Position numbers and translations under genes: made by a program
Notes under the pieces: generated by a model
The model's input: the letters and a program-made list of their open reading frames with translations, nothing else
Told to the model about the DNA's origin: nothing
Database searches by the model: none
In this document: piece after piece, positions 1 through 64,000 of the stretch
Layout of the letters: each line of letters starts with the position of its first letter
Numbering within the stretch: position 1 is the stretch's first letter
NCBI RefSeq assembly: GCF_000150275.1
Contig: NW_002060946.1
Location: 1,388,202-1,452,201 of the forward strand
DNA length: 64,000 bases
Source: Trichoplax adhaerens
Taxonomy: Eukaryota; Animalia; Placozoa
Reading direction: 5' to 3'

Positions 1-374
1 GTACTAGTACAGTAGGGAATCCTGTTAAGCTTATGTGAGTGAGGCTCAAAATATTCCATTCTCAATCAAATTTATTGTTGCAGAATATTAGCAGGCGCTA
101 AATTGAGGCTGGTTCGAGATCGAAATCAAAATAATAATTATTTCTTTTCGGCTTGATACCATTCAATAGAATGTTTAAGATTTACGTAAAGAATTTAGCA
201 CCAGATATAGACTACAATATTACAGGATATAAATAGCTACGTCAGTACAGTTTTTCCATCATTTTCTTTCGGGTACAAGATCCAGTAAATCACACTTCTC
301 AATAATACGGGTATATTTCCTAGAAATAACTTCTTGCTCGCTATCGTCTTGTTACTCATTGTTTAACTTACAAA

Positions 375-1251
375 ATGTCCAAATTCATTGCACTTGTTCT
401 CGTCATTGCGACTTTTCTACCCAATGGAATGTCATCGGTATAGCTAATTATTTAACTTATCTTTTTTAACCATTACGCTATCGATAGAACTATACTAAAA
501 ATTCCATTGCTACTTCGATATATAATCAATACGAAATGATATTGTTGTCTCATAATAGGTTATCAAACATCACCCCAAATCGTGTTATGAAGTCAAAGAG
601 TATCTTCAAGCGACTGAAAATGGATATTACAACTTATTCGATAGCTTAAGCAGTCCTTATACGACATATTGTGATTTCGAATCAGAACCACCGTTCGTAT
701 GGACATTAATAGAGTCATTTTCTTTAGAAGAAGGTCAAAAAACAATTAATCGAAAAGGCTTTGTTGAAAATCATCCAGTTGGAGAATGTCATCTGTCATG
801 GGCAGCATTTCGACTATCCAAAATCAGAATGGATACGGTTTTTGGCTCGTATGGATCAACACATTATCGTGCAACGTGTAATTTTAATGTTGTTAATGGA
901 ACAGGATTAGTAAATCGTGTCGATTACATGCGTGGAGAGTTTTGTCATAATACGTATATATTTAAGTCTTATGGTGCATATCTATGCCGTGTCGTTGATT
1001 ATGTGAATATACGTGGACACGTCTGTCGCAAGTGTACATTGCCATTTTATGCTACAACAACCTACCATAATCATATCGATCTTACCTATTCGGCTTCTCA
1101 CTGTAGCAAATTCGCTGTTCCAGATGCGATTACGAATGAAGATGTTTTCGGCCAATATTCTAATTCTAATCCCTTATTTTCGTGTGTAGCTAATAAAAAC
1201 TCTACGACCAATTGGTGGATCGGTGGAGCTTATGTTGCAGAAGCATTTTAG
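375..1251 (+). CDS. Secreted fibrinogen/intelectin-like Cys-rich protein, paralog 1 (intact, 251 aa; exons 375-437, 559-1251)
   Basis: Exon 1 MSKFIALVLVIATFLPNGMSS is a hydrophobic signal peptide. A phase-0 GT..AG intron (438-558) follows. Exon 2 reads VIKHHPKSCYEVKE..NGYYNLFD..PYTTYCDFESEPPFVWTLIES.. in frame with ORF 829-1251. PxSCxE..GxY..CD..WTLI is the motif that begins fibrinogen-related domains. 10 Cys in the mature protein. Confidence 0.88.
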
Positions 1252-2889
1252 AATTCTAGTATTTTGAAGACATGTATCCTGATCATCAGGGATGAAGGCC
1301 AACTTTACTGCATTTTACTCTAATTTAACTTTTGATCAATAATTATACTTGTAATGCAATATTAGATAGTGGTGTTAAATATTTTAGTACTAGCAGTATT
1401 TCTTAGGATATGACGTAAAAATCTTTCTGGAACAGTTTTTGAAAAGAAATCGACAAGTATAGCAGGGCACGATTTCTGGTAGATAAATGATCAATTTTAC
1501 GATAACTAATTGTAGTTATGTATAATTGCGCTGAGATTCTGAGTAGAAACTATATTACAAGCATACTCATATTTTTTTCGATATATCCTACGTTTGCTAT
1601 TGTAATCATTTTAGTTGCTCTGCACGTTAATATGCCATCATAGACTACAGGTATTTTCTTTTCTTGCTTATGCTACGAATTTAATAAATTTTTTTTTTAT
1701 CTTATTTGACAACTTGAAACAATATCACCTTAATAAATCAAATGTCAATAGATCTATTGAAACCAGAAAGGAAATGATAATAAATAGGGAGTAAATCCGT
1801 TATTCGTTACTAAATCGCATGATAAAGTGACATATTTTAGTCAGCTGCAGTTCTCTTAGCTACTGCTTCCGATAGTTTAATTGAAGGAGATTAGCATATT
1901 TTGTGCCTCAAATTTATTGCTTTGAAACCGGTTTAAGTGATGTGGATAAAGGTACTCGTATACTCGTAAATAAATTTCAGAGCAAATGGTTTTAAGTAAA
2001 ATCATTTCAAAGCTCACCAACACATTACAGTAACTGCAAGCGATTCAACTCCACTCCTCTAGATCAAGAGTAAAATATGTTTTTAAAATGATGTTGTAAT
2101 TTAAGGTTTTAGCGCATGTACTGCACTACCTTACTGGAGGGGCTTTATCATGTAATCAAGAATCGAAAAGGCATGAAACCGAGGTAAAGGCTAATTCATC
2201 TAAATTTGTTGCATATACAACAACGTTCTTTTATCACCATGGATGATTATAAAAATTTGCTTAGTAATGATAAAATTATTTCCGTAGAGTATGAATAAGA
2301 GTAAAGCCAATATGGAAGTCCTATTATATAATCGATATGATGTATTTTGTTCCAAAACAGGACTATGAGTCCACTTTGTATACACAGCAATTAATCATCT
2401 CTCTAGATGCTTTCTAACCACTGCGTGAAGATAATCAGTAATAGTTTAGATCCAAATTCAAAACGAGGCTAAGGGTAAGTATATCTCTTCAAGGTCATTA
2501 TAACTATTGTTCTCATTTAAGTAGGACCACCTACTTGAGATCAGCCTATAGAGAAGTTTTTAATTGTATTTTCTGCAAGTTTTTCAGTACACATCTCAGT
2601 AAATAATGTTAATCAATCTTTCGCTAATCGGGTAGTAATTATTAAACTACATAAATTACTGCTTCGAAAAATATCTATTAATTCGTGAACCGACTATCAC
2701 TTTCTGCTTATGAATGTCGTATAAGTATCTTATTCCTTCAAAGTATAGATGACTTTGCAAGTCAGTCCATTTTTTTCTACCTAAATATTTGATGTTTTGT
2801 CAAGACCAGGCAACCTTTAAAGCGTTAACTAGTTATTAATAATTAATAATAGTACGATAACGTGCTTATAATTTAGGCAATCCTTTAAC

Positions 2890-3284
2890 ATGACTTCTAC
2901 AGCATCTTTTGCGATAATAGCTATAGTGGTTGTGCCCGTAATCCTATCATCGGTAAGTTCAATCTTCAAATTTTTTGTTCTATTAACGATAGTTTACAAT
3001 CATAAGGATATGTGAAAAAGTAAAGTCTTATAACTATAATAATTTGAATTAATTTACACTAATAGGTATACTACAAGCCTCAATCCTGTTCTGAAGTCAA
3101 GCAATATCTAAAGCCTTCTGAGAGCGGTTACTTTACGTTATATGATTCTGGTGGCAACTCATTTAAAAGCTTCTGTGATTTTCAGCCGAAACACTGGTTT
3201 ACTTGGACTTTTCTTGAATCGTTAATAATAAAGATTGGCCAATATCAAGAGGTCGAGCCGATATGCATGATGCTGTATCATTAA
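2890..3284 (+). pseudogene. Truncated paralog 2 of the secreted fibrinogen-like family (exons 2890-2952, 3066-3284; 93 aa if translated)
   Basis: Signal exon MTSTASFAIIAIVVVPVILSS with GTAAGT donor. Exon 2 VYYKPQSCSEVKQYLKPSESGYFTLYDSGGNSFKSFCDFQPKHWFTWTFLESL.. loses homology and stops at TAA 3282-3284. No C-terminal region is recognisable downstream. Confidence 0.78.
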
Positions 3285-4963
3285 ATTTTACCTAAAGTGC
3301 ACATAATTCACAAGGAGGGATGACAGAGGGTTTTCGCGTCTAATTTTCTCTCGTTTTGTGGGAGAGATCAACGAAAATCTAAAATAATTCCTATTAATTA
3401 CCAATGTAAAGTTCAGATTACATTCATTCTTTTTCTATGGTTAAAATTATAATGAAATTATTATTACATATCGCCTCAAATTGGTACATGCATACTCAGT
3501 AATGTAACTTGATAATACCTAATAACTATTTTATATTAAAAATTATTGCATTATTTGCCTTAATCTTCGTCTTACGATGGTCCGTTATACAGTAAATTAA
3601 ACTTTTCTTCTGTAGTGAAGTCTCACCATTTCATCTCCGTAATTCTAATAAAACAATGTTACATACTTTGATTGACGAGCAATACATCAGTTTGACGGGT
3701 AACTACTTCTGACGAAACAGAACTGATTACTTTGCGCAGTAAAAGATAACTTAACTTTGTAATAAACTATAATAAAATCTGCTATTTGAGACTATACGTA
3801 CTCTGTATACTAGAATGATTATAAGCATAGGCCTAGTTTGCAAATTCTATTTTTTTCACAGCATAGCCAGAAAAGAATTCAATAATATGAAATAAACCCT
3901 TAAAATTAGTACTACTTTACGTCGTAAGAAGGTAAACATTGATGCAGGAGGAAGAAAAGGGAGATGAAGTCGTATTAAAACGGTCATCACAAAGCCTCTC
4001 TAATCTTGATAAAGAAGTAATCATCAATTGAATTTATGGTAATATAAGTAATTTACTAAGGTGCAAAATTTGTAACGAGGTTTGCTATAAGATGTTGTTA
4101 ATGAGTTTAGCCGCTCTAGAACGCAAAGGAAACTGGAGTGCATAGAACATTTGAATTAACTTTAAATTCATGCTAACCCTGTATCAAATTTTACATTAAG
4201 TTATGCACCTCAGTAAATCTTATGCAAGATGCTTCAACTCATGTAGTAAAAATGGGGATAATATGTACGGTAACGAAAGAGCAAAGACAGAGGAAATTAT
4301 AATTATTAACATTACTACTATAATCAGCACGACTAGAAGTTTCCACTTTGGACAACTAGTATGAAATCGTCTGCGCAAATAATTTTATCACATTGCATCT
4401 GGACCTTACTTTATAGCAGCAAATTATTGCGTCTGAACTACGGCATCTTATGAGTTTACATTCAATGTATCATAAAAAAGTTGTTGATGCCTAACTAGCA
4501 GCCCTGATATGATTAGCTCGAACTTGTGGCTCATCTTCTGCCATTTAATGTCAACGGTTTAATAAATGCAAGGCTCAAGTAATTACTCATTATTAGAGCA
4601 TTTAAAGTATTCGAAAGACAGCCTCTTGCGGAGATGACTTCACTGTTTATCAAAGTGAGGTAGACTACATGCCGTAATTCTCGGGCGTAGAAATCTTTAT
4701 TCTTTTAATTGTTGTATTATATCCAATGGCATTGGTATCTCAAATTGAGGCTAACAACAAAAGGAATTAATACAGTGATCTACCTATTCATCAACTCTAG
4801 ATGTTTGCAGTCATCAAGTACCGTACTATCAGAAATAATAAAATTTTTAAGTATAAATTTGAACAACATCAAAATATGCCAGTATTCTGCAGAAATTTTG
4901 TATTTCGAGAGCAACTTTTTGAATAGCTCAACTGAACACTCTTAACTACTCATTAAATTCAGG

Positions 4964-5814
4964 ATGGCAAAAACCTCACATCTTCTTCTTGCAGTCGTGG
5001 CTCTACTACCATTTGTTATATCTAAAGTAAGTTTCAATAGTCCTCCTATCTTCAATTCCGAGATTCTGCACTAATTGCGACTTCAATAATTTGAGTTTTA
5101 TTTATAAAATATTTACCGGTATATCCACTTCTGTAGATGCATCATAAACCTTAATCGTGCTATAAAGTCAAGCAATACCTTAATCCTACAGAAAGCGGGT
5201 TTTTTACTTTATACGATGTTAACAATAACCCATTCCGAAGCTTTTGCGATTTCGAATCAGAATCACCTTTCGTCTGGACATTAATCGAATCTTTAACATT
5301 GGAAAACGCTCAAAAAGCGCCTTTTCGTAAAAGCTTCGAGCTTAATCTTCCATTAGGCAAATGTAACACATCAATGTCTCTATTTCGTTTAACATCAGCT
5401 CATAGAAGCTCAATTTTAGGTGCGTACGGATCGAAACACTATCGTTCGACCTGCAATTTTGATATTGATATGGGAACTGGCTTAGCTAATCGTCGTGATT
5501 ATTTAAGATTTTCCGCATGTAAAGGCCTTTATATTCTTACCACTAACAGTGCTCGTTGTGTAGAAGTAGATTATATCAACGTTAGAGGGCAATCATGTAG
5601 AAAATGCAGCGTACCATTTTACAGTTCTACATCACAGCATCTTCACATCGATCTCATTGTGGCTAGTACCTACTGTAGAAAATTTGTTGTTACTGACCAT
5701 ATTGCAAATGAAGACGTTTTCGGTCACTATAGCAATCTTAATCCTACATTTTCTTGCGCCACAAATAAAAATTCAACTACTGCTTGGTGGATAGGAGGAG
5801 CATTCATCGAATGA
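4964..5814 (+). pseudogene. Paralog 3 of the secreted fibrinogen-like family with a single premature stop (exons 4964-5026, 5137-5814)
   Basis: Signal exon MAKTSHLLLAVVALLPFVISK. Exon 2 reads MHHKP*SCYKVKQYL..; TAA at 5152-5154 sits where paralogs have AAA/CAA. The rest is open to 5814 with all conserved motifs (WTLIES, HYRSTC, DYINVRG, CRKC, EDVFG, WWIGG). Confidence 0.78.
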
Positions 5815-7698
5815 ACTTTTCTCGTACCGTATTTGTCAGCACATGTTCGCGTCTCCGTTGATTGTTTCTACAAGATTTTCGATTATTTGCTATGAATATT
5901 AGATCTATTCTAGCACCATTTTAGCGTATTTAAATCAGATGTTATAACCACAATTCAACTTCGTATCATTATGGTAGATCTCTACTATTATTAACATGTA
6001 ATAGATCGCACTTGATCATGTAAGATAGCTGATAATGACTTCATGTGTGTTCTCTTTATCTTGCATCTCCTACCGAGATACCAATTAGCAAATTTTAGCC
6101 TTATAATAAGGCTTATTTATTTTAAAGTCAATTCTGTACATAAGTTAAACGATTAACCTTCCTAATATGAAAGGATATGAGTAATAAGTATGCATATGAT
6201 TATGCTTAAGCAGGTCAAATAAATACGAAGGCGAAAAGATGCATTTTACTTAGCGATCCTTGTCAGCACCTATAAAAGTAGGTTTCGCCGCGGCCCTTTA
6301 CATCTTAAAACTTCCTTTTTAATAATTTGACTATAAATGCGCATTATCGATATCGCTGATAGAAGTAATATTACAATGGACGAAAAATTCAAATAAAACT
6401 ACCAACTTCTGAATCCCAACGCAAGGAAATTAGGGGAAAGCACAGTTTATTATAATAACTATCTAAAAATTCTATTAATTGTACATGATAAATTACAAAA
6501 AGGGCAGAATTGCTGCCTTAACCAATCAAATTATCAACGTAAAATACGATTTACTGACGAATTAGGTAAATTATTTACTTCACCTTCTCTATCTTGAACT
6601 ACTAAGCTATTGAACTAGGCCATCTTTTATTTGCCACATAGAGCAGTAGTTAGATTACTATCTTACAGTACCGTTCTAAAGTAATCCTAATCAAACTAGC
6701 AATTGAACGCATATGATAAACAAATTATACCCTAGATTCCCGAAAGACTAAATTAATAAAAATTAACCGTAATTTAACTACAACAAGGATTTCCTACAGT
6801 ATACGAAAGGTAACTATAATAAAGCATTATAAAAGATCATCAATCTTAAATTAGAATCCTGATTAGAACTTTCAGGTTTTCAGTGTATTTCGTTATAAAA
6901 TAATGTCATTTCTGGTGTAACTTCTAGTCAAGTTAGCTGCTAATTTTAAGATTGCAACTTGATTGCTGTATTATCTAAATATATGGCCAAATTTACAATC
7001 TTACATTGTGCAACTCTTAGCAAAATTAAGTTAACGAATGCTATTAAATTCTAGTCAGAACAAAGTGGTCATGTTTACGATATATTAAAACACTAAGTAG
7101 AATCTGCCATAATTAAATCAAATTAAATTACTTTTTAAGTCACAATACTTACTGAAATTAAATAAACTTGAAGAATTCTAAAAATTAACCTTCATTACGT
7201 AGATTTTACTAAATTATCAATTAAAATACAGTATACTACATGATGTTGTATGGCTACATTTAGGACTACTGGTACCGATATGAAAATTATCTTACTTTAC
7301 AGCTTACACTTATAGCCATGTAGCAGCCTACAACTGTTAATGCTTTAGATTGAAAATTATTTACTAAATACAAGCAGACACTGTTCTTCTCAGCAAGAGG
7401 CTTAAAGATGTTGATGAACGCATCTCATCGGTTGCTTGTACCTCTTAATAACTTTTATCTTAAATACTTTAAGATTCGATCGATTTTTTTCAGAATAAAT
7501 TGCGATATACTGTATGTGAATGAAGTTTCGTCTAATATTAATACTAGTAGTTCGTATTAGTCATGTTTGAGTTGTGGCAATGAATAAGTGGAAGAATAAA
7601 ATCAGTATCGTCTCTAATATCAATTCAATCATAATACGGCTCGGTACTGCATCGGGAAGCAATAATTAACAACAATTATCTTAATATAGCTGTTGTGT

Positions 7699-7885
7699 TA
7701 AGAGCCTCAAATCATTTCTTTCCTAGGAGCAATGTCAAAATATCCATAGCACATATCGTAAGAATGATTGTTGAGCTACAACAATTGCCTTCATAGCTAT
7801 TTTATTAAGAGCCTCAAAATCATTTCTCCTACGAAAAAATGTCATAATATCCATCGTACACATAATAGGAATAATTGCTACACTG
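7699..7885. repeat. Diverged direct duplication, ~108-bp period, 2 copies
   Basis: TAAGAGCCTCAAA(A)TCATTTCT..AATGTCA.AATATCCAT.G.ACA occurs at ~7699 and again at ~7806. Confidence 0.6.
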
Positions 7886-8644
7886 TGTATGATCAGCTCA
7901 ATATCACTTCTTGTTCATTTACTAGCACAGAGAACTCGAAATAAGATGGAATAATTTTGCATAACAATGGAAGTAGAGCCAAGAAATGAATAATATGCAT
8001 CCAATAGAATTTCCGCTACCATTACCAGAATTCATTTACTATATTCTGGCTGATTAGTTGAATATCAAGCAAGTAACCAGGAAGCGGATTTCTAAAATTT
8101 TGGAATAAGGAAAGTTGCAATTTTCTCGTTAATTAAAAGATGTAACATTTATTAGGTACGATATCGATACAGTTTTAAGCAGAGGGGCTCAAATCTTTAA
8201 TTTGAAATTTTAGAATAGACTCCCATACTGCAATTTATCTCGTATTACAAAGGATTGACTAAGATTGTGTTTATTAAATGACATCAACAAATTTCCCGTT
8301 TTCAAATCACTGATTATGGGAACGAGGCTATGTTGATTTTATAATTGACAGCTAATCATTGAATCGCTCTTCGATGTCACCTCTACGCACATGATTTCTA
8401 TAGGCTCCATTTCCACTTTTTACTTTATAATCAGTTATTGTGAATGAATGTATCGAAGGTAAATAATTTCAATATCTAATTAATAGTCTTACAAGAGTCG
8501 AAAGAATATAGACTGATAGCGAGGACACCATTGTTCCCTAACGTAAATATTTCCCCTTATTCATGAGTGTCAAATATATTCTATTCACTAAAGCATTACA
8601 GTTAGAATCACTTATAAGTAATAAAACGTTCAGTATATAGCGGT

Positions 8645-8651
8645 TATAAAT
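8645..8651 (+). promoter_or_regulatory. Candidate TATA box of paralog 4 (similar TATAAAT/A at 228, 4852, and 13767 on minus strand)
   Basis: TATAAAW lies 75-150 nt upstream of the ATG in four of the six paralogs. Weak evidence in an AT-rich genome. Confidence 0.3.
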
Positions 8652-8719
8652 CAGAACTACGATTTTGTGACAAAGATCATTCGCTCGAAAATCATCTTTA
8701 CAAGATTGTAATTGCAGAC

Positions 8720-9571
8720 ATGGCAAAACTTTGTTTTCTAATCCTTATGGCGTTTGCCATCGTTCCTGCGGTAATGTCTTCGGTAAGTTTGCCATAATTA
8801 TATTATCCTATTATTCAAACGAGTGTTTGATTTCTTAAACAAGTTATTTTATTCTATCTTCATCGCACAAAGGTAATCAAGCATAAGCCTAAATCGTGCC
8901 ATGAAATAAAGGAGTTTATGCAAACAACCGAAAATGGATTCTATAACCTGTTCGATTCTAATCTCAGCCCATATACAACTTATTGCGATTTCGAATCGGA
9001 GCCCCCATTCATTTGGACCTTAATTGAATCCGTTACCTTACACGAAGCCCAACAGTTAGAAAACCGAAAATCTTTTTATTATGACCATCCTCTTGCTGAG
9101 TGTCATATAAATTGGAATAAATTCCGTTTATCTAAAGTTCGAATACAAAGTATCCAAGGTTCATACGGTACAACGCATTATCGAGTTACTTGCAACTTTA
9201 ATCCCGTTAATGGAACTGGCTTAACAAACCATCGCGATTACCTTCGAGGTTCTCTCTGTCAATACACGAACTTTTATAGTGCCACCTCAAGTTACTATTG
9301 CGTTCGCGTTGATTACATTAACGTTCGAGGAAAACTTTGCCGAAAGTGCAGGGTACCATTTTATGGAGGTAATACAAATCATCAGTTTGTTGATTTGGGA
9401 ACAGCAGCAACAGCTTGCGATAGATTCGACGTTCCGGATAAAATATCGAGTGAAGATGTATTTGGAAACTACAAAAATGTCAATCCACAGTTCTCTTGCT
9501 CCGCCAATTCCAATTCTACAACCAATTGGTGGTTAGGCGGTGCTTTCATTGCAGAACAATTAATATATTAA
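8720..9571 (+). CDS. Secreted fibrinogen/intelectin-like Cys-rich protein, paralog 4 (intact, 253 aa; exons 8720-8782, 8873-9571)
   Basis: Signal exon MAKLCFLILMAFAIVPAVMSS, then a phase-0 intron 8783-8872. Exon 2 VIKHKPKSCHEIKEF joins ORF 8918-9571 in frame. Same 10-Cys pattern; closest to paralog 1. Confidence 0.9.
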
Positions 9572-12500
9572 ACTATTTCTTTGATAGCTAGTTTAGTAAA
9601 CGATCCTTACTTTCTACTTTAGTACTCAACTACTGTCTCGCCGTCTTTATCAAGAGTCCGGTTATTAATTCGATAGAAATTAGACTATTAGAAGTAGTTA
9701 ATTTTCCTTCTAGCGGACTAGTTTTCATATTGTTGTTTGATAAAAATTTTAGTTTGCAAACGGAAAGGAAGCTGTGCTGTGAAATTGTAACCTTTACATC
9801 ATTTTTACCGTTACTGTATCCTCCTGTTCGTAATTTTTACGTTAAAATCTCCTGAAAATTCGTTAAATGTTATTGCAGCATAAAATTTAGTAGAAGAGGA
9901 ATCGATAGATAAGATTTCGACCATTTGAAACCTTAATAAAAATAAAATACGCCAACTTCCTTTAATAATTTTACTCTCATTGTGACTAACTAAAAATGTC
10001 TTCATTCAATATTCTCAACTACTATCCTTTTTACTGACCAACGATGCAATAATCTGCGCTAGCATATTAACAAAGATCTATTTGAGTACATAAGGCAATT
10101 GTAAGGAAAGTGTTAATCATCTTTCTTTCGTACTTATATCATATTCCTGATTATTGATGCCTTACTAATTCACTTTCTACCGACATACATGATATGATAT
10201 GTTACAATTTTAATTAGTTCAGGAATGTTCCGATTGTATTGAAATTAGTTACTGATATGTGGCTTACGTATGAATTTCGGCCAACACTTGATAGAAATTT
10301 ACACACAACTATCGCTATAGTTGTTCCAGTTAGTACTATCAATAAATATGGCAAACTGCCGCTACATTTGATTGCCCTAGGCCGCCGAAACTCTTTCTAA
10401 AACTACACACCTACGCCCTTCAACTGCATATGTAGTAATTGGCCAAAAGTTTTGTTACAGTAACCTACACTGTGGCCGTTGTCAATTAATATTAATTTTA
10501 GAGCTACACGCGTATTAACCAAAAGTATTTCAATTGAAACCACAAGTGCTTTTGCTCAAGTAATGTACATAGTAACTCTTTAGTCTCAAGCTGAGAAATT
10601 ACAGTGATACAAGGTCATTTGGCTCTCAAAATCCCTAACGCAACATTATTTTAATCCCGAATTCAACTTTTTTATGCTATTACTATTTCTTGATCAATTT
10701 ATGATTTGCAACTACGTGCTCATAGAATTCAAATAGCCCGAAAACGAGGCTTTAAAAATAATACCTTTGGCAGTAAACATAATAAGAATGGAATTTGGGC
10801 TAATGCTCGAATTGAGATAGTTAATTAAGTACAGAATTAGGTCGACAGCAGCTAAGATTTTTTATCAATTAAAAATATAGAGTATATTTATGCTAGTTTC
10901 GCTATCTTACGAACTCACGATCGAATCCTGAAGTTTTACCGAGTTGGATACACTGATTCGATAATTTTGGGATAAATTGAATCAATTTTCAGATGGTACC
11001 AGATATTGCATTCTACTGCATTATATTTTTCTCCCAGATTATAATACCACTACAGAGTATTATGTTGAGTTGATACGACTAACCTAACAGATGGTAATTT
11101 TGCAGGTGGCGATAACTGTACGCACCATGCTATCAGTTTAGTACCCTAACTACTGGAAATATTAAAAAGATCGTAAATGCTCTACATTAATAGTATAAAT
11201 AATTATATAATTTAATCTGTCTGGTTTATAGTTGCTAATCAAGTTGCTCGATATTAAATATATATCATGACGAAACCATTTTTGCTTTCTTTACCTCCTT
11301 CAGTTTAATACTTCTACAATATTTCAGAAAGTTTGAACGGCCAGAATACGAAGACAATTTTCATGTCGTGTTTATAAATATCTTGATCTTTCGACCATAC
11401 GAGTATGTTAATAGTATTTTTCTCCTCCCTAGACTACTGCTTTTCAGCTTTCTGACGGCACGATATTTTCAAGATTTATATATGAGAGAACAAACGGATT
11501 ACAGCGAGTAAAGTCTATTCGCATTTAAGTTGATATACCATGATGTGTTGTGATAGATAAGGCAATGAATTACTAAAACAAGTATATAATACGGTATTAC
11601 AGCTATACTATTTAAAAACAGTAAATCCTAAATAAAAAGTGATTTCTAGTAAGTCTACTAGGTGAAGTGTATCAAAATCCCTCGTGCCAACATTAACAAC
11701 TAAGCGTGGAAATACAACGGCTAGCACTGGAATTCATTGTAGAAATCTATTTAAGCTCGTGTGTTTGTAGAATAAATCAGTAGTTGCTCAAGAATGGTGT
11801 AAGACTAGTATAGTGAAGAATAGTGTAATATATTTAGTTATCTGTGGAGTTCAGTTAAGAAATCGAGTTCTCGTATATCACTAACATAGAAACTGGAGAT
11901 ACTGGAAGAAGTAGCCCGAGTTATTATAGTTACAAGAGAGATTCTTTACTTAGTTAATTTACGTTTCCTTTGTCATAAGAGAGGGTTGTGACAGTACTCT
12001 TTTTACAAATTTATAGAAAATCGGTGAATACTTCTTAAAATTTTAAGGAAGACTACGACTATAGATATATTTGTAGCACTGCTATTTTATCAATTAATGG
12101 CTTTATTGACATAAAATATTGCGGAAGTCCATCAAGCGTAAGACAGTGGAAATAAAGTGTGACGGAGGTGCACTGCCTTATGTGCTGGAATCGTCTGCAA
12201 TACCGGTATCGTTGATGTTTTTTATCGTGATCATGAATAGCAAAGGTTGAAGAATATGCCATAATAGAATTTCAAATATGTTTCATATTCGAATTATGAC
12301 GGTTATACGGTTTTTTATTGAATGGCCCTTGTACAATAACCATTATTTAAAGTTTTTAAATCAGTGTGTTACTGCAATAATTGCGTCTCACAATAACTAT
12401 CTTAGTCAAATGGTATTTTTTAAAAGGCTTTCATTACAAGTTAGTGATTTCAGCTAATTACAGTAGTTTAGGGCTAACAACCCGTACACTACAACAAGGT

Positions 12501-12818
12501 TTTAGAAATAGTAGAGCAATAATTAATTACTACAAGAATCTAGTCTAAAATTGAAAGTATTCCGAGCTCAAAGCGAAGTGAAGTCTCTTCTCCATCGTAG
12601 GCTCATCTCTGCAGTTCTTATAAACATTTCGTTAAATCCATTTATGACAACTTGATTCATCTACAATCAGACATGAGTCATCAAACAAAAATACTTTTTT
12701 CAAATGGTACATCATTATCTTCTACAGTCTAAAATAATTCTACTTAAGATGTCGCTACTCTTCTATCAACGTCTAACCCCTTTCGTATAATCAAATATGG
12801 GTGCATCACTACAGTTAC

Positions 12819-13679
12819 TTATTTCAGGTATGGGCCGCCGATCCACCAATTAGTTGTTGATGCGCTTGTTGCAGTACAAGAAAAGAAAGGATTAACTTTC
12901 CAATAGGCACCAAAAACATCTTCACTTTGTACTTGATTAGGAACTTCAAATTTTCCGCAGGACGCTGCCGCCTGCGGAAGATCTATATGTAAATGCCAAA
13001 TATTACTAGTCCAGAATGGAATGCTGCATTTTCTGCAAGAATGCCCGCGAACATTGATATAATCGACTGTCACACACGCCGCATTAACCTTAACAGCGAA
13101 AAAAAAATTAACTGCGCAAAATGATGCCCTTAAGTAATCACGACGATTTTGCAGTCCTTTCACGCTTTGGCTATTAAAGTTACATGTCGCACGGAAATGA
13201 GTCGAGGATGGAGCATTTTTTAATGCCACCATTCTAGCTTTCGAAAGTCGATAGCATGACCAATTAGGTGTGCACTCGCTCGATGGAACATTGTAATAAA
13301 ATCCCGTACTAAATTTAGGGGTTCGTGCATTGGTTGTTGATAGTGATTCTATAAGTGTCCATGCGAATCCAGGATCAGATTGGAAATCGCAAAATGCTAG
13401 ATAAGGTTTACTGATAGAGTCGTAGAGTGTAAAATATCCATTGCGCGACGTATGGTATAGATTTCTTACGGCAGCGCATGTTATCGGTTTAGGTTTAACT
13501 ACCTAGTCATTGGTATCAAGAAACACAGTACTTCGTTATAATATCGAGTTATATTCGTATTCAGCTATGCAGATGCATTTCGCTAAGTGTTGTTTTAATT
13601 TTAAGGAACTTACCGCTAGTCTTACTGTTGGAAGTAGTACAACAAGGCTTAACCACGTTAATAAGGTACAGTTGGTCAT
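12819..13679 (-). CDS. Secreted fibrinogen/intelectin-like Cys-rich protein, paralog 5 (intact, ~249 aa; exons 13679-13614, 13502-12819)
   Basis: Signal exon MTNCTLLTWLSLVVLLPTVRLA (alternative ATG at 13685), then a phase-0 intron. Exon 2 VVKPKPITCAAVRNLY..NGYFTLYD..AFCDFQSDPGFAWTLIESL is in frame with ORF 12819-13232. Confidence 0.88.
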
Positions 13680-16530
13680 TCTCATCAAATTATCAGTAAC
13701 CAAGTTGCAATGTCTTGAAGGTAAATAGGTGAAAATTAACTGCAGTATCAATTTGAATCCTTTTATATGTTTGCCTTCTTGTAACGATATGTTTAGAATA
13801 CTATTAATTTATGAGATATTCCAACATACTGTAGACAGAAGAAAATTTATGCAATTGAATGTAGTTATAAGCCACAATTGATACTAATTGCTGGCATTAT
13901 TTCTGTACAGAGAATGCTTCTGGAAAATCTTGTGGAAAGAATAATACTCCGCTAATTAAAGGATCTCTAAAGATATTTACATGTCGCTATTAGCTACCTT
14001 GAGCTTCCATTAGTAAATACAATAATGTCTTATTTTATAATTTTGAACGAGTAATTGTAAGGCAAACTATATTAGCAACATACCCTTGTATGTGTAACAA
14101 ACTGAGACTCGAAAGATAAAAAATAAGTATGTTTGTGCAATTTCAGTTCACTTTGTTGTTTCACGGATCTGTATCTCTGTCCTGTTTTTACTTTCGGACT
14201 TTTACATTTTCGCAACAGTTTTAAGGGAATGAACAACAGCCTTATTTGTAACCAATTAAATTAAAATATATGTTGTCCTAACAACTACCGGTTGACAGCT
14301 ATGTCTTTAAAATACTTAAGGAAACTACTTACTCAGTTAATTATTGCTGTACATTTAGATAATTATGTACGACGTTAGAAAATCTGATTTATTGAATATT
14401 ATAATTTATAGACAATCTCATAGGGCGTATGCTCGTAGTGGTATAAGTAAATTATTATGTACATTATGTCAAACTCTAAGGCAAATACTAAGGAAAAAAT
14501 AGCGCCACAGTAGTTATTTCTAGGAATCATACAATCAGCATATTGATTTCATTATGGCTATATTTGCTATAGATGTGGCTGTAACGGTAATATTAAATTG
14601 TCTCTAGTTGTGTGGAACATGGTGTCAGTTCCTCCTATGTTAGCGCTATATATATATATTGATTATCTATTGGTGGGAATCGGAAAGATGTAGCGGTGTT
14701 AATGGGCCTCTTGGCGAGAAGTGCAGGTGGAAGTCCTAGAAGATTGACTATTGGTCGAGGAGCTGAGAAACAAGGTTCGAGGCGATATAAACAAGACGCG
14801 GATCATGTTAAAGGGCTTCTATACTGTAGCCGTTACGATATACTATTTTGTATAGGGAAAATTGTGATAGAGTTTTGATGTAAATATTTACATCAAAGAT
14901 AGATATATAAGGAGGCTAATATAATTGTAGAGGTAGATAGATTCATTCATAAGTTAGCTTGAAGAAGACATAGTAGATATTCTTTTGATATTATATCCGC
15001 AGTTTTTAATGCCTGTATTTTAACATCGTAATAAACTTTTTATATTAACCGAGTCTTACTCATTCTTGTGAGTCGATTGTAGTTAATATAGGGAAGTAGT
15101 ATTACAGTGGCCTTTGAGATACTTCAAGAATGGAGGTTTTAAATCCATTCCTGAGAAAAATAGCAGCAATTTCGAAACTGATCACACGTACTGTACAGGA
15201 TTGCTGGACTTTGGCCGGGCAATACGCGTATTGGCCAACTTCGGGTTTTGGCCGTAACCTAAATACCTATAACGACTAAGCTAGTGGTTGATTACAGTAT
15301 AATTTTAATTGCGATGAATTATAGCTAATCGTAAAGCCATTTACTGTTAATAAGAACTGTTTGCTTTTCGAAAGAAATCTTTGTAATATTGTAGACAACT
15401 GGATCGCATTCATTCTTCTGTGATAGATATAGTGATTCTGAATTTCATGAATAAGTATCGAAACTATGAGCAAATGTATTTATAGCTTTTTTTGTGTTTC
15501 AGCTGCTATATACGTTATCACATAGTCGCATATACAGTACAACGGCAAGGTATAATTGTGACTAAAACTTAACCATATGAAGAGAATCAATAAAAAATAG
15601 GTTTGTGCCTGTTAGTACTGTATGGCTCTAATTCATCTTCACATGTAATGCATAGCAATAGCATGTATTTTACGTATCTACTCAAGCACATATACATATG
15701 GGCCCTATCACATGAATGTAATCTTTACCTGACGATTTTATAAAACTAATCGGCTATGAAAGCTCTACAGTTTTTGTTGCTACGTTGATTCATTTTCAGT
15801 TTTACCTTTCCTTTTTAATTCCTCATCTCCGAAAACAAGTTAAGCAGATCGATCGATTTATACAATGGGAAACATTGATTATTTACATGAGGAGGAGTAG
15901 TTTAATTTAGTGGTTTAAGTCTAATTATCGGCTACCTTGTTGGCGTAAATAGATCGGGCTAAATATATCAAGAACTGTCGACAGGCGCTGGTGATTTACT
16001 TCGAGCTCAGGGTATCTTACTTTAGATTCTTGTTACTAATTAATTATCGCTCTACTTTTCTAAATTCTTATAGTAAAAGCCATGTTTACTTTTCTATCTT
16101 AACTGAGACTATTATTGTAAGAATTAGACTTCTAAACAGATAGGATACTTCGGATACTTTTCTTACAACTATTACAAAGTGTATGTGATTCCTGAAAAAT
16201 AATTTACGCCAATTTCATAAAGAAAACCCTATTTAGTGTGTGACGGTACAACAACGCTCTGAAAACACGCTTTCTTGAGAATATTTCTAGTTTCGAAACG
16301 ATAGTAAACTACAATTATCTACTTAAAAAAGTACTTAAGTGGCAATTATTTACTTTTTTCATCTATTAATAATTAGCATTTCTAATAGATTTTTAAAGAA
16401 ATTTTAAATTCTTGTATATCGTAGTAAGTAGACGAACATAGGAGAATTCCTAAACCTAATATATAGATTCTACTTGATATTTTTATTTTTCATTTTCAAA
16501 AGCCACATACTTATACGAAACTTAGTGAAA

Positions 16531-17394
16531 ATGGCTAAATACTCGTACGCTTTACCAATATGTTTGATCCTGATTGCTATACTGCCAATGGCAAGGCAGG
16601 CGGTGAGTTACTTGACATATTGAAACATAATACTGTAGTAATACTATTCAATAAGTCATAACGATATATTTATTCTTCATGATGCTGATTAGGCGGTAAA
16701 ACTGAAGCCAACAACATGCGCAGCCATTACGAGCATCTCGTATCTCGCGAAATGGATATTTTGCAATGTATGATTCTACTTATAAATTCTATATTGCATT
16801 TTGCGTCTTTCAATCAGATCCAGGATTTGCATAGACACTTGTAGAATCACTCTCTACTCTCTATGCACGAACGACTAAATTTCGTAAGAGCTTCTATTAT
16901 AATATCCCAACCAATGAGTGTATGCCAAACTGGTCAAATTATCGACTATCTAAGGCTGGAATGACTACAGTAAAAAATACTCCATCATCAACTCATTTCC
17001 GTGCTACGTGTAACTTTGATGATTAAAGCGAGAAAGGATTGAGGAATCGTCGCGACTATCTAAAGGCATCATTTTGCGAATACGATTATTTTTTGATTTC
17101 TAAGCTGCTTGGACTTGTGTTCTAGTCGATTATATCAACAATCGCGGATCTTCCTGCAGCAACTGCCGTATTCCTCTCCGAAGTGATATTAATTGGCATT
17201 CACATACAGATCCACAGCTCGTTAGAGAGTCTTGTGGAAAGTAGTTTAATGTCTCAGATGCAATAGCTAGCGAAGACGTATTTGGTAGTTGTTATAATTT
17301 TAACCCAAGATTTTCTTGTGTCACTAATAGTTCAACAACAAAAAATTGGTGGATTGGTTGTCCTATCACCGAGGTACCCTTTTCTACCGACTAA
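16531..17394 (+). pseudogene. Decayed paralog 6 of the secreted fibrinogen-like family (exons 16531-16602, 16693-17394)
   Basis: Signal exon MAKYSYALPICLILIAILPMARQA. Exon 2 is homologous to paralog 5 along its length (KPTTCAA, QSDPGFA*TLVES, STHFRATCNF, NRRDYL, VDYINNRG, SEDVFG, NWWIG). It carries at least two frameshifts and three in-frame stops. Confidence 0.85.
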
Positions 17395-17572
17395 CAGCAA
17401 TTCCTTAATTTCTAAAATACGTCTTAACTTCGTACCTAGAATTTGAAAACTGTAAATTATCTGAAAATACCTGATTACCTTTTCTTCAGAATATGATAAA
17501 ACTGTAGCGATATTAACGTTACTATAAAGATAATAAAGCTCGTTGCCAACAGCTCTATTTAAGATTAGCGTA

Positions 17573-17807
17573 AGATAGAGAAGACCTGGACCCACGCGAA
17601 AAATAATAACAAAAAGATAATAAAAGGAAATAAAAAATGAAACACTAAAAATCGGATATATACGCCGCGCGAGCGCAAAGAAATATATATATCGTTTCGA
17701 CTCTGAAATTTTCTATATATATTTATGCAATAATGTATGCGCGATTCGCGATTGGTCCATTATCTTTTTGTTATTATTTTTCGCGTGGGTCCAGGTCTTC
17801 TCTATCT
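17573..17807. mobile_element. MITE-like element (235 bp) with perfect 49-bp terminal inverted repeats
   Basis: 17573-17621 AGATAGAGAAGACCTGGACCCACGCGAAAAATAATAACAAAAAGATAAT is the exact reverse complement of 17759-17807. The interior is non-coding. The target-site duplication is ambiguous. Confidence 0.8.
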
Positions 17808-19408
17808 AGCGAAAACAAGGATAAGTGTGATCATTTTATCCGTAGAAAGGCAGTACTGATTTCAGTTCTGTAGGAAATTATTGAACGGTAAATCGTAGAA
17901 TTCTATTTACATTCTAAGTTTAGCATGCCAATTGATGCAATAAATGCGGTATTCCAAGTAATAATGATAAACACTTAAGCTCTATTTGTTGATTGCTGAC
18001 TCAATTTCTATTCTTCTTCAGGTAATATCATATCATTTAATTCCCTTATCCATATAGCATAGTAGCTCAAGCTTACAACGACTACCGTTATTTAATATAA
18101 TATTTCAACACCCTCAATTTTGACTTAATATTAACATATTTTGCATATTGAATACGTGGGCAGCATGGTAGTGTATCATTATCAGCAGTTAATATTCAAT
18201 TGGGTAAAATACATCAATTGATAACAATTCTCATAAATTAGTCAAGAAATAACGCTGTGACATTCATTAATTAATGCATCATCAATATTATAATTTTGTT
18301 GTGTGATGAATCATATGTTGACACCTAGCTACTAATTAACTAATATTTAATGTCATAGAAAGTGTGTTGTGATTCTGGCTATAATAAGTATGTAGACTGG
18401 GTTATTAATTAATTACTGTTTTTGCACCAACGAAGTTGGTGAGGATATATAAAGTCTCAAAGTTCTTAATTGAGAGTTAGTTACGTTAGTCGATGACAGA
18501 TGGTTATCAGTTGCTAGTCGTAATTGTAAGTTGTGCGTTCAATCGGACATTTTAATAAAATAGCTTCTAGAATAAAGTTTTGATCCTTAACGTGAGTAAT
18601 CTATCGTCTAAGACTCGAATCTAAGTTTGGTTGATTAAAGAGTGCTTAGAGTTAGTTGCTTAGATAGTTAATTCTACTTTAGAGGAAAGAATCCCGTTTA
18701 ATTCTTGTGTTACAATCTCGGTTGTGACAAACGCTAACTGTATTAAGAAACATCAATCTCCGACTAATTTAGCACATTGATACCATCCGAATTCAAAATT
18801 TAGTATCTTATAACTTGATTTCGTATATAGATTAGAAAATCAAGGATATTTTTATTGATCACACCGGCATAATTTGCTATAATTACTACATTGTCTATTT
18901 AAAGTACTAATATATTTATGTTTTATAGTAACGAAAAATCTAACGTAAGAGGCTATAAAAAGGATAATAGCTAAAATGTAACGCAGTTAATACGTCCAAG
19001 ATTGGATTCTATTAATCAAAATTAACAAGTTCTTGTAAGGAATCACATTAATCATTCCGAGTCTATTCGATTCGTATGTTTAGCTTAAATTAGTGCAATA
19101 ATTCATTGACTATAAGCATTTAGCTTTTAGCTGCACTGACAATACAAAATAGTTTAGTATGAATATAGAAAGGAGAATTTAATCATACGATGAAATAACG
19201 CTTAATTTTAACGAAAGGTAATAATTTTAAGCTGTTAATGTGCAAAAATGTGTTGAAAATGCTATAAAACAACAAATATTCAAAGTGTCTGAATCAGTGT
19301 GTTAATGTATTTAAGATTATCTAACTCTTACATCAAATATACTGTATTACCGCATCTTATGGTAATTTATCTGTACTTAATACAAACCTTATCCAGGTTG
19401 TATTTCAC

Positions 19409-22400
19409 TTATCCAGAACCAGTACTCCTTGCTAATGCTTGAGTATAACAGCCTGCATAAGCCTCTTGGAAAGCCTTCGTAGAAGATCCAATACGATTTT
19501 CCATTTGTACAATTTCATTTGAATAATCTTGTAAAAGTTGTTGTTGCCGCGCTATATGATCCCGTAATGCTATAGATCCGTAACGTACGATATTTTATCA
19601 GTTTCAGCGACATATAGATGCTAGTACGATAATTTTTTCAAATCTTACCTTGTATAGTTTGTAATTTATTCTGTGCCTCCGTTCTTATCCTGGTAATCAT
19701 TCCTAATAAGGTACGCACTTGATCCGATGCAGGTTTAACTGCGGTTACGATTTTTGCTCTTCTGGCGGATATGTTTTGATATCTCGCATTAAAATCCGTT
19801 AAATCCTGTGAGCAATATTATGTCAACATAAAACGCCATAGTAAAGTAGCAATTAGAACTATCACAAAGATTAACTTAAGAGTACTTTAATGTACAATTT
19901 TGTATTGACAATTTAAAATGTGTTTACAAACCTGTCTAGTTATGTTCATTTCACTTTCAGTAGTTGTTGCTGTATCACTAGCCAATTGTGTATAATTTCT
20001 TACTGTACTTTCTTCATTTTGCATAATCTCACTTGTTGTATTCATTCCTTGAATATTGGCTATTGCACTATTTGTAGAAGCATTCATCTGCTTAATATTA
20101 TTATCAATCTAAGAAAATGAAGGCAAGAATATGAAAATGTTAGTAAAGCAATGATTAAAATACATATATTAGAAAATTATGCTCTGGCTGAGTATGAAGA
20201 AACTGAACAAGTTCATGTTCATGTCTACTACCAACAGATTTATGAAAGTGATCATTGAATAAAAATTAAATTATTTACTTGATTGACTGTCACGTTTGTT
20301 CTCTTGAAGATACCCCAGAGTATAGCTAGGTTATCTGAAGCTCTTGTCTTTTCGATATTATATTGATCTATTCGAGCTTGTAAATCTGCAATCGACACTT
20401 CAGCATTATCAATTGCCGCCCTAAAATAAATTATAACGGAAGTATTTTTTTGAATTCAATTAACAGCGTAAATTAAAGTACTGTATAAACATTATAAGAA
20501 AGCTTCTGAAGAGAAATATGATGAAATACAGAAGGACGAACCGAATGCCAGCAATTCGAGCACGAATTGCTGATACAAGGCTGACAATAGAAGAAGAATT
20601 TTGCTGTCCAGAATTGCCTTCTAGAACTTGCAATGTAGCATTGAGTTGATCAGATAATCTTACAATCTCAGGCAGATTAAGAGCTAATTTAATGTGGGTA
20701 ATTTCGATGTTAATACGATCAATATTGGAAGCGTTAGGCCATTGCTGATTTAAGAAGGTGGATAGTCGATTAGTTACTCGACTAATATTATTATATGCTC
20801 GTGACCAAATCTGTGCCTCGCCGTTCACTTGGACAATAAAATTTAAAATCTCTCTTAATGTTGCGTTGTTACGTTGTGATAAGTCATTTCTAACTCTTAA
20901 TGCTAAATCCAAATCACGTAACTTATCAACTAAGCTAATGCTAGTATCTCTTGCAATCCTGTTACTTCTTGCAATCAAATCAACTGCTCCATCACAGTTA
21001 TTAATAGTATTGCCACATAAAGAGCAGCCCATACCGCCACATGTTGTATCACACTGATTCGCTTTTCTTCCGCAGAGAAAGCGATTAATATCTGCCACCA
21101 TGTTCTGTAGTTTTGATGTTTCATTCTGTAACTTTCTGATACTTTGCCAATCAATTGCTTGACGATCTTGGATATTGGTCAAACGTGGTCGGAGAATGCG
21201 TATCTTGATTTCTGCGGCTTTAATTTTATTACCTGCAATTAATGCTCGTTGCCTATACCTTTCAGCAACTTGAGAAGAATAATTTAAACTGGCTAAAGCA
21301 CCAATTGCCGATGATTCAGATATATTGGTGAATTGGATTCGTATGCTATTAACTTGATCATCTTGATTAGTAAGTGTTGTATTGTCATTTGTTATAGTTG
21401 TCCTCATATTCGGTATTTCACGATTAACGGAGCTTAAATTTTGAAAAAGCTGTTGATTTATTTGTTCATATTGCTGTAAATTACTGCTTGCATTTGTTAA
21501 TGTACGACGTATAGCGTCTAATTTGTCCATCGTTACTCGCTTATTCTTCAAGAAATTTTCAACTGTTGTCATATCGTTCTCCAGTTGTCGTAACCCACCA
21601 AAGCCGAATATGAAGCTACCATTAGCAATTAAGTTCTGTGCCCTTTCGACTTCTGTAGAAGCAATGTCATTAAAGTCTGTGATTCTTTTATTCCAATCAA
21701 AATAACAAACATGGCATCTTCTACAGCTAGGGAATGTTCCTTGGTATCCATCTGCACACCGATCACATCTGAAACCTCCAGCTGCTGCTATACAATAACA
21801 CTGACCAGTTTTACGATCACATTCAGTGCTAAGAGAACCCATTTTATTGCAGTTGCAAGCTAATTGAAATTAAAATCATCCATAAATATGAGTACAATTA
21901 CCAAGTCAGGTATATATTCAAATGCAAACTGCAGTACAGACTATAAATTTTATTTTAAATCCGATTATTAGAGGTTATAATAATTATGCGTTACATGTTA
22001 AAATTCTTAGTCAAATTTATGAAAAAATTTATTTTATTGCAGACTAATTCAAAACTTCTTTTTCGATGATAGCGACTACTAAACTCACTTAGTTATTATA
22101 TTTTGAGCAATACGAATAATGACTTTGGTAAAAACTGACCGTAACATGTAGTCGATGGATTACCCCAAAAGCCATCTTCGCAGTCACAACATTTATCGCC
22201 ACTGTATCCTTTAATACAACTGCATTTACCAGTAACCTGAAGATAGTTATTTACAATTAGGAGCAAATCGATATCTGAGAAACAAATCGTCATCATTCTA
22301 CTGGAATAGTTATTATCACCCTACCGCATCACAATTGGCTTGTAAAGAATTATTACGGCAACAACTACATGGTTGGCAACCCTTTCCACTGGTGATATTC

Positions 22401-25400
22401 CAGAATCCTGTAGCACACTTATCGCATGTTTTACCGATTACATTAGAGCGACAAGTGCATTGTCCCGTTATAGGATCACAGTTTCCATCTACGCTTCCAT
22501 ATTCGTTGCATTGGCAGGCTGATTGGTTACCGGAATTTAAACAGAAGTTATTTTAGGTAATTCGATAATTTTGTAAGGTTACAATTCCATACCTATGAAA
22601 TAAAGCCCACTACCACTTAATTTAATTACTCACGTCGACATGTTCGAGTTAATGCCTTTCCATAGTAGCCAGGTCGGCACTGGCTACAGCTGGGACCACC
22701 GGTATTGTATAAACATTTCAAGCACTCTCCGGTTTGATTATGGCAGCTACCTGGTTCGTTAACATTAATATTGTTGTTACATTGACATGGTAGACATCTG
22801 CCGCCAACGCTTGTAGGATTTCCATAGTATCCTGGTGCACATAGTTCACAGTTATTTCCTGTATAGCCAGTTGTACAATTTTCGCATACAATCGTAGTTC
22901 GACTTTGTGTCGATCGGTAATAGCAAGTAGAACTGAACTGATTGCCACTAGAGCCACCTAATTGGTTTATAACACCAGACGCATTAATTTACTATATGCT
23001 AATAGTCGATATAAAGATATAATTTTTAATATGATAATAAAGAATGCATTACAGAGTTAAATCAAATAATTTCTATTTGTATACCTGGGCATTCGCATCT
23101 TACACAGTCATTAGGTGTTCCAGTTGTTGCTGTTCCCACAAAACCTGTTCTACATTGATTACAAGTAGGCCCAGCAGTATTATGTAAGCAATTTAAGCAA
23201 GTTCCGTTTCGTTGATCGCAAGATGCAGAGTGTCCATAGCATTCACATCGTTGACAATTTGGAAATCCATAATAAAAATACTGGCAACGTGCACAATTTA
23301 AGCCGACAATATTGCGTTTGCAATTACATTGGCCGGTGTTAGCATCACAAGATTCAAAATTAGTGGAGCCTTGACGATCACATTTACATTCTATAATTAT
23401 TAGAAGATACAATGAACATTATTTTTGTTAGTGAAAGGTATTAAATGCTCGTTAAAGGCACGATAATGATCTAAATTTCTTTTAAATTAGCTTGAATGCA
23501 AAAGATTATATCTCTATGTAAAATTTGGTGCTGCAATTCATAAGGTGCAACCTCGACATCCGTCAGGTAGACCAAAGCCGTAGGCTCCAGGTAAACATTT
23601 ATCACATCGACGACCGAATATATTCTTCTTACATCTGCACTGGCCACCAACTTTATCGCATGCAGTGCCGGAAATGGTACCAGTTGGATTGCAGTCACAA
23701 ACTTTAATAGGATGAAGATGTATATCGAATATTTTAGTTACCTATATTTCTTATAGACTGTATTTTGACTATGTGATGCAATAGCTATAATTCCAAATTT
23801 GATATTGTAAGCCTACCTAAGCCGCCGTCGTTAAGAATATTAGACACGGTAAACATTACTTCTTTGCAAGTTTCCGATAAGTCACTAACATTGTAGGGCT
23901 TATATAATAATTCTGAGCAATATTCAGCTTCTGCAGAGGCAAGTGTTTTTACCAGCGTTGTGGATAACTCTACTGATGCAAGCGAAGTCAATGAAGGCCA
24001 GAGCACAATCTATCAATGGCATAAAATGAAGGTACGTATAGCTAAATAATCTCATAATTCTTCAAGTACGATAGTCTAACTTCATTCTTAAATTCAAGTA
24101 AATTTAATAGATTCACAATTTATTCAACAGTTGTTTAAATTACAAACCGAATCTAACTTCAAAGGCACGTCAACTCTTTCGTTATTGATATATTGAATTT
24201 CAGTTATATAATTCTTATCACGACCGAAGCAAATAGGTATGGTAATATATGCACCGTCCACCGATGTGTTTTGAAATTTTAGGGGAGATGAAGGAATATC
24301 GCAATTGATAGGTACACCACTTGGAGGTCGTTTTATGTCGACCGTTATAGTAAAATTATTTAATCCCTGTGTGTATTACGTTTGATAGAATATTAATTTA
24401 CGATCTAGCAGAATGTTTCTAAAGATTCATTGCAACTTTACGCAGGTACTAAATGCTCACTTCTAGTTCAAATATAGCTCAATAACTTACTGGTGTAGGC
24501 TCAAAGCGGACCAACAGACTATACATGAATGTATAGGAGACGGAAATTACAATCCGAACAATTCCATTTGTTTGTATTATCCGATATCCAGTCCCAGAGT
24601 ATAATTTATACGGATAATCGTAGAAATGATTAATTGTTTGAACAGTACTGGCCTAGGGTATTGAATTAAAGATCAATGAGAAGGCTTGATTAAAACGTTA
24701 CTATCTGATCCAAATAAATTAGACAATCAGATATCCTAAGGCAGGTTCTAATCTTAATTTCTTTACTTACCCCTCTAACATCTAAGACATTTTGTTCTTC
24801 AGCTTCAAATCTGATTGAATCCATCAGAGAATAGTAGTGATTGGCGGTAACTTGATTACACCTTGGGCTTACAAGATTCTTTCTACATGGACAAAGTCCA
24901 GTACTGTCATTACAAGAAAGACTATAAGATCCTGTAGGATGGCATAAACAAGGTCGGCATTGAACAGATGGAGATGTCAAACCCCAGTAAGTATCCTAGA
25001 TGACAGAATAGATTTTAAATACTTAATCTGGTAGCTGCAACGGGAAGTAAATTCTAAGTACTGTAATGCTATAATCCTGGACTCAATCTCTTAAAAAACA
25101 TTTCTTCATAAATTCACCTTGCATCTTTCGCATCTTCTTCCATCAACATTTAATTCACAACTACATTGGCCAGAGTTAACATCGCAGACAGTATTATCTA
25201 CGGTACCATCATTATAGCAATTGCAAGCTAAATAATAAAAGATTTTGATATTAAAAGATGTCAATGCATTTTTATTCTGATCAGAATCAAATTATTCATC
25301 TTAACGTGCTGTACATACGCAAACATCCCAAAGGATTGGTATCGTTTAGACCATAATAGCTACTCTTGCAAGAATCACACCTATTGCCCATTACATTGCT

Positions 25401-28400
25401 TTTGCATTGACAAGTTCCAGTTAATCGATTACAAGGCTCATTCGTAGTACCTCTTGCATCGCAATCACATCCTATAATTGTAGAAACGCAATGCTCATAA
25501 GACAGAATTATTCTTTTATAAACTGTCTCGACGACAGTCATTGAAGCCAATATTATCATTGTAAAAGCGTTTTTATCAATCATAAGTTAATGGAACCGAT
25601 ATCTAAACTGATTTTATTGCAATTCTAGAAGTTAGTAGCTTGAGTAGTCAAATTAAGTAGAGCAAAACAATCATTTTTGAGACCTGTCATATACCGTATA
25701 TGTTATGTTTCTGAATGTCATTGCCATCAAATTAAAAATGATTGGCTATTAGTGAAGATTGTGCTATAATAATACGATTGCTTCTATCTGCTTAAGATGA
25801 TAAGTGTGATAATTGCACGAGCTTAAATTTTATTTCTCTTAATGATAGATTTAGGATATATGGTATGGTACTGTAGTTTATGTAAAAGTTCGGATCGAAA
25901 TCGATGCAATCTTAGTAGCAATATGACGTACATGGCTTGTGTTCTAAGGCATTCATTTATACCGAACAGTTATATTTATGAAAAGGTAGCATGAAAACAT
26001 TGGAAAATATCTTGATATCAAAGCCTGAACTAGTCGTGCGATATCGATATTTAGAGATTAAATTTACCCAGCGGTAGACACAGAATTATGTATTAAACTC
26101 ATTATAATAAAATCTATAATTTCCGTTTGCGTCATTACTCTTCGATCAATAAGGAATATTAACCCAAATTTGATAATAAACTCTTACATTTGCGGTAATG
26201 TATGAAAATTGGAATTAATTGCTAGTAATATGTTTTATCGAATCGTTGAGCATCATGAAAGGGCTGAAAAACTACATTTAGATCAAAAAATGATGACGTA
26301 CGTTCTGTAGCGAGTTATTTCACTTAGGCAGATTAAGAAATTATAAAATAATTTAGTATAGTTCTCGATATTCTTACTTGCGCAAACATCAGGACTGTCC
26401 AATGATTTATTTGCTTGTTGAAAGTAATTAGGCTGGCATTGATTGCATTGATCGCCTCGTGTATTATCTTGGCAATTAGTGCAAAAGCTGCCTGATGCAT
26501 TATTGGTACGCTCATAAACTGTAGATGAGAAACTGCAGGTAGATGTGTGATTGTTACACTTGCAACCTAGAAAAGTAGATAGTATTTATCCATCAGTAAT
26601 ACATGTTACGTAAAATATGCGGCTTCATATATAATTTAAAGATGTTTCTATAACTAATACCGACATTTATCGATACTATTAAAACTCTAATTACAATAAA
26701 TTAATTTCTATAAAATTTCGATATCGATTAGAGTATACCTGAACAGCCTTTATTTTCTTGATAGCCAGCAATCCATGGCTGATCATTATATTCTGGTAAG
26801 CAAACATTACATTGTGTGCCAGAAGTAAAGTGCTGGCAACTGCATTTGCCATGAATCTGATAATCGATGAGAAAACAGTTTATGTTAAAATTATTGAAGT
26901 AGGGAAATGAATTATCGTATTAGCCTTTAAGCTGTTATGTTCCTTAATACTAACTAATAAATGAATATAATCTACAAAAGTATAAATATAGTCATACTAT
27001 TTACCATGTCGCGAATGTTTAGCTTTGCTGGTGGAGTGTTTGGCATTGGGATACAACTCGATGCATGACCATAACACAAACAGCTACCATAAACAACTAA
27101 GCTAGAAATAGCATAGTAATATTTTTCGTTATTATCAGGATAGCGCGGCCCGATTGCTTCTCCTAGTGTTTGTAATTTGCTAAATTCAAAACGAATATTG
27201 GTAACGGTAATCCAATCTAAAACACGAGGATCCGAGCGGCCATAATCGTTAGTTGTTCCAGGAGGCATTGCAATAAATACGACCTAAATGAATAGTTGTA
27301 ACCAGTATTATTATGCTGAAATCAAATTATCTAGTACATAGCTAAGCTATTCGTAAATTAAATTTGTAATAATCTTGTCAAGTGAAATTTTCATTCATAC
27401 ATATGTCATTTCTGTATCATTTATTACAGGAAGATTGATCGGAATTACCTGGCCACCTGATGCTGGTTTCGGTTGTGAATATCTTCTGGTACATATAACA
27501 TCAGAAAAAAAAGTTCTTTGGTTTATACTTTCTCGTATATTAGGAAAGGCTGTTGCACAGTTTTCGGCAAAATATTGGTAAGGCCTCCAATTCTTACCAC
27601 CATCTTTAGATCTGGATACTATCATAGCGGCAGGGCGAAATGTTAAAAATGTCATTATTAAGTGAGTAATTTGAAATTCTGCCTCAAAGTCCAACGTTAG
27701 TGTTACTCTTTCAACGGCATTCTCTGATTGCCACCATGTTCGATTGGTATCAGATGTAGCAACGATATTGCTGACAAGATGAGACTCGGTCTCATTTCTA
27801 CCAGGTCTAGAATCACAAGTAAAACATTTCTTCTCCGAATCTAAATCACTTACTCTACAATAGCGTTGCGGTCCATTTAAACCGCAGGTCGATGTAGCCG
27901 TTAATTGATCGCCACGGCCTAATAATAATTCTCCACTTGGTGGATAACACGTCTTACCAAGACAATCTTGGCACTGGACGGTGGTTAGCTTAACTGAAAT
28001 AAGGTTAACGTAATTTAAAAAATTGCAAGAATGAATATGTCTCATTTAACCTATACTCATGTCATCAAGCGAATGATATGGTAGCCAAAGTCAATTTGCG
28101 TTGGCCTAATGAAAATTCGTCATTGTCTGAGATTCAGATATTTCATTCTCCTTAAATATAACAGTGTTTTTAACAGGTTGTTCGCTATCAGTTTTTACTA
28201 TCCAGGATAGTAAATAGAGTATGTCGTCTTAATTAATGTTAGTGACTTTTAATCGCCTGCATTGGAATACCTGGTTTTATTAAATGATATACCGTCACTT
28301 TAAACTAACTAAGATATTATCTATTATAGAGCGTTGAATTGAGTATAATGCTAATACTTATTTTACACTTCGAAATTTTGTAGAAATAAGTCAACAAAAT

Positions 28401-29058
28401 GCATGCATTAGAAGTACTTGATCAGTAGCCTATTTCGATGTGATTATTACTCAAACTGGCATTAGTTTCTCATTAGTTCTCACGTTCTGCCTTCTTGACT
28501 TGAATAACATATTTTTGCAAGGATAAACTAAAATTTGTCATATCAAGGACTAACTATTTCGTACAAATATTATAATCGAATAATATCAAATATAGAAACT
28601 ATAGAATCTTTTTTCCAGCCAAACATTAGTAATAAAAAAAGACTTTGAATTGATCGCTAAAATTGTATTCATCATTGCTTCGATAGTCAAGTATTGGTTG
28701 TAAATTGATCTATTAGAATGAATCTCGTATGTATTCGTGATGTAAATTAATAATCAGCTCTAGGTTTAGTCTACTAAATTGATTTATAACATATTCTTTA
28801 GTCACGATTGAACAATACTTTTAATTAAAGAAACGATTTCCATTTTTCAAGGAAAAATATGTTTATGGTCATTGTATTGCATAAAGTAATGAAACAAGAT
28901 TTGCTACTAGTTTTGTACAAATCTATGCAACAGATGCCATAAATATCGGTGATTAATTTAATACTGTGCACAAGTACAAAATGGTTTATTAAAGATTTAA
29001 CTAAAACTTTACCTAAGGCTGTAATGGCCCAAGCGAGAAGTAAATATCTCAGCTTCAT
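19409..29058 (-). CDS. LAMB1: Laminin subunit beta (full length, ~20+ exons)
   Basis: Signal exon 29058-29013 ([15 protein letters not shown]) splices in phase to 27993. LN domain: [60 protein letters not shown]-like LE repeats lie at ~24.8-27.1 kb and ~21.7-23.7 kb, with an LF domain at ~23.8-24.8 kb. The coiled coil contains the beta-specific Cys knob [21 protein letters not shown]. The last exon ends [17 protein letters not shown] (stop 19409-19411). The symbol denotes the beta family, not 1:1 orthology. Confidence 0.93.
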
Positions 29059-31995
29059 GCTTTGTTCTTCAACTATTTCTTCAATCACATGAAACTGATT
29101 CCTACGGAAAAACTCCTAGCCACTATTCGTTCTCTTTACTCAGCTTTAACTTTATTAAATATCACAATGAATTCAATCTTCAAATCAAGTTATCGCATGT
29201 TTAGCATGGCAAACCGATCCAGCAAACAGTCAATCTACTGTTCCGCCTCTAATGCCGAGGTATAGAGGCTACAATTGACCTTCAATCCTCTATGTGCATA
29301 CCATAAGCATTTCTTTTTATTATAAAAATATTGATTTACATTAGAATGGACCTATACCGTACTCTTTATACTTATTTGCCATGCAAATGATTTTAATAAT
29401 TATAATTAGCAACACAGTCAAGTAATACAAGAGGTCGTACTTGCTCGAAATTGCTCCAAACTTATGCCCCTTTATATTGGGTAATTTTATGTTATTTACA
29501 AGCATTACTTGTTCTTCTCGTATTATTTTGTTTCAAGTTTTTGAACTTTTTCTTGTGAATTTTATAATTATTTTTTGCCTTAAGCATACTAGAATACCTA
29601 ATTCTTGTAACTAGATTTGTGTTATGTATAAATTCCTAGTAGTACATAACTTGAAACCGATTTATGACAGACATGTTGGTAAAGGTTTTGATAAGCAAAT
29701 ATGCAATATGACATGTAATATTAATCATCTTTCCTTCATTTTTCTTATTTGAATTGAATTCTTGAAAGTGTAGAAAAATTTTGGCACCTTCTGACAAAAA
29801 TCAGCTAGATTCTCGCTCTTAAATTAGAGTGAAGATCACATTTGCTTTTCTATAATGACCTATTTCGTAAATGTAACAAGCATTCTAATTTAATTCACTT
29901 ATCTATGAAATAATTCTTACTAGTCCTAATTTAATAAAAGATACTGTAAATAAACTATATAAGAATCATGTGATCGTTGCCTCATGCTGCTAAGGCTGTT
30001 GGCTATGCAGAGTAATTTCATTATATATAAATTACAACCACAAAGATACAACCGGAATTGCTTATCGACCTAGGCATCAGCATACAAAAGATTCTTTTTA
30101 TAAATTGCTTTTGTGAATATTTTGGTGATTTGCAGCAGATTTTTGAGGTGGCTTAAAACCGCCGTTCATCAAGATCTATATATAGCTATCATTTGAAATT
30201 ACTGAATAGAAGAATGAAATGCATGTAGTTTTCTAAAATTTCTCTACTGTAAATGATAACACAGTGGCACAATATACTATAGACAATTTGACGTGATTTG
30301 CGTAAAAGTTACATTAGAATTAATAGTAGTTATTCTGGTATCATTTAGTCGGTTTTAGTGTGTAATATACTGAGAATTATGAGTCTAGGCTATCGTGTAA
30401 GAACGTGATTAATTTTAGAAGTTACATTTCCGAGACTGGAATTTAACATAGCGTGGCCTAACATGACTATTTTTCCCGGTAAAAAGCTTACACAATCTCG
30501 TTTTAGCTGCGTACAAATTCCCATTGAACGAATAATTGAACAATTATTTGCTTTAAAATTGTAACTACCAGCAACATTTTAATTAGTATACGAGTATAGT
30601 AATAGCCCTTGATTTAAGTGCTGGTTCATATACAGGCGATTAAAGTGTTTCCGGATCCCGAGCATTACGCGTACTCATTGTGACGCATTAATGATATTAG
30701 CCGCTGGGTAAAGTAATTTCGTTCCTAAATTCCCTTGTAACTGGCAAAGACTTCTCATTTCATTTCTAATGCAAACTAAAGTAACTGCAATATTTCTCTT
30801 ACAAGGATAAAAGTATATCCCATTTACGATTTGGATATCTATGGACTCTCGAGAACAGTAATTATAATTAATTAAAGGAGACGGTTTATGAAACCAAAGA
30901 CGTATTCAAACACGTAATCAAGATGGACTTCGAACTTCGGTATACAGTGCAGACCACGGTATGGCTGAAGGGGCCACAACCGCATGATAGAACAGTATGC
31001 ACATAAGATTGTCGATCCTATAATGAGAGTCTGTATATAATGTTCTTTATATTATTCAAACTATGTTGAAGATGTTTATGATATCAAGACATTAGAGCCA
31101 TGCCGTCCCTGCTCTCCTACAGGCTGCACGCTGTGATTACCTATTAAAAATTTAAACTTCGCGTAAAAGGTTATGCAGTATTCTAGGTTGATGAGAACTC
31201 TATCGGCTCTTTGTAGTTCATTAAATTAAAATTAATTGAACATTAGAGAGTCAGAGACAGTACATTGTTGATTGCAATTTATGAAAGAAGAAAAGATAAT
31301 TATAATCGAATCTTATTTGCAGTTCATAAGTGAGAATGCTAGTGCTAACTGCAAGGAACTTGTTTAGCAGACTGCAATATGCAGACCGTAAGAAGGTTAT
31401 TGGAGAATTATCCGCAAACAAAAATAATCTCTCAAGAGACTTTGATAAACCGGCAATATCCTCAAATCCCAAAAGCTTCTACTGTACTCTCCAACTGAAA
31501 ATTGCTGTCGTTACTGGTTCATTAATAACTGCATGCAATATACAGTAAGACGCTAACTGAATAGGCTGTTCTATTTCCTTGAAAATCAGATAATGGCTTC
31601 GCATCGGAGCTTGGCTTTTTCCCCAATCTTTTTTAGTTACTGTAGTAGCAAAGATCCTATTTGTGTTATATTAAAGCGAACTATTTTTATGGTCATTCTA
31701 GAACAGTAAAGACTTGCGCGTGCCTACGTCGCCTTGCGAGTATTGCTCATCTTTCATTTTAATGCAAAAAAAATTCTTGTTAATTATCCACTTTGATTCG
31801 ATATTAGTCCAAAGTAGATTTTCACACCAACATTATGATCTATTATATGAACTATCAAATGCAAATTCGAAATTTTAGCTAAATAATCTCAACTGGATGG
31901 CCTTAATTTTAACAATGCCGATTCCAAAGCTTCTACGCATGTTCGAAATTATTCCTTTGTTCATATAAAGTAAAATAGCCCACAATTGGTGGTAC

Positions 31996-32068
31996 GCCCT
32001 TGTAGCCTAATGGATAAGGCATCGGCCTCCTAAGCCGGGGATTGCGGGTTCGAGTCCCGTCAAGGGTA
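31996..32068 (+). tRNA. tRNA-Arg (anticodon CCT)
   Basis: 73-nt cloverleaf GCCCTTG..CAAGGGT-A. D arm GCCTAATGGATAAGGC; anticodon arm TCGGC-CTCCTAA-GCCGG; T arm GCGGG-TTCGAGT-CCCGT. No intron. Confidence 0.96.
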
Positions 32069-32083
32069 GATGTGGAAGAGATA

Positions 32084-32090
32084 TTTTTTT
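32084..32090 (+). terminator. RNA polymerase III terminator (T7) of the tRNA gene
   Basis: Run of seven T starting 16 nt after the tRNA 3' end. Confidence 0.65.
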
Positions 32091-33556
32091 CCTTATTACT
32101 AGTTTTCTGCTCATTAGCCAGAGATCGGGCAGTAAGAACGAAAGCAAGGTCATTTTTTCTTACCTTTACAAACTAGCCTTCTACAAGGCGTATAGTTGAT
32201 TTGTATAATAAATAAAGTGGCGTAAATGATATTTCGCGGCATAGCCCATGCTTTAATCACAGAATATAAAATTTTAAATACTGTTCGGGTTTCTACGAGT
32301 ATTTCAAGACAAATTCGACTCTGATATAGAATTAGCGTTCTATAATTTTTGTGGAACGGAAGCGATTGCTAAGTTAAATTTAATAGGCTAATAACAGCGG
32401 TACCTCTACTCTTGTGACATCAATGAAGATCTCTCATTTAATAAAACATAGGAAAGATAATAAATTTAAACAACGTATTCACACGTCGACTAACATTCCT
32501 CGTACTGTATCACCAAGCTCCTAATAATAGATTAAAAATTATTATAAGATTTTAGGTATATTAAAGAAGCCATACCGCAGTACAATCTATATCTAGCCGA
32601 ACATAGTGTGGCTGCCATGCTATTTCATTAATGTATCTTCTCATTAATTAATTACTAACTGGAATATTATCAACCGCTGTTAACTTTGATCATGGACCGG
32701 TAGCATCATTTCTGAGGAGTCACTACATACTTTACGTAGTCTAAACATACTAGGATAAGCCAGGTGTATAGAATTTAACAACTAAAGCCGTTTCGAGTTC
32801 GGAGGGTAAAGTTTCCTAAGAAGAATGTACTGTGTAACTGAATTCGTATATTTGAAACACGTACCATAGTTTTTGAATTAACAGGTTCATAAGTTGTTCA
32901 TTTTATTCTAATTGATAGTGGAATATAAATGTAGCTGTGTACAGTCATACAATGGTACGATTTAGTGATATTTCATTGGAATTAATCAACATAATGTAGC
33001 AATAGTTAACGAACTTAATAAAACGCCTATCAACAACGGCATTAAATAGACTGAGATCGTCTTTATTATGATCTGATGATTCATAAATCAAAGAGAAAGT
33101 ATTAGATACTGGCTGAAGCATTTATTCATAAATTGCCTCACGGAGGCATTCTTTTACAATTTGGTATCATGTTTTATTACTTTAGGCAGTAAAATGTTAA
33201 TAAATACGTAAGACTAAAAGTTATTCAACTTTAAATGTTTCGAAAACTAATATAAAATATCTATGTTTGCATAGGCGTTTTGAAAAAGAATACTTTAGGA
33301 GTCATACAGATCGGCTAAGTCCATCAGTATTGCAATGATGACATCGAATCGAGATAGTGGTGCTTTATCAATTAAAATTATAATCTATAGGCATTATTTT
33401 ACCTAACTGCAAATTTGGCAAATATTACAATTTTAATATTACTGCAGTTCTGATTATAAATGTACTATATCAGGCAATGAATTATACGAATACACTAATG
33501 CTAGCTTCCATATAGCGTAAACTAAGTACCAGTAGATGGCTGCAGCATTAAAATCA

Positions 33557-36500
33557 TTAATCGTCTTCATCGTTATCATCTTCACTACTGCTCTCAATGT
33601 AAGAGTTATAATCAAAGCTTCCAGTCATAATTTCAAGTAAAACGGAATGTTTACCGGACTCATTCGGCTCTCCAGGATTTAAAAAGTTTTGCCTATTTTC
33701 AGTATTTGTAACGATCAATGGCTTTATTAATTTCTCCTTGATGTATATTTCTGCGGGTGGAATACGTGGCTTGAAATATCTTGCGGCATGAATTTCAACT
33801 GGGTTAATTTGATGGAGATAATCACTTGATAAACTAGCTAATGGCTCGTTGCATATTTTATGATGCAATACAAAGAATAGTGGTAAGTAAGCGGCATAGT
33901 TGATAAAGGAAATCTGTAACAATGTTGAAAAGCAGCAATGTTATATTACTAAATCTTATCGTTTTATGGCTAGGTTTGTAAATATAAGATACTATCAGAT
34001 GTGCATTAAGTTTAAGACGGTATATTACGCTGGTAACCTATTACTATCATAACAATATAATGATAATCTTAAAATGTAGTAAAATAAATTACGACACGCT
34101 ATTATCATAAACGAACCAAGTTTTCTTCATTCGGTAGCATTGAATTGATAATGTAATTCTCTTGCGCTTTAGATAATCCTCCAGCTTTCAGTTCAATTCG
34201 CAAGGTATCAGCAGGAATGTAGTATCCGTTGTCATCGTTATTGCAATAAAACATTCTCTGTTGTGATAAAATGTTAATTTAAGTGTTAATTCAACAGCAG
34301 TTATCATTATACGAACTAATTTATGTAACTGTGTCTGTGAACAATAGATTCAGGTATTACTTTAAATTGCATAAGTTTAGCCTCCAACGGAACAAGGTTC
34401 AGCAATTTCAGTATATTTTGAAGTTCAGGTCTAGATTGTAAAAATAATTCGTTAGGACTTTATTTGAAAACAAATGTGACAGATTTATTCCTGCTGAAGG
34501 CTATATAGGATTTCTTATCACTACGGAATAGTAGATAGTATAGAGCTCTTTCAATATCAGATTGCATACTCCATAGCGGTAACTCTTTCTACCAGTGCAG
34601 CACAAACACAAAATAGTTTGAAATCTATTTCGGACAACCTTTCCATTTCCAATACCTGTTAAAGAATGATAAGAAATCATTACAGTATAACTTTCTCTGT
34701 AAATTTCTTAATGAAAATAGATTTATTGAAAAGAGGTGATTGCATAAAATTTTTATCATCATTTTTTGATAGCAATCTTCAATAAGTAATACAGTTTGTA
34801 TAAGAACATTTCATGGCCTACCTTCAAGACGTAAGTTAATTGTGAGTGAGTTACTGAAGATAAAGTTGGTATCATTTTTAGGGCAGAGCCGATAGTCTTA
34901 AATACAATAATTATTACGTTAGATTCTGTCACATCATTAACCATGATATATCACCATTCTAAATACTATAGCTATTCAATTTATTATATTTACGTTATGG
35001 TAAGATCATTATGTAGCTTACTTCAGCGGCGATATAACCGTCTTCATCTCTATCATGCAATGCAAATGCAGCTGCGTATACATGAATATTCTTTTTGTTG
35101 ACCAAATGGAAGTAATTGAGAATATCAATTGAAGGATCTAGTGGATAATTAGTGAAACGATTAAACGAGTTAATAGATATTAGAACATTTCACAGCAGAA
35201 TGCCGATAATTATATAAACTATGGCGACTCGAATTAAAATAGCATCTCAATATTAGTATAAAGTAATTACTTTATTTTCAATTTACCTAAATTTTTAGCA
35301 AAGAGATGCTGTTCAGCCTTAGCTTCCCTATAAGTATTAATGATAATAGATTAAATATTAGCTATCAAGACGAAATTATGTGCAAGAATTTGATTAAAAA
35401 GTACTGAAGCAGTAATACATGATAAAAATAAAATTTTTACTTTATATGTAGTAGATAATATAGTTAGATTGCTCTACAGTTATTTCCTGATAACTAATCA
35501 GTAGTGTTGGTACATTGGCCGTTAAAAATTACTTAATAATGCTTTTGCTTCGGGCTTTGATATAGGCTAAATGCTTTTGTTTACGTTCACGAATCTTTGC
35601 ATTACGTCTTTCTGCCGCACTCCCTGTTTTTCTGTTGCTTTTGCGAAGTTTAACCTTTTCCGTAAACGTTTCTATGATAGTAATTACATTTTAAGCATCT
35701 ATTTATAATTTCATTCCCTTCACTTCAATTCATAACCCTTGAAAGAAATATATATTTAGAATTATAATTCTGGCTTTCAAACCTCTTGAGATTGCTTCTT
35801 CCGTAGCTGGCGATCCTTCTCTACTAGCAGAACCTATATCGGCAACCTCCTGCGATGGCATCATCGCATCCCTTTCAACAAAGTTATCGACTATTTCTTC
35901 CACAGCGGATAATATCTCTTCACCATCAAATGAGACTGAACTTTCTTTCCTTGTTGCACTATCTACTACCCTAACATAGCTAGATTCACTACTATTACCA
36001 CCTTCGCTAGCTAGTTCGGCCAAGGATAAAACGCTACTCTGACTAAGTGATGACTCGGTATATTTTCTGTAATTGGATACCTTTATGTCAGATTCAGACT
36101 AATTAGAAAAAGGAATTATTTTTAGATGATTTAAAACATTGAATTGCCATCGATTTTATTTAATAAGTGATCTTTCTATGATGATTACCTTCTGCTGTCG
36201 TATGACTGGACTTTCTTTCTTTACTATCGACGTTCTGAAGGAATCTTCGCTGGCCGTACGCTTTTGCATGTCTCTCTTTTTTTCCGTAGACCTATTTATT
36301 AAAGACAAATAAGATGTAGCTATAACACTTCCCATGGATGATTTGTATAATTGATCCACAAATTTATCATAAATGGATGGATATCAAATTTATACATAGC
36401 ACTGATTTTGGACTCAGATATTAATTTATTTTATTTTATAACAGCACAGCACTATAACATGATGATATATTCACTTTACCTTTCAGAAATTGATTTTATA

Positions 36501-39500
36501 GCATCCGTTTCCATATTTTTACTTTGTTCAGTATACAATGCTTCGTATTGCTTTAAAATATCCTTTACAAGATGTAGAGCATGCAGAATCAAATACTTAA
36601 CACTTTAGTTCATGTCAATAAACTTGATTTAATTATTATATTAAGAATATCGACATTATTACTGTCACAAAACCGGTCAAAATCTTACTTGGATCTCATC
36701 AACATCGACGTGATTTTCATCCTCATCATTGGTTTGTGATTCTGCTGAGTCGGCTACAATAACCCAGTAATCCAGACTTAGCCTTTTCTCGACTGATTCA
36801 CTTGCTACACTAGGCTGTCTTGGCCGTATAGATGATAGACGGCGATCTCTTACTTTATTTAAATCGATTGAATCTTTATGTTGTTCTCTGATGATAATAG
36901 ATGATTCTTTACTTTCGTCTGGGCTACCATCTATAAATTTTTGACCGATTACCTCTAATTCTTCCTTTAATGTCACACTGTCTTGTGATAAAAATAATTC
37001 GCTGAGATTAAAATCAGAATTATTTAAACTGCTTTTGCTGTCACTTAGCTTGCTATCAACTCGACTAGTAGCACGCTGTGTGGGCACTTTTTCGCCCATT
37101 TCAGTCGTATTTACTTGATAATCTGGACCATCCTCATGACTGATATAACTGCTTTCAACTTCCACCTCTAACGATTGTTCGTATAACTGGTGTGATTTAA
37201 TAGCCTCTAAAATAGATATTTTATTGGCTGAAATACTTTCACTATGGCCTTCTGAAACATTATGATCCGTCTTATCATGGCCTAGTGGATGTTTCGCTAA
37301 AGCAAGACTAATATCGTGCAATGGGTCAGATATTTCTTCTTGAAAATGATGTGTTGATATGGTGCTTTCCAATTCATCTTCTTGCTTATTATTCTCGTTT
37401 TGTAGCTGACTTATTCTCCTTTCAGGTATCGCTTGTAGATTAGGAAACGATCTTGATATTGTATTACGACCTAATAATAGATTTTAATACCAAAATCATT
37501 TCAAAATGTCAATTCTTGATCAAGCATGAAATAGAAATTATCGACGAATGTAAAAAATAAAGGCCACCAAACGCAGATGTAAATTGTATTAACCTGAATA
37601 TAAGGCAATTAACTAGTAATCAGCGAAATCATGCATTCCTATTGATAGCAAAGGTTTGCCAGAAATTACCCCTAGAAAACTTACGTCGATAATTGATCCT
37701 ATCATTGATCGGCTTTTGAAAAGGCTTTGGTATAACTTTTTTTTCTGGAATAAAATCGCTAACTAAATCGCCATTATAAGCTTTATTCAACCACATACGA
37801 TTACCACTCGATGATTCGACCAGTGGAATATCGCTTAGGCTAACTGTTGGTACACTGGCTTGAGTTGGCAATTCAGTATTTTGATCCTCGCCTTCATCAG
37901 CAACTGGCGATTTCTCTTTCTGTTCCTCTTCCGATTCCTTATCTGGCTCGACAGATAGCCATAATCGGTAAAAATACCGTCTTCTTCTTTTAATGCTATC
38001 ACAATTCCCTCTCTCTGGCCGCCTACCACGATTCTTCTTGACGGCAACTGGAGCAGCAGCTAAGCCTACACTGCCTTCTAGTATACCAGCTTTGCGTGAA
38101 ATAAATTTGCTTTCCTGAATGATATCCTGTGGTATAGAAACATCAGAATCGAAAGATTCCACGCTGGATAAATCAGAATCCACATAATCACATTCAGATG
38201 AACTATCTTTTGTTTTACGCTCGTTCATAATGTGCTTTTTATACTTTCTATTTAATAGGATTCTCTCTTTAGCTGCTTGAAGTTTACGTCGACGACGTTC
38301 TTCTGCAGTAATTTTATGATTGATATGGATCAAGTCGGACCATTTTTTCATATGACCTTCTTTACCGGTCAAAATATATTCCACGTCGCAAAGTTTGGCT
38401 ATAATTTCCCATTCTTTATCTTTGTATGGATCGACTTGATTTAGATGGGTTGGTGAATATATATTGCGAGGCTCTACTGTATCACTTTTTTCCAGCAATA
38501 ATTCATCATAATACGATCTTGGTGGGCCAGACCATAAGTCATGGTTGTTTAGGAAGTAAGGAGAAATGTTACCATCATCAGCAATGTCCATTTCAAAATC
38601 AGTAGGGATCGAATCGGATAACAGGCTACCAATACTAGCCCTTTTAACTCCTTGTGGTTCTACAGTTTCCGATGTTATCCTCTGACCAGATGATCGAATA
38701 GGCATTATTTCAGAAGCTAGTGCAAGTAGAGAATGATTTTTAATTTACCTACTATTGAAATCTGATTGCAATCCCTATATTGCAAATAGAGCAGTAATTG
38801 CGATAGCTTTTAAATTGCAAAGGATAAAATTGATGATATGAGTATTTATAATTTACGGTTCAATTTTACTATGACTGTGACATCGGTACTGGGCAACTGT
38901 GCAACGGTGCAACTATGTATGAGCAAAGTATAATATGCTGCTTTGGATTAATTGTCACGAGTATAAATTATCTTTTAGATCTTGTTAAAATATTTTTTTA
39001 TATTTATTTCATTTAATTAAAAAGAACCGAATTCTTATGCAGTTATTTACTCTTTAATCAATCAATGAAATATGATATATATTATACCCTTGATTACAAA
39101 ACGACTATCACAATAGAGATGATCAGTTATTGGACATCCAGAAAGGCATTACACCTGTGCATTGCTATAAATCGACCCTAATCACTAATTATATCGTAAT
39201 TATTTATTTGTCTTGGTTAACAAGCAGAGTGGGTTGCTTAAGTTACGATCTCACCTGATTTCAGTTGGCTTAATCTTTTGCTCTTGACGCTTTCTGTTTC
39301 AGTATCCGTACCATATAAATAGGCATTAAGTTCTGGATCGCTACTACTGCTGTTAAAAATTTCTTGCATCATTTCTCTTCTCTTACGATATCTTTCAAAT
39401 CTCCTCTTCTTGCTTTTCCAGCCTTTTTTGGTTTCATCCAGACTATTATTATGATTGTTAGTAGCTTCTTTTTGGATGTAACTTTGGACCTCATCTCTTG

Positions 39501-42500
39501 AATACTTTCCATCCTTCTTACCATCTACCTGCTTCTCTTGTGATTCTGGCTGAAATAAAGCTACTTGTGTCTTAGGTTGTCTTTTCCTGATATGTGTAGC
39601 TAGTTTTATTGGTGGTCTACGCTCAATTTTCAATTTTGCAGCATTTTCTTCCTTGCCTGATGATTTTGTCGCAGACTTTTCTAAAGTAGCAACTGCTTTC
39701 TTTATTTTTACGATATCTTTATAATTTTTGTTACGATCATCAGACGATTGTCGATCATCGAAATTTGATGACGAGGAACGAATTGGCTGATCTTCTAGTT
39801 CACTGCTCTCATCACCGCTCTTAAAATTAGATTTAAAATTAAACATGACACTCCGAGATTCTAATTTTTTCCCTTCTATACTTTTTAGTGGATGTTCCTT
39901 TAGGATTACAGGTAATCGATCAATGAGCTTGGTAACCGTAGCAGCTTCTTCTCTTATCTTATGCCTATTTTTGACGGCCGTCAAATGTAAATGTTTCGAT
40001 GTCTCTATCGCTAAATCATTTTGTTTCTGTTTGTAATTAAACTTTCTTCTTTTCGATCGTTTACGTCCTTTCTTATGAAGCAATTCTTCTTCAGCAGCAG
40101 CGGCATTTTTAAGTAGTTTATTATATATATTCCAAATTGTCATTTTAAATCCACGAGATGAAATGTTCACAGGATCTTTTTCTACGCCTCTTTTATGATA
40201 GGATCGACCTACACTGATAGCACTTTCAGTTGCTGCTTTATTTGCTACACTTATTGCTGTACTAGGGGCTGTACTTGTGACTGATTTAGCTTCGTCATTA
40301 CTATCACTGGAGTTTCCATCTAAGCTACCAGTGAGAGATATTCTACGTGCAATTAGTCGTTGTCGTTGTTTTAGCAATTTCATAAATTTACGACTTATAC
40401 CGGGTTGATTTTTAGTCCGACGAATAATTTTCTTCTTATTAGGTCGTCGAAAATGTCGTATTTTCCTAATGTCAGCTAAAAGTATCTCTTCAGCTGTCGT
40501 TATCTTACGCCTACCACAACTACATGGACACACATGATTATCAGCTAATTCTTTCTCTAACCACTGCTTTTGGTGATCATATCGGCGTCGTCTATATTCA
40601 TAATTTTGCATAAAATTGGAGCTGAGGCGTTCTACTTTATCGGCAGCTTTACTATAAAGCAAAGTGTTACAATTGTTTAAATCGTATCTTTCCCCCGAGC
40701 TATGACCAGAATCAATATCATCTTTTTGGTTTAAATCTTGATTTTGATCCATATAGACATTTTTAGAGAATTCTTCTTCAACGTATTTTTTCAAGTATTC
40801 AGTATTTTCTATGATTGCTGATAAGCTAATATTAACATCAGTCATGTCCTAGAGAAGTATTATTGAACTCTTATAATGAAAATATTTAATCTATAAATTT
40901 TTCAGTTGTCAAAATATTTGATACTTCAAGATTCCTTACTAGTAAAATAATAATGTACCGTAGCTTATCGCTTTTCTTTGAATGATACTTATACTTACAT
41001 CAAATTTGAGTTTATTAATTTTAACAGCCTGTCTGTTCTGAACAGAAAAATCATCTTGAAGTGGCGATTGCTTATCGTCAGTTGTTGAGTATAGATCCTA
41101 TATCATAAGAATTTTTCTAAGTTTCAACTAAGCTACTATAAATTAATCAATTGAAACTGTTAAATTGATATTAGCTAATTCCTCGAAGTTAAGATAGACA
41201 GTAGCATTTTTTATTGTAAGGATTTAAAAATAGAGAAAAGTGATCATCTTTGTGGATTTTTTCACTAATGGAGGTGGTTTATATGATATAGCATTGAACT
41301 TCACCTTAACGTTAGTGTTGTCCCTTTCGCGAGATTGACAATACTTGCAAAGTCCTTTTGGCTAAGATTAAAAATAATGGCCCAGCATTAGATTTACTAT
41401 TTTTATCTTTACACATTCGATACAGTCTTTATTACTTCAAAGCTATTTCATTATTTCGTATCCGTTACTCTATTCTATATATCTATGTATAATTAAAATC
41501 AATGTATGAGCATAAACATACAATATCTAACTTACGTGTATTTTCCTATCACGAACATCTGAAGACGATCTCAGTCTCTTCATATATGGTGGTGCTTGGA
41601 TCATATTGAAATATTGTGAATATACTTGATTTGATTCGTTTTGCTATGGTCGAACATAGTAAAGGTTAAATAAATTAATTATCTAAATGGCACCGAAGGA
41701 TATTATGGAGATTTCATTCTACGAGAAGTTGAATTAATTTTTGTAAAGTTAAAATTCTTACTCTAATTTGCAGTTATTGCAAACTGCATCTTGTAAATGT
41801 ACGGTAATCTTACCAGGAAAGCATGTTGTCCTTGTAATGAAGGTAGTTTATGCTTAAGTATTTGTAAGTAATACTTTTCACGCCAAAACCGAATGTTTTC
41901 GTAGAGATTTCTAACATTTCTGTTTTCATTTCTAGGGCTGTCATTATTAACAGACTGTTGTTCTAAATTATAATGTAGGTAATAGTTAGAATTGCGCAAC
42001 ACACACTACTTTACTTTTATTAAGAATATCGTGTATTTCTTACTATCGTGAAAAAATCAAAGCTACATGCTCAGTCAAACAGTACAAGAGTCCCTATATC
42101 AACGGCAGTCTACTATAAAGTTTTCTTTTAGACCATTCAATCTTGTTACGGATAACTGTCATCGTTGGTGCTGAATTTTATTTCAGATCACGTAGGTCTC
42201 AATACTAATATCTATGTTTAAGTACGGCGTATTTAAATATAAATATACTATTCTTAATAATTTCGACCTTAAAAATCTTTTCAAGCGCTCAGATGAGTAT
42301 CTGCTCGAGCGTTTGAAAGCTTACTACTGTACTTCAAAGTTAACGTACTATGTTCTGTATAGGTATATTTCAGAATTGATGAAATAATTATTCAATTTGA
42401 TGCAGTAGCTAGTGAATAATAGTTTTAACATAAAAAAATCTCTCTTTACCTTAATTGTTCTTGTACAATCAACTAGGGTTTTAATTTATGTTACCAAATC

Positions 42501-43542
42501 TAGTATTTACCGTACTTTCTCGAGCATAGAACTGATTTATTAGATGATATTGCAGCGAAAGTATTCGCTTCCAATAAAAAGTATTTATTTAGTACTATAC
42601 AGTACGGTTGTTAGTAAATAATTATTCTTAAATTTAGATCATTCTATTACTTTGATACACACTAAGTGAATAAAGCACTCTCAGTTATGCCAATAGGTCT
42701 AGCTTTGAAAAGTTTGAATGCTTAACTGTTCCTATTAAGCTAGAATGCCCTCGTGTGTACGAGTATTTCGATCATGGATAGAGTCAATCTTTTTCGTCCT
42801 TTTATCAAATGTATCCGTTTTATAGCGGTTTAGATATAAACACATCAGTAAGCAGGATGTCTCTAAATACTACTATGTAAGTAAATTGCGTTGAAAACGA
42901 CCCATAAATTATAATTTAAAAATCCAGTATTGCTATGATTAGTCAATTCATCCATTTAGTTAATTTAATACGATGCATTTCAAATTTATAAAGCCGTATC
43001 TTAGCAACCGCATGGGAATAACTGGATAGCAAAATGATAAAATGTAGGGTAATAGCTGAATTGAAATGGCCGTAATATGAGTAAATAAAATGATTAACAA
43101 ATATTGAGTAATTCAACTTTAAAGTACTTCATGTCCAATATCAAATCTAAATACCAAGTTAAACTAGCTAATAAGTAAATATTAATATGAATCATTTTTC
43201 AGAATAAGAAAACACTTGCCATGAATGTTTGGAAATTTTGCTGATGTTAATGTTATTGGTGGATTGCGATCTCGTGCATCTGTAGCTTAAAATAGTATAT
43301 CAAATATTGAAGTGAGAGATGAGAGACAATTATTGAATCTGTATTATAATGTGAAATTTAAGCCCTGTGAAAGGTACAACACTTCAAACCATTACTTAAT
43401 TACCGTTGATTCTTGGGAATGTAGTCAGTGTAGGAGATGGAGGAGAACTTTGAAAACGGATATGTTCACTTGACTTAGAAGGCAGTGGAGGTAGTTTAAC
43501 ATTTATGTCCTCACGCTTGCTACGATATAATGTTTGGTGCAT
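33557..43542 (-). CDS. Large (~1,900 aa) uncharacterised protein: long charged, Ser-rich low-complexity region plus C-terminal EF-hand-like domain
   Basis: About 20 exons chain in consistent phase: 43542-43404, 43285-43220, ~41962-41813, ~41644-41536, ~41361-41305, ~41097-40999, ~40848-39255, ~38717-37686, ~37470-36689, then small exons down to 33557. C-terminal exons give AFALHDRDEDGYIAAE, EIDFKLFCVCAALVERV, YYIPADTLRIELKAGGL and ISFINYAAYLPLFF (helix-loop-helix-like). The 5' exons are less certain. Confidence 0.72.
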
Positions 43543-46266
43543 TATGTCCGATCTAACTTAATTTCAAAGGTTAATAACGTAAGAGCATTCTTATTTTTCG
43601 AGAAAATTGAAAGTTTGAACGAATTCCAAGTGGGCAAAATAATAACATAACAAAGTTTCTTCCTATTTTATGTAGTTAAAATTTCACTGTACTTACATTA
43701 TATGTAGTAGCCCTTAAGTTATCAGGCTAGAATTGCAATAGTTACCATATCGTTTTTAAGAAATATTTGAGATTAATTTCTTAACAATGACCTTTAACAA
43801 ATCGGAGTTTAGATATCCTAGCAATCACGCCAAAACATTGACAAGCTAGAAACGGTATCATACCTGATAAAAATCAGTTCCAAAATTGCCACTATCGATA
43901 ATTATGGGTAAAACTTATAACTGTAGTTACGATACTAATTTTCGTTTCATCTCCTAAGTAGTATCTTTATATTGATCCAAGAAATGCTAATGTCGTGGTA
44001 ATAAATGGTAGGAAACTTTATTGGTATTCTACGTCAAAACAACAGCGCACAAAGCCATATTCTGCATTGTTTGAGGACTATGGGCAAAAATCATACGAAT
44101 TATTAATATCTATTGTTGAAGAGTACAATTATTTCTGTTCTGTCCACCTGCGATTTGAATGTAATAATGTGTGGAGACTAGTTATTAAGAAAGGTATAAA
44201 ACAATTTTGTATAACAAAATTAAATAAACTAATTCATTTTCTATGAGGGTGTTTAGAAGAATTGATAGTAGTGGTTATAGATTATATAGCGTAGTAATTA
44301 TTATGCTTGCATCGATAACTTTTATCGCGATTATTGTCGTATATTAATATAAGGAAATGACGCTGGGATGGCTTGATTAATGCTATAATATGATGATGTA
44401 ATTACAAGCACATGATACATAGACAGAATCGCAAAGCTTTATATTACCAAATGACTAATTGATTACCGTGGTATACATGTACATTATTGATTTCTGACTC
44501 TAGGCAACAAAGTAAATCTATTGAATATAATTTTAAGGATAAATTGTTCGCTTAGCTACTATTGTTAGAACGTACCGTGATGACAATAGGTATTCACTAA
44601 AAATGTTTTTAATTTAATACCGACAACAGTAATCACGCTAATATCGCAATTGTGCAGCACTTAGTGAATCTCATTGTTATTAGTTAACGGAAAAGATTTT
44701 ATTTTTAGTTGTGCGCAAAGTACATTTAATTGTATAGTCTTACTGGCTGATTGTATTAACGCATCCCTTTATCGTTCTACTAACACCTATACTTGTATAG
44801 TCTATTAATATAACGATTAAAAGCTAAATACTCAATACCATCATGGATAAAAATAATATCAGGATGAAATTTCATGGCATATTCATTGACAAATTTAGGG
44901 CTACTTTGATCAATGTTTTGAAGACGTTCAATTTCGTCAAGCCTTAAGAGGCTATTCAGAGGATATACGTAAAATAATGTGTTGGTACGAATGCTTACTT
45001 TCATTACGTATTCATTTCAAGCGCCTGCAGATCAATACATACCGTAAATATTTTTGACTGTAGAATGTTATTACGCTTGACCTGTAATGGTGGGACCGAT
45101 GTCTTGATATAGTATATGTATAATTATCGTGGCCGAAAGGGGCTAGTAACGAAACATGTTTGTATTTACGAACGAGTCTATTATGAAATTAAGTCAATTA
45201 GGATGGAAATGTTATTAATTGCTCGTATCTAGTACTTGTCAATGCAAACTGATTTGTTCGGTGATAGCGATGTTCGCTTTAAGTATTTGTAATTTTTTTT
45301 ATAACTATTATAAGGTCGTTAAGAATGAGTAATTCCTATGCTACTTTTGAGATAGTTGTATCATTAAAATGTCTGTAGTGTTTTTAATGCTTTAATTGAT
45401 GACTTTGTCTGTTGTCTACGAGTAAAGTCATATCCAAGAGACACCTGAGATATGCAAATATACATACTGTACTTGATTCTAATATAGCAACGAATACGTC
45501 TATGCGTACATGTAGTAACTTACTATAGGGGAGTTTTTGATACTCGTACGTATTATGGCATTTTAGATGTTCTGCTCATAAGTTTGTGTTATTGATCGAG
45601 TAAAGCCGCAGCAAGAATAAGTATACCTATATTAGTAAACTTTTACCGCATTTATTTCTTGAAAATGAGGGAAATTATGACGCGATATTATTGCCACTTT
45701 AGAGTTTACGTGTAGTGGCCTCAATATTTGGTAATATTACATAACGTTGCCTACAACAACAATCATGTTTGAGTTGGGTCATCGAGTGACAAAATAGGCT
45801 ATTAGTAAGAACCATTTTTAATTTCGATATTTATCTTCAGCTTGGCTATCTGTTTGATTTTGTTATAAGAATGTCTTCTCTTGAAAGTTCCAGTCTAGAT
45901 CGTATATTCTAGCAGGGTACGATGTTGGCTATTGGAATTTTCTTTGAATGATGACCTTAGCTGTATCGTCTATGTTCTCGTTATAGTCTGTTTTGAAAAG
46001 CTGCTGCATGACCGTATGGTCTGACCATACTGTCCAGTACTGTATGCTAGAATTTCTTTCAAATTTGTTGCCTGTAGGAAGACTGCAGCTGGCTAGAACA
46101 TTAGCCGCTATTAACACGAGCACCGTATCGATTTAAAATTACGTAATACGAGATTGCTAAAGTACTCTTTGCTCTGGAGACATTAAACCCTTGAATTCAT
46201 CAAGCCCCGGTTCTCCATCCAATTCCATTGTTGATTTACTGCTTATGTTGCATATTATACATTGCT

Positions 46267-46683
46267 CAATGACGCATTTAGTCCAATCAACCATTACTAT
46301 GAATGCATGCCATCTTACAGCATTGCTTAGCATTAATTTTGTCATGCAGATGCAATCCAGCTGCGATAGACCAAAGCTCCTTCTGCAGTGAGCTGCGATG
46401 GCCTAAGACCGCCAGTTCACCTTAGCATCCCTGCTTGAATCTTTATCAACCGCAATAATAAGACAGATGGTCTACAATGACGCATTTAGTCCAATCAACC
46501 ATTGCTATGAATGCATGCCATCTTACAGCATTGCTTAGCATTAATTTTGTCATGCAGATGCAATCCAGCTGAAATAGATCAAAGCTCCTTCTGCAGTGAG
46601 CTGCGATGGCCTAAGACCGCCAGTTCACCTTAGCATCCCTTGTTGAGTCTTTATCAACCGCAATAATAAGACAGATGGTCTAC
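46267..46683. repeat. Tandem duplication, 208-bp unit x2
   Basis: CAATGACGCATTTAGTCCAATCAACC...GACAGATGGTCTAC begins at 46267 and again at 46475, with only a handful of substitutions. Confidence 0.92.
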
Positions 46684-46862
46684 CATGGTCTCCAGTACTA
46701 TGACGTAACCATGACACTCGTGTCTAATACACGAGTTCGATTTGGAGTGTATTGACTGTCGATTGTTTTTCCACTGTCCTCCTGACAGGTGAAAGAAAAA
46801 AAAAATGCATGTTTGACTGGCAGTATTGTGCGCGGTACAGCACTGCGAATGCTGTACTGTAC

Positions 46863-47131
46863 CTAGACCTGTTTGGCGTGCTTGTGCCAGCTGACGCTTG
46901 TGGTTTACAAAGTGACCCTAGGTTTGCCTCTGACTTTACTACGGGTGACGGTGTGGACTTGAGCCTCTTTAGTGTGAGCTGCATGTATAGTACGATCTAG
47001 ACCTGTTTGGCGTGCTTGTGCCAGCTGACGCTAGTGGTTTACAAAGTGACCCTAGGTTTGCCTCTGACTTTACTACGGGTGACGGTGTTGACTTGAGCCT
47101 CTTTAGTGTGAGCTGCATGTGTAGTACGATC
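46863..47131. repeat. Tandem duplication, 134-bp unit x2
   Basis: CTAGACCTGTTTGGCGTGCTTGTGCC...GTACGAT begins at 46863 and again at 46997, with about three substitutions. Confidence 0.92.
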
Positions 47132-47204
47132 GTCTTATACTACGCGCATAGGCTAAGTCAGTGCAGGCGTTTTCTAACCTAACGTATATGCTGATTAGCA
47201 CTGT

Positions 47205-50200
47205 ATGATACAGTATACTATGACAATGACGTCCGTGTTACCGACGTACTGTAACGACATGGGTAGGACACCAACCCCCATCATAACCCCCCCCCCCATA
47301 GACCCCGGTGGAACGGCACGGCACAGTCTCGACATCAATGGAATTGAATTCAATATGGCCAACGATGAGAATGATGTTAATCAATTGATATTCGATTTCG
47401 ATGAAACTTTATTAACCAATAGCTTAACGGATAGTTCTAGCGCAAGTTTAAGTGTTAAAGATTGTGAATCAACTTTGCTCTATCATCACGACGATGATGA
47501 TAGCGAATTAAGTGAAGAAGATGAAGACGATGAACAACAGTGGCGCTTGGATAACATTGGTTCAATTTCCGGTGAACTAAGTAGTAGTCATAACGCTGCT
47601 ACCAATAGTTTCAATCAAAAAGTCTCCATTGTCGATAGTTTACTATGTGAAATTTATAACAAGAAAGTTGGCCAAGGAGATGATCTAAATGGTCGTGATA
47701 GTTTATTAGCCAGCCATTCTGATCATGTTCGTGTAGGAAGAACAACTTCATTCCTTGGAGACGCTAAATTGACCGAAGAAATTTTAAAAACTAAAGGTAA
47801 GCCAACAACAATACGTCAATAAACTCCAACAGCGATCATACAGTCTATACGATCTGATTCTTCTGCCATGTCTTGACTTCCATTGGGATATTTGGCTTGG
47901 ATCAATGTTGAAAATTCACTAGTAGATGATGTGTACTTTACAACTAAATAGATGGGACATACTGTACAATTCGTCAACTAGTCGCATATGTGATGATAGC
48001 TAGAAATAACTGGGCCTCCACCACAACATACACAATGGACAAGAATCATTTCATATTGAATATCGTATCTAATTCAATTTGACATAAAGAAGTGGAAGTT
48101 TAAACATGAGTCTGTCAAGAATTACTCTTTTTATTTTTACTATATACTATTAGGGAGGGAAAGGAGTTGTTTCTATTATTATAATTGCACATTGTGATAA
48201 CATAACTTCATCACCAAGGAAATCAAGTCATGGTACTAGAAAGTTTCCCAATCTCATCCAATAGACCGTAAGATCATCATCAACTTCATCAATACTGTAT
48301 ACTACAATAATTTACCAAAGCAGTTTGGATAGTTAAATACTTACAAACAACTAGCTTATGGAATACAAAATTTGCTACTGTAGAATAAGGACCTAATACG
48401 AGTCGTTGAACTGTACAAAGAATTGAATTTATTGTGGCCCATTCCCAAGTTTATTGGCAAGGTTGAAAATATCCATTTTTCACCTCTCTACTGTATAATA
48501 AAGCAGAATGTCTTCCAATTGAATAGATTTCAGGATTGATGAATCTTATGTCATGCTGTACGATTTTGATCGTATAGTGTATGTGTAAATATGTTAGGAT
48601 TGATTTATCTTCCTTAGCGGCCAAATCACTTAAATGGCTTTCACACAACATCCGGTTGTATCTTTGAAATTCATTTTTTGCCATACCATTCGCTTAGGTA
48701 TTCAAGTATTACAAGCGACGGTGAAAGAGTTACAAGCAAGAACTACTCAGATATCTTCTCGGCTAATTAAAGAATTGAAAAGACGCGATCGTCGAAAAAC
48801 TCGACTGAACTTAAATTGCGATCTATTAACTGCGATTATTCAAGCGTGTTCTCTTAAAAGGCGTAAGTAAATCGAGGATATTCTGACGATATGATTATTG
48901 CGGCACAGTCTTAGTTTATCTATTTAGAATACATTTTAATTAGTATTTCGAAAATGATGATCTGTACGTATGTTGAGAAAGATTATATTATTCTTCGTTT
49001 GGAAAGTACAACTTATGTTATTGGTGTAGTTTAGAGCTAGAAGTTTGAAGGAGTAGCTATCAATCGCTTCTTAGCTTCTCTCGTGATATATTTTCAATTT
49101 ACGACGCATTTAGAGATGCTGACATGTACTAACGTTGTGTCCATGTCTATTCTTAACATCTTGATCGTATTGATTGTTTGTTGACATGCATCAGCCAGCG
49201 TACATAATTTATATTGAACAGTTGGCCCTACCCATGAAATCAGCAATACTGCCTGCATGCTTTTAAGAGACATTTCATCTGTCTATTTCCACTATATTCA
49301 ATGTTTGATACTATATGCAATTAAGGTGATACAGTTACATACAATCTGATGGGTTTTAAGTATTTAGAATAGATTCCCTTAGTCATTGTCATAGTTTACT
49401 TAATTATTCATTCAGTTTTATGCTTCATAAAATCGCTCGCTATGTGATTAGCCGTAATATAAGACGGAATAGAACGGATGAGAATTTGATGAAATTGTCC
49501 ATCATACTGCTGGATTCGAAAGATTACATAACTGATTTAAAATGATCTACTAATGGTACAAGATAAATTATTTTCTCTTGGGCTTAAATGTTTTTGTTTT
49601 GACTCTTTTGGCGAAGTGAAATAGGCAAAGTTCTATTATGTAGTGTTTTCGTTTTTACCTTAATTTATTTGAATTCCTGACAAGTCATGACGTAAATCTA
49701 ATTAGATTCCTTTCCGTAAATGAAATATCTTGAGCTAATCAAGTCTTGTCGTTAATAACGTTATATCAATAATAAATTTATGCAAGTCTTACCGTTAACC
49801 CTTGCTAAGCGATCAAGGGCTAACTTTAATTTGATATTTCGATCGATAGGCATTAGTGACTATTGATTAGACCAAAAATCATTCAATGGAGCCAGTTTGT
49901 ATGATATCAAAATTCATCAACTAGGCGTTCTGCTTAGATATCCGTCATGTTTATCCACATAAGCCTTTCATAATATTATTATAACGATCCCTTGTGATTT
50001 GGGTACAACATCGTGCATAAATTGCGATAGAAATTTAAATTACGGACGCGTAAATATTGCACGTTAACAAAAGTGAAAAGTCCTATGTACAGTTATGTAC
50101 ATTTTACATTAAAATCTTTCTTGTGACTTGTACAACGTAGTAATACAGCCTCGTAAATAAAGTAAGGCAATCGATTTTGGGATGCCAGATTGCAAGTCTG

Positions 50201-53200
50201 TAAATACATCATGATAACGTTAATTTATTAGCCCTAATTAATCTCGAACATATACTAAATACTATCGTAACATAGATCCGAACCCAACGTGATAAAACTT
50301 TTCTTTGCAGGTAATCGACTCATGTCTTGTCGATATCCGGCATAAAAATACCAATGAACAGCTGATCAATTCAAGTTTATCATGTGATAGTAATCTACTG
50401 TATGACTAATAGATTTTATCTTGTTGTAATGAGACTAATAATTTCAGCTAGCATCAGCAGTTTTATAGCACAATTTAAGACTGTAAGGCATTTAAAGTTG
50501 TTGGTTACTTTAAAAATCAGAATAATTTCATTTTCAAGGTATGCTATGACCTGATTTCGTACTGTTTGAAGTGGTAATCATAATTACTCATTGTAGCATA
50601 TGATAAGCATGTAAAGTAATTCACTCACATGCACAATATACCACGAAACAATATGCTTTAGGTCATTAGCTAATTTCATCAAAATCGTCTTGCTCTCGAA
50701 ATTGCCGCCATTTAATATTTCAGTGCTAAAAATTTTTTACTTGTCTTTTTGTAGAGAGTGCAGAGTACACATTTCTTACTTATCGATTAATTTATGCAGC
50801 ATCTTATTGAACCATAATGTTATTGGAAAGTTGCAGACATTCTCATACATGTTTAATAGAACTGCTAGATACTGTATGTGAATCTATCAAGTATTAACAT
50901 ACAGTATTTATTGTGCTACAGTATATCGCATTAAAGCACAGAAACTGTGCTACCTTTGACTATCGGCCGTTTGCTAACATTTGGATCGTAGTCTTGGAAT
51001 TTAATACGAAGTGCTTAAGTTATATGTGGTCTTAATAAGAATCTTGTAATATTAACTATACATTGTATAGATATCACACAGGAGGTTAAACGTTTTGACT
51101 TTCCCCGAAAATGAAGGATAAAAGAATAATATAATTTACCCTTCTGTTCCTGAAAATGAGGATAAAAAGAATTAACATAATTACCTATCTTTTCCAGAAA
51201 ATGAAGGATAAAAGACTAACATAATTATACTTGTCTATTCAATGATCAAGATATCATATACGATATAGAAGATAATAACTTAATATTGACATTATTGATG
51301 CAATAAGTGCATGATTTTATACAGGATTTCATCATTGTTTTCGAACAGCATACTGTGAACAGTTAGAGGATTGCACTTTTATCACAGTGTCTCTTTTAGC
51401 ATTATACTGTATAACCTTTTTAGGAATATAAAAGTAAATAGTGCTAAACTAAGAGGTCAATGGTCCCCGAAATGAAGGTTAAGGTCCTTTAGACAATTGA
51501 CGTCACCGTTTATTTGAGATATTGTAGCTATAAATGCCTTGTGTGGGCTTCAATTTACATTCTATCGCTGATAGCCAATCTTATTCCATCGCTTCCTGAA
51601 ATACATTGTCTATCATTAAATGTAAAAAATGGAGAATGCCACCTGTTTACTTTTACCTAAATTTTACAATAAATGCCATGGCGCTATCTATATGTTTAAA
51701 GTGGTGCAAATGTCCTACTTATGTCTTAGTCGTACCAACTTTAAACAGTAATTAAAAATTTGCGCTGTTAGCCAATTATATCGCTATACCCTCTAGGGCC
51801 TACTTATCTTATTACAGTAAGCTACTAATTTGCATGTTATGTGCGGTATATAATGCCTGTTATACAGAGACGACGCAATATTTTGTGTCATATTACTTGG
51901 AGAAATAGTTCAGAATTGATAAAGATTTTATACCTTACATTTCTTACCGTTGCACTTGCATTTGTTAGTATTATACCATTCCGACTTGTACTTTGTGCTT
52001 CATGCCTCTAATACGTAAATTTTCGTTACGACGACGTAAAGGTGAGGATACCCAGTTGAAATTTATACTCAATCCCGCTCGGGGTAAAGATGGCTTTCGA
52101 CAGGTAAATTATCTTTGCAATGCTATTAAATATAGCTTACAAGTCGACTAGCAGTTCTGACTAGAGTTGTTGCGTTATTTTTCCTGTCTAAATTTTATTA
52201 ATTTATTGCTTTACATTTTTTTACTATTCCTGCTTCTATCTTGGAATCTTTGCTGCATCATTGGATCTTTTATGCTTGCGACTTTTACGAAGTGGGTAGA
52301 AAGCTGTAAAGCTCTCGTACGACTGCCTAATAGCATTCCAACAGAGTGGAGAAAAAAGGTATACATTTTAGGATAGAACAATTGGGACTTTGTATGTTGA
52401 TACTCTTTTAAATTTTAATTTCTGTGCATAAAAACATCTTTTTAATCGCCTTACGGTAAATTTTATCGTTAACTACTAGCTTTGGCTTAGATTAGCTGAA
52501 AGCAAACTGACTGGTCATAAATGGGGCCATATAGCAAAATTTGCATTCAATGAAAAGAGCAATCGAGATGATGATAAGCTTGGGCTACAAATTGTGAAGG
52601 TTATTTATTACCTTTCATAGCTTACGTTTGATTTTGGCGATACTGCTATATTCACTGTTTTAATTCTGTGCTATACAATGGTACTAATATGTGATATGAT
52701 ATCCTTCACTCAGGACCTGCATAGAACTGGCTATAGCAAGTTCTGTGATAAAAATAGGCCGGAAAATAGAGCGGCTTTAAAAAGGGTATTACTCGGTTAT
52801 GCACGATGGAACAAAGCTGTTGGCTATTGCCAAGGATTTAATGTCATTGCAGCGCTAATACTAGATGTATTTGAGGGAAATGAGGAACAAGCCTTGAAGG
52901 TAATGAAAAAAAATATCTTGCTGCATTAAATGCTAATTGTATGGTTACAGTGCATACAGTTAATACTTATATAATAAGAAATCTAAGACGATCAAGTTTA
53001 CGCCATTGACATCGCGGTTTGGTAAATTGTTTTCATGTTTCTCGAAAAATATGTCATTGTATATCTTGCTAACATTTCTTGGAACTAAATGTCAATTTTT
53101 CATAAATTCGCTGCCCCTTAGCTTGAGTAAACAAAATAAGTTGTTATACAGTATTATCGATTTATTAAGATTTTATGCAAAACTGCTTTTATTTACTTAC

Positions 53201-55363
53201 GCTAATATGATTGACAGGGTAGGATTAGTAACGTACTTCATTCAGCTATACAGTAATAGTAGACAGTATTCTTTTTGGCTGTAATATTGATTCTTTAAAG
53301 TATTGATTGAATTTATATTGTTCCGCATAACTTGTGTTATTTACATTATCCCTTAAAATCAGGAAGATAATACCTAGACTAAAGATCTTGTAAAATATTT
53401 CTATCCAACATAGGTTATGATTTACCTAATCGATTATGTGCTCCCTAAGAATTATTTCGCTAACAACTTGCGAGCACTATCAGTCGATATGGCCGTATTT
53501 AGAGATTTACTTAGAGAAGAAGAGCCAGATTTATGCCAACATTTAGATAAATTACAAGCAGAAGCTGCAGAAGAAGCAGGCAGCGATTATGAACCGCCTT
53601 TAACAAACGTATTTACTATGCAATGGTTTCTAACGATTTTTGCTACTTGCCTGCCTCGCGACACAATTCTTAGAATTTGGGATTGTGTACTTCTCGAAGG
53701 ATCAACTGTCTTGGTTCGTACATCCTTAGCGTTGTGGTCGATACTCGGAGAGTAAGTACTCTGAATAAACGTTGCACAAGAAGCGCAGTCGGATTTACTT
53801 TATCAATTTGAATACTGCAGATATCTTGTATAAATGTAATGTAATCTTAACTGGATATTTATATCCTTATAGACGTATTTCCGCTGCAGAAAATGCTCAT
53901 GAATTTTATAGTATGATGGGATACATTTCACAGAAAATGTTAGAGGGCAGAATTATCGATCGTGATGCACTAATTCAGGTAAATTTTATTTAAACTACCG
54001 CGACATAACTCGTAAATTTACGGAAAACATAAGTCTTAAGCCTTCGAAAATTGTCAATTCACAAAATATTTTTAATATTCGTCCAGAAAATATATTCTAA
54101 TGGATCCTTCCCTCATCCAATCATCGAAGAACTGCGTGATAAATATACTTACAATATTACGCCATTTACGTCTTCAACTTCAGAAGTACCATCGAAATAT
54201 TCTACATCAGGTAGCACCGGAAGTACTCGTGATAGTGATGATGATGACGAGAATTACGTTGAATGTCCACAAACTCCGCCGGCGAAGTGCTTAGGAGGAT
54301 TTTTTCCATATCCAGAAGAAGGTAATTTTTATTGTGCCTCAATAACTGACTATTTAGAGTATTTAAAATGAAGAAGCTGGGTAACTTATAATTTTAACTA
54401 ATGCAAATACCGGATGAAGATTTAAAATTGAATTTTTTTGATGCCATCATCTTATTATTAAATGTAGATAAAAATACAGATGGTTTATTTAAGTATAAAA
54501 GGAAATTTAAAAAGAATAAAGAAGAGTCGTCCGCTGCAGGGCGTAAGCAAGCATTTGATAATACCTTTGTTTTGAAGAAGTCAGTTGCTAAAGAACTAAA
54601 GGCTTTACGAAAGCAATACTCGCAAATGAGACAAAAACAAAAGAATATGCAGCTGGTTGCGGAAAGCTCCGGCATGACCTCTTTACCTAAAGATGATCCG
54701 AAGTTAAATTTCGAAGGGTCAGAAGAAAATGAATCTCATGTTATCAATCATTTATTTGTTAGTAAAGGCCAAAAATGGAATCGATTATATGGTGGGGGAA
54801 AATCTTCAAGTATGAATGCTTATCCACAAGAGCAAAAAATAGGAGGATACGTAGATAAACCTCGCTCGCGTCATATATCCTTAGATGAGCAAATCGATGA
54901 AGAAGACCACGAAAAACTCGGATCTAAGTCTATGACTGACTTTAGTGAAAATAGTGGATCAACGAACGAAGAGAGGAATTTAATCAGCCAAATAAAACGG
55001 ACAAATTCTGAAAGTGTATCTGTAAGTAGCGTTTTTGGAAGTGCTGATACCGTATCATCCTATTATTCAGATGAAAGTACGCAAAAAGGAGTATCAAATT
55101 CTGGTCAAAAATCGCGCTTTGGCGTTCCGTTGGCAACCGCAAACTTTAATCCTTTTCCTACTCGAGGTGCATTAGAAGAGAAGCGATTAAAGAAATCTAT
55201 TAAAGTCGGAATTGGTCATACGAACGATGTCTCTGGTACTATTATGAATAACTCGGCTGCAAGTAATCGGTCTAAAAAAATTGCTGAAATTAATGGTATC
55301 CGGGCTATGATACGAATGAATAAATATCCTTCTGCCAAAAGTCTTTCAAACGAGTCATCGTGA
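47205..55363 (+). CDS. TBC1D30: TBC1 domain family member 30 (Rab GTPase-activating protein)
   Basis: Exons: 47205(or 47259/47355)-47796, 48698-48862, 52042-52103, 52293-52358, 52480-52599, 52714-52899, 53414-53751, ~53873-53978, ~54087-54321, ~54469-55363. TBC motifs IVKDLHRTG and GYCQGFN are present. TBC1D30-type strings LRALSVDMAVFRDLL, YEPPLTNVFTMQWFLT, LRDKYTYNITPF, SIVDSLLCEIY and FNPFP are present. The start codon is uncertain. Confidence 0.93.
51101..51227. repeat. Intronic minisatellite, ~46-bp unit x ~3
   Basis: TTCCnGAAAATGAAGGATAAAAGAnTAAnATAATT is repeated three times in TBC1D30 intron 2. Confidence 0.75.
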
Positions 55364-56453
55364 AAAAAAGTGTTAGATTAACTACAACAATCGTAATGCC
55401 ATTAATAACTTGTCATAAATGTTGAAAATATTTGTTATTAATGTATGCAATGTTACTTGTATGCCCTTAATTTACAACAGTATCAATGAAAGCAATTTTA
55501 TTGTAAAAACTATGAAAACAAAAGTATAATATATAAGATAGAGATATGTACATATGAGATGTGTTTACGTTATTTATTTCATGGAATTTATATTAAATTC
55601 ACAACGCTGCAATTATGATCTGGAAATTTGTTAGTGCTCTCCGATTTGTAAATGTAACTTAAGAAGCTAGACTATAAGTGATTTTTTTGTGAAGATATTT
55701 AAAGATAGTAACTACGCATATGTGGTGATTGCGAAAAAATTGTAGTCTTTGAACTTGTATGAAATACTCCAAAATTTCATTTTACAAATCTTGAATTGTT
55801 GTCATTGCTAATCGATAAAATTTTATTACGGCAGTCTCAAGCCGAAGTTTTTGAGTCTTGTGCGTCAAGTATCGCTGTTACGGCAACAGTATATTGGAGG
55901 TCACCGATTTCAAGTGATCTATTTATGTATTATCCAAATCTATGTAAATGATATAGTTATGATATTGTTACCTGGTATTAAAATTGTGGCAGTGTATATT
56001 ATGCGAGTTATTTATTCGGTTTTACTGTATAATTTTTAATTTATATTATAAAATCTCTATTAACATTATTTATTGCTTAACATTTGCTGCATTAAGAATT
56101 GACCGTGCAGTACGTGTAAATTTTGACCGTTTTAGAGAAGGGATTGAGATAATATTTCTTTATATTTTAGATTAAATTATCATAAGGAATAGCGACACCT
56201 TTAAAGTTTTATTTCTATTTACGTGATCGCAAAATGCTATTACTGTGAATTTGTAAGTACTTATAACAGTATGTACGTATATAATTGTTATTGAAGATAT
56301 GAGTCAATAAAAATAAAGTATTACCATAATAGTGAGACTTTCATTGAAGAAAAAGGTAGAAAGACAACTTTTATATTACACTACGTACGATGATTACTAA
56401 TTCATCGTAATTTGCATCATTCCAATGAAGAACTTAAATATCGAACCATAGCA

Positions 56454-59400
56454 TCAAATTAAGTCCGTTTGAGAAAAGTATCTGTCAAATCATAAAGCAG
56501 ATAGTACCTTGAGTTGGTATACCTTCTTGCTAGCAAAATACGCGTATAATCGTATCAGAAAGTAACTTTTATGAAGTCGTTTAAATTTTACCTTGCAACA
56601 ATGACAATGATTAGGTTTAATGCGGACACTAGGTGATCATCAGTAGCCTAATACAGTAGAATATTTTCAGATGTACCTGTATATGAAGTTATACATATAG
56701 GTCATGATCAGTATTACTTTATTTACCAGAGTTTCACGACGTTCTGAGCAATTTCTGGCCAATATCCTTAGCATAGACGTAGTCTCCGGTAGCAGTGGCT
56801 TTTCAACGCATACTAAAAGGGCATACAGCCACTGTCCCTGCGATAAAGTAATGTATGAGGATATCTTATTATAAAAGATATAAAATAGTTTGCACTCTAA
56901 AACATTCACCAGCAGTAGTGCACAACGGTAAGGAAATATGCGGGAAATTATTCACTTACAAAGAGATCTGTAAATTCCTTCTGATTAAAGCCTTCAGTCA
57001 AATTTTCGAATGCTTTTATTAACACAGCCTAAGGATATTTGAAATCTTAATTAAACTCTAAAGGCATGAAATACGAACTTCAACATGCCTACAATAATAT
57101 CCATATAAGTAGTTTCTTCTAGTATGCCTAATTTATCTTAATAACTAAAATTAAATTAATATAGTAAACCAACTGTTGTATTACACTACTCAATCTACAT
57201 CGTTCGAATGATCATTAAAGTCAGTAGAAAAAAAATAAAATAATCACACCGTAAGCATATTATTAACTTCGATGATAATTCTAATTATTATTTCACCATA
57301 CTACGATAAACGTACGATTATAATTAATTTTTAACCTACATATTTCATGCTTGCCAATAAAGCTAGTGTTGGAGGATTTCCTCTCTATCAAAGTTGATTA
57401 ATGATTATTAACGTAGACTTTCATTCCATGATTTTTGTAACCTAAACTGAATATCCATGTGTAAGTTTAACATGAGTCTGACTTACATGTTTGTTTGATC
57501 CTAAGCAAAAAGTAAGCCAGCCATTTTCATCCTTCATAGCCGGCTGATAGTCCAGTGATCATTTACATAAGCAAGCCATGCATTTATATGGAAATAAGAT
57601 GGATGGAAAAGTGTTATGACGAATGTACACGACAAAATTCCTGGCAAGATACTATAATAGAATAAGCAGCTAATTTGCTTAGCGAAAAGTACAATAACAA
57701 ATAGCCTTTAAAAGTAGTTCACTATAACACTTATGGTAAAATTTACACCGTCTTACAAAATTAATATCGATCTTGGAGTTGCTTTTCATAAATTTGGCTT
57801 TGTATTGCATGAATTTCTGCATAGTAGATAAAACAGAAAATAAAAAATCAGCTTATAGTAGTAACATTCAATAAATGTTTTATACTTGTTTAACACTGAC
57901 AGTAGCTAGAGTCGTTAGGATTCTGTTACCGAAGCTATGTATGCAATTAAAGCCGCGTACAGTATTTTTTAGGCAAGGGAGGGAACTTTGACAGCTCAAA
58001 ATAACAAAATCATTTTTATACAGTTCAGTATAACTTGTACCTGCCGATTTTCTGAAAATGTGTGAATTAGAAAATCTTGTATTTCTTCTGATGGAGGAGT
58101 TGGTAGTAAACTGCTACTCTAGACATTTTAATTGATTCACAAGTTAATGATGGAAATATAAAGAGTATATAAGTAAATATATAATTAATTGTACTATTAC
58201 AATCATAATAAATGAATGAATAATTTGTACTACTTATTGAATTAAATTATAATTTTCTTCAAATTGCAATTATAGGCATAGATTTACATTGATTACTGTG
58301 TAGCTACATTGTAGATACATTGGCTGTATTTGCATCTTATGTTAATCATCTTAAAGACTAGTACCTTCGTGTAGTTTACTGTGCGCCTAGAATTAAATCG
58401 TGAAGAATCGAAATTTTCAGCAACGACAACATCTGGACAATTATTTGCTTCATGCCTATAAAAGTAAAATTGAATCGCACGATCTCGTTTAATTAATAGT
58501 GTTACCAACTATCAAGGAGATAAATTTGAAACTTAGATACTAAATCTTTGCGATCATTTCTATCCATTAGGTTATAATACTTTAAACAATAAGTTTACTA
58601 GAAATAAATAAATTAAATTATAGGCAGTGAAGGTGCAATTTTTTTACAATCATCAATGATTATCATACAACACCGCGTATCTGCATATGTAATTTATAAG
58701 ATTTAATATGTATTTTTATGAACAAAGTAAATACTATAGAGGTATACGAGTAGTATAAAAAAAATTTCTGGATATCCTTGGATCGTGCGTTAAAGCATTC
58801 TGATAGCTAACCGGTTTAACTCTGTATGTAAACAGTTTCATGTGCTACCTTTAATGTTATCAATTTATTGATGGTACTTGGGTACGAGTCTCATGGTATC
58901 TAAATTTGTCGATTGCAATAAACGTAAAGTTTTATGATTGTAGGCTGTTTGGATTTGTTTACAAATTCGATATTTAGTCGTTATACATGGATAATGTAAT
59001 CTCTACATTTGTAGGTTTAATAGCATCATTTTTTGGCCTTGCATGCATACAGTACAAGCAAAGAGAAATCAACTAGTACGTCAGAAGATACGAACTGAAT
59101 ACAGTATGTAGACCAAAAATAGCATCCACTTTTGGCCTTGCATGCATACCGTAGATGCAAGGACAAATCAACTAGTACGATAGAAGATACGAACTGAATA
59201 CACGACTGTGTGTAGACCAAAAATAGCATCTACTTTTGGCCTTGCATGTATACAGTAGGTGCAAGGAGAAATCAATTAGTGCACAGAAGATACGAACTGA
59301 ATACAGTATGTAGACCAAAAAATAGCATCCATCTTTGGCCTTGCATGCATACAGTAGATGCAAGGAGAAATCAACTAGTACGACAGAAGATACAAACTGA

Positions 59401-60224
59401 ATACAGTATGTGGACCAAAAAATTGCATCCACTTTTGGCCTTGCATGCATACAGTAGATGCAAGTAGAAATCAACTAGTACGACATAAGATACGAAGTGA
59501 ATACAGGACTGTGTGTATACCAAAAATAGCATCCACTTTTGGCCTTGCATCATGCATGCAGTAGGTGCAAGGAGAAATCAACTAGTGCGACAGAAGATAC
59601 GAGCTGAATACAGTATGTAGACCAAAAAATAGCATTCACTTTTGGCCTTGCATGCATACAGTAGATGCAAGGGGAAATCAACTAGTACGACAGAAAATAC
59701 GAACTGAATATATAGACCAACTTCAAGTTAGCAGCATTGTACTGCAAGGTTAGCAAGTGCATTGGTTCAACCCTGTTAGAAAGTGCGTATTACATTAAAG
59801 TATGGTTTTCATTGGATAAAGGAGTAAAAAAGATTCATAGATTGCTTGTGGCCCTATCTCGACATTGCAGTTTATCTCAGAGTCTTTTAATCATCTGCCC
59901 ATATTTCAGATTTATAAGGAAGCAGTATACTGATGTCATTATCAAGCATTCTGGTATGACATCGATTGAGCATCATCCAATCTTGCACAGTAGCCTACTT
60001 GAGGTTGATTGAATCTTAGTGCAGGACTACTGTATTGATGCACCATTGCTTGTGTCAAACAGTCGATGAGGTAATGCAATGTGTAGAATAACATCATCTA
60101 TCTAGTAGCTATCTTACCGAACGTTCATTAAGTAATCCTCAGCGGAAGTTGGTACAGATTGTTGCAGCGATGGAATATTATCTCGACCATGATGGTCATC
60201 ACCTACAGGTAAACATCGCTCCAT
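56454..60224 (-). CDS. GEMIN2: Gem-associated protein 2 (SMN complex subunit, SIP1)
   Basis: Exon 60224-60118 [19 protein letters not shown] splices to 58455 [12 protein letters not shown]. Later exons give [44 protein letters not shown] and YFSQTDLI* (TGA 56454-56456), all characteristic of Gemin2. The exact N terminus is uncertain. Confidence 0.88.
59019..59720. repeat. Intronic minisatellite, ~100-bp unit x ~7 (GEMIN2 intron)
   Basis: Unit TTTTGGCCTTGCATGCATACAGTAGATGCAAGGAGAAATCAACTAGTACGACAGAAGATACGAACTGAATACAGTATGTAGACCAAAAATAGCATCCAC starts at ~59031, 59130, 59234, 59334, 59434, 59537 and 59640. Confidence 0.95.
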
Positions 60225-61424
60225 GGAAACGGCTAGCTGTTGAAAAGAATTCCTTGTATTACAAGGTGTTGGAGGTGAATGAGAGAATTTAATCAAACTA
60301 CTGCATTTATTGTCACTTACTGCATCCGTTGAGCAGGTAGGAATAGGAATCTGCAGTAATCTAGAGGAGGAAAATAAGGAATAATTCAATCCAGCTACTT
60401 GAAAATCATCTAGGCCGACGACCAAAAAGGAAAATACCTCCTCTAGACTCTCCTTTCCTCCATACAAATTCCTATGTTCTAATATCCGGTACTCTACTGC
60501 TTTCTCTTGTTGCAAGACAGTACTATCACTGAAACATGGCTAAAGCGACTACGATAATTTAAAGTATCTCGTAAATAACTGCTTTCTTATAGCTTGAAGA
60601 TATCATGTTCGCGTTATGCTATAGCAGTACAGGCGTCCGTAGCGACGTCCATTAATTAGAGAGTGACGTAAAGACGTTCTGACGTTTCGTTCAAAAAAAT
60701 GACATTCAATAGATCCTTATGAAACATCAATAATGATCTGGAGACTATTGTTTCTGTATAGGTAAGAGATATCATGTTTACGATGGCTTATAGACTTCAC
60801 TTGCAAATTAGATGTCGTCATCTATACAATTCTTTATGGAGTACCTTAAACATGATCCAATGTTGTATAGATTAGTTGGTGCTGAATTAGAAAAGCAATC
60901 TCGTCATACAACACCAATCTTCAAGCTAGAAACTTGCTTTCTTTTATAGCATTAATTTGCTAATGACGAATTTAAATGATGTGCGCATCCAATTTGTCTT
61001 CTATATGTTTTTGAAGACAAATTAGATCGACGTGTTATGATGGTAAATAGGCTAAGAAGTAGCTCAGTTCTTGATATAGGAACGCAAACATGAGCGTCTT
61101 GCTATACAATTACTATACCGTATTGAACACATTCTATACTGGACCTCCTTCATTAACTACAAGCCGAAACTCTACATTATATACTGTAGAGTTAAGTGAA
61201 AATAGTATCGGAAGATTCTATTACAGTGCATACTATGGTAGAATTGGTAGTATAAAGTACCCTAGACTGCTAAGCGAGTGACCCTCTTGACGTCTCAATC
61301 GCGACGTCGTACAACGTTCCGGCGGATTCCATAGAAACGGATACGAATACTCAATGCAGCTAGCTAATGGACTCCTGCAAGGTTTAATGTCGCTTTTCCT
61401 TGCCACTATTCAACTGGATTAAAA

Positions 61425-63932
61425 ATGACATCGCTTATCCTTTTGGGGATATTAACACATCTAATTTACATCATTGCTGTATTTGAAAGTTATATCCAAT
61501 CGCCACTGGTCCATGGCATGCAAGGACATTCAGTTCGTCAACGACCTCCTGCTAAACGTCTTGTCCTCTTTGTAGGAGATGGTCTACGAGCTGATAAGCT
61601 ATTTCATATCCAAGATAATATTGCAAGAGCTCCATTTTTGAGGTAATTTATTCATTCACATCATCCAGACATGATGGCATCATGTGTATGTTGGTGTTAT
61701 AATACCAGAATATCTTATTTCTATTTCCTTATGGATATATTGACCTTGACGTCGCATATCAACAAGCTACATCGATGCATACTGTAGAATAGATTATAGA
61801 CTGGAATAAGTGGCAACACTACAACACAGTTTAAATTTTGACTACTATTGAAATTTCAAGCTTGCTAGCTAAAATTGAACTATCGTTTAATTAATGACAA
61901 AATCTGAGCATGATACATGGTGTCTATAGCAATTGCTAATTTGGATTGAGTTGACATTTCAAAAATCAGATTCTTAGCACCATCCAATCAATTTACCCGC
62001 TAATAAATCGCATAATCGAATACCAGTCCTAAGCGGATAAGCAGTTGCAGTTGATGAAGCAGCAAATCATATGATTAAAATTTTAAAAATTCCTCCCAGT
62101 TTATCATGATGTTAACTATCCTACTGATACACCTTAAGTGACAATTATGTATGCATTAAAGGCTACCTATATAATTACTTGCTAGCTTGCTAACAGACCA
62201 GTAATATGATCATAATATTAAATTACGAGGAAGTTCTGGACGAGATGCGTAGTGTTCAATTCGAACTTTATCAACACTGATCGCACATTAGATTTAGTTG
62301 ACTAGGTTGCAATGTATCAGCATTCTGACATTTAAAACATTTACATTATTATGCAAACCTTCGCACTTTCTGACCTGAAATCGTAAAATACTATCATTGA
62401 TCGATATTGCAGTTTATGAACTGACGTCAGATCAACAGTCAATCAGTAAATATAGTTGAAATATGTATAATTTAGCTTGAAATAAATATACAAACAGGGA
62501 AATTTATTTTACTGTGCTTGATGTTACCAGGGAAAAAGTTTTAAAATATGGTAGTTGGGGCGTATCTCATACCAGAGCACCAACAGAAACTAGGCCAGCT
62601 CATATTGCATTAATCGCTGGCTTTTTTGAGGATATTACTGCCATCAAGAAAGGTAAGGCAATTGAATTATTGTAATGTACTGCATGTGAAAATGTCTTAA
62701 ATTGTTACATAGAAACAATAAACGAATACATCGAACTGTGCGTAATGTGTTAATGATTTTTATGAATATTTACAAATATAAAACCGTACTATCAATCAGA
62801 TCAAAGATACCCTATTCTTTGTATCGTTACAGGTTGGAAAGAAAATCCAGTCAAATTCGATTCAGTCTTTAATCGAAGTACTCATACATGGTCATGGGGC
62901 AGTCCAGATGTTCTACCTATTTTTAATAAAGGTTATTAATTTATTATAAACAGAAAGAACTAATGTAATATTTGATTTGAAACTGCTGGCATAAAAATGT
63001 TATCATACATCCGTCCTGAATGTACTCCCCAGCCGTCCTATTGTAACAGTGAAAACTTAGCACTAACAAACTTACGAATAATTTACTTATAAATATAAAC
63101 TAGCATTAACCTTCATTCTTTAATTTAAACAATGCATATATAACTGAACCCAGCCTACCTTGACTACGTTGAATAACAAGGGCTTTCTACTTCATTGAAT
63201 TTGATCTATGATGATGACTAAAAAGTTTTTACATTTTCTGACTCTCTCTTTATATAAAGGAGCTGCGAAACGAAAGATGACAACGTTTATGTACTCACTA
63301 CCATTCCAAAATTCTGTTTACTATAATGGTATTGTATTGGACAAGTGGGTGATTGAAAACTTCAGAAAGTTTTTTACCCAGGCAAAGTCTAACCAGGCTC
63401 TCAAACGAGCATTGAATCAAGAAGGAATTATGCTATTTTGTCATTTACTTGGAATTGATACTAATGGCCATTACTATAAGCCGTACTCCCAGTATGAACA
63501 TAAGTTGATATTTTAATAATTTTTGGCTTTAGTATTTAATTGTAATTTTCTGCTGTTTCAAGTTTTAACGTTATAATTGGTCCCTAACCTAGGCAATACA
63601 TAGAAAATATTCGTTATGTTGATACTGCAGTCAGGAAGATGGTTAACATTATTGAAGATTTTTTCGGCCATGATGGAAAAACGGCTTTTATTTTTACTTC
63701 AGATCATGGGATGATGGATTCAGGTGAACTAATGCAGTAACGAGAGTGCTAGTTACTATTATAAAATATATGTATTAAAATTCATCTAAATTTAACTTCT
63801 TCAACGCTGTAGGGTCGCATGGTTCTGGTAGAATACAAGAAACGTATTCTCCATTTATAGCGTGGGGAGCCGGAATTGCATGGCCGGTACATCCGAATCC
63901 AATTGATGACTATAATGATCGTTTAGCGAGTG
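61425..63932 (+). CDS. PIGN: GPI ethanolamine phosphate transferase 1 (PIG-N/MCD4), 5' part; continues beyond window
   Basis: Exons: 61425-61642, 62531-62652, 62833-62931, 63260-63491, 63593-63723, 63813-63932. Motifs: [93 protein letters not shown]. Confidence 0.93.
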
Positions 63933-64000
63933 GTATGTTATGAATAAATTGATCGTGCATAAAAGTTTTCATGTTCTACACAGCGTATATTGCTCATGTT

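What the first reader, a model, noticed from the sequence alone, without database searches (positions are those of the whole stretch)
375..17394. Six-copy cluster of secreted proteins with a fibrinogen/intelectin-like head and an unnamed Cys-rich body: candidate innate-recognition repertoire
Seen: six paralogs in 17 kb share one architecture, a 21-24-codon signal exon, a phase-0 intron and one exon for the mature protein. The ORF track catches only fragments of four of them. Known: the first ~55 mature residues (PKSCxE..GxYxL..CDF..WTLIES) match the start of fibrinogen-related domains, as in ficolins, intelectins and tachylectin-5. The remaining ~175 residues (RLSK, THYRxTCNF, RDYLR, VDYINVRGxxCRKC, HIDL, EDVFGxY, NPxFSC, STTNWWIGG) lack the canonical fibrinogen motifs (EFWLG, FSTxDxDND, GGWWY) and are not intelectin sequence as I know it. 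Inference: this is a distinct, poorly described stand-alone secreted lectin-like family that is locally expanded and turning over (3 intact, 3 dead). That pattern is typical of pathogen- or food-recognition genes.
Basis: partly seen in the sequence, partly recalled or inferred. Interest (0 to 1): 0.8.

Follow-up and report, generated by a model that had tools for sequence, protein, structure and literature searches.

The report
Known Trichoplax intelectin-like lectin gene array
The six genes are real, but they are the right-hand end of a 16-copy array of secreted fibrinogen/intelectin-fold proteins in the placozoan Trichoplax that was published as "putative intelectins" in 2019, so the finding is already known.

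Summary
The window (Trichoplax adhaerens, contig C1411) holds six paralogs, each with a 21-24-codon signal exon, a phase-0 GT..AG intron and one exon for the mature protein. Three are intact (c1, c4, c5) and three are dead (c2, c3, c6).

Two corrections:
- The six are only the right end of a ~59-kb array of 16 loci, 7 intact and 9 dead.
- The "unnamed Cys-rich body" is not a separate module. An AlphaFold2 model (pLDDT 90) puts the whole mature protein into one fibrinogen-related fold. Intelectins are the best structural match (Z 10.4-10.7, 185-190 residues). Unrelated folds score Z 3.2 or less.

The family is already published. Kamm et al. 2019 list these very genes (TrispH2_001770-001773) among 31 "putative intelectins". 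Mayorova et al. 2025 show a close paralog, Ta 60661, expressed in dorsal epithelial secretory cells.

- The pseudogene census. Two of the published 31 are fragments.
- The duplicates are old (dS>1) and under purifying selection.
- Full-domain relatives occur in cnidarians, sponges and bacteria.

Glycan binding remains untested. The scan's other notes lie on this same window only: s1-774266 is this stretch itself and s1-774310 lies inside c1. No note on other DNA turned up.

The parts
375..437 (+). c1 signal-peptide exon (21 codons), = TrispH2_001770 / P0002
   Evidence: P0002 prefix maps here; GT donor follows
559..1251 (+). c1 mature-protein exon, intact (230 codons plus stop)
   Evidence: P0002 suffix of 230 aa maps exactly; AG acceptor; HMM E 2.6e-92
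2890..2952 (+). c2 signal exon (pseudogene; published as the truncated model TrispH2_001771)
   Evidence: Kamm Dataset S4 shows the same truncated product
3066..3284 (+). c2 remnant of the mature exon: about 65 homologous residues, then a stop; the remaining ~160 residues are missing
   Evidence: tblastn covers only query residues 1-64; HMM positions 12-68 only
4964..5026 (+). c3 signal exon (21 codons), GTAAGT donor
5137..5814 (+). c3 mature exon. One nonsense codon, TAA at 5152-5154, in the PKSC motif; otherwise open. An unannotated pseudogene.
   Evidence: The same TAA is in Trichoplax sp. H2, and no gene is called there in H2.
8720..8782 (+). c4 signal exon (21 codons), = TrispH2_001772 / P0001
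8873..9571 (+). c4 mature exon, intact (232 codons plus stop)
   Evidence: The AlphaFold2 model of P0001 has pLDDT 90.
13614..13679 (-). c5 signal exon (22 codons), = TRIADDRAFT_55274 / TrispH2_001773 / P0010
12819..13502 (-). c5 mature exon, intact (227 codons plus stop). It belongs to the other subfamily (clade B).
16531..16602 (+). c6 signal exon (24 codons) of a pseudogene
16693..17394 (+). c6 mature exon, dead: at least 2 frameshifts and at least 3 in-frame stops
   Evidence: The match is split over two frames and stops are visible in the translations.

Best explanation
These are tandemly duplicated genes for small secreted proteins of about 225 mature residues and 10 cysteines. The whole mature chain is one divergent fibrinogen-related domain whose nearest solved relatives are the intelectins (X-type lectins). 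This is the family already published as 'placozoan putative intelectins'.

Shown here or in the literature:
- the gene structure and the signal peptide;
- homology of the N-terminal subdomain;
- the fold of the full domain;
- purifying selection on the intact copies;
- membership of the published gene list;
- expression of a close paralog (Ta 60661, sister of c1) and of ten other family members in dorsal epithelial secretory cells.

Inferred:
- The proteins are packed into epithelial secretory granules and released onto the animal's surface or mucus.
- There they bind glycans of microbes, for defence, management of the microbiota or perhaps recognition of biofilm food.
- Binding would use the loops of the C-terminal half, the equivalent of the ligand-binding P subdomain of other fibrinogen-related domains.
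- Paralog-to-paralog variation is concentrated in those loops, so the array would offer a panel of specificities.
For: Gene structure.

N-terminal homology: intelectins score E 3.4e-7 and 1.3e-9, and fibrinogen beta, angiopoietin, tenascin, ficolin-3 and tachylectin-5A are also hit. All matches are confined to profile positions ~20-74.

Fold:
- AlphaFold2 gives pLDDT 90.1 and pTM 0.86.
- All Foldseek top hits are fibrinogen-related domains.
- VIA-align gives intelectin/XEEL/lamprey lectin Z 10.4-10.7 over 185-190 residues spanning model residues 25-243, and ficolin/angiopoietin Z 9.2 or less.
- In the exhaustive search of 48,161 chains the top 7 are all fibrinogen-related, the next hit is the procollagen C-propeptide (Z 4.5), and the score then drops to Z 3.2.
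- The ESM Atlas gives the same neighbours.

Selection: omega is 0.10-0.28 for every pair where dS is computable.

Variable loops: the longest variable stretch is P0001 residues 155-163, with further variable columns in the C-terminal-half loops.

Literature:
- Kamm 2019 Dataset S3C lists TrispH2_001764-001773, with signal peptides and HHpred support for a fibrinogen-related domain.
- Mayorova 2025 shows FISH of Ta 60661 in dorsal epithelial cells.
- c1 is sister to Ta 60661 with support 98/94.
Against: - No glycan or microbe binding has been shown for any member of this family.
- Sequence similarity to intelectins or ficolins stops after ~55 residues, so conservation of a known ligand or calcium site cannot be shown.
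- In the published alignment the human NTEHH ligand segment faces gaps and non-matching residues.
- Family-wide motifs that might form a site (HxHxD, EDxFGxY) are themselves degenerate in several intact Trichoplax copies: c4, u3, u4, u5 and u9.
- I found no expression data for c1, c4 or c5 themselves.
- Fibrinogen-related domains also serve non-lectin roles, as in angiopoietins, tenascins and FGL1.
Confidence: 0.6

Rival explanations
1. They are true intelectin orthologs. They would use the same calcium-dependent pocket as human intelectin-1 and bind exocyclic 1,2-diols of microbial sugars.
For: - PANTHER files them under the intelectin family (Kamm 2019).
- Intelectins are the best structural match by about 1.2-1.5 Z units and 20-40 more aligned residues than ficolins.
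- An ESM Atlas neighbour cluster is named intelectin-1a-like.
Against: - Profile searches match intelectins only in the first ~55 residues.
- The domain is about 225 residues against about 280, so about 90 intelectin residues have no counterpart.
- Identity in the structural alignment is 13-16%.
- The published alignment shows the human ligand-site segment unmatched.
- The family's own conserved motifs are shared with bacterial, sponge and cnidarian proteins and are not intelectin motifs.
Confidence: 0.12
2. They are secreted fibrinogen-related proteins with a non-immune role. Possible roles: structural or organising components of mucus and glycocalyx, sensors of food biofilm for external digestion, or ligands for cell-surface receptors as with angiopoietin, tenascin or FGL1.
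For: - The fold is shared with non-lectin fibrinogen-related domains at Z 8-9.
- Different family members are expressed in mucocytes, gland or peptidergic cells as well as in dorsal epithelium.
- Overall omega is low and shows no sign of an arms race.
- Relatives in cnidarians and Trichoplax sit at the C-terminus of EGF, PAN and discoidin multidomain matrix-like proteins.
Against: - Large tandem expansions with many pseudogenes and loop-focused variation are more typical of recognition repertoires.
- Stand-alone secreted fibrinogen-related proteins of invertebrates are mostly lectins (established knowledge; Hanington and Zhang 2011, as cited).
Confidence: 0.25
3. The intact-looking copies are decaying relics or gene-model artefacts with no function.
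For: Nine of the 16 loci in the array are dead. I found no transcript assembly with exactly these proteins (two genomic contigs only).
Against: - The frames are open, all 10 cysteines are kept, and omega is 0.1-0.28 despite dS>1.
- The c4 protein is identical in H1 and H2 although its mature exon differs at three bases between them.
- Splice sites are conserved.
Confidence: 0.03

Closest known systems
Placozoan 'putative intelectins' of Kamm et al. 2019 (BMC Genomics 20:5); Ta Intelectin 60661 of Mayorova et al. 2025 (PLoS One 20:e0311271)
   Same: These are the same genes. TrispH2_001770, 001771, 001772 and 001773 are c1, c2, c4 and c5, and the 'cluster of 9' is this array. The size (~250 aa), signal peptide, short N-terminal fibrinogen-related match, 10 cysteines and proposed defence role all agree.
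   Different: - Two of the published models here (001769 = u10, 001771 = c2) are pseudogene fragments, and seven further dead loci, including c3 and c6, are not among the paper's putative intelectins.
- The paper assigns only ~70 residues to the fibrinogen-related domain. The model here assigns the whole chain to it.
- In the parts I read, the paper does not mention the relatives outside placozoans that were found here.
Intelectins / X-type lectins (human intelectin-1 4WMQ/4WMY, Xenopus XEEL 4WMO, lamprey serum lectin 7E1E)
   Same: They are secreted and share the N-terminal motif (C..CD..WTL). They are the best structural match over the whole domain (Z 10.4-10.7, rmsd 3.7-3.8 A, 185-190 residues).
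   Different: There is no detectable sequence similarity after ~55 residues. The proteins here are ~55 residues shorter and 13-16% identical. Ligand and calcium residues are not demonstrably conserved. The characteristic motifs here (STHxRATCNF, RDY, INVRGxxCxxC, EDxFGxY, STTNWW) are not intelectin motifs.
Canonical fibrinogen-related lectins (ficolins, tachylectin-5A, FIBCD1) and other fibrinogen-related domains (angiopoietins, tenascin, FGL1)
   Same: The same fold (Z 8-9.2, 144-176 aligned residues) and N-terminal subdomain homology (E 2e-6 to 5e-2).
   Different: Pfam Fibrinogen_C does not hit the window proteins even at E 1. Sequence similarity does not extend into the B or P subdomains, so the canonical motifs cannot be matched. 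There is no collagen or coiled-coil oligomerisation region.
Bacterial 'fibrinogen-like YCDxxxxGGGW domain' proteins (NCBIfam NF040941)
   Same: The full-length domain is shared, not just the head. A Komeilibacteria protein matches profile positions 16-228 at E 5.6e-48, and the body motifs are conserved.
   Different: - The bacterial copies are modules inside giant surface proteins of 1400-1900 residues with DUF2341, LamG or EGF domains.
- They keep the canonical GGGWT motif.
- They form their own clade (support 0.99).
- P0001 scores 24.7 bits, below the model's cut-off of 30.

Membership tests
Published placozoan intelectin-like family (Kamm et al. 2019) | Listed locus tags; about 250 aa; signal peptide; N-terminal short fibrinogen-related match; 10 conserved cysteines; clustered genes | tested here: met
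   TrispH2_001770, 001771, 001772 and 001773 are in Dataset S3C/S4. P0001 and P0002 carry those names and map exactly to the window. c4 has 10 Cys.
Fibrinogen-related domain superfamily | N-terminal A-subdomain sequence signature (Cys ... CD ... WT-L) | tested here: met
   Family profiles hit intelectins, fibrinogen beta and gamma, angiopoietins, tenascins, MFAP4, ficolins and tachylectin-5A at this segment.
Fibrinogen-related domain superfamily | Whole-domain fold (A, B and P subdomains) | tested here: met
   AlphaFold2 pLDDT 90. The top 7 of 48,161 chains are all fibrinogen-related, Z 10.4-6.7, against 3.2 for the first unrelated fold.
Fibrinogen-related domain superfamily | Pfam PF00147 Fibrinogen_C at the gathering threshold | tested here: not met
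   No Pfam family at E up to 1 for four copies. Relatives hit PF00147 only at profile positions 3-50.
Fibrinogen-related domain superfamily | Canonical P-subdomain calcium/ligand motifs | tested here: inconclusive
   There is no sequence alignment beyond profile position ~74 to any solved fibrinogen-related domain. A residue-level structural superposition is not available from these tools.
Intelectin / X-type lectin | Full-length sequence homology to the intelectin domain | tested here: not met
   Matches to 7E1E, 4WMO and 4WMQ cover only ~55 residues, even with an 83-sequence profile.
Intelectin / X-type lectin | Intelectin fold as the closest structure | tested here: met
   Z 10.4-10.7 with 185-190 aligned residues, above every other fibrinogen-related domain by more than 1 Z. 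About 90 of ~280 intelectin residues are unmatched.
Intelectin / X-type lectin | Ligand-site calcium ligands and aromatic box (N260, E262, E274, H263, W288 and Y297 of human intelectin-1; numbering from my own knowledge of Wesener et al. 2015) | not testable with these tools
   The tools return no coordinates or per-residue structural alignment. In the published sequence alignment the human NTEHH segment faces gaps or non-identical residues, but that region aligns unreliably.
NCBIfam NF040941 GGGWT_bact | Score at or above the curated cut-off (30 bits) | tested here: not met
   P0001 scores 24.7 bits, E 1.7e-5. The bacterial relatives score 102-128 bits.

The most novel reading that the evidence does not exclude
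The placozoan proteins are not intelectins in the strict sense. They would belong to a separate, unnamed and ancient branch of the fibrinogen-related superfamily that has its own conserved body motifs (STHxRATC, RDY, NVRGYxCxxC, HxHxD, EDNFGxY, STTNWW). This branch is shared by sponges, cnidarians, placozoans and bacteria, with no named bilaterian among the hits I looked up. It would carry a ligand site different from both the ficolin type and the intelectin type, that is, a new lectin class. Chordate intelectins might descend from it, or it might have moved between bacteria and early animals.
Probability: 0.35. Interest if true: 0.5.

Novelty: already known. Interest (0 to 1): 0.22.

Why it matters
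Placozoans lack Toll-like and NOD-like receptors and complement, so expanded secreted lectin-like families are the main candidates for how this very simple animal tells microbes apart. That point, and these genes, are already in the literature.

- The whole protein, not just its head, has a fibrinogen/intelectin-type fold.
- The published gene count includes dead fragments, and the array is more than half pseudogenes.
- The duplicates are old and constrained.
- The same full-length domain occurs in sponges, cnidarians and bacterial surface proteins. This makes the name 'intelectin' questionable.

The worthwhile follow-up is the family's binding site and ligands, which nobody has tested.

Tried and rejected
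- Pfam on four mature exons found nothing, even at E 1.
- A single-sequence PDB search gave only a marginal intelectin hit, E 0.05. Profiles were needed.
- A deeper 83-sequence profile was built to extend the alignment with intelectins into the body and so test the calcium/ligand residues. The match stayed confined to ~55 residues, so that test failed.
- The search for related loci with the family alignment in bacterial and archaeal genomes matched 22 patterns but confirmed no relative. The patterns it chose were specific to the animal type.
- Positive selection: pairwise dN/dS is uninformative at site level because dS is saturated. I make no claim of diversifying selection.
- Expression of the window's own genes: none of the locus tags occurs in the searchable literature or in the text and held supplement of Mayorova 2025.
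- An alternative splice acceptor that would rescue c3 was considered and rejected. The acceptor TAG|ATG at 5134-5137 puts the TAA in frame five codons into exon 2.
Searches used single exons by reference, or the database proteins P0001, P0002 and P0010, whose two parts map exactly onto the window.

Full report
**What is there**

The window is AT-rich eukaryotic DNA, about 33% G+C. It lies at C1411:1388202-1452201 of a 105.6-Mb, 1414-contig assembly. Its proteins carry Trichoplax adhaerens and Trichoplax sp. H2 names. The assembly size is, from my own knowledge, that of the T. adhaerens H1 draft.

tblastn with the longest open frame finds six related loci between 375 and 17394. A six-frame HMM scan finds none elsewhere in the window. 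Each locus has three parts:
- a short exon of 21-24 codons encoding a hydrophobic signal peptide;
- an intron of about 90-120 bases in phase 0, read as GT..AG at c1, c3, c4 and c5;
- one exon for the whole mature protein.

The state of each copy:
- c1, c4 and c5 are intact. They equal the database proteins P0002 (TrispH2_001770), P0001 (TrispH2_001772) and P0010 (TRIADDRAFT_55274) residue for residue.
- c2 keeps only about 65 mature residues.
- c3 has one nonsense codon, TAA at 5152-5154.
- c6 has several frameshifts and stops.

The orthologous 20-kb region of Trichoplax sp. H2 (L007) is 99.6% identical and carries the same c3 stop, so the lesions are real.

I searched exons by reference, or used the database proteins that map exactly onto the exons.

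**The cluster is larger than six**

A search of the window's own genome shows that the array continues about 42 kb to the left of the window. After fetching that DNA I count 16 loci between C1411:1346613 and 1405559:
- 7 are intact: u3, u4, u5 (TRIADDRAFT_63826), u9 (TRIADDRAFT_55268), c1, c4 and c5.
- 9 are dead: u1, u2, u6, u7, u8, u10, c2, c3 and c6.

The genome holds roughly 36 full-length matches in all, plus fragments. These include a second array of about 11 more distant copies on C1403.

A tree splits the array into two old subfamilies:
- Clade A holds c1, c3, c4 and u10, together with the dispersed genes Ta 60661 and TrispH2_003506.
- Clade B holds u2-u5, u9 and c5.

Every paralog pair for which dS could be computed has dS above 1, with omega 0.10-0.28; the most distant pairs were too saturated to compute. 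The duplicates are therefore old, and the intact ones are under purifying selection. This is long-term birth and death, not fast turnover.

Among the seven intact copies the longest variable stretch is the loop at P0001 residues 155-163. Shorter variable runs lie at 113-116 and 223-225, and the column marks show further variable stretches in the C-terminal half. This partly agrees with the scan's note s1-774310.

**What the protein is**

Pfam finds nothing. Family profiles hit solved intelectins, and then fibrinogen beta and gamma, angiopoietins, tenascins, MFAP4, ficolins and tachylectin-5A. The best hits are the lamprey lectin 7E1E, XEEL and human intelectin-1, at E 3e-7 with 35 sequences and 1e-9 with 83 sequences. 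Every match covers only the first ~55 mature residues.

The structure tells a different story:
- An AlphaFold2 model of P0001 built on a 35-sequence alignment is confident (pLDDT 90.1, pTM 0.86).
- All Foldseek hits are fibrinogen-related domains.
- VIA-align puts intelectins first: Z 10.4-10.7, rmsd 3.7-3.8 A, 185-190 residues aligned across model residues 25-243. Ficolins, angiopoietins, tenascins and FIBCD1 reach Z 9.2 or less.
- In the exhaustive comparison with 48,161 chains the first seven are all fibrinogen-related (Z 10.4 to 6.7). The next is the related procollagen C-propeptide (4.5). After that nothing exceeds 3.2.

The 'Cys-rich body' is therefore the remodelled B and P part of a single fibrinogen-related/intelectin-like fold, not an extra module.

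**It is already published**

Kamm et al. 2019 (PMC6321704) describe 31 'putative intelectins' of Trichoplax sp. H2. Their description matches this family:
- about 250 aa, with a signal peptide;
- a fibrinogen-related match restricted to about 70 N-terminal residues;
- ten conserved cysteines and a well-conserved C-terminal part;
- five clusters of 2-9 genes;
- a proposed role in extracellular defence.

Their Dataset S3C lists TrispH2_001764, 001765, 001766, 001768, 001769, 001770, 001771, 001772 and 001773, which is this array.

Mayorova et al. 2025 (PMC12013895) show by FISH that Ta 60661 is expressed in dorsal epithelial secretory cells. In my tree Ta 60661 is the sister of c1. They also report ten family members specific to 'upper epithelial' metacells, and others in mucocytes or gland-type cells. 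I found no expression data for c1, c4 or c5 themselves.

(a) Two of the published 31, 001769 (u10) and 001771 (c2), are pseudogene fragments. Seven further dead loci in this array are not among the paper's putative intelectins.

(b) The whole chain, not 70 residues, belongs to the fold.

(c) The family is not confined to placozoans. The profile finds 1123 representative clusters at E 1e-3 or better, and 291 at 1e-30 or better. Named members come from the following groups:
- stony corals: Acropora, Montipora, Porites and Oculina. The Acropora protein has an EGF domain in front, and an Atlas cluster of cnidarian relatives carries EGF and PAN;
- Nematostella;
- the jellyfish Rhopilema, where the domain follows EGF and discoidin domains;
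- the sponges Oscarella pearsei and O. lobularis;
- a foraminifer transcriptome;
- bacteria.

The bacterial case is solid. A 1912-residue Komeilibacteria protein lies on a 200-kb contig between other giant DUF2341/LamG surface proteins and a transposase. It matches profile positions 16-228 at E 5.6e-48. The body motifs are conserved from bacteria to Trichoplax. NCBIfam names only the 46-residue head of these bacterial proteins, as NF040941.

In a quick domain tree the bacterial-type copies form one clade (support 0.99) and the placozoan copies another (0.84). The tree has no reliable root, so no direction of transfer can be read from it. A lamprey-lectin paper has already proposed a bacterial or phage origin of intelectin domains (PMC9682848).

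**How it most likely works**

The proteins are secreted, disulfide-rich, single-domain and fibrinogen-related, and are made by epithelial secretory cells.

By analogy with intelectins, ficolins and invertebrate fibrinogen-related proteins, they most likely bind carbohydrate structures on microbes. The loops of the C-terminal half would do the binding, and the paralogs would offer different specificities.

The fold, secretion, selective constraint and expression of close relatives are shown. Ligand binding, calcium dependence, oligomerisation and an immune rather than feeding or matrix role are all inferred.

I could not test whether the intelectin-type or the ficolin-type site is kept. Sequence alignment fails in that region, and the tools give no residue-level superposition.

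The alignment-based locus scan found nothing.

**Verdict**

This is a real and correctly described gene cluster, but it is a known family in a known place. The interest that remains is a side issue: whether this widespread, unnamed branch of the fibrinogen-related superfamily has its own binding site and a bacterial connection.

Noticed in passing
outside the window: G000:C1411:1346613-1388201 (loci L001-L006): Ten further loci of the same family lie to the left of the window. Four are intact (u3, u4, u5, u9) and six are dead. The array therefore has 16 loci over ~59 kb and is more than half pseudogenes.
   Followed up: yes
G000:C1403:1516197-1549667: A second tandem array of about 11 more distant family members (E ~1e-58). 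Most have uninterrupted frames of 244-300 aa, so they may lack the signal-exon intron.
   Followed up: no
G000:C1403:1795088-1795726; proteins P0155/P0227 (TRIADDRAFT_64387): The same domain also sits within long open frames or multidomain proteins in Trichoplax: a 1219-aa open frame, and a protein named EGF-like domain-containing or Notch by its sources.
   Followed up: no
L008:6001-11739 (Candidatus Komeilibacteria MAG, JBLYPW010000002.1): A 1912-aa bacterial surface protein carries a full-length copy of the domain, with the body motifs conserved. It is flanked by two more giant DUF2341/LamG proteins and a Y1 transposase.
   Followed up: partly
protein P0109 (Nonionella stella transcriptome, EukProt): Foraminifer transcriptome proteins with this domain group next to the placozoan clade in a quick tree, with weak support. 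This could be contamination or a real protist member.
   Followed up: no
window 19600-28100, minus strand: A laminin gene (Laminin_N and laminin-EGF exons; 1717-aa product called in the H2 ortholog) directly follows the array.
   Followed up: partly
window 46267-47131: Two adjacent two-copy tandem repeats (208-bp and 134-bp units, 96-97% identical) sit in the only G+C-rich patch of the window (42% against ~33%). A 205-aa open frame with no Pfam match lies next to them at 47205-47822.
   Followed up: no
window 59019-59710: A tandem array of a ~100-bp unit (6.8 copies, 85% matches).
   Followed up: no
window 36677-40845, minus strand: Three long open frames (231, 358 and 535 aa) with no Pfam match lie in a stretch with strong negative AT skew.
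   Followed up: no
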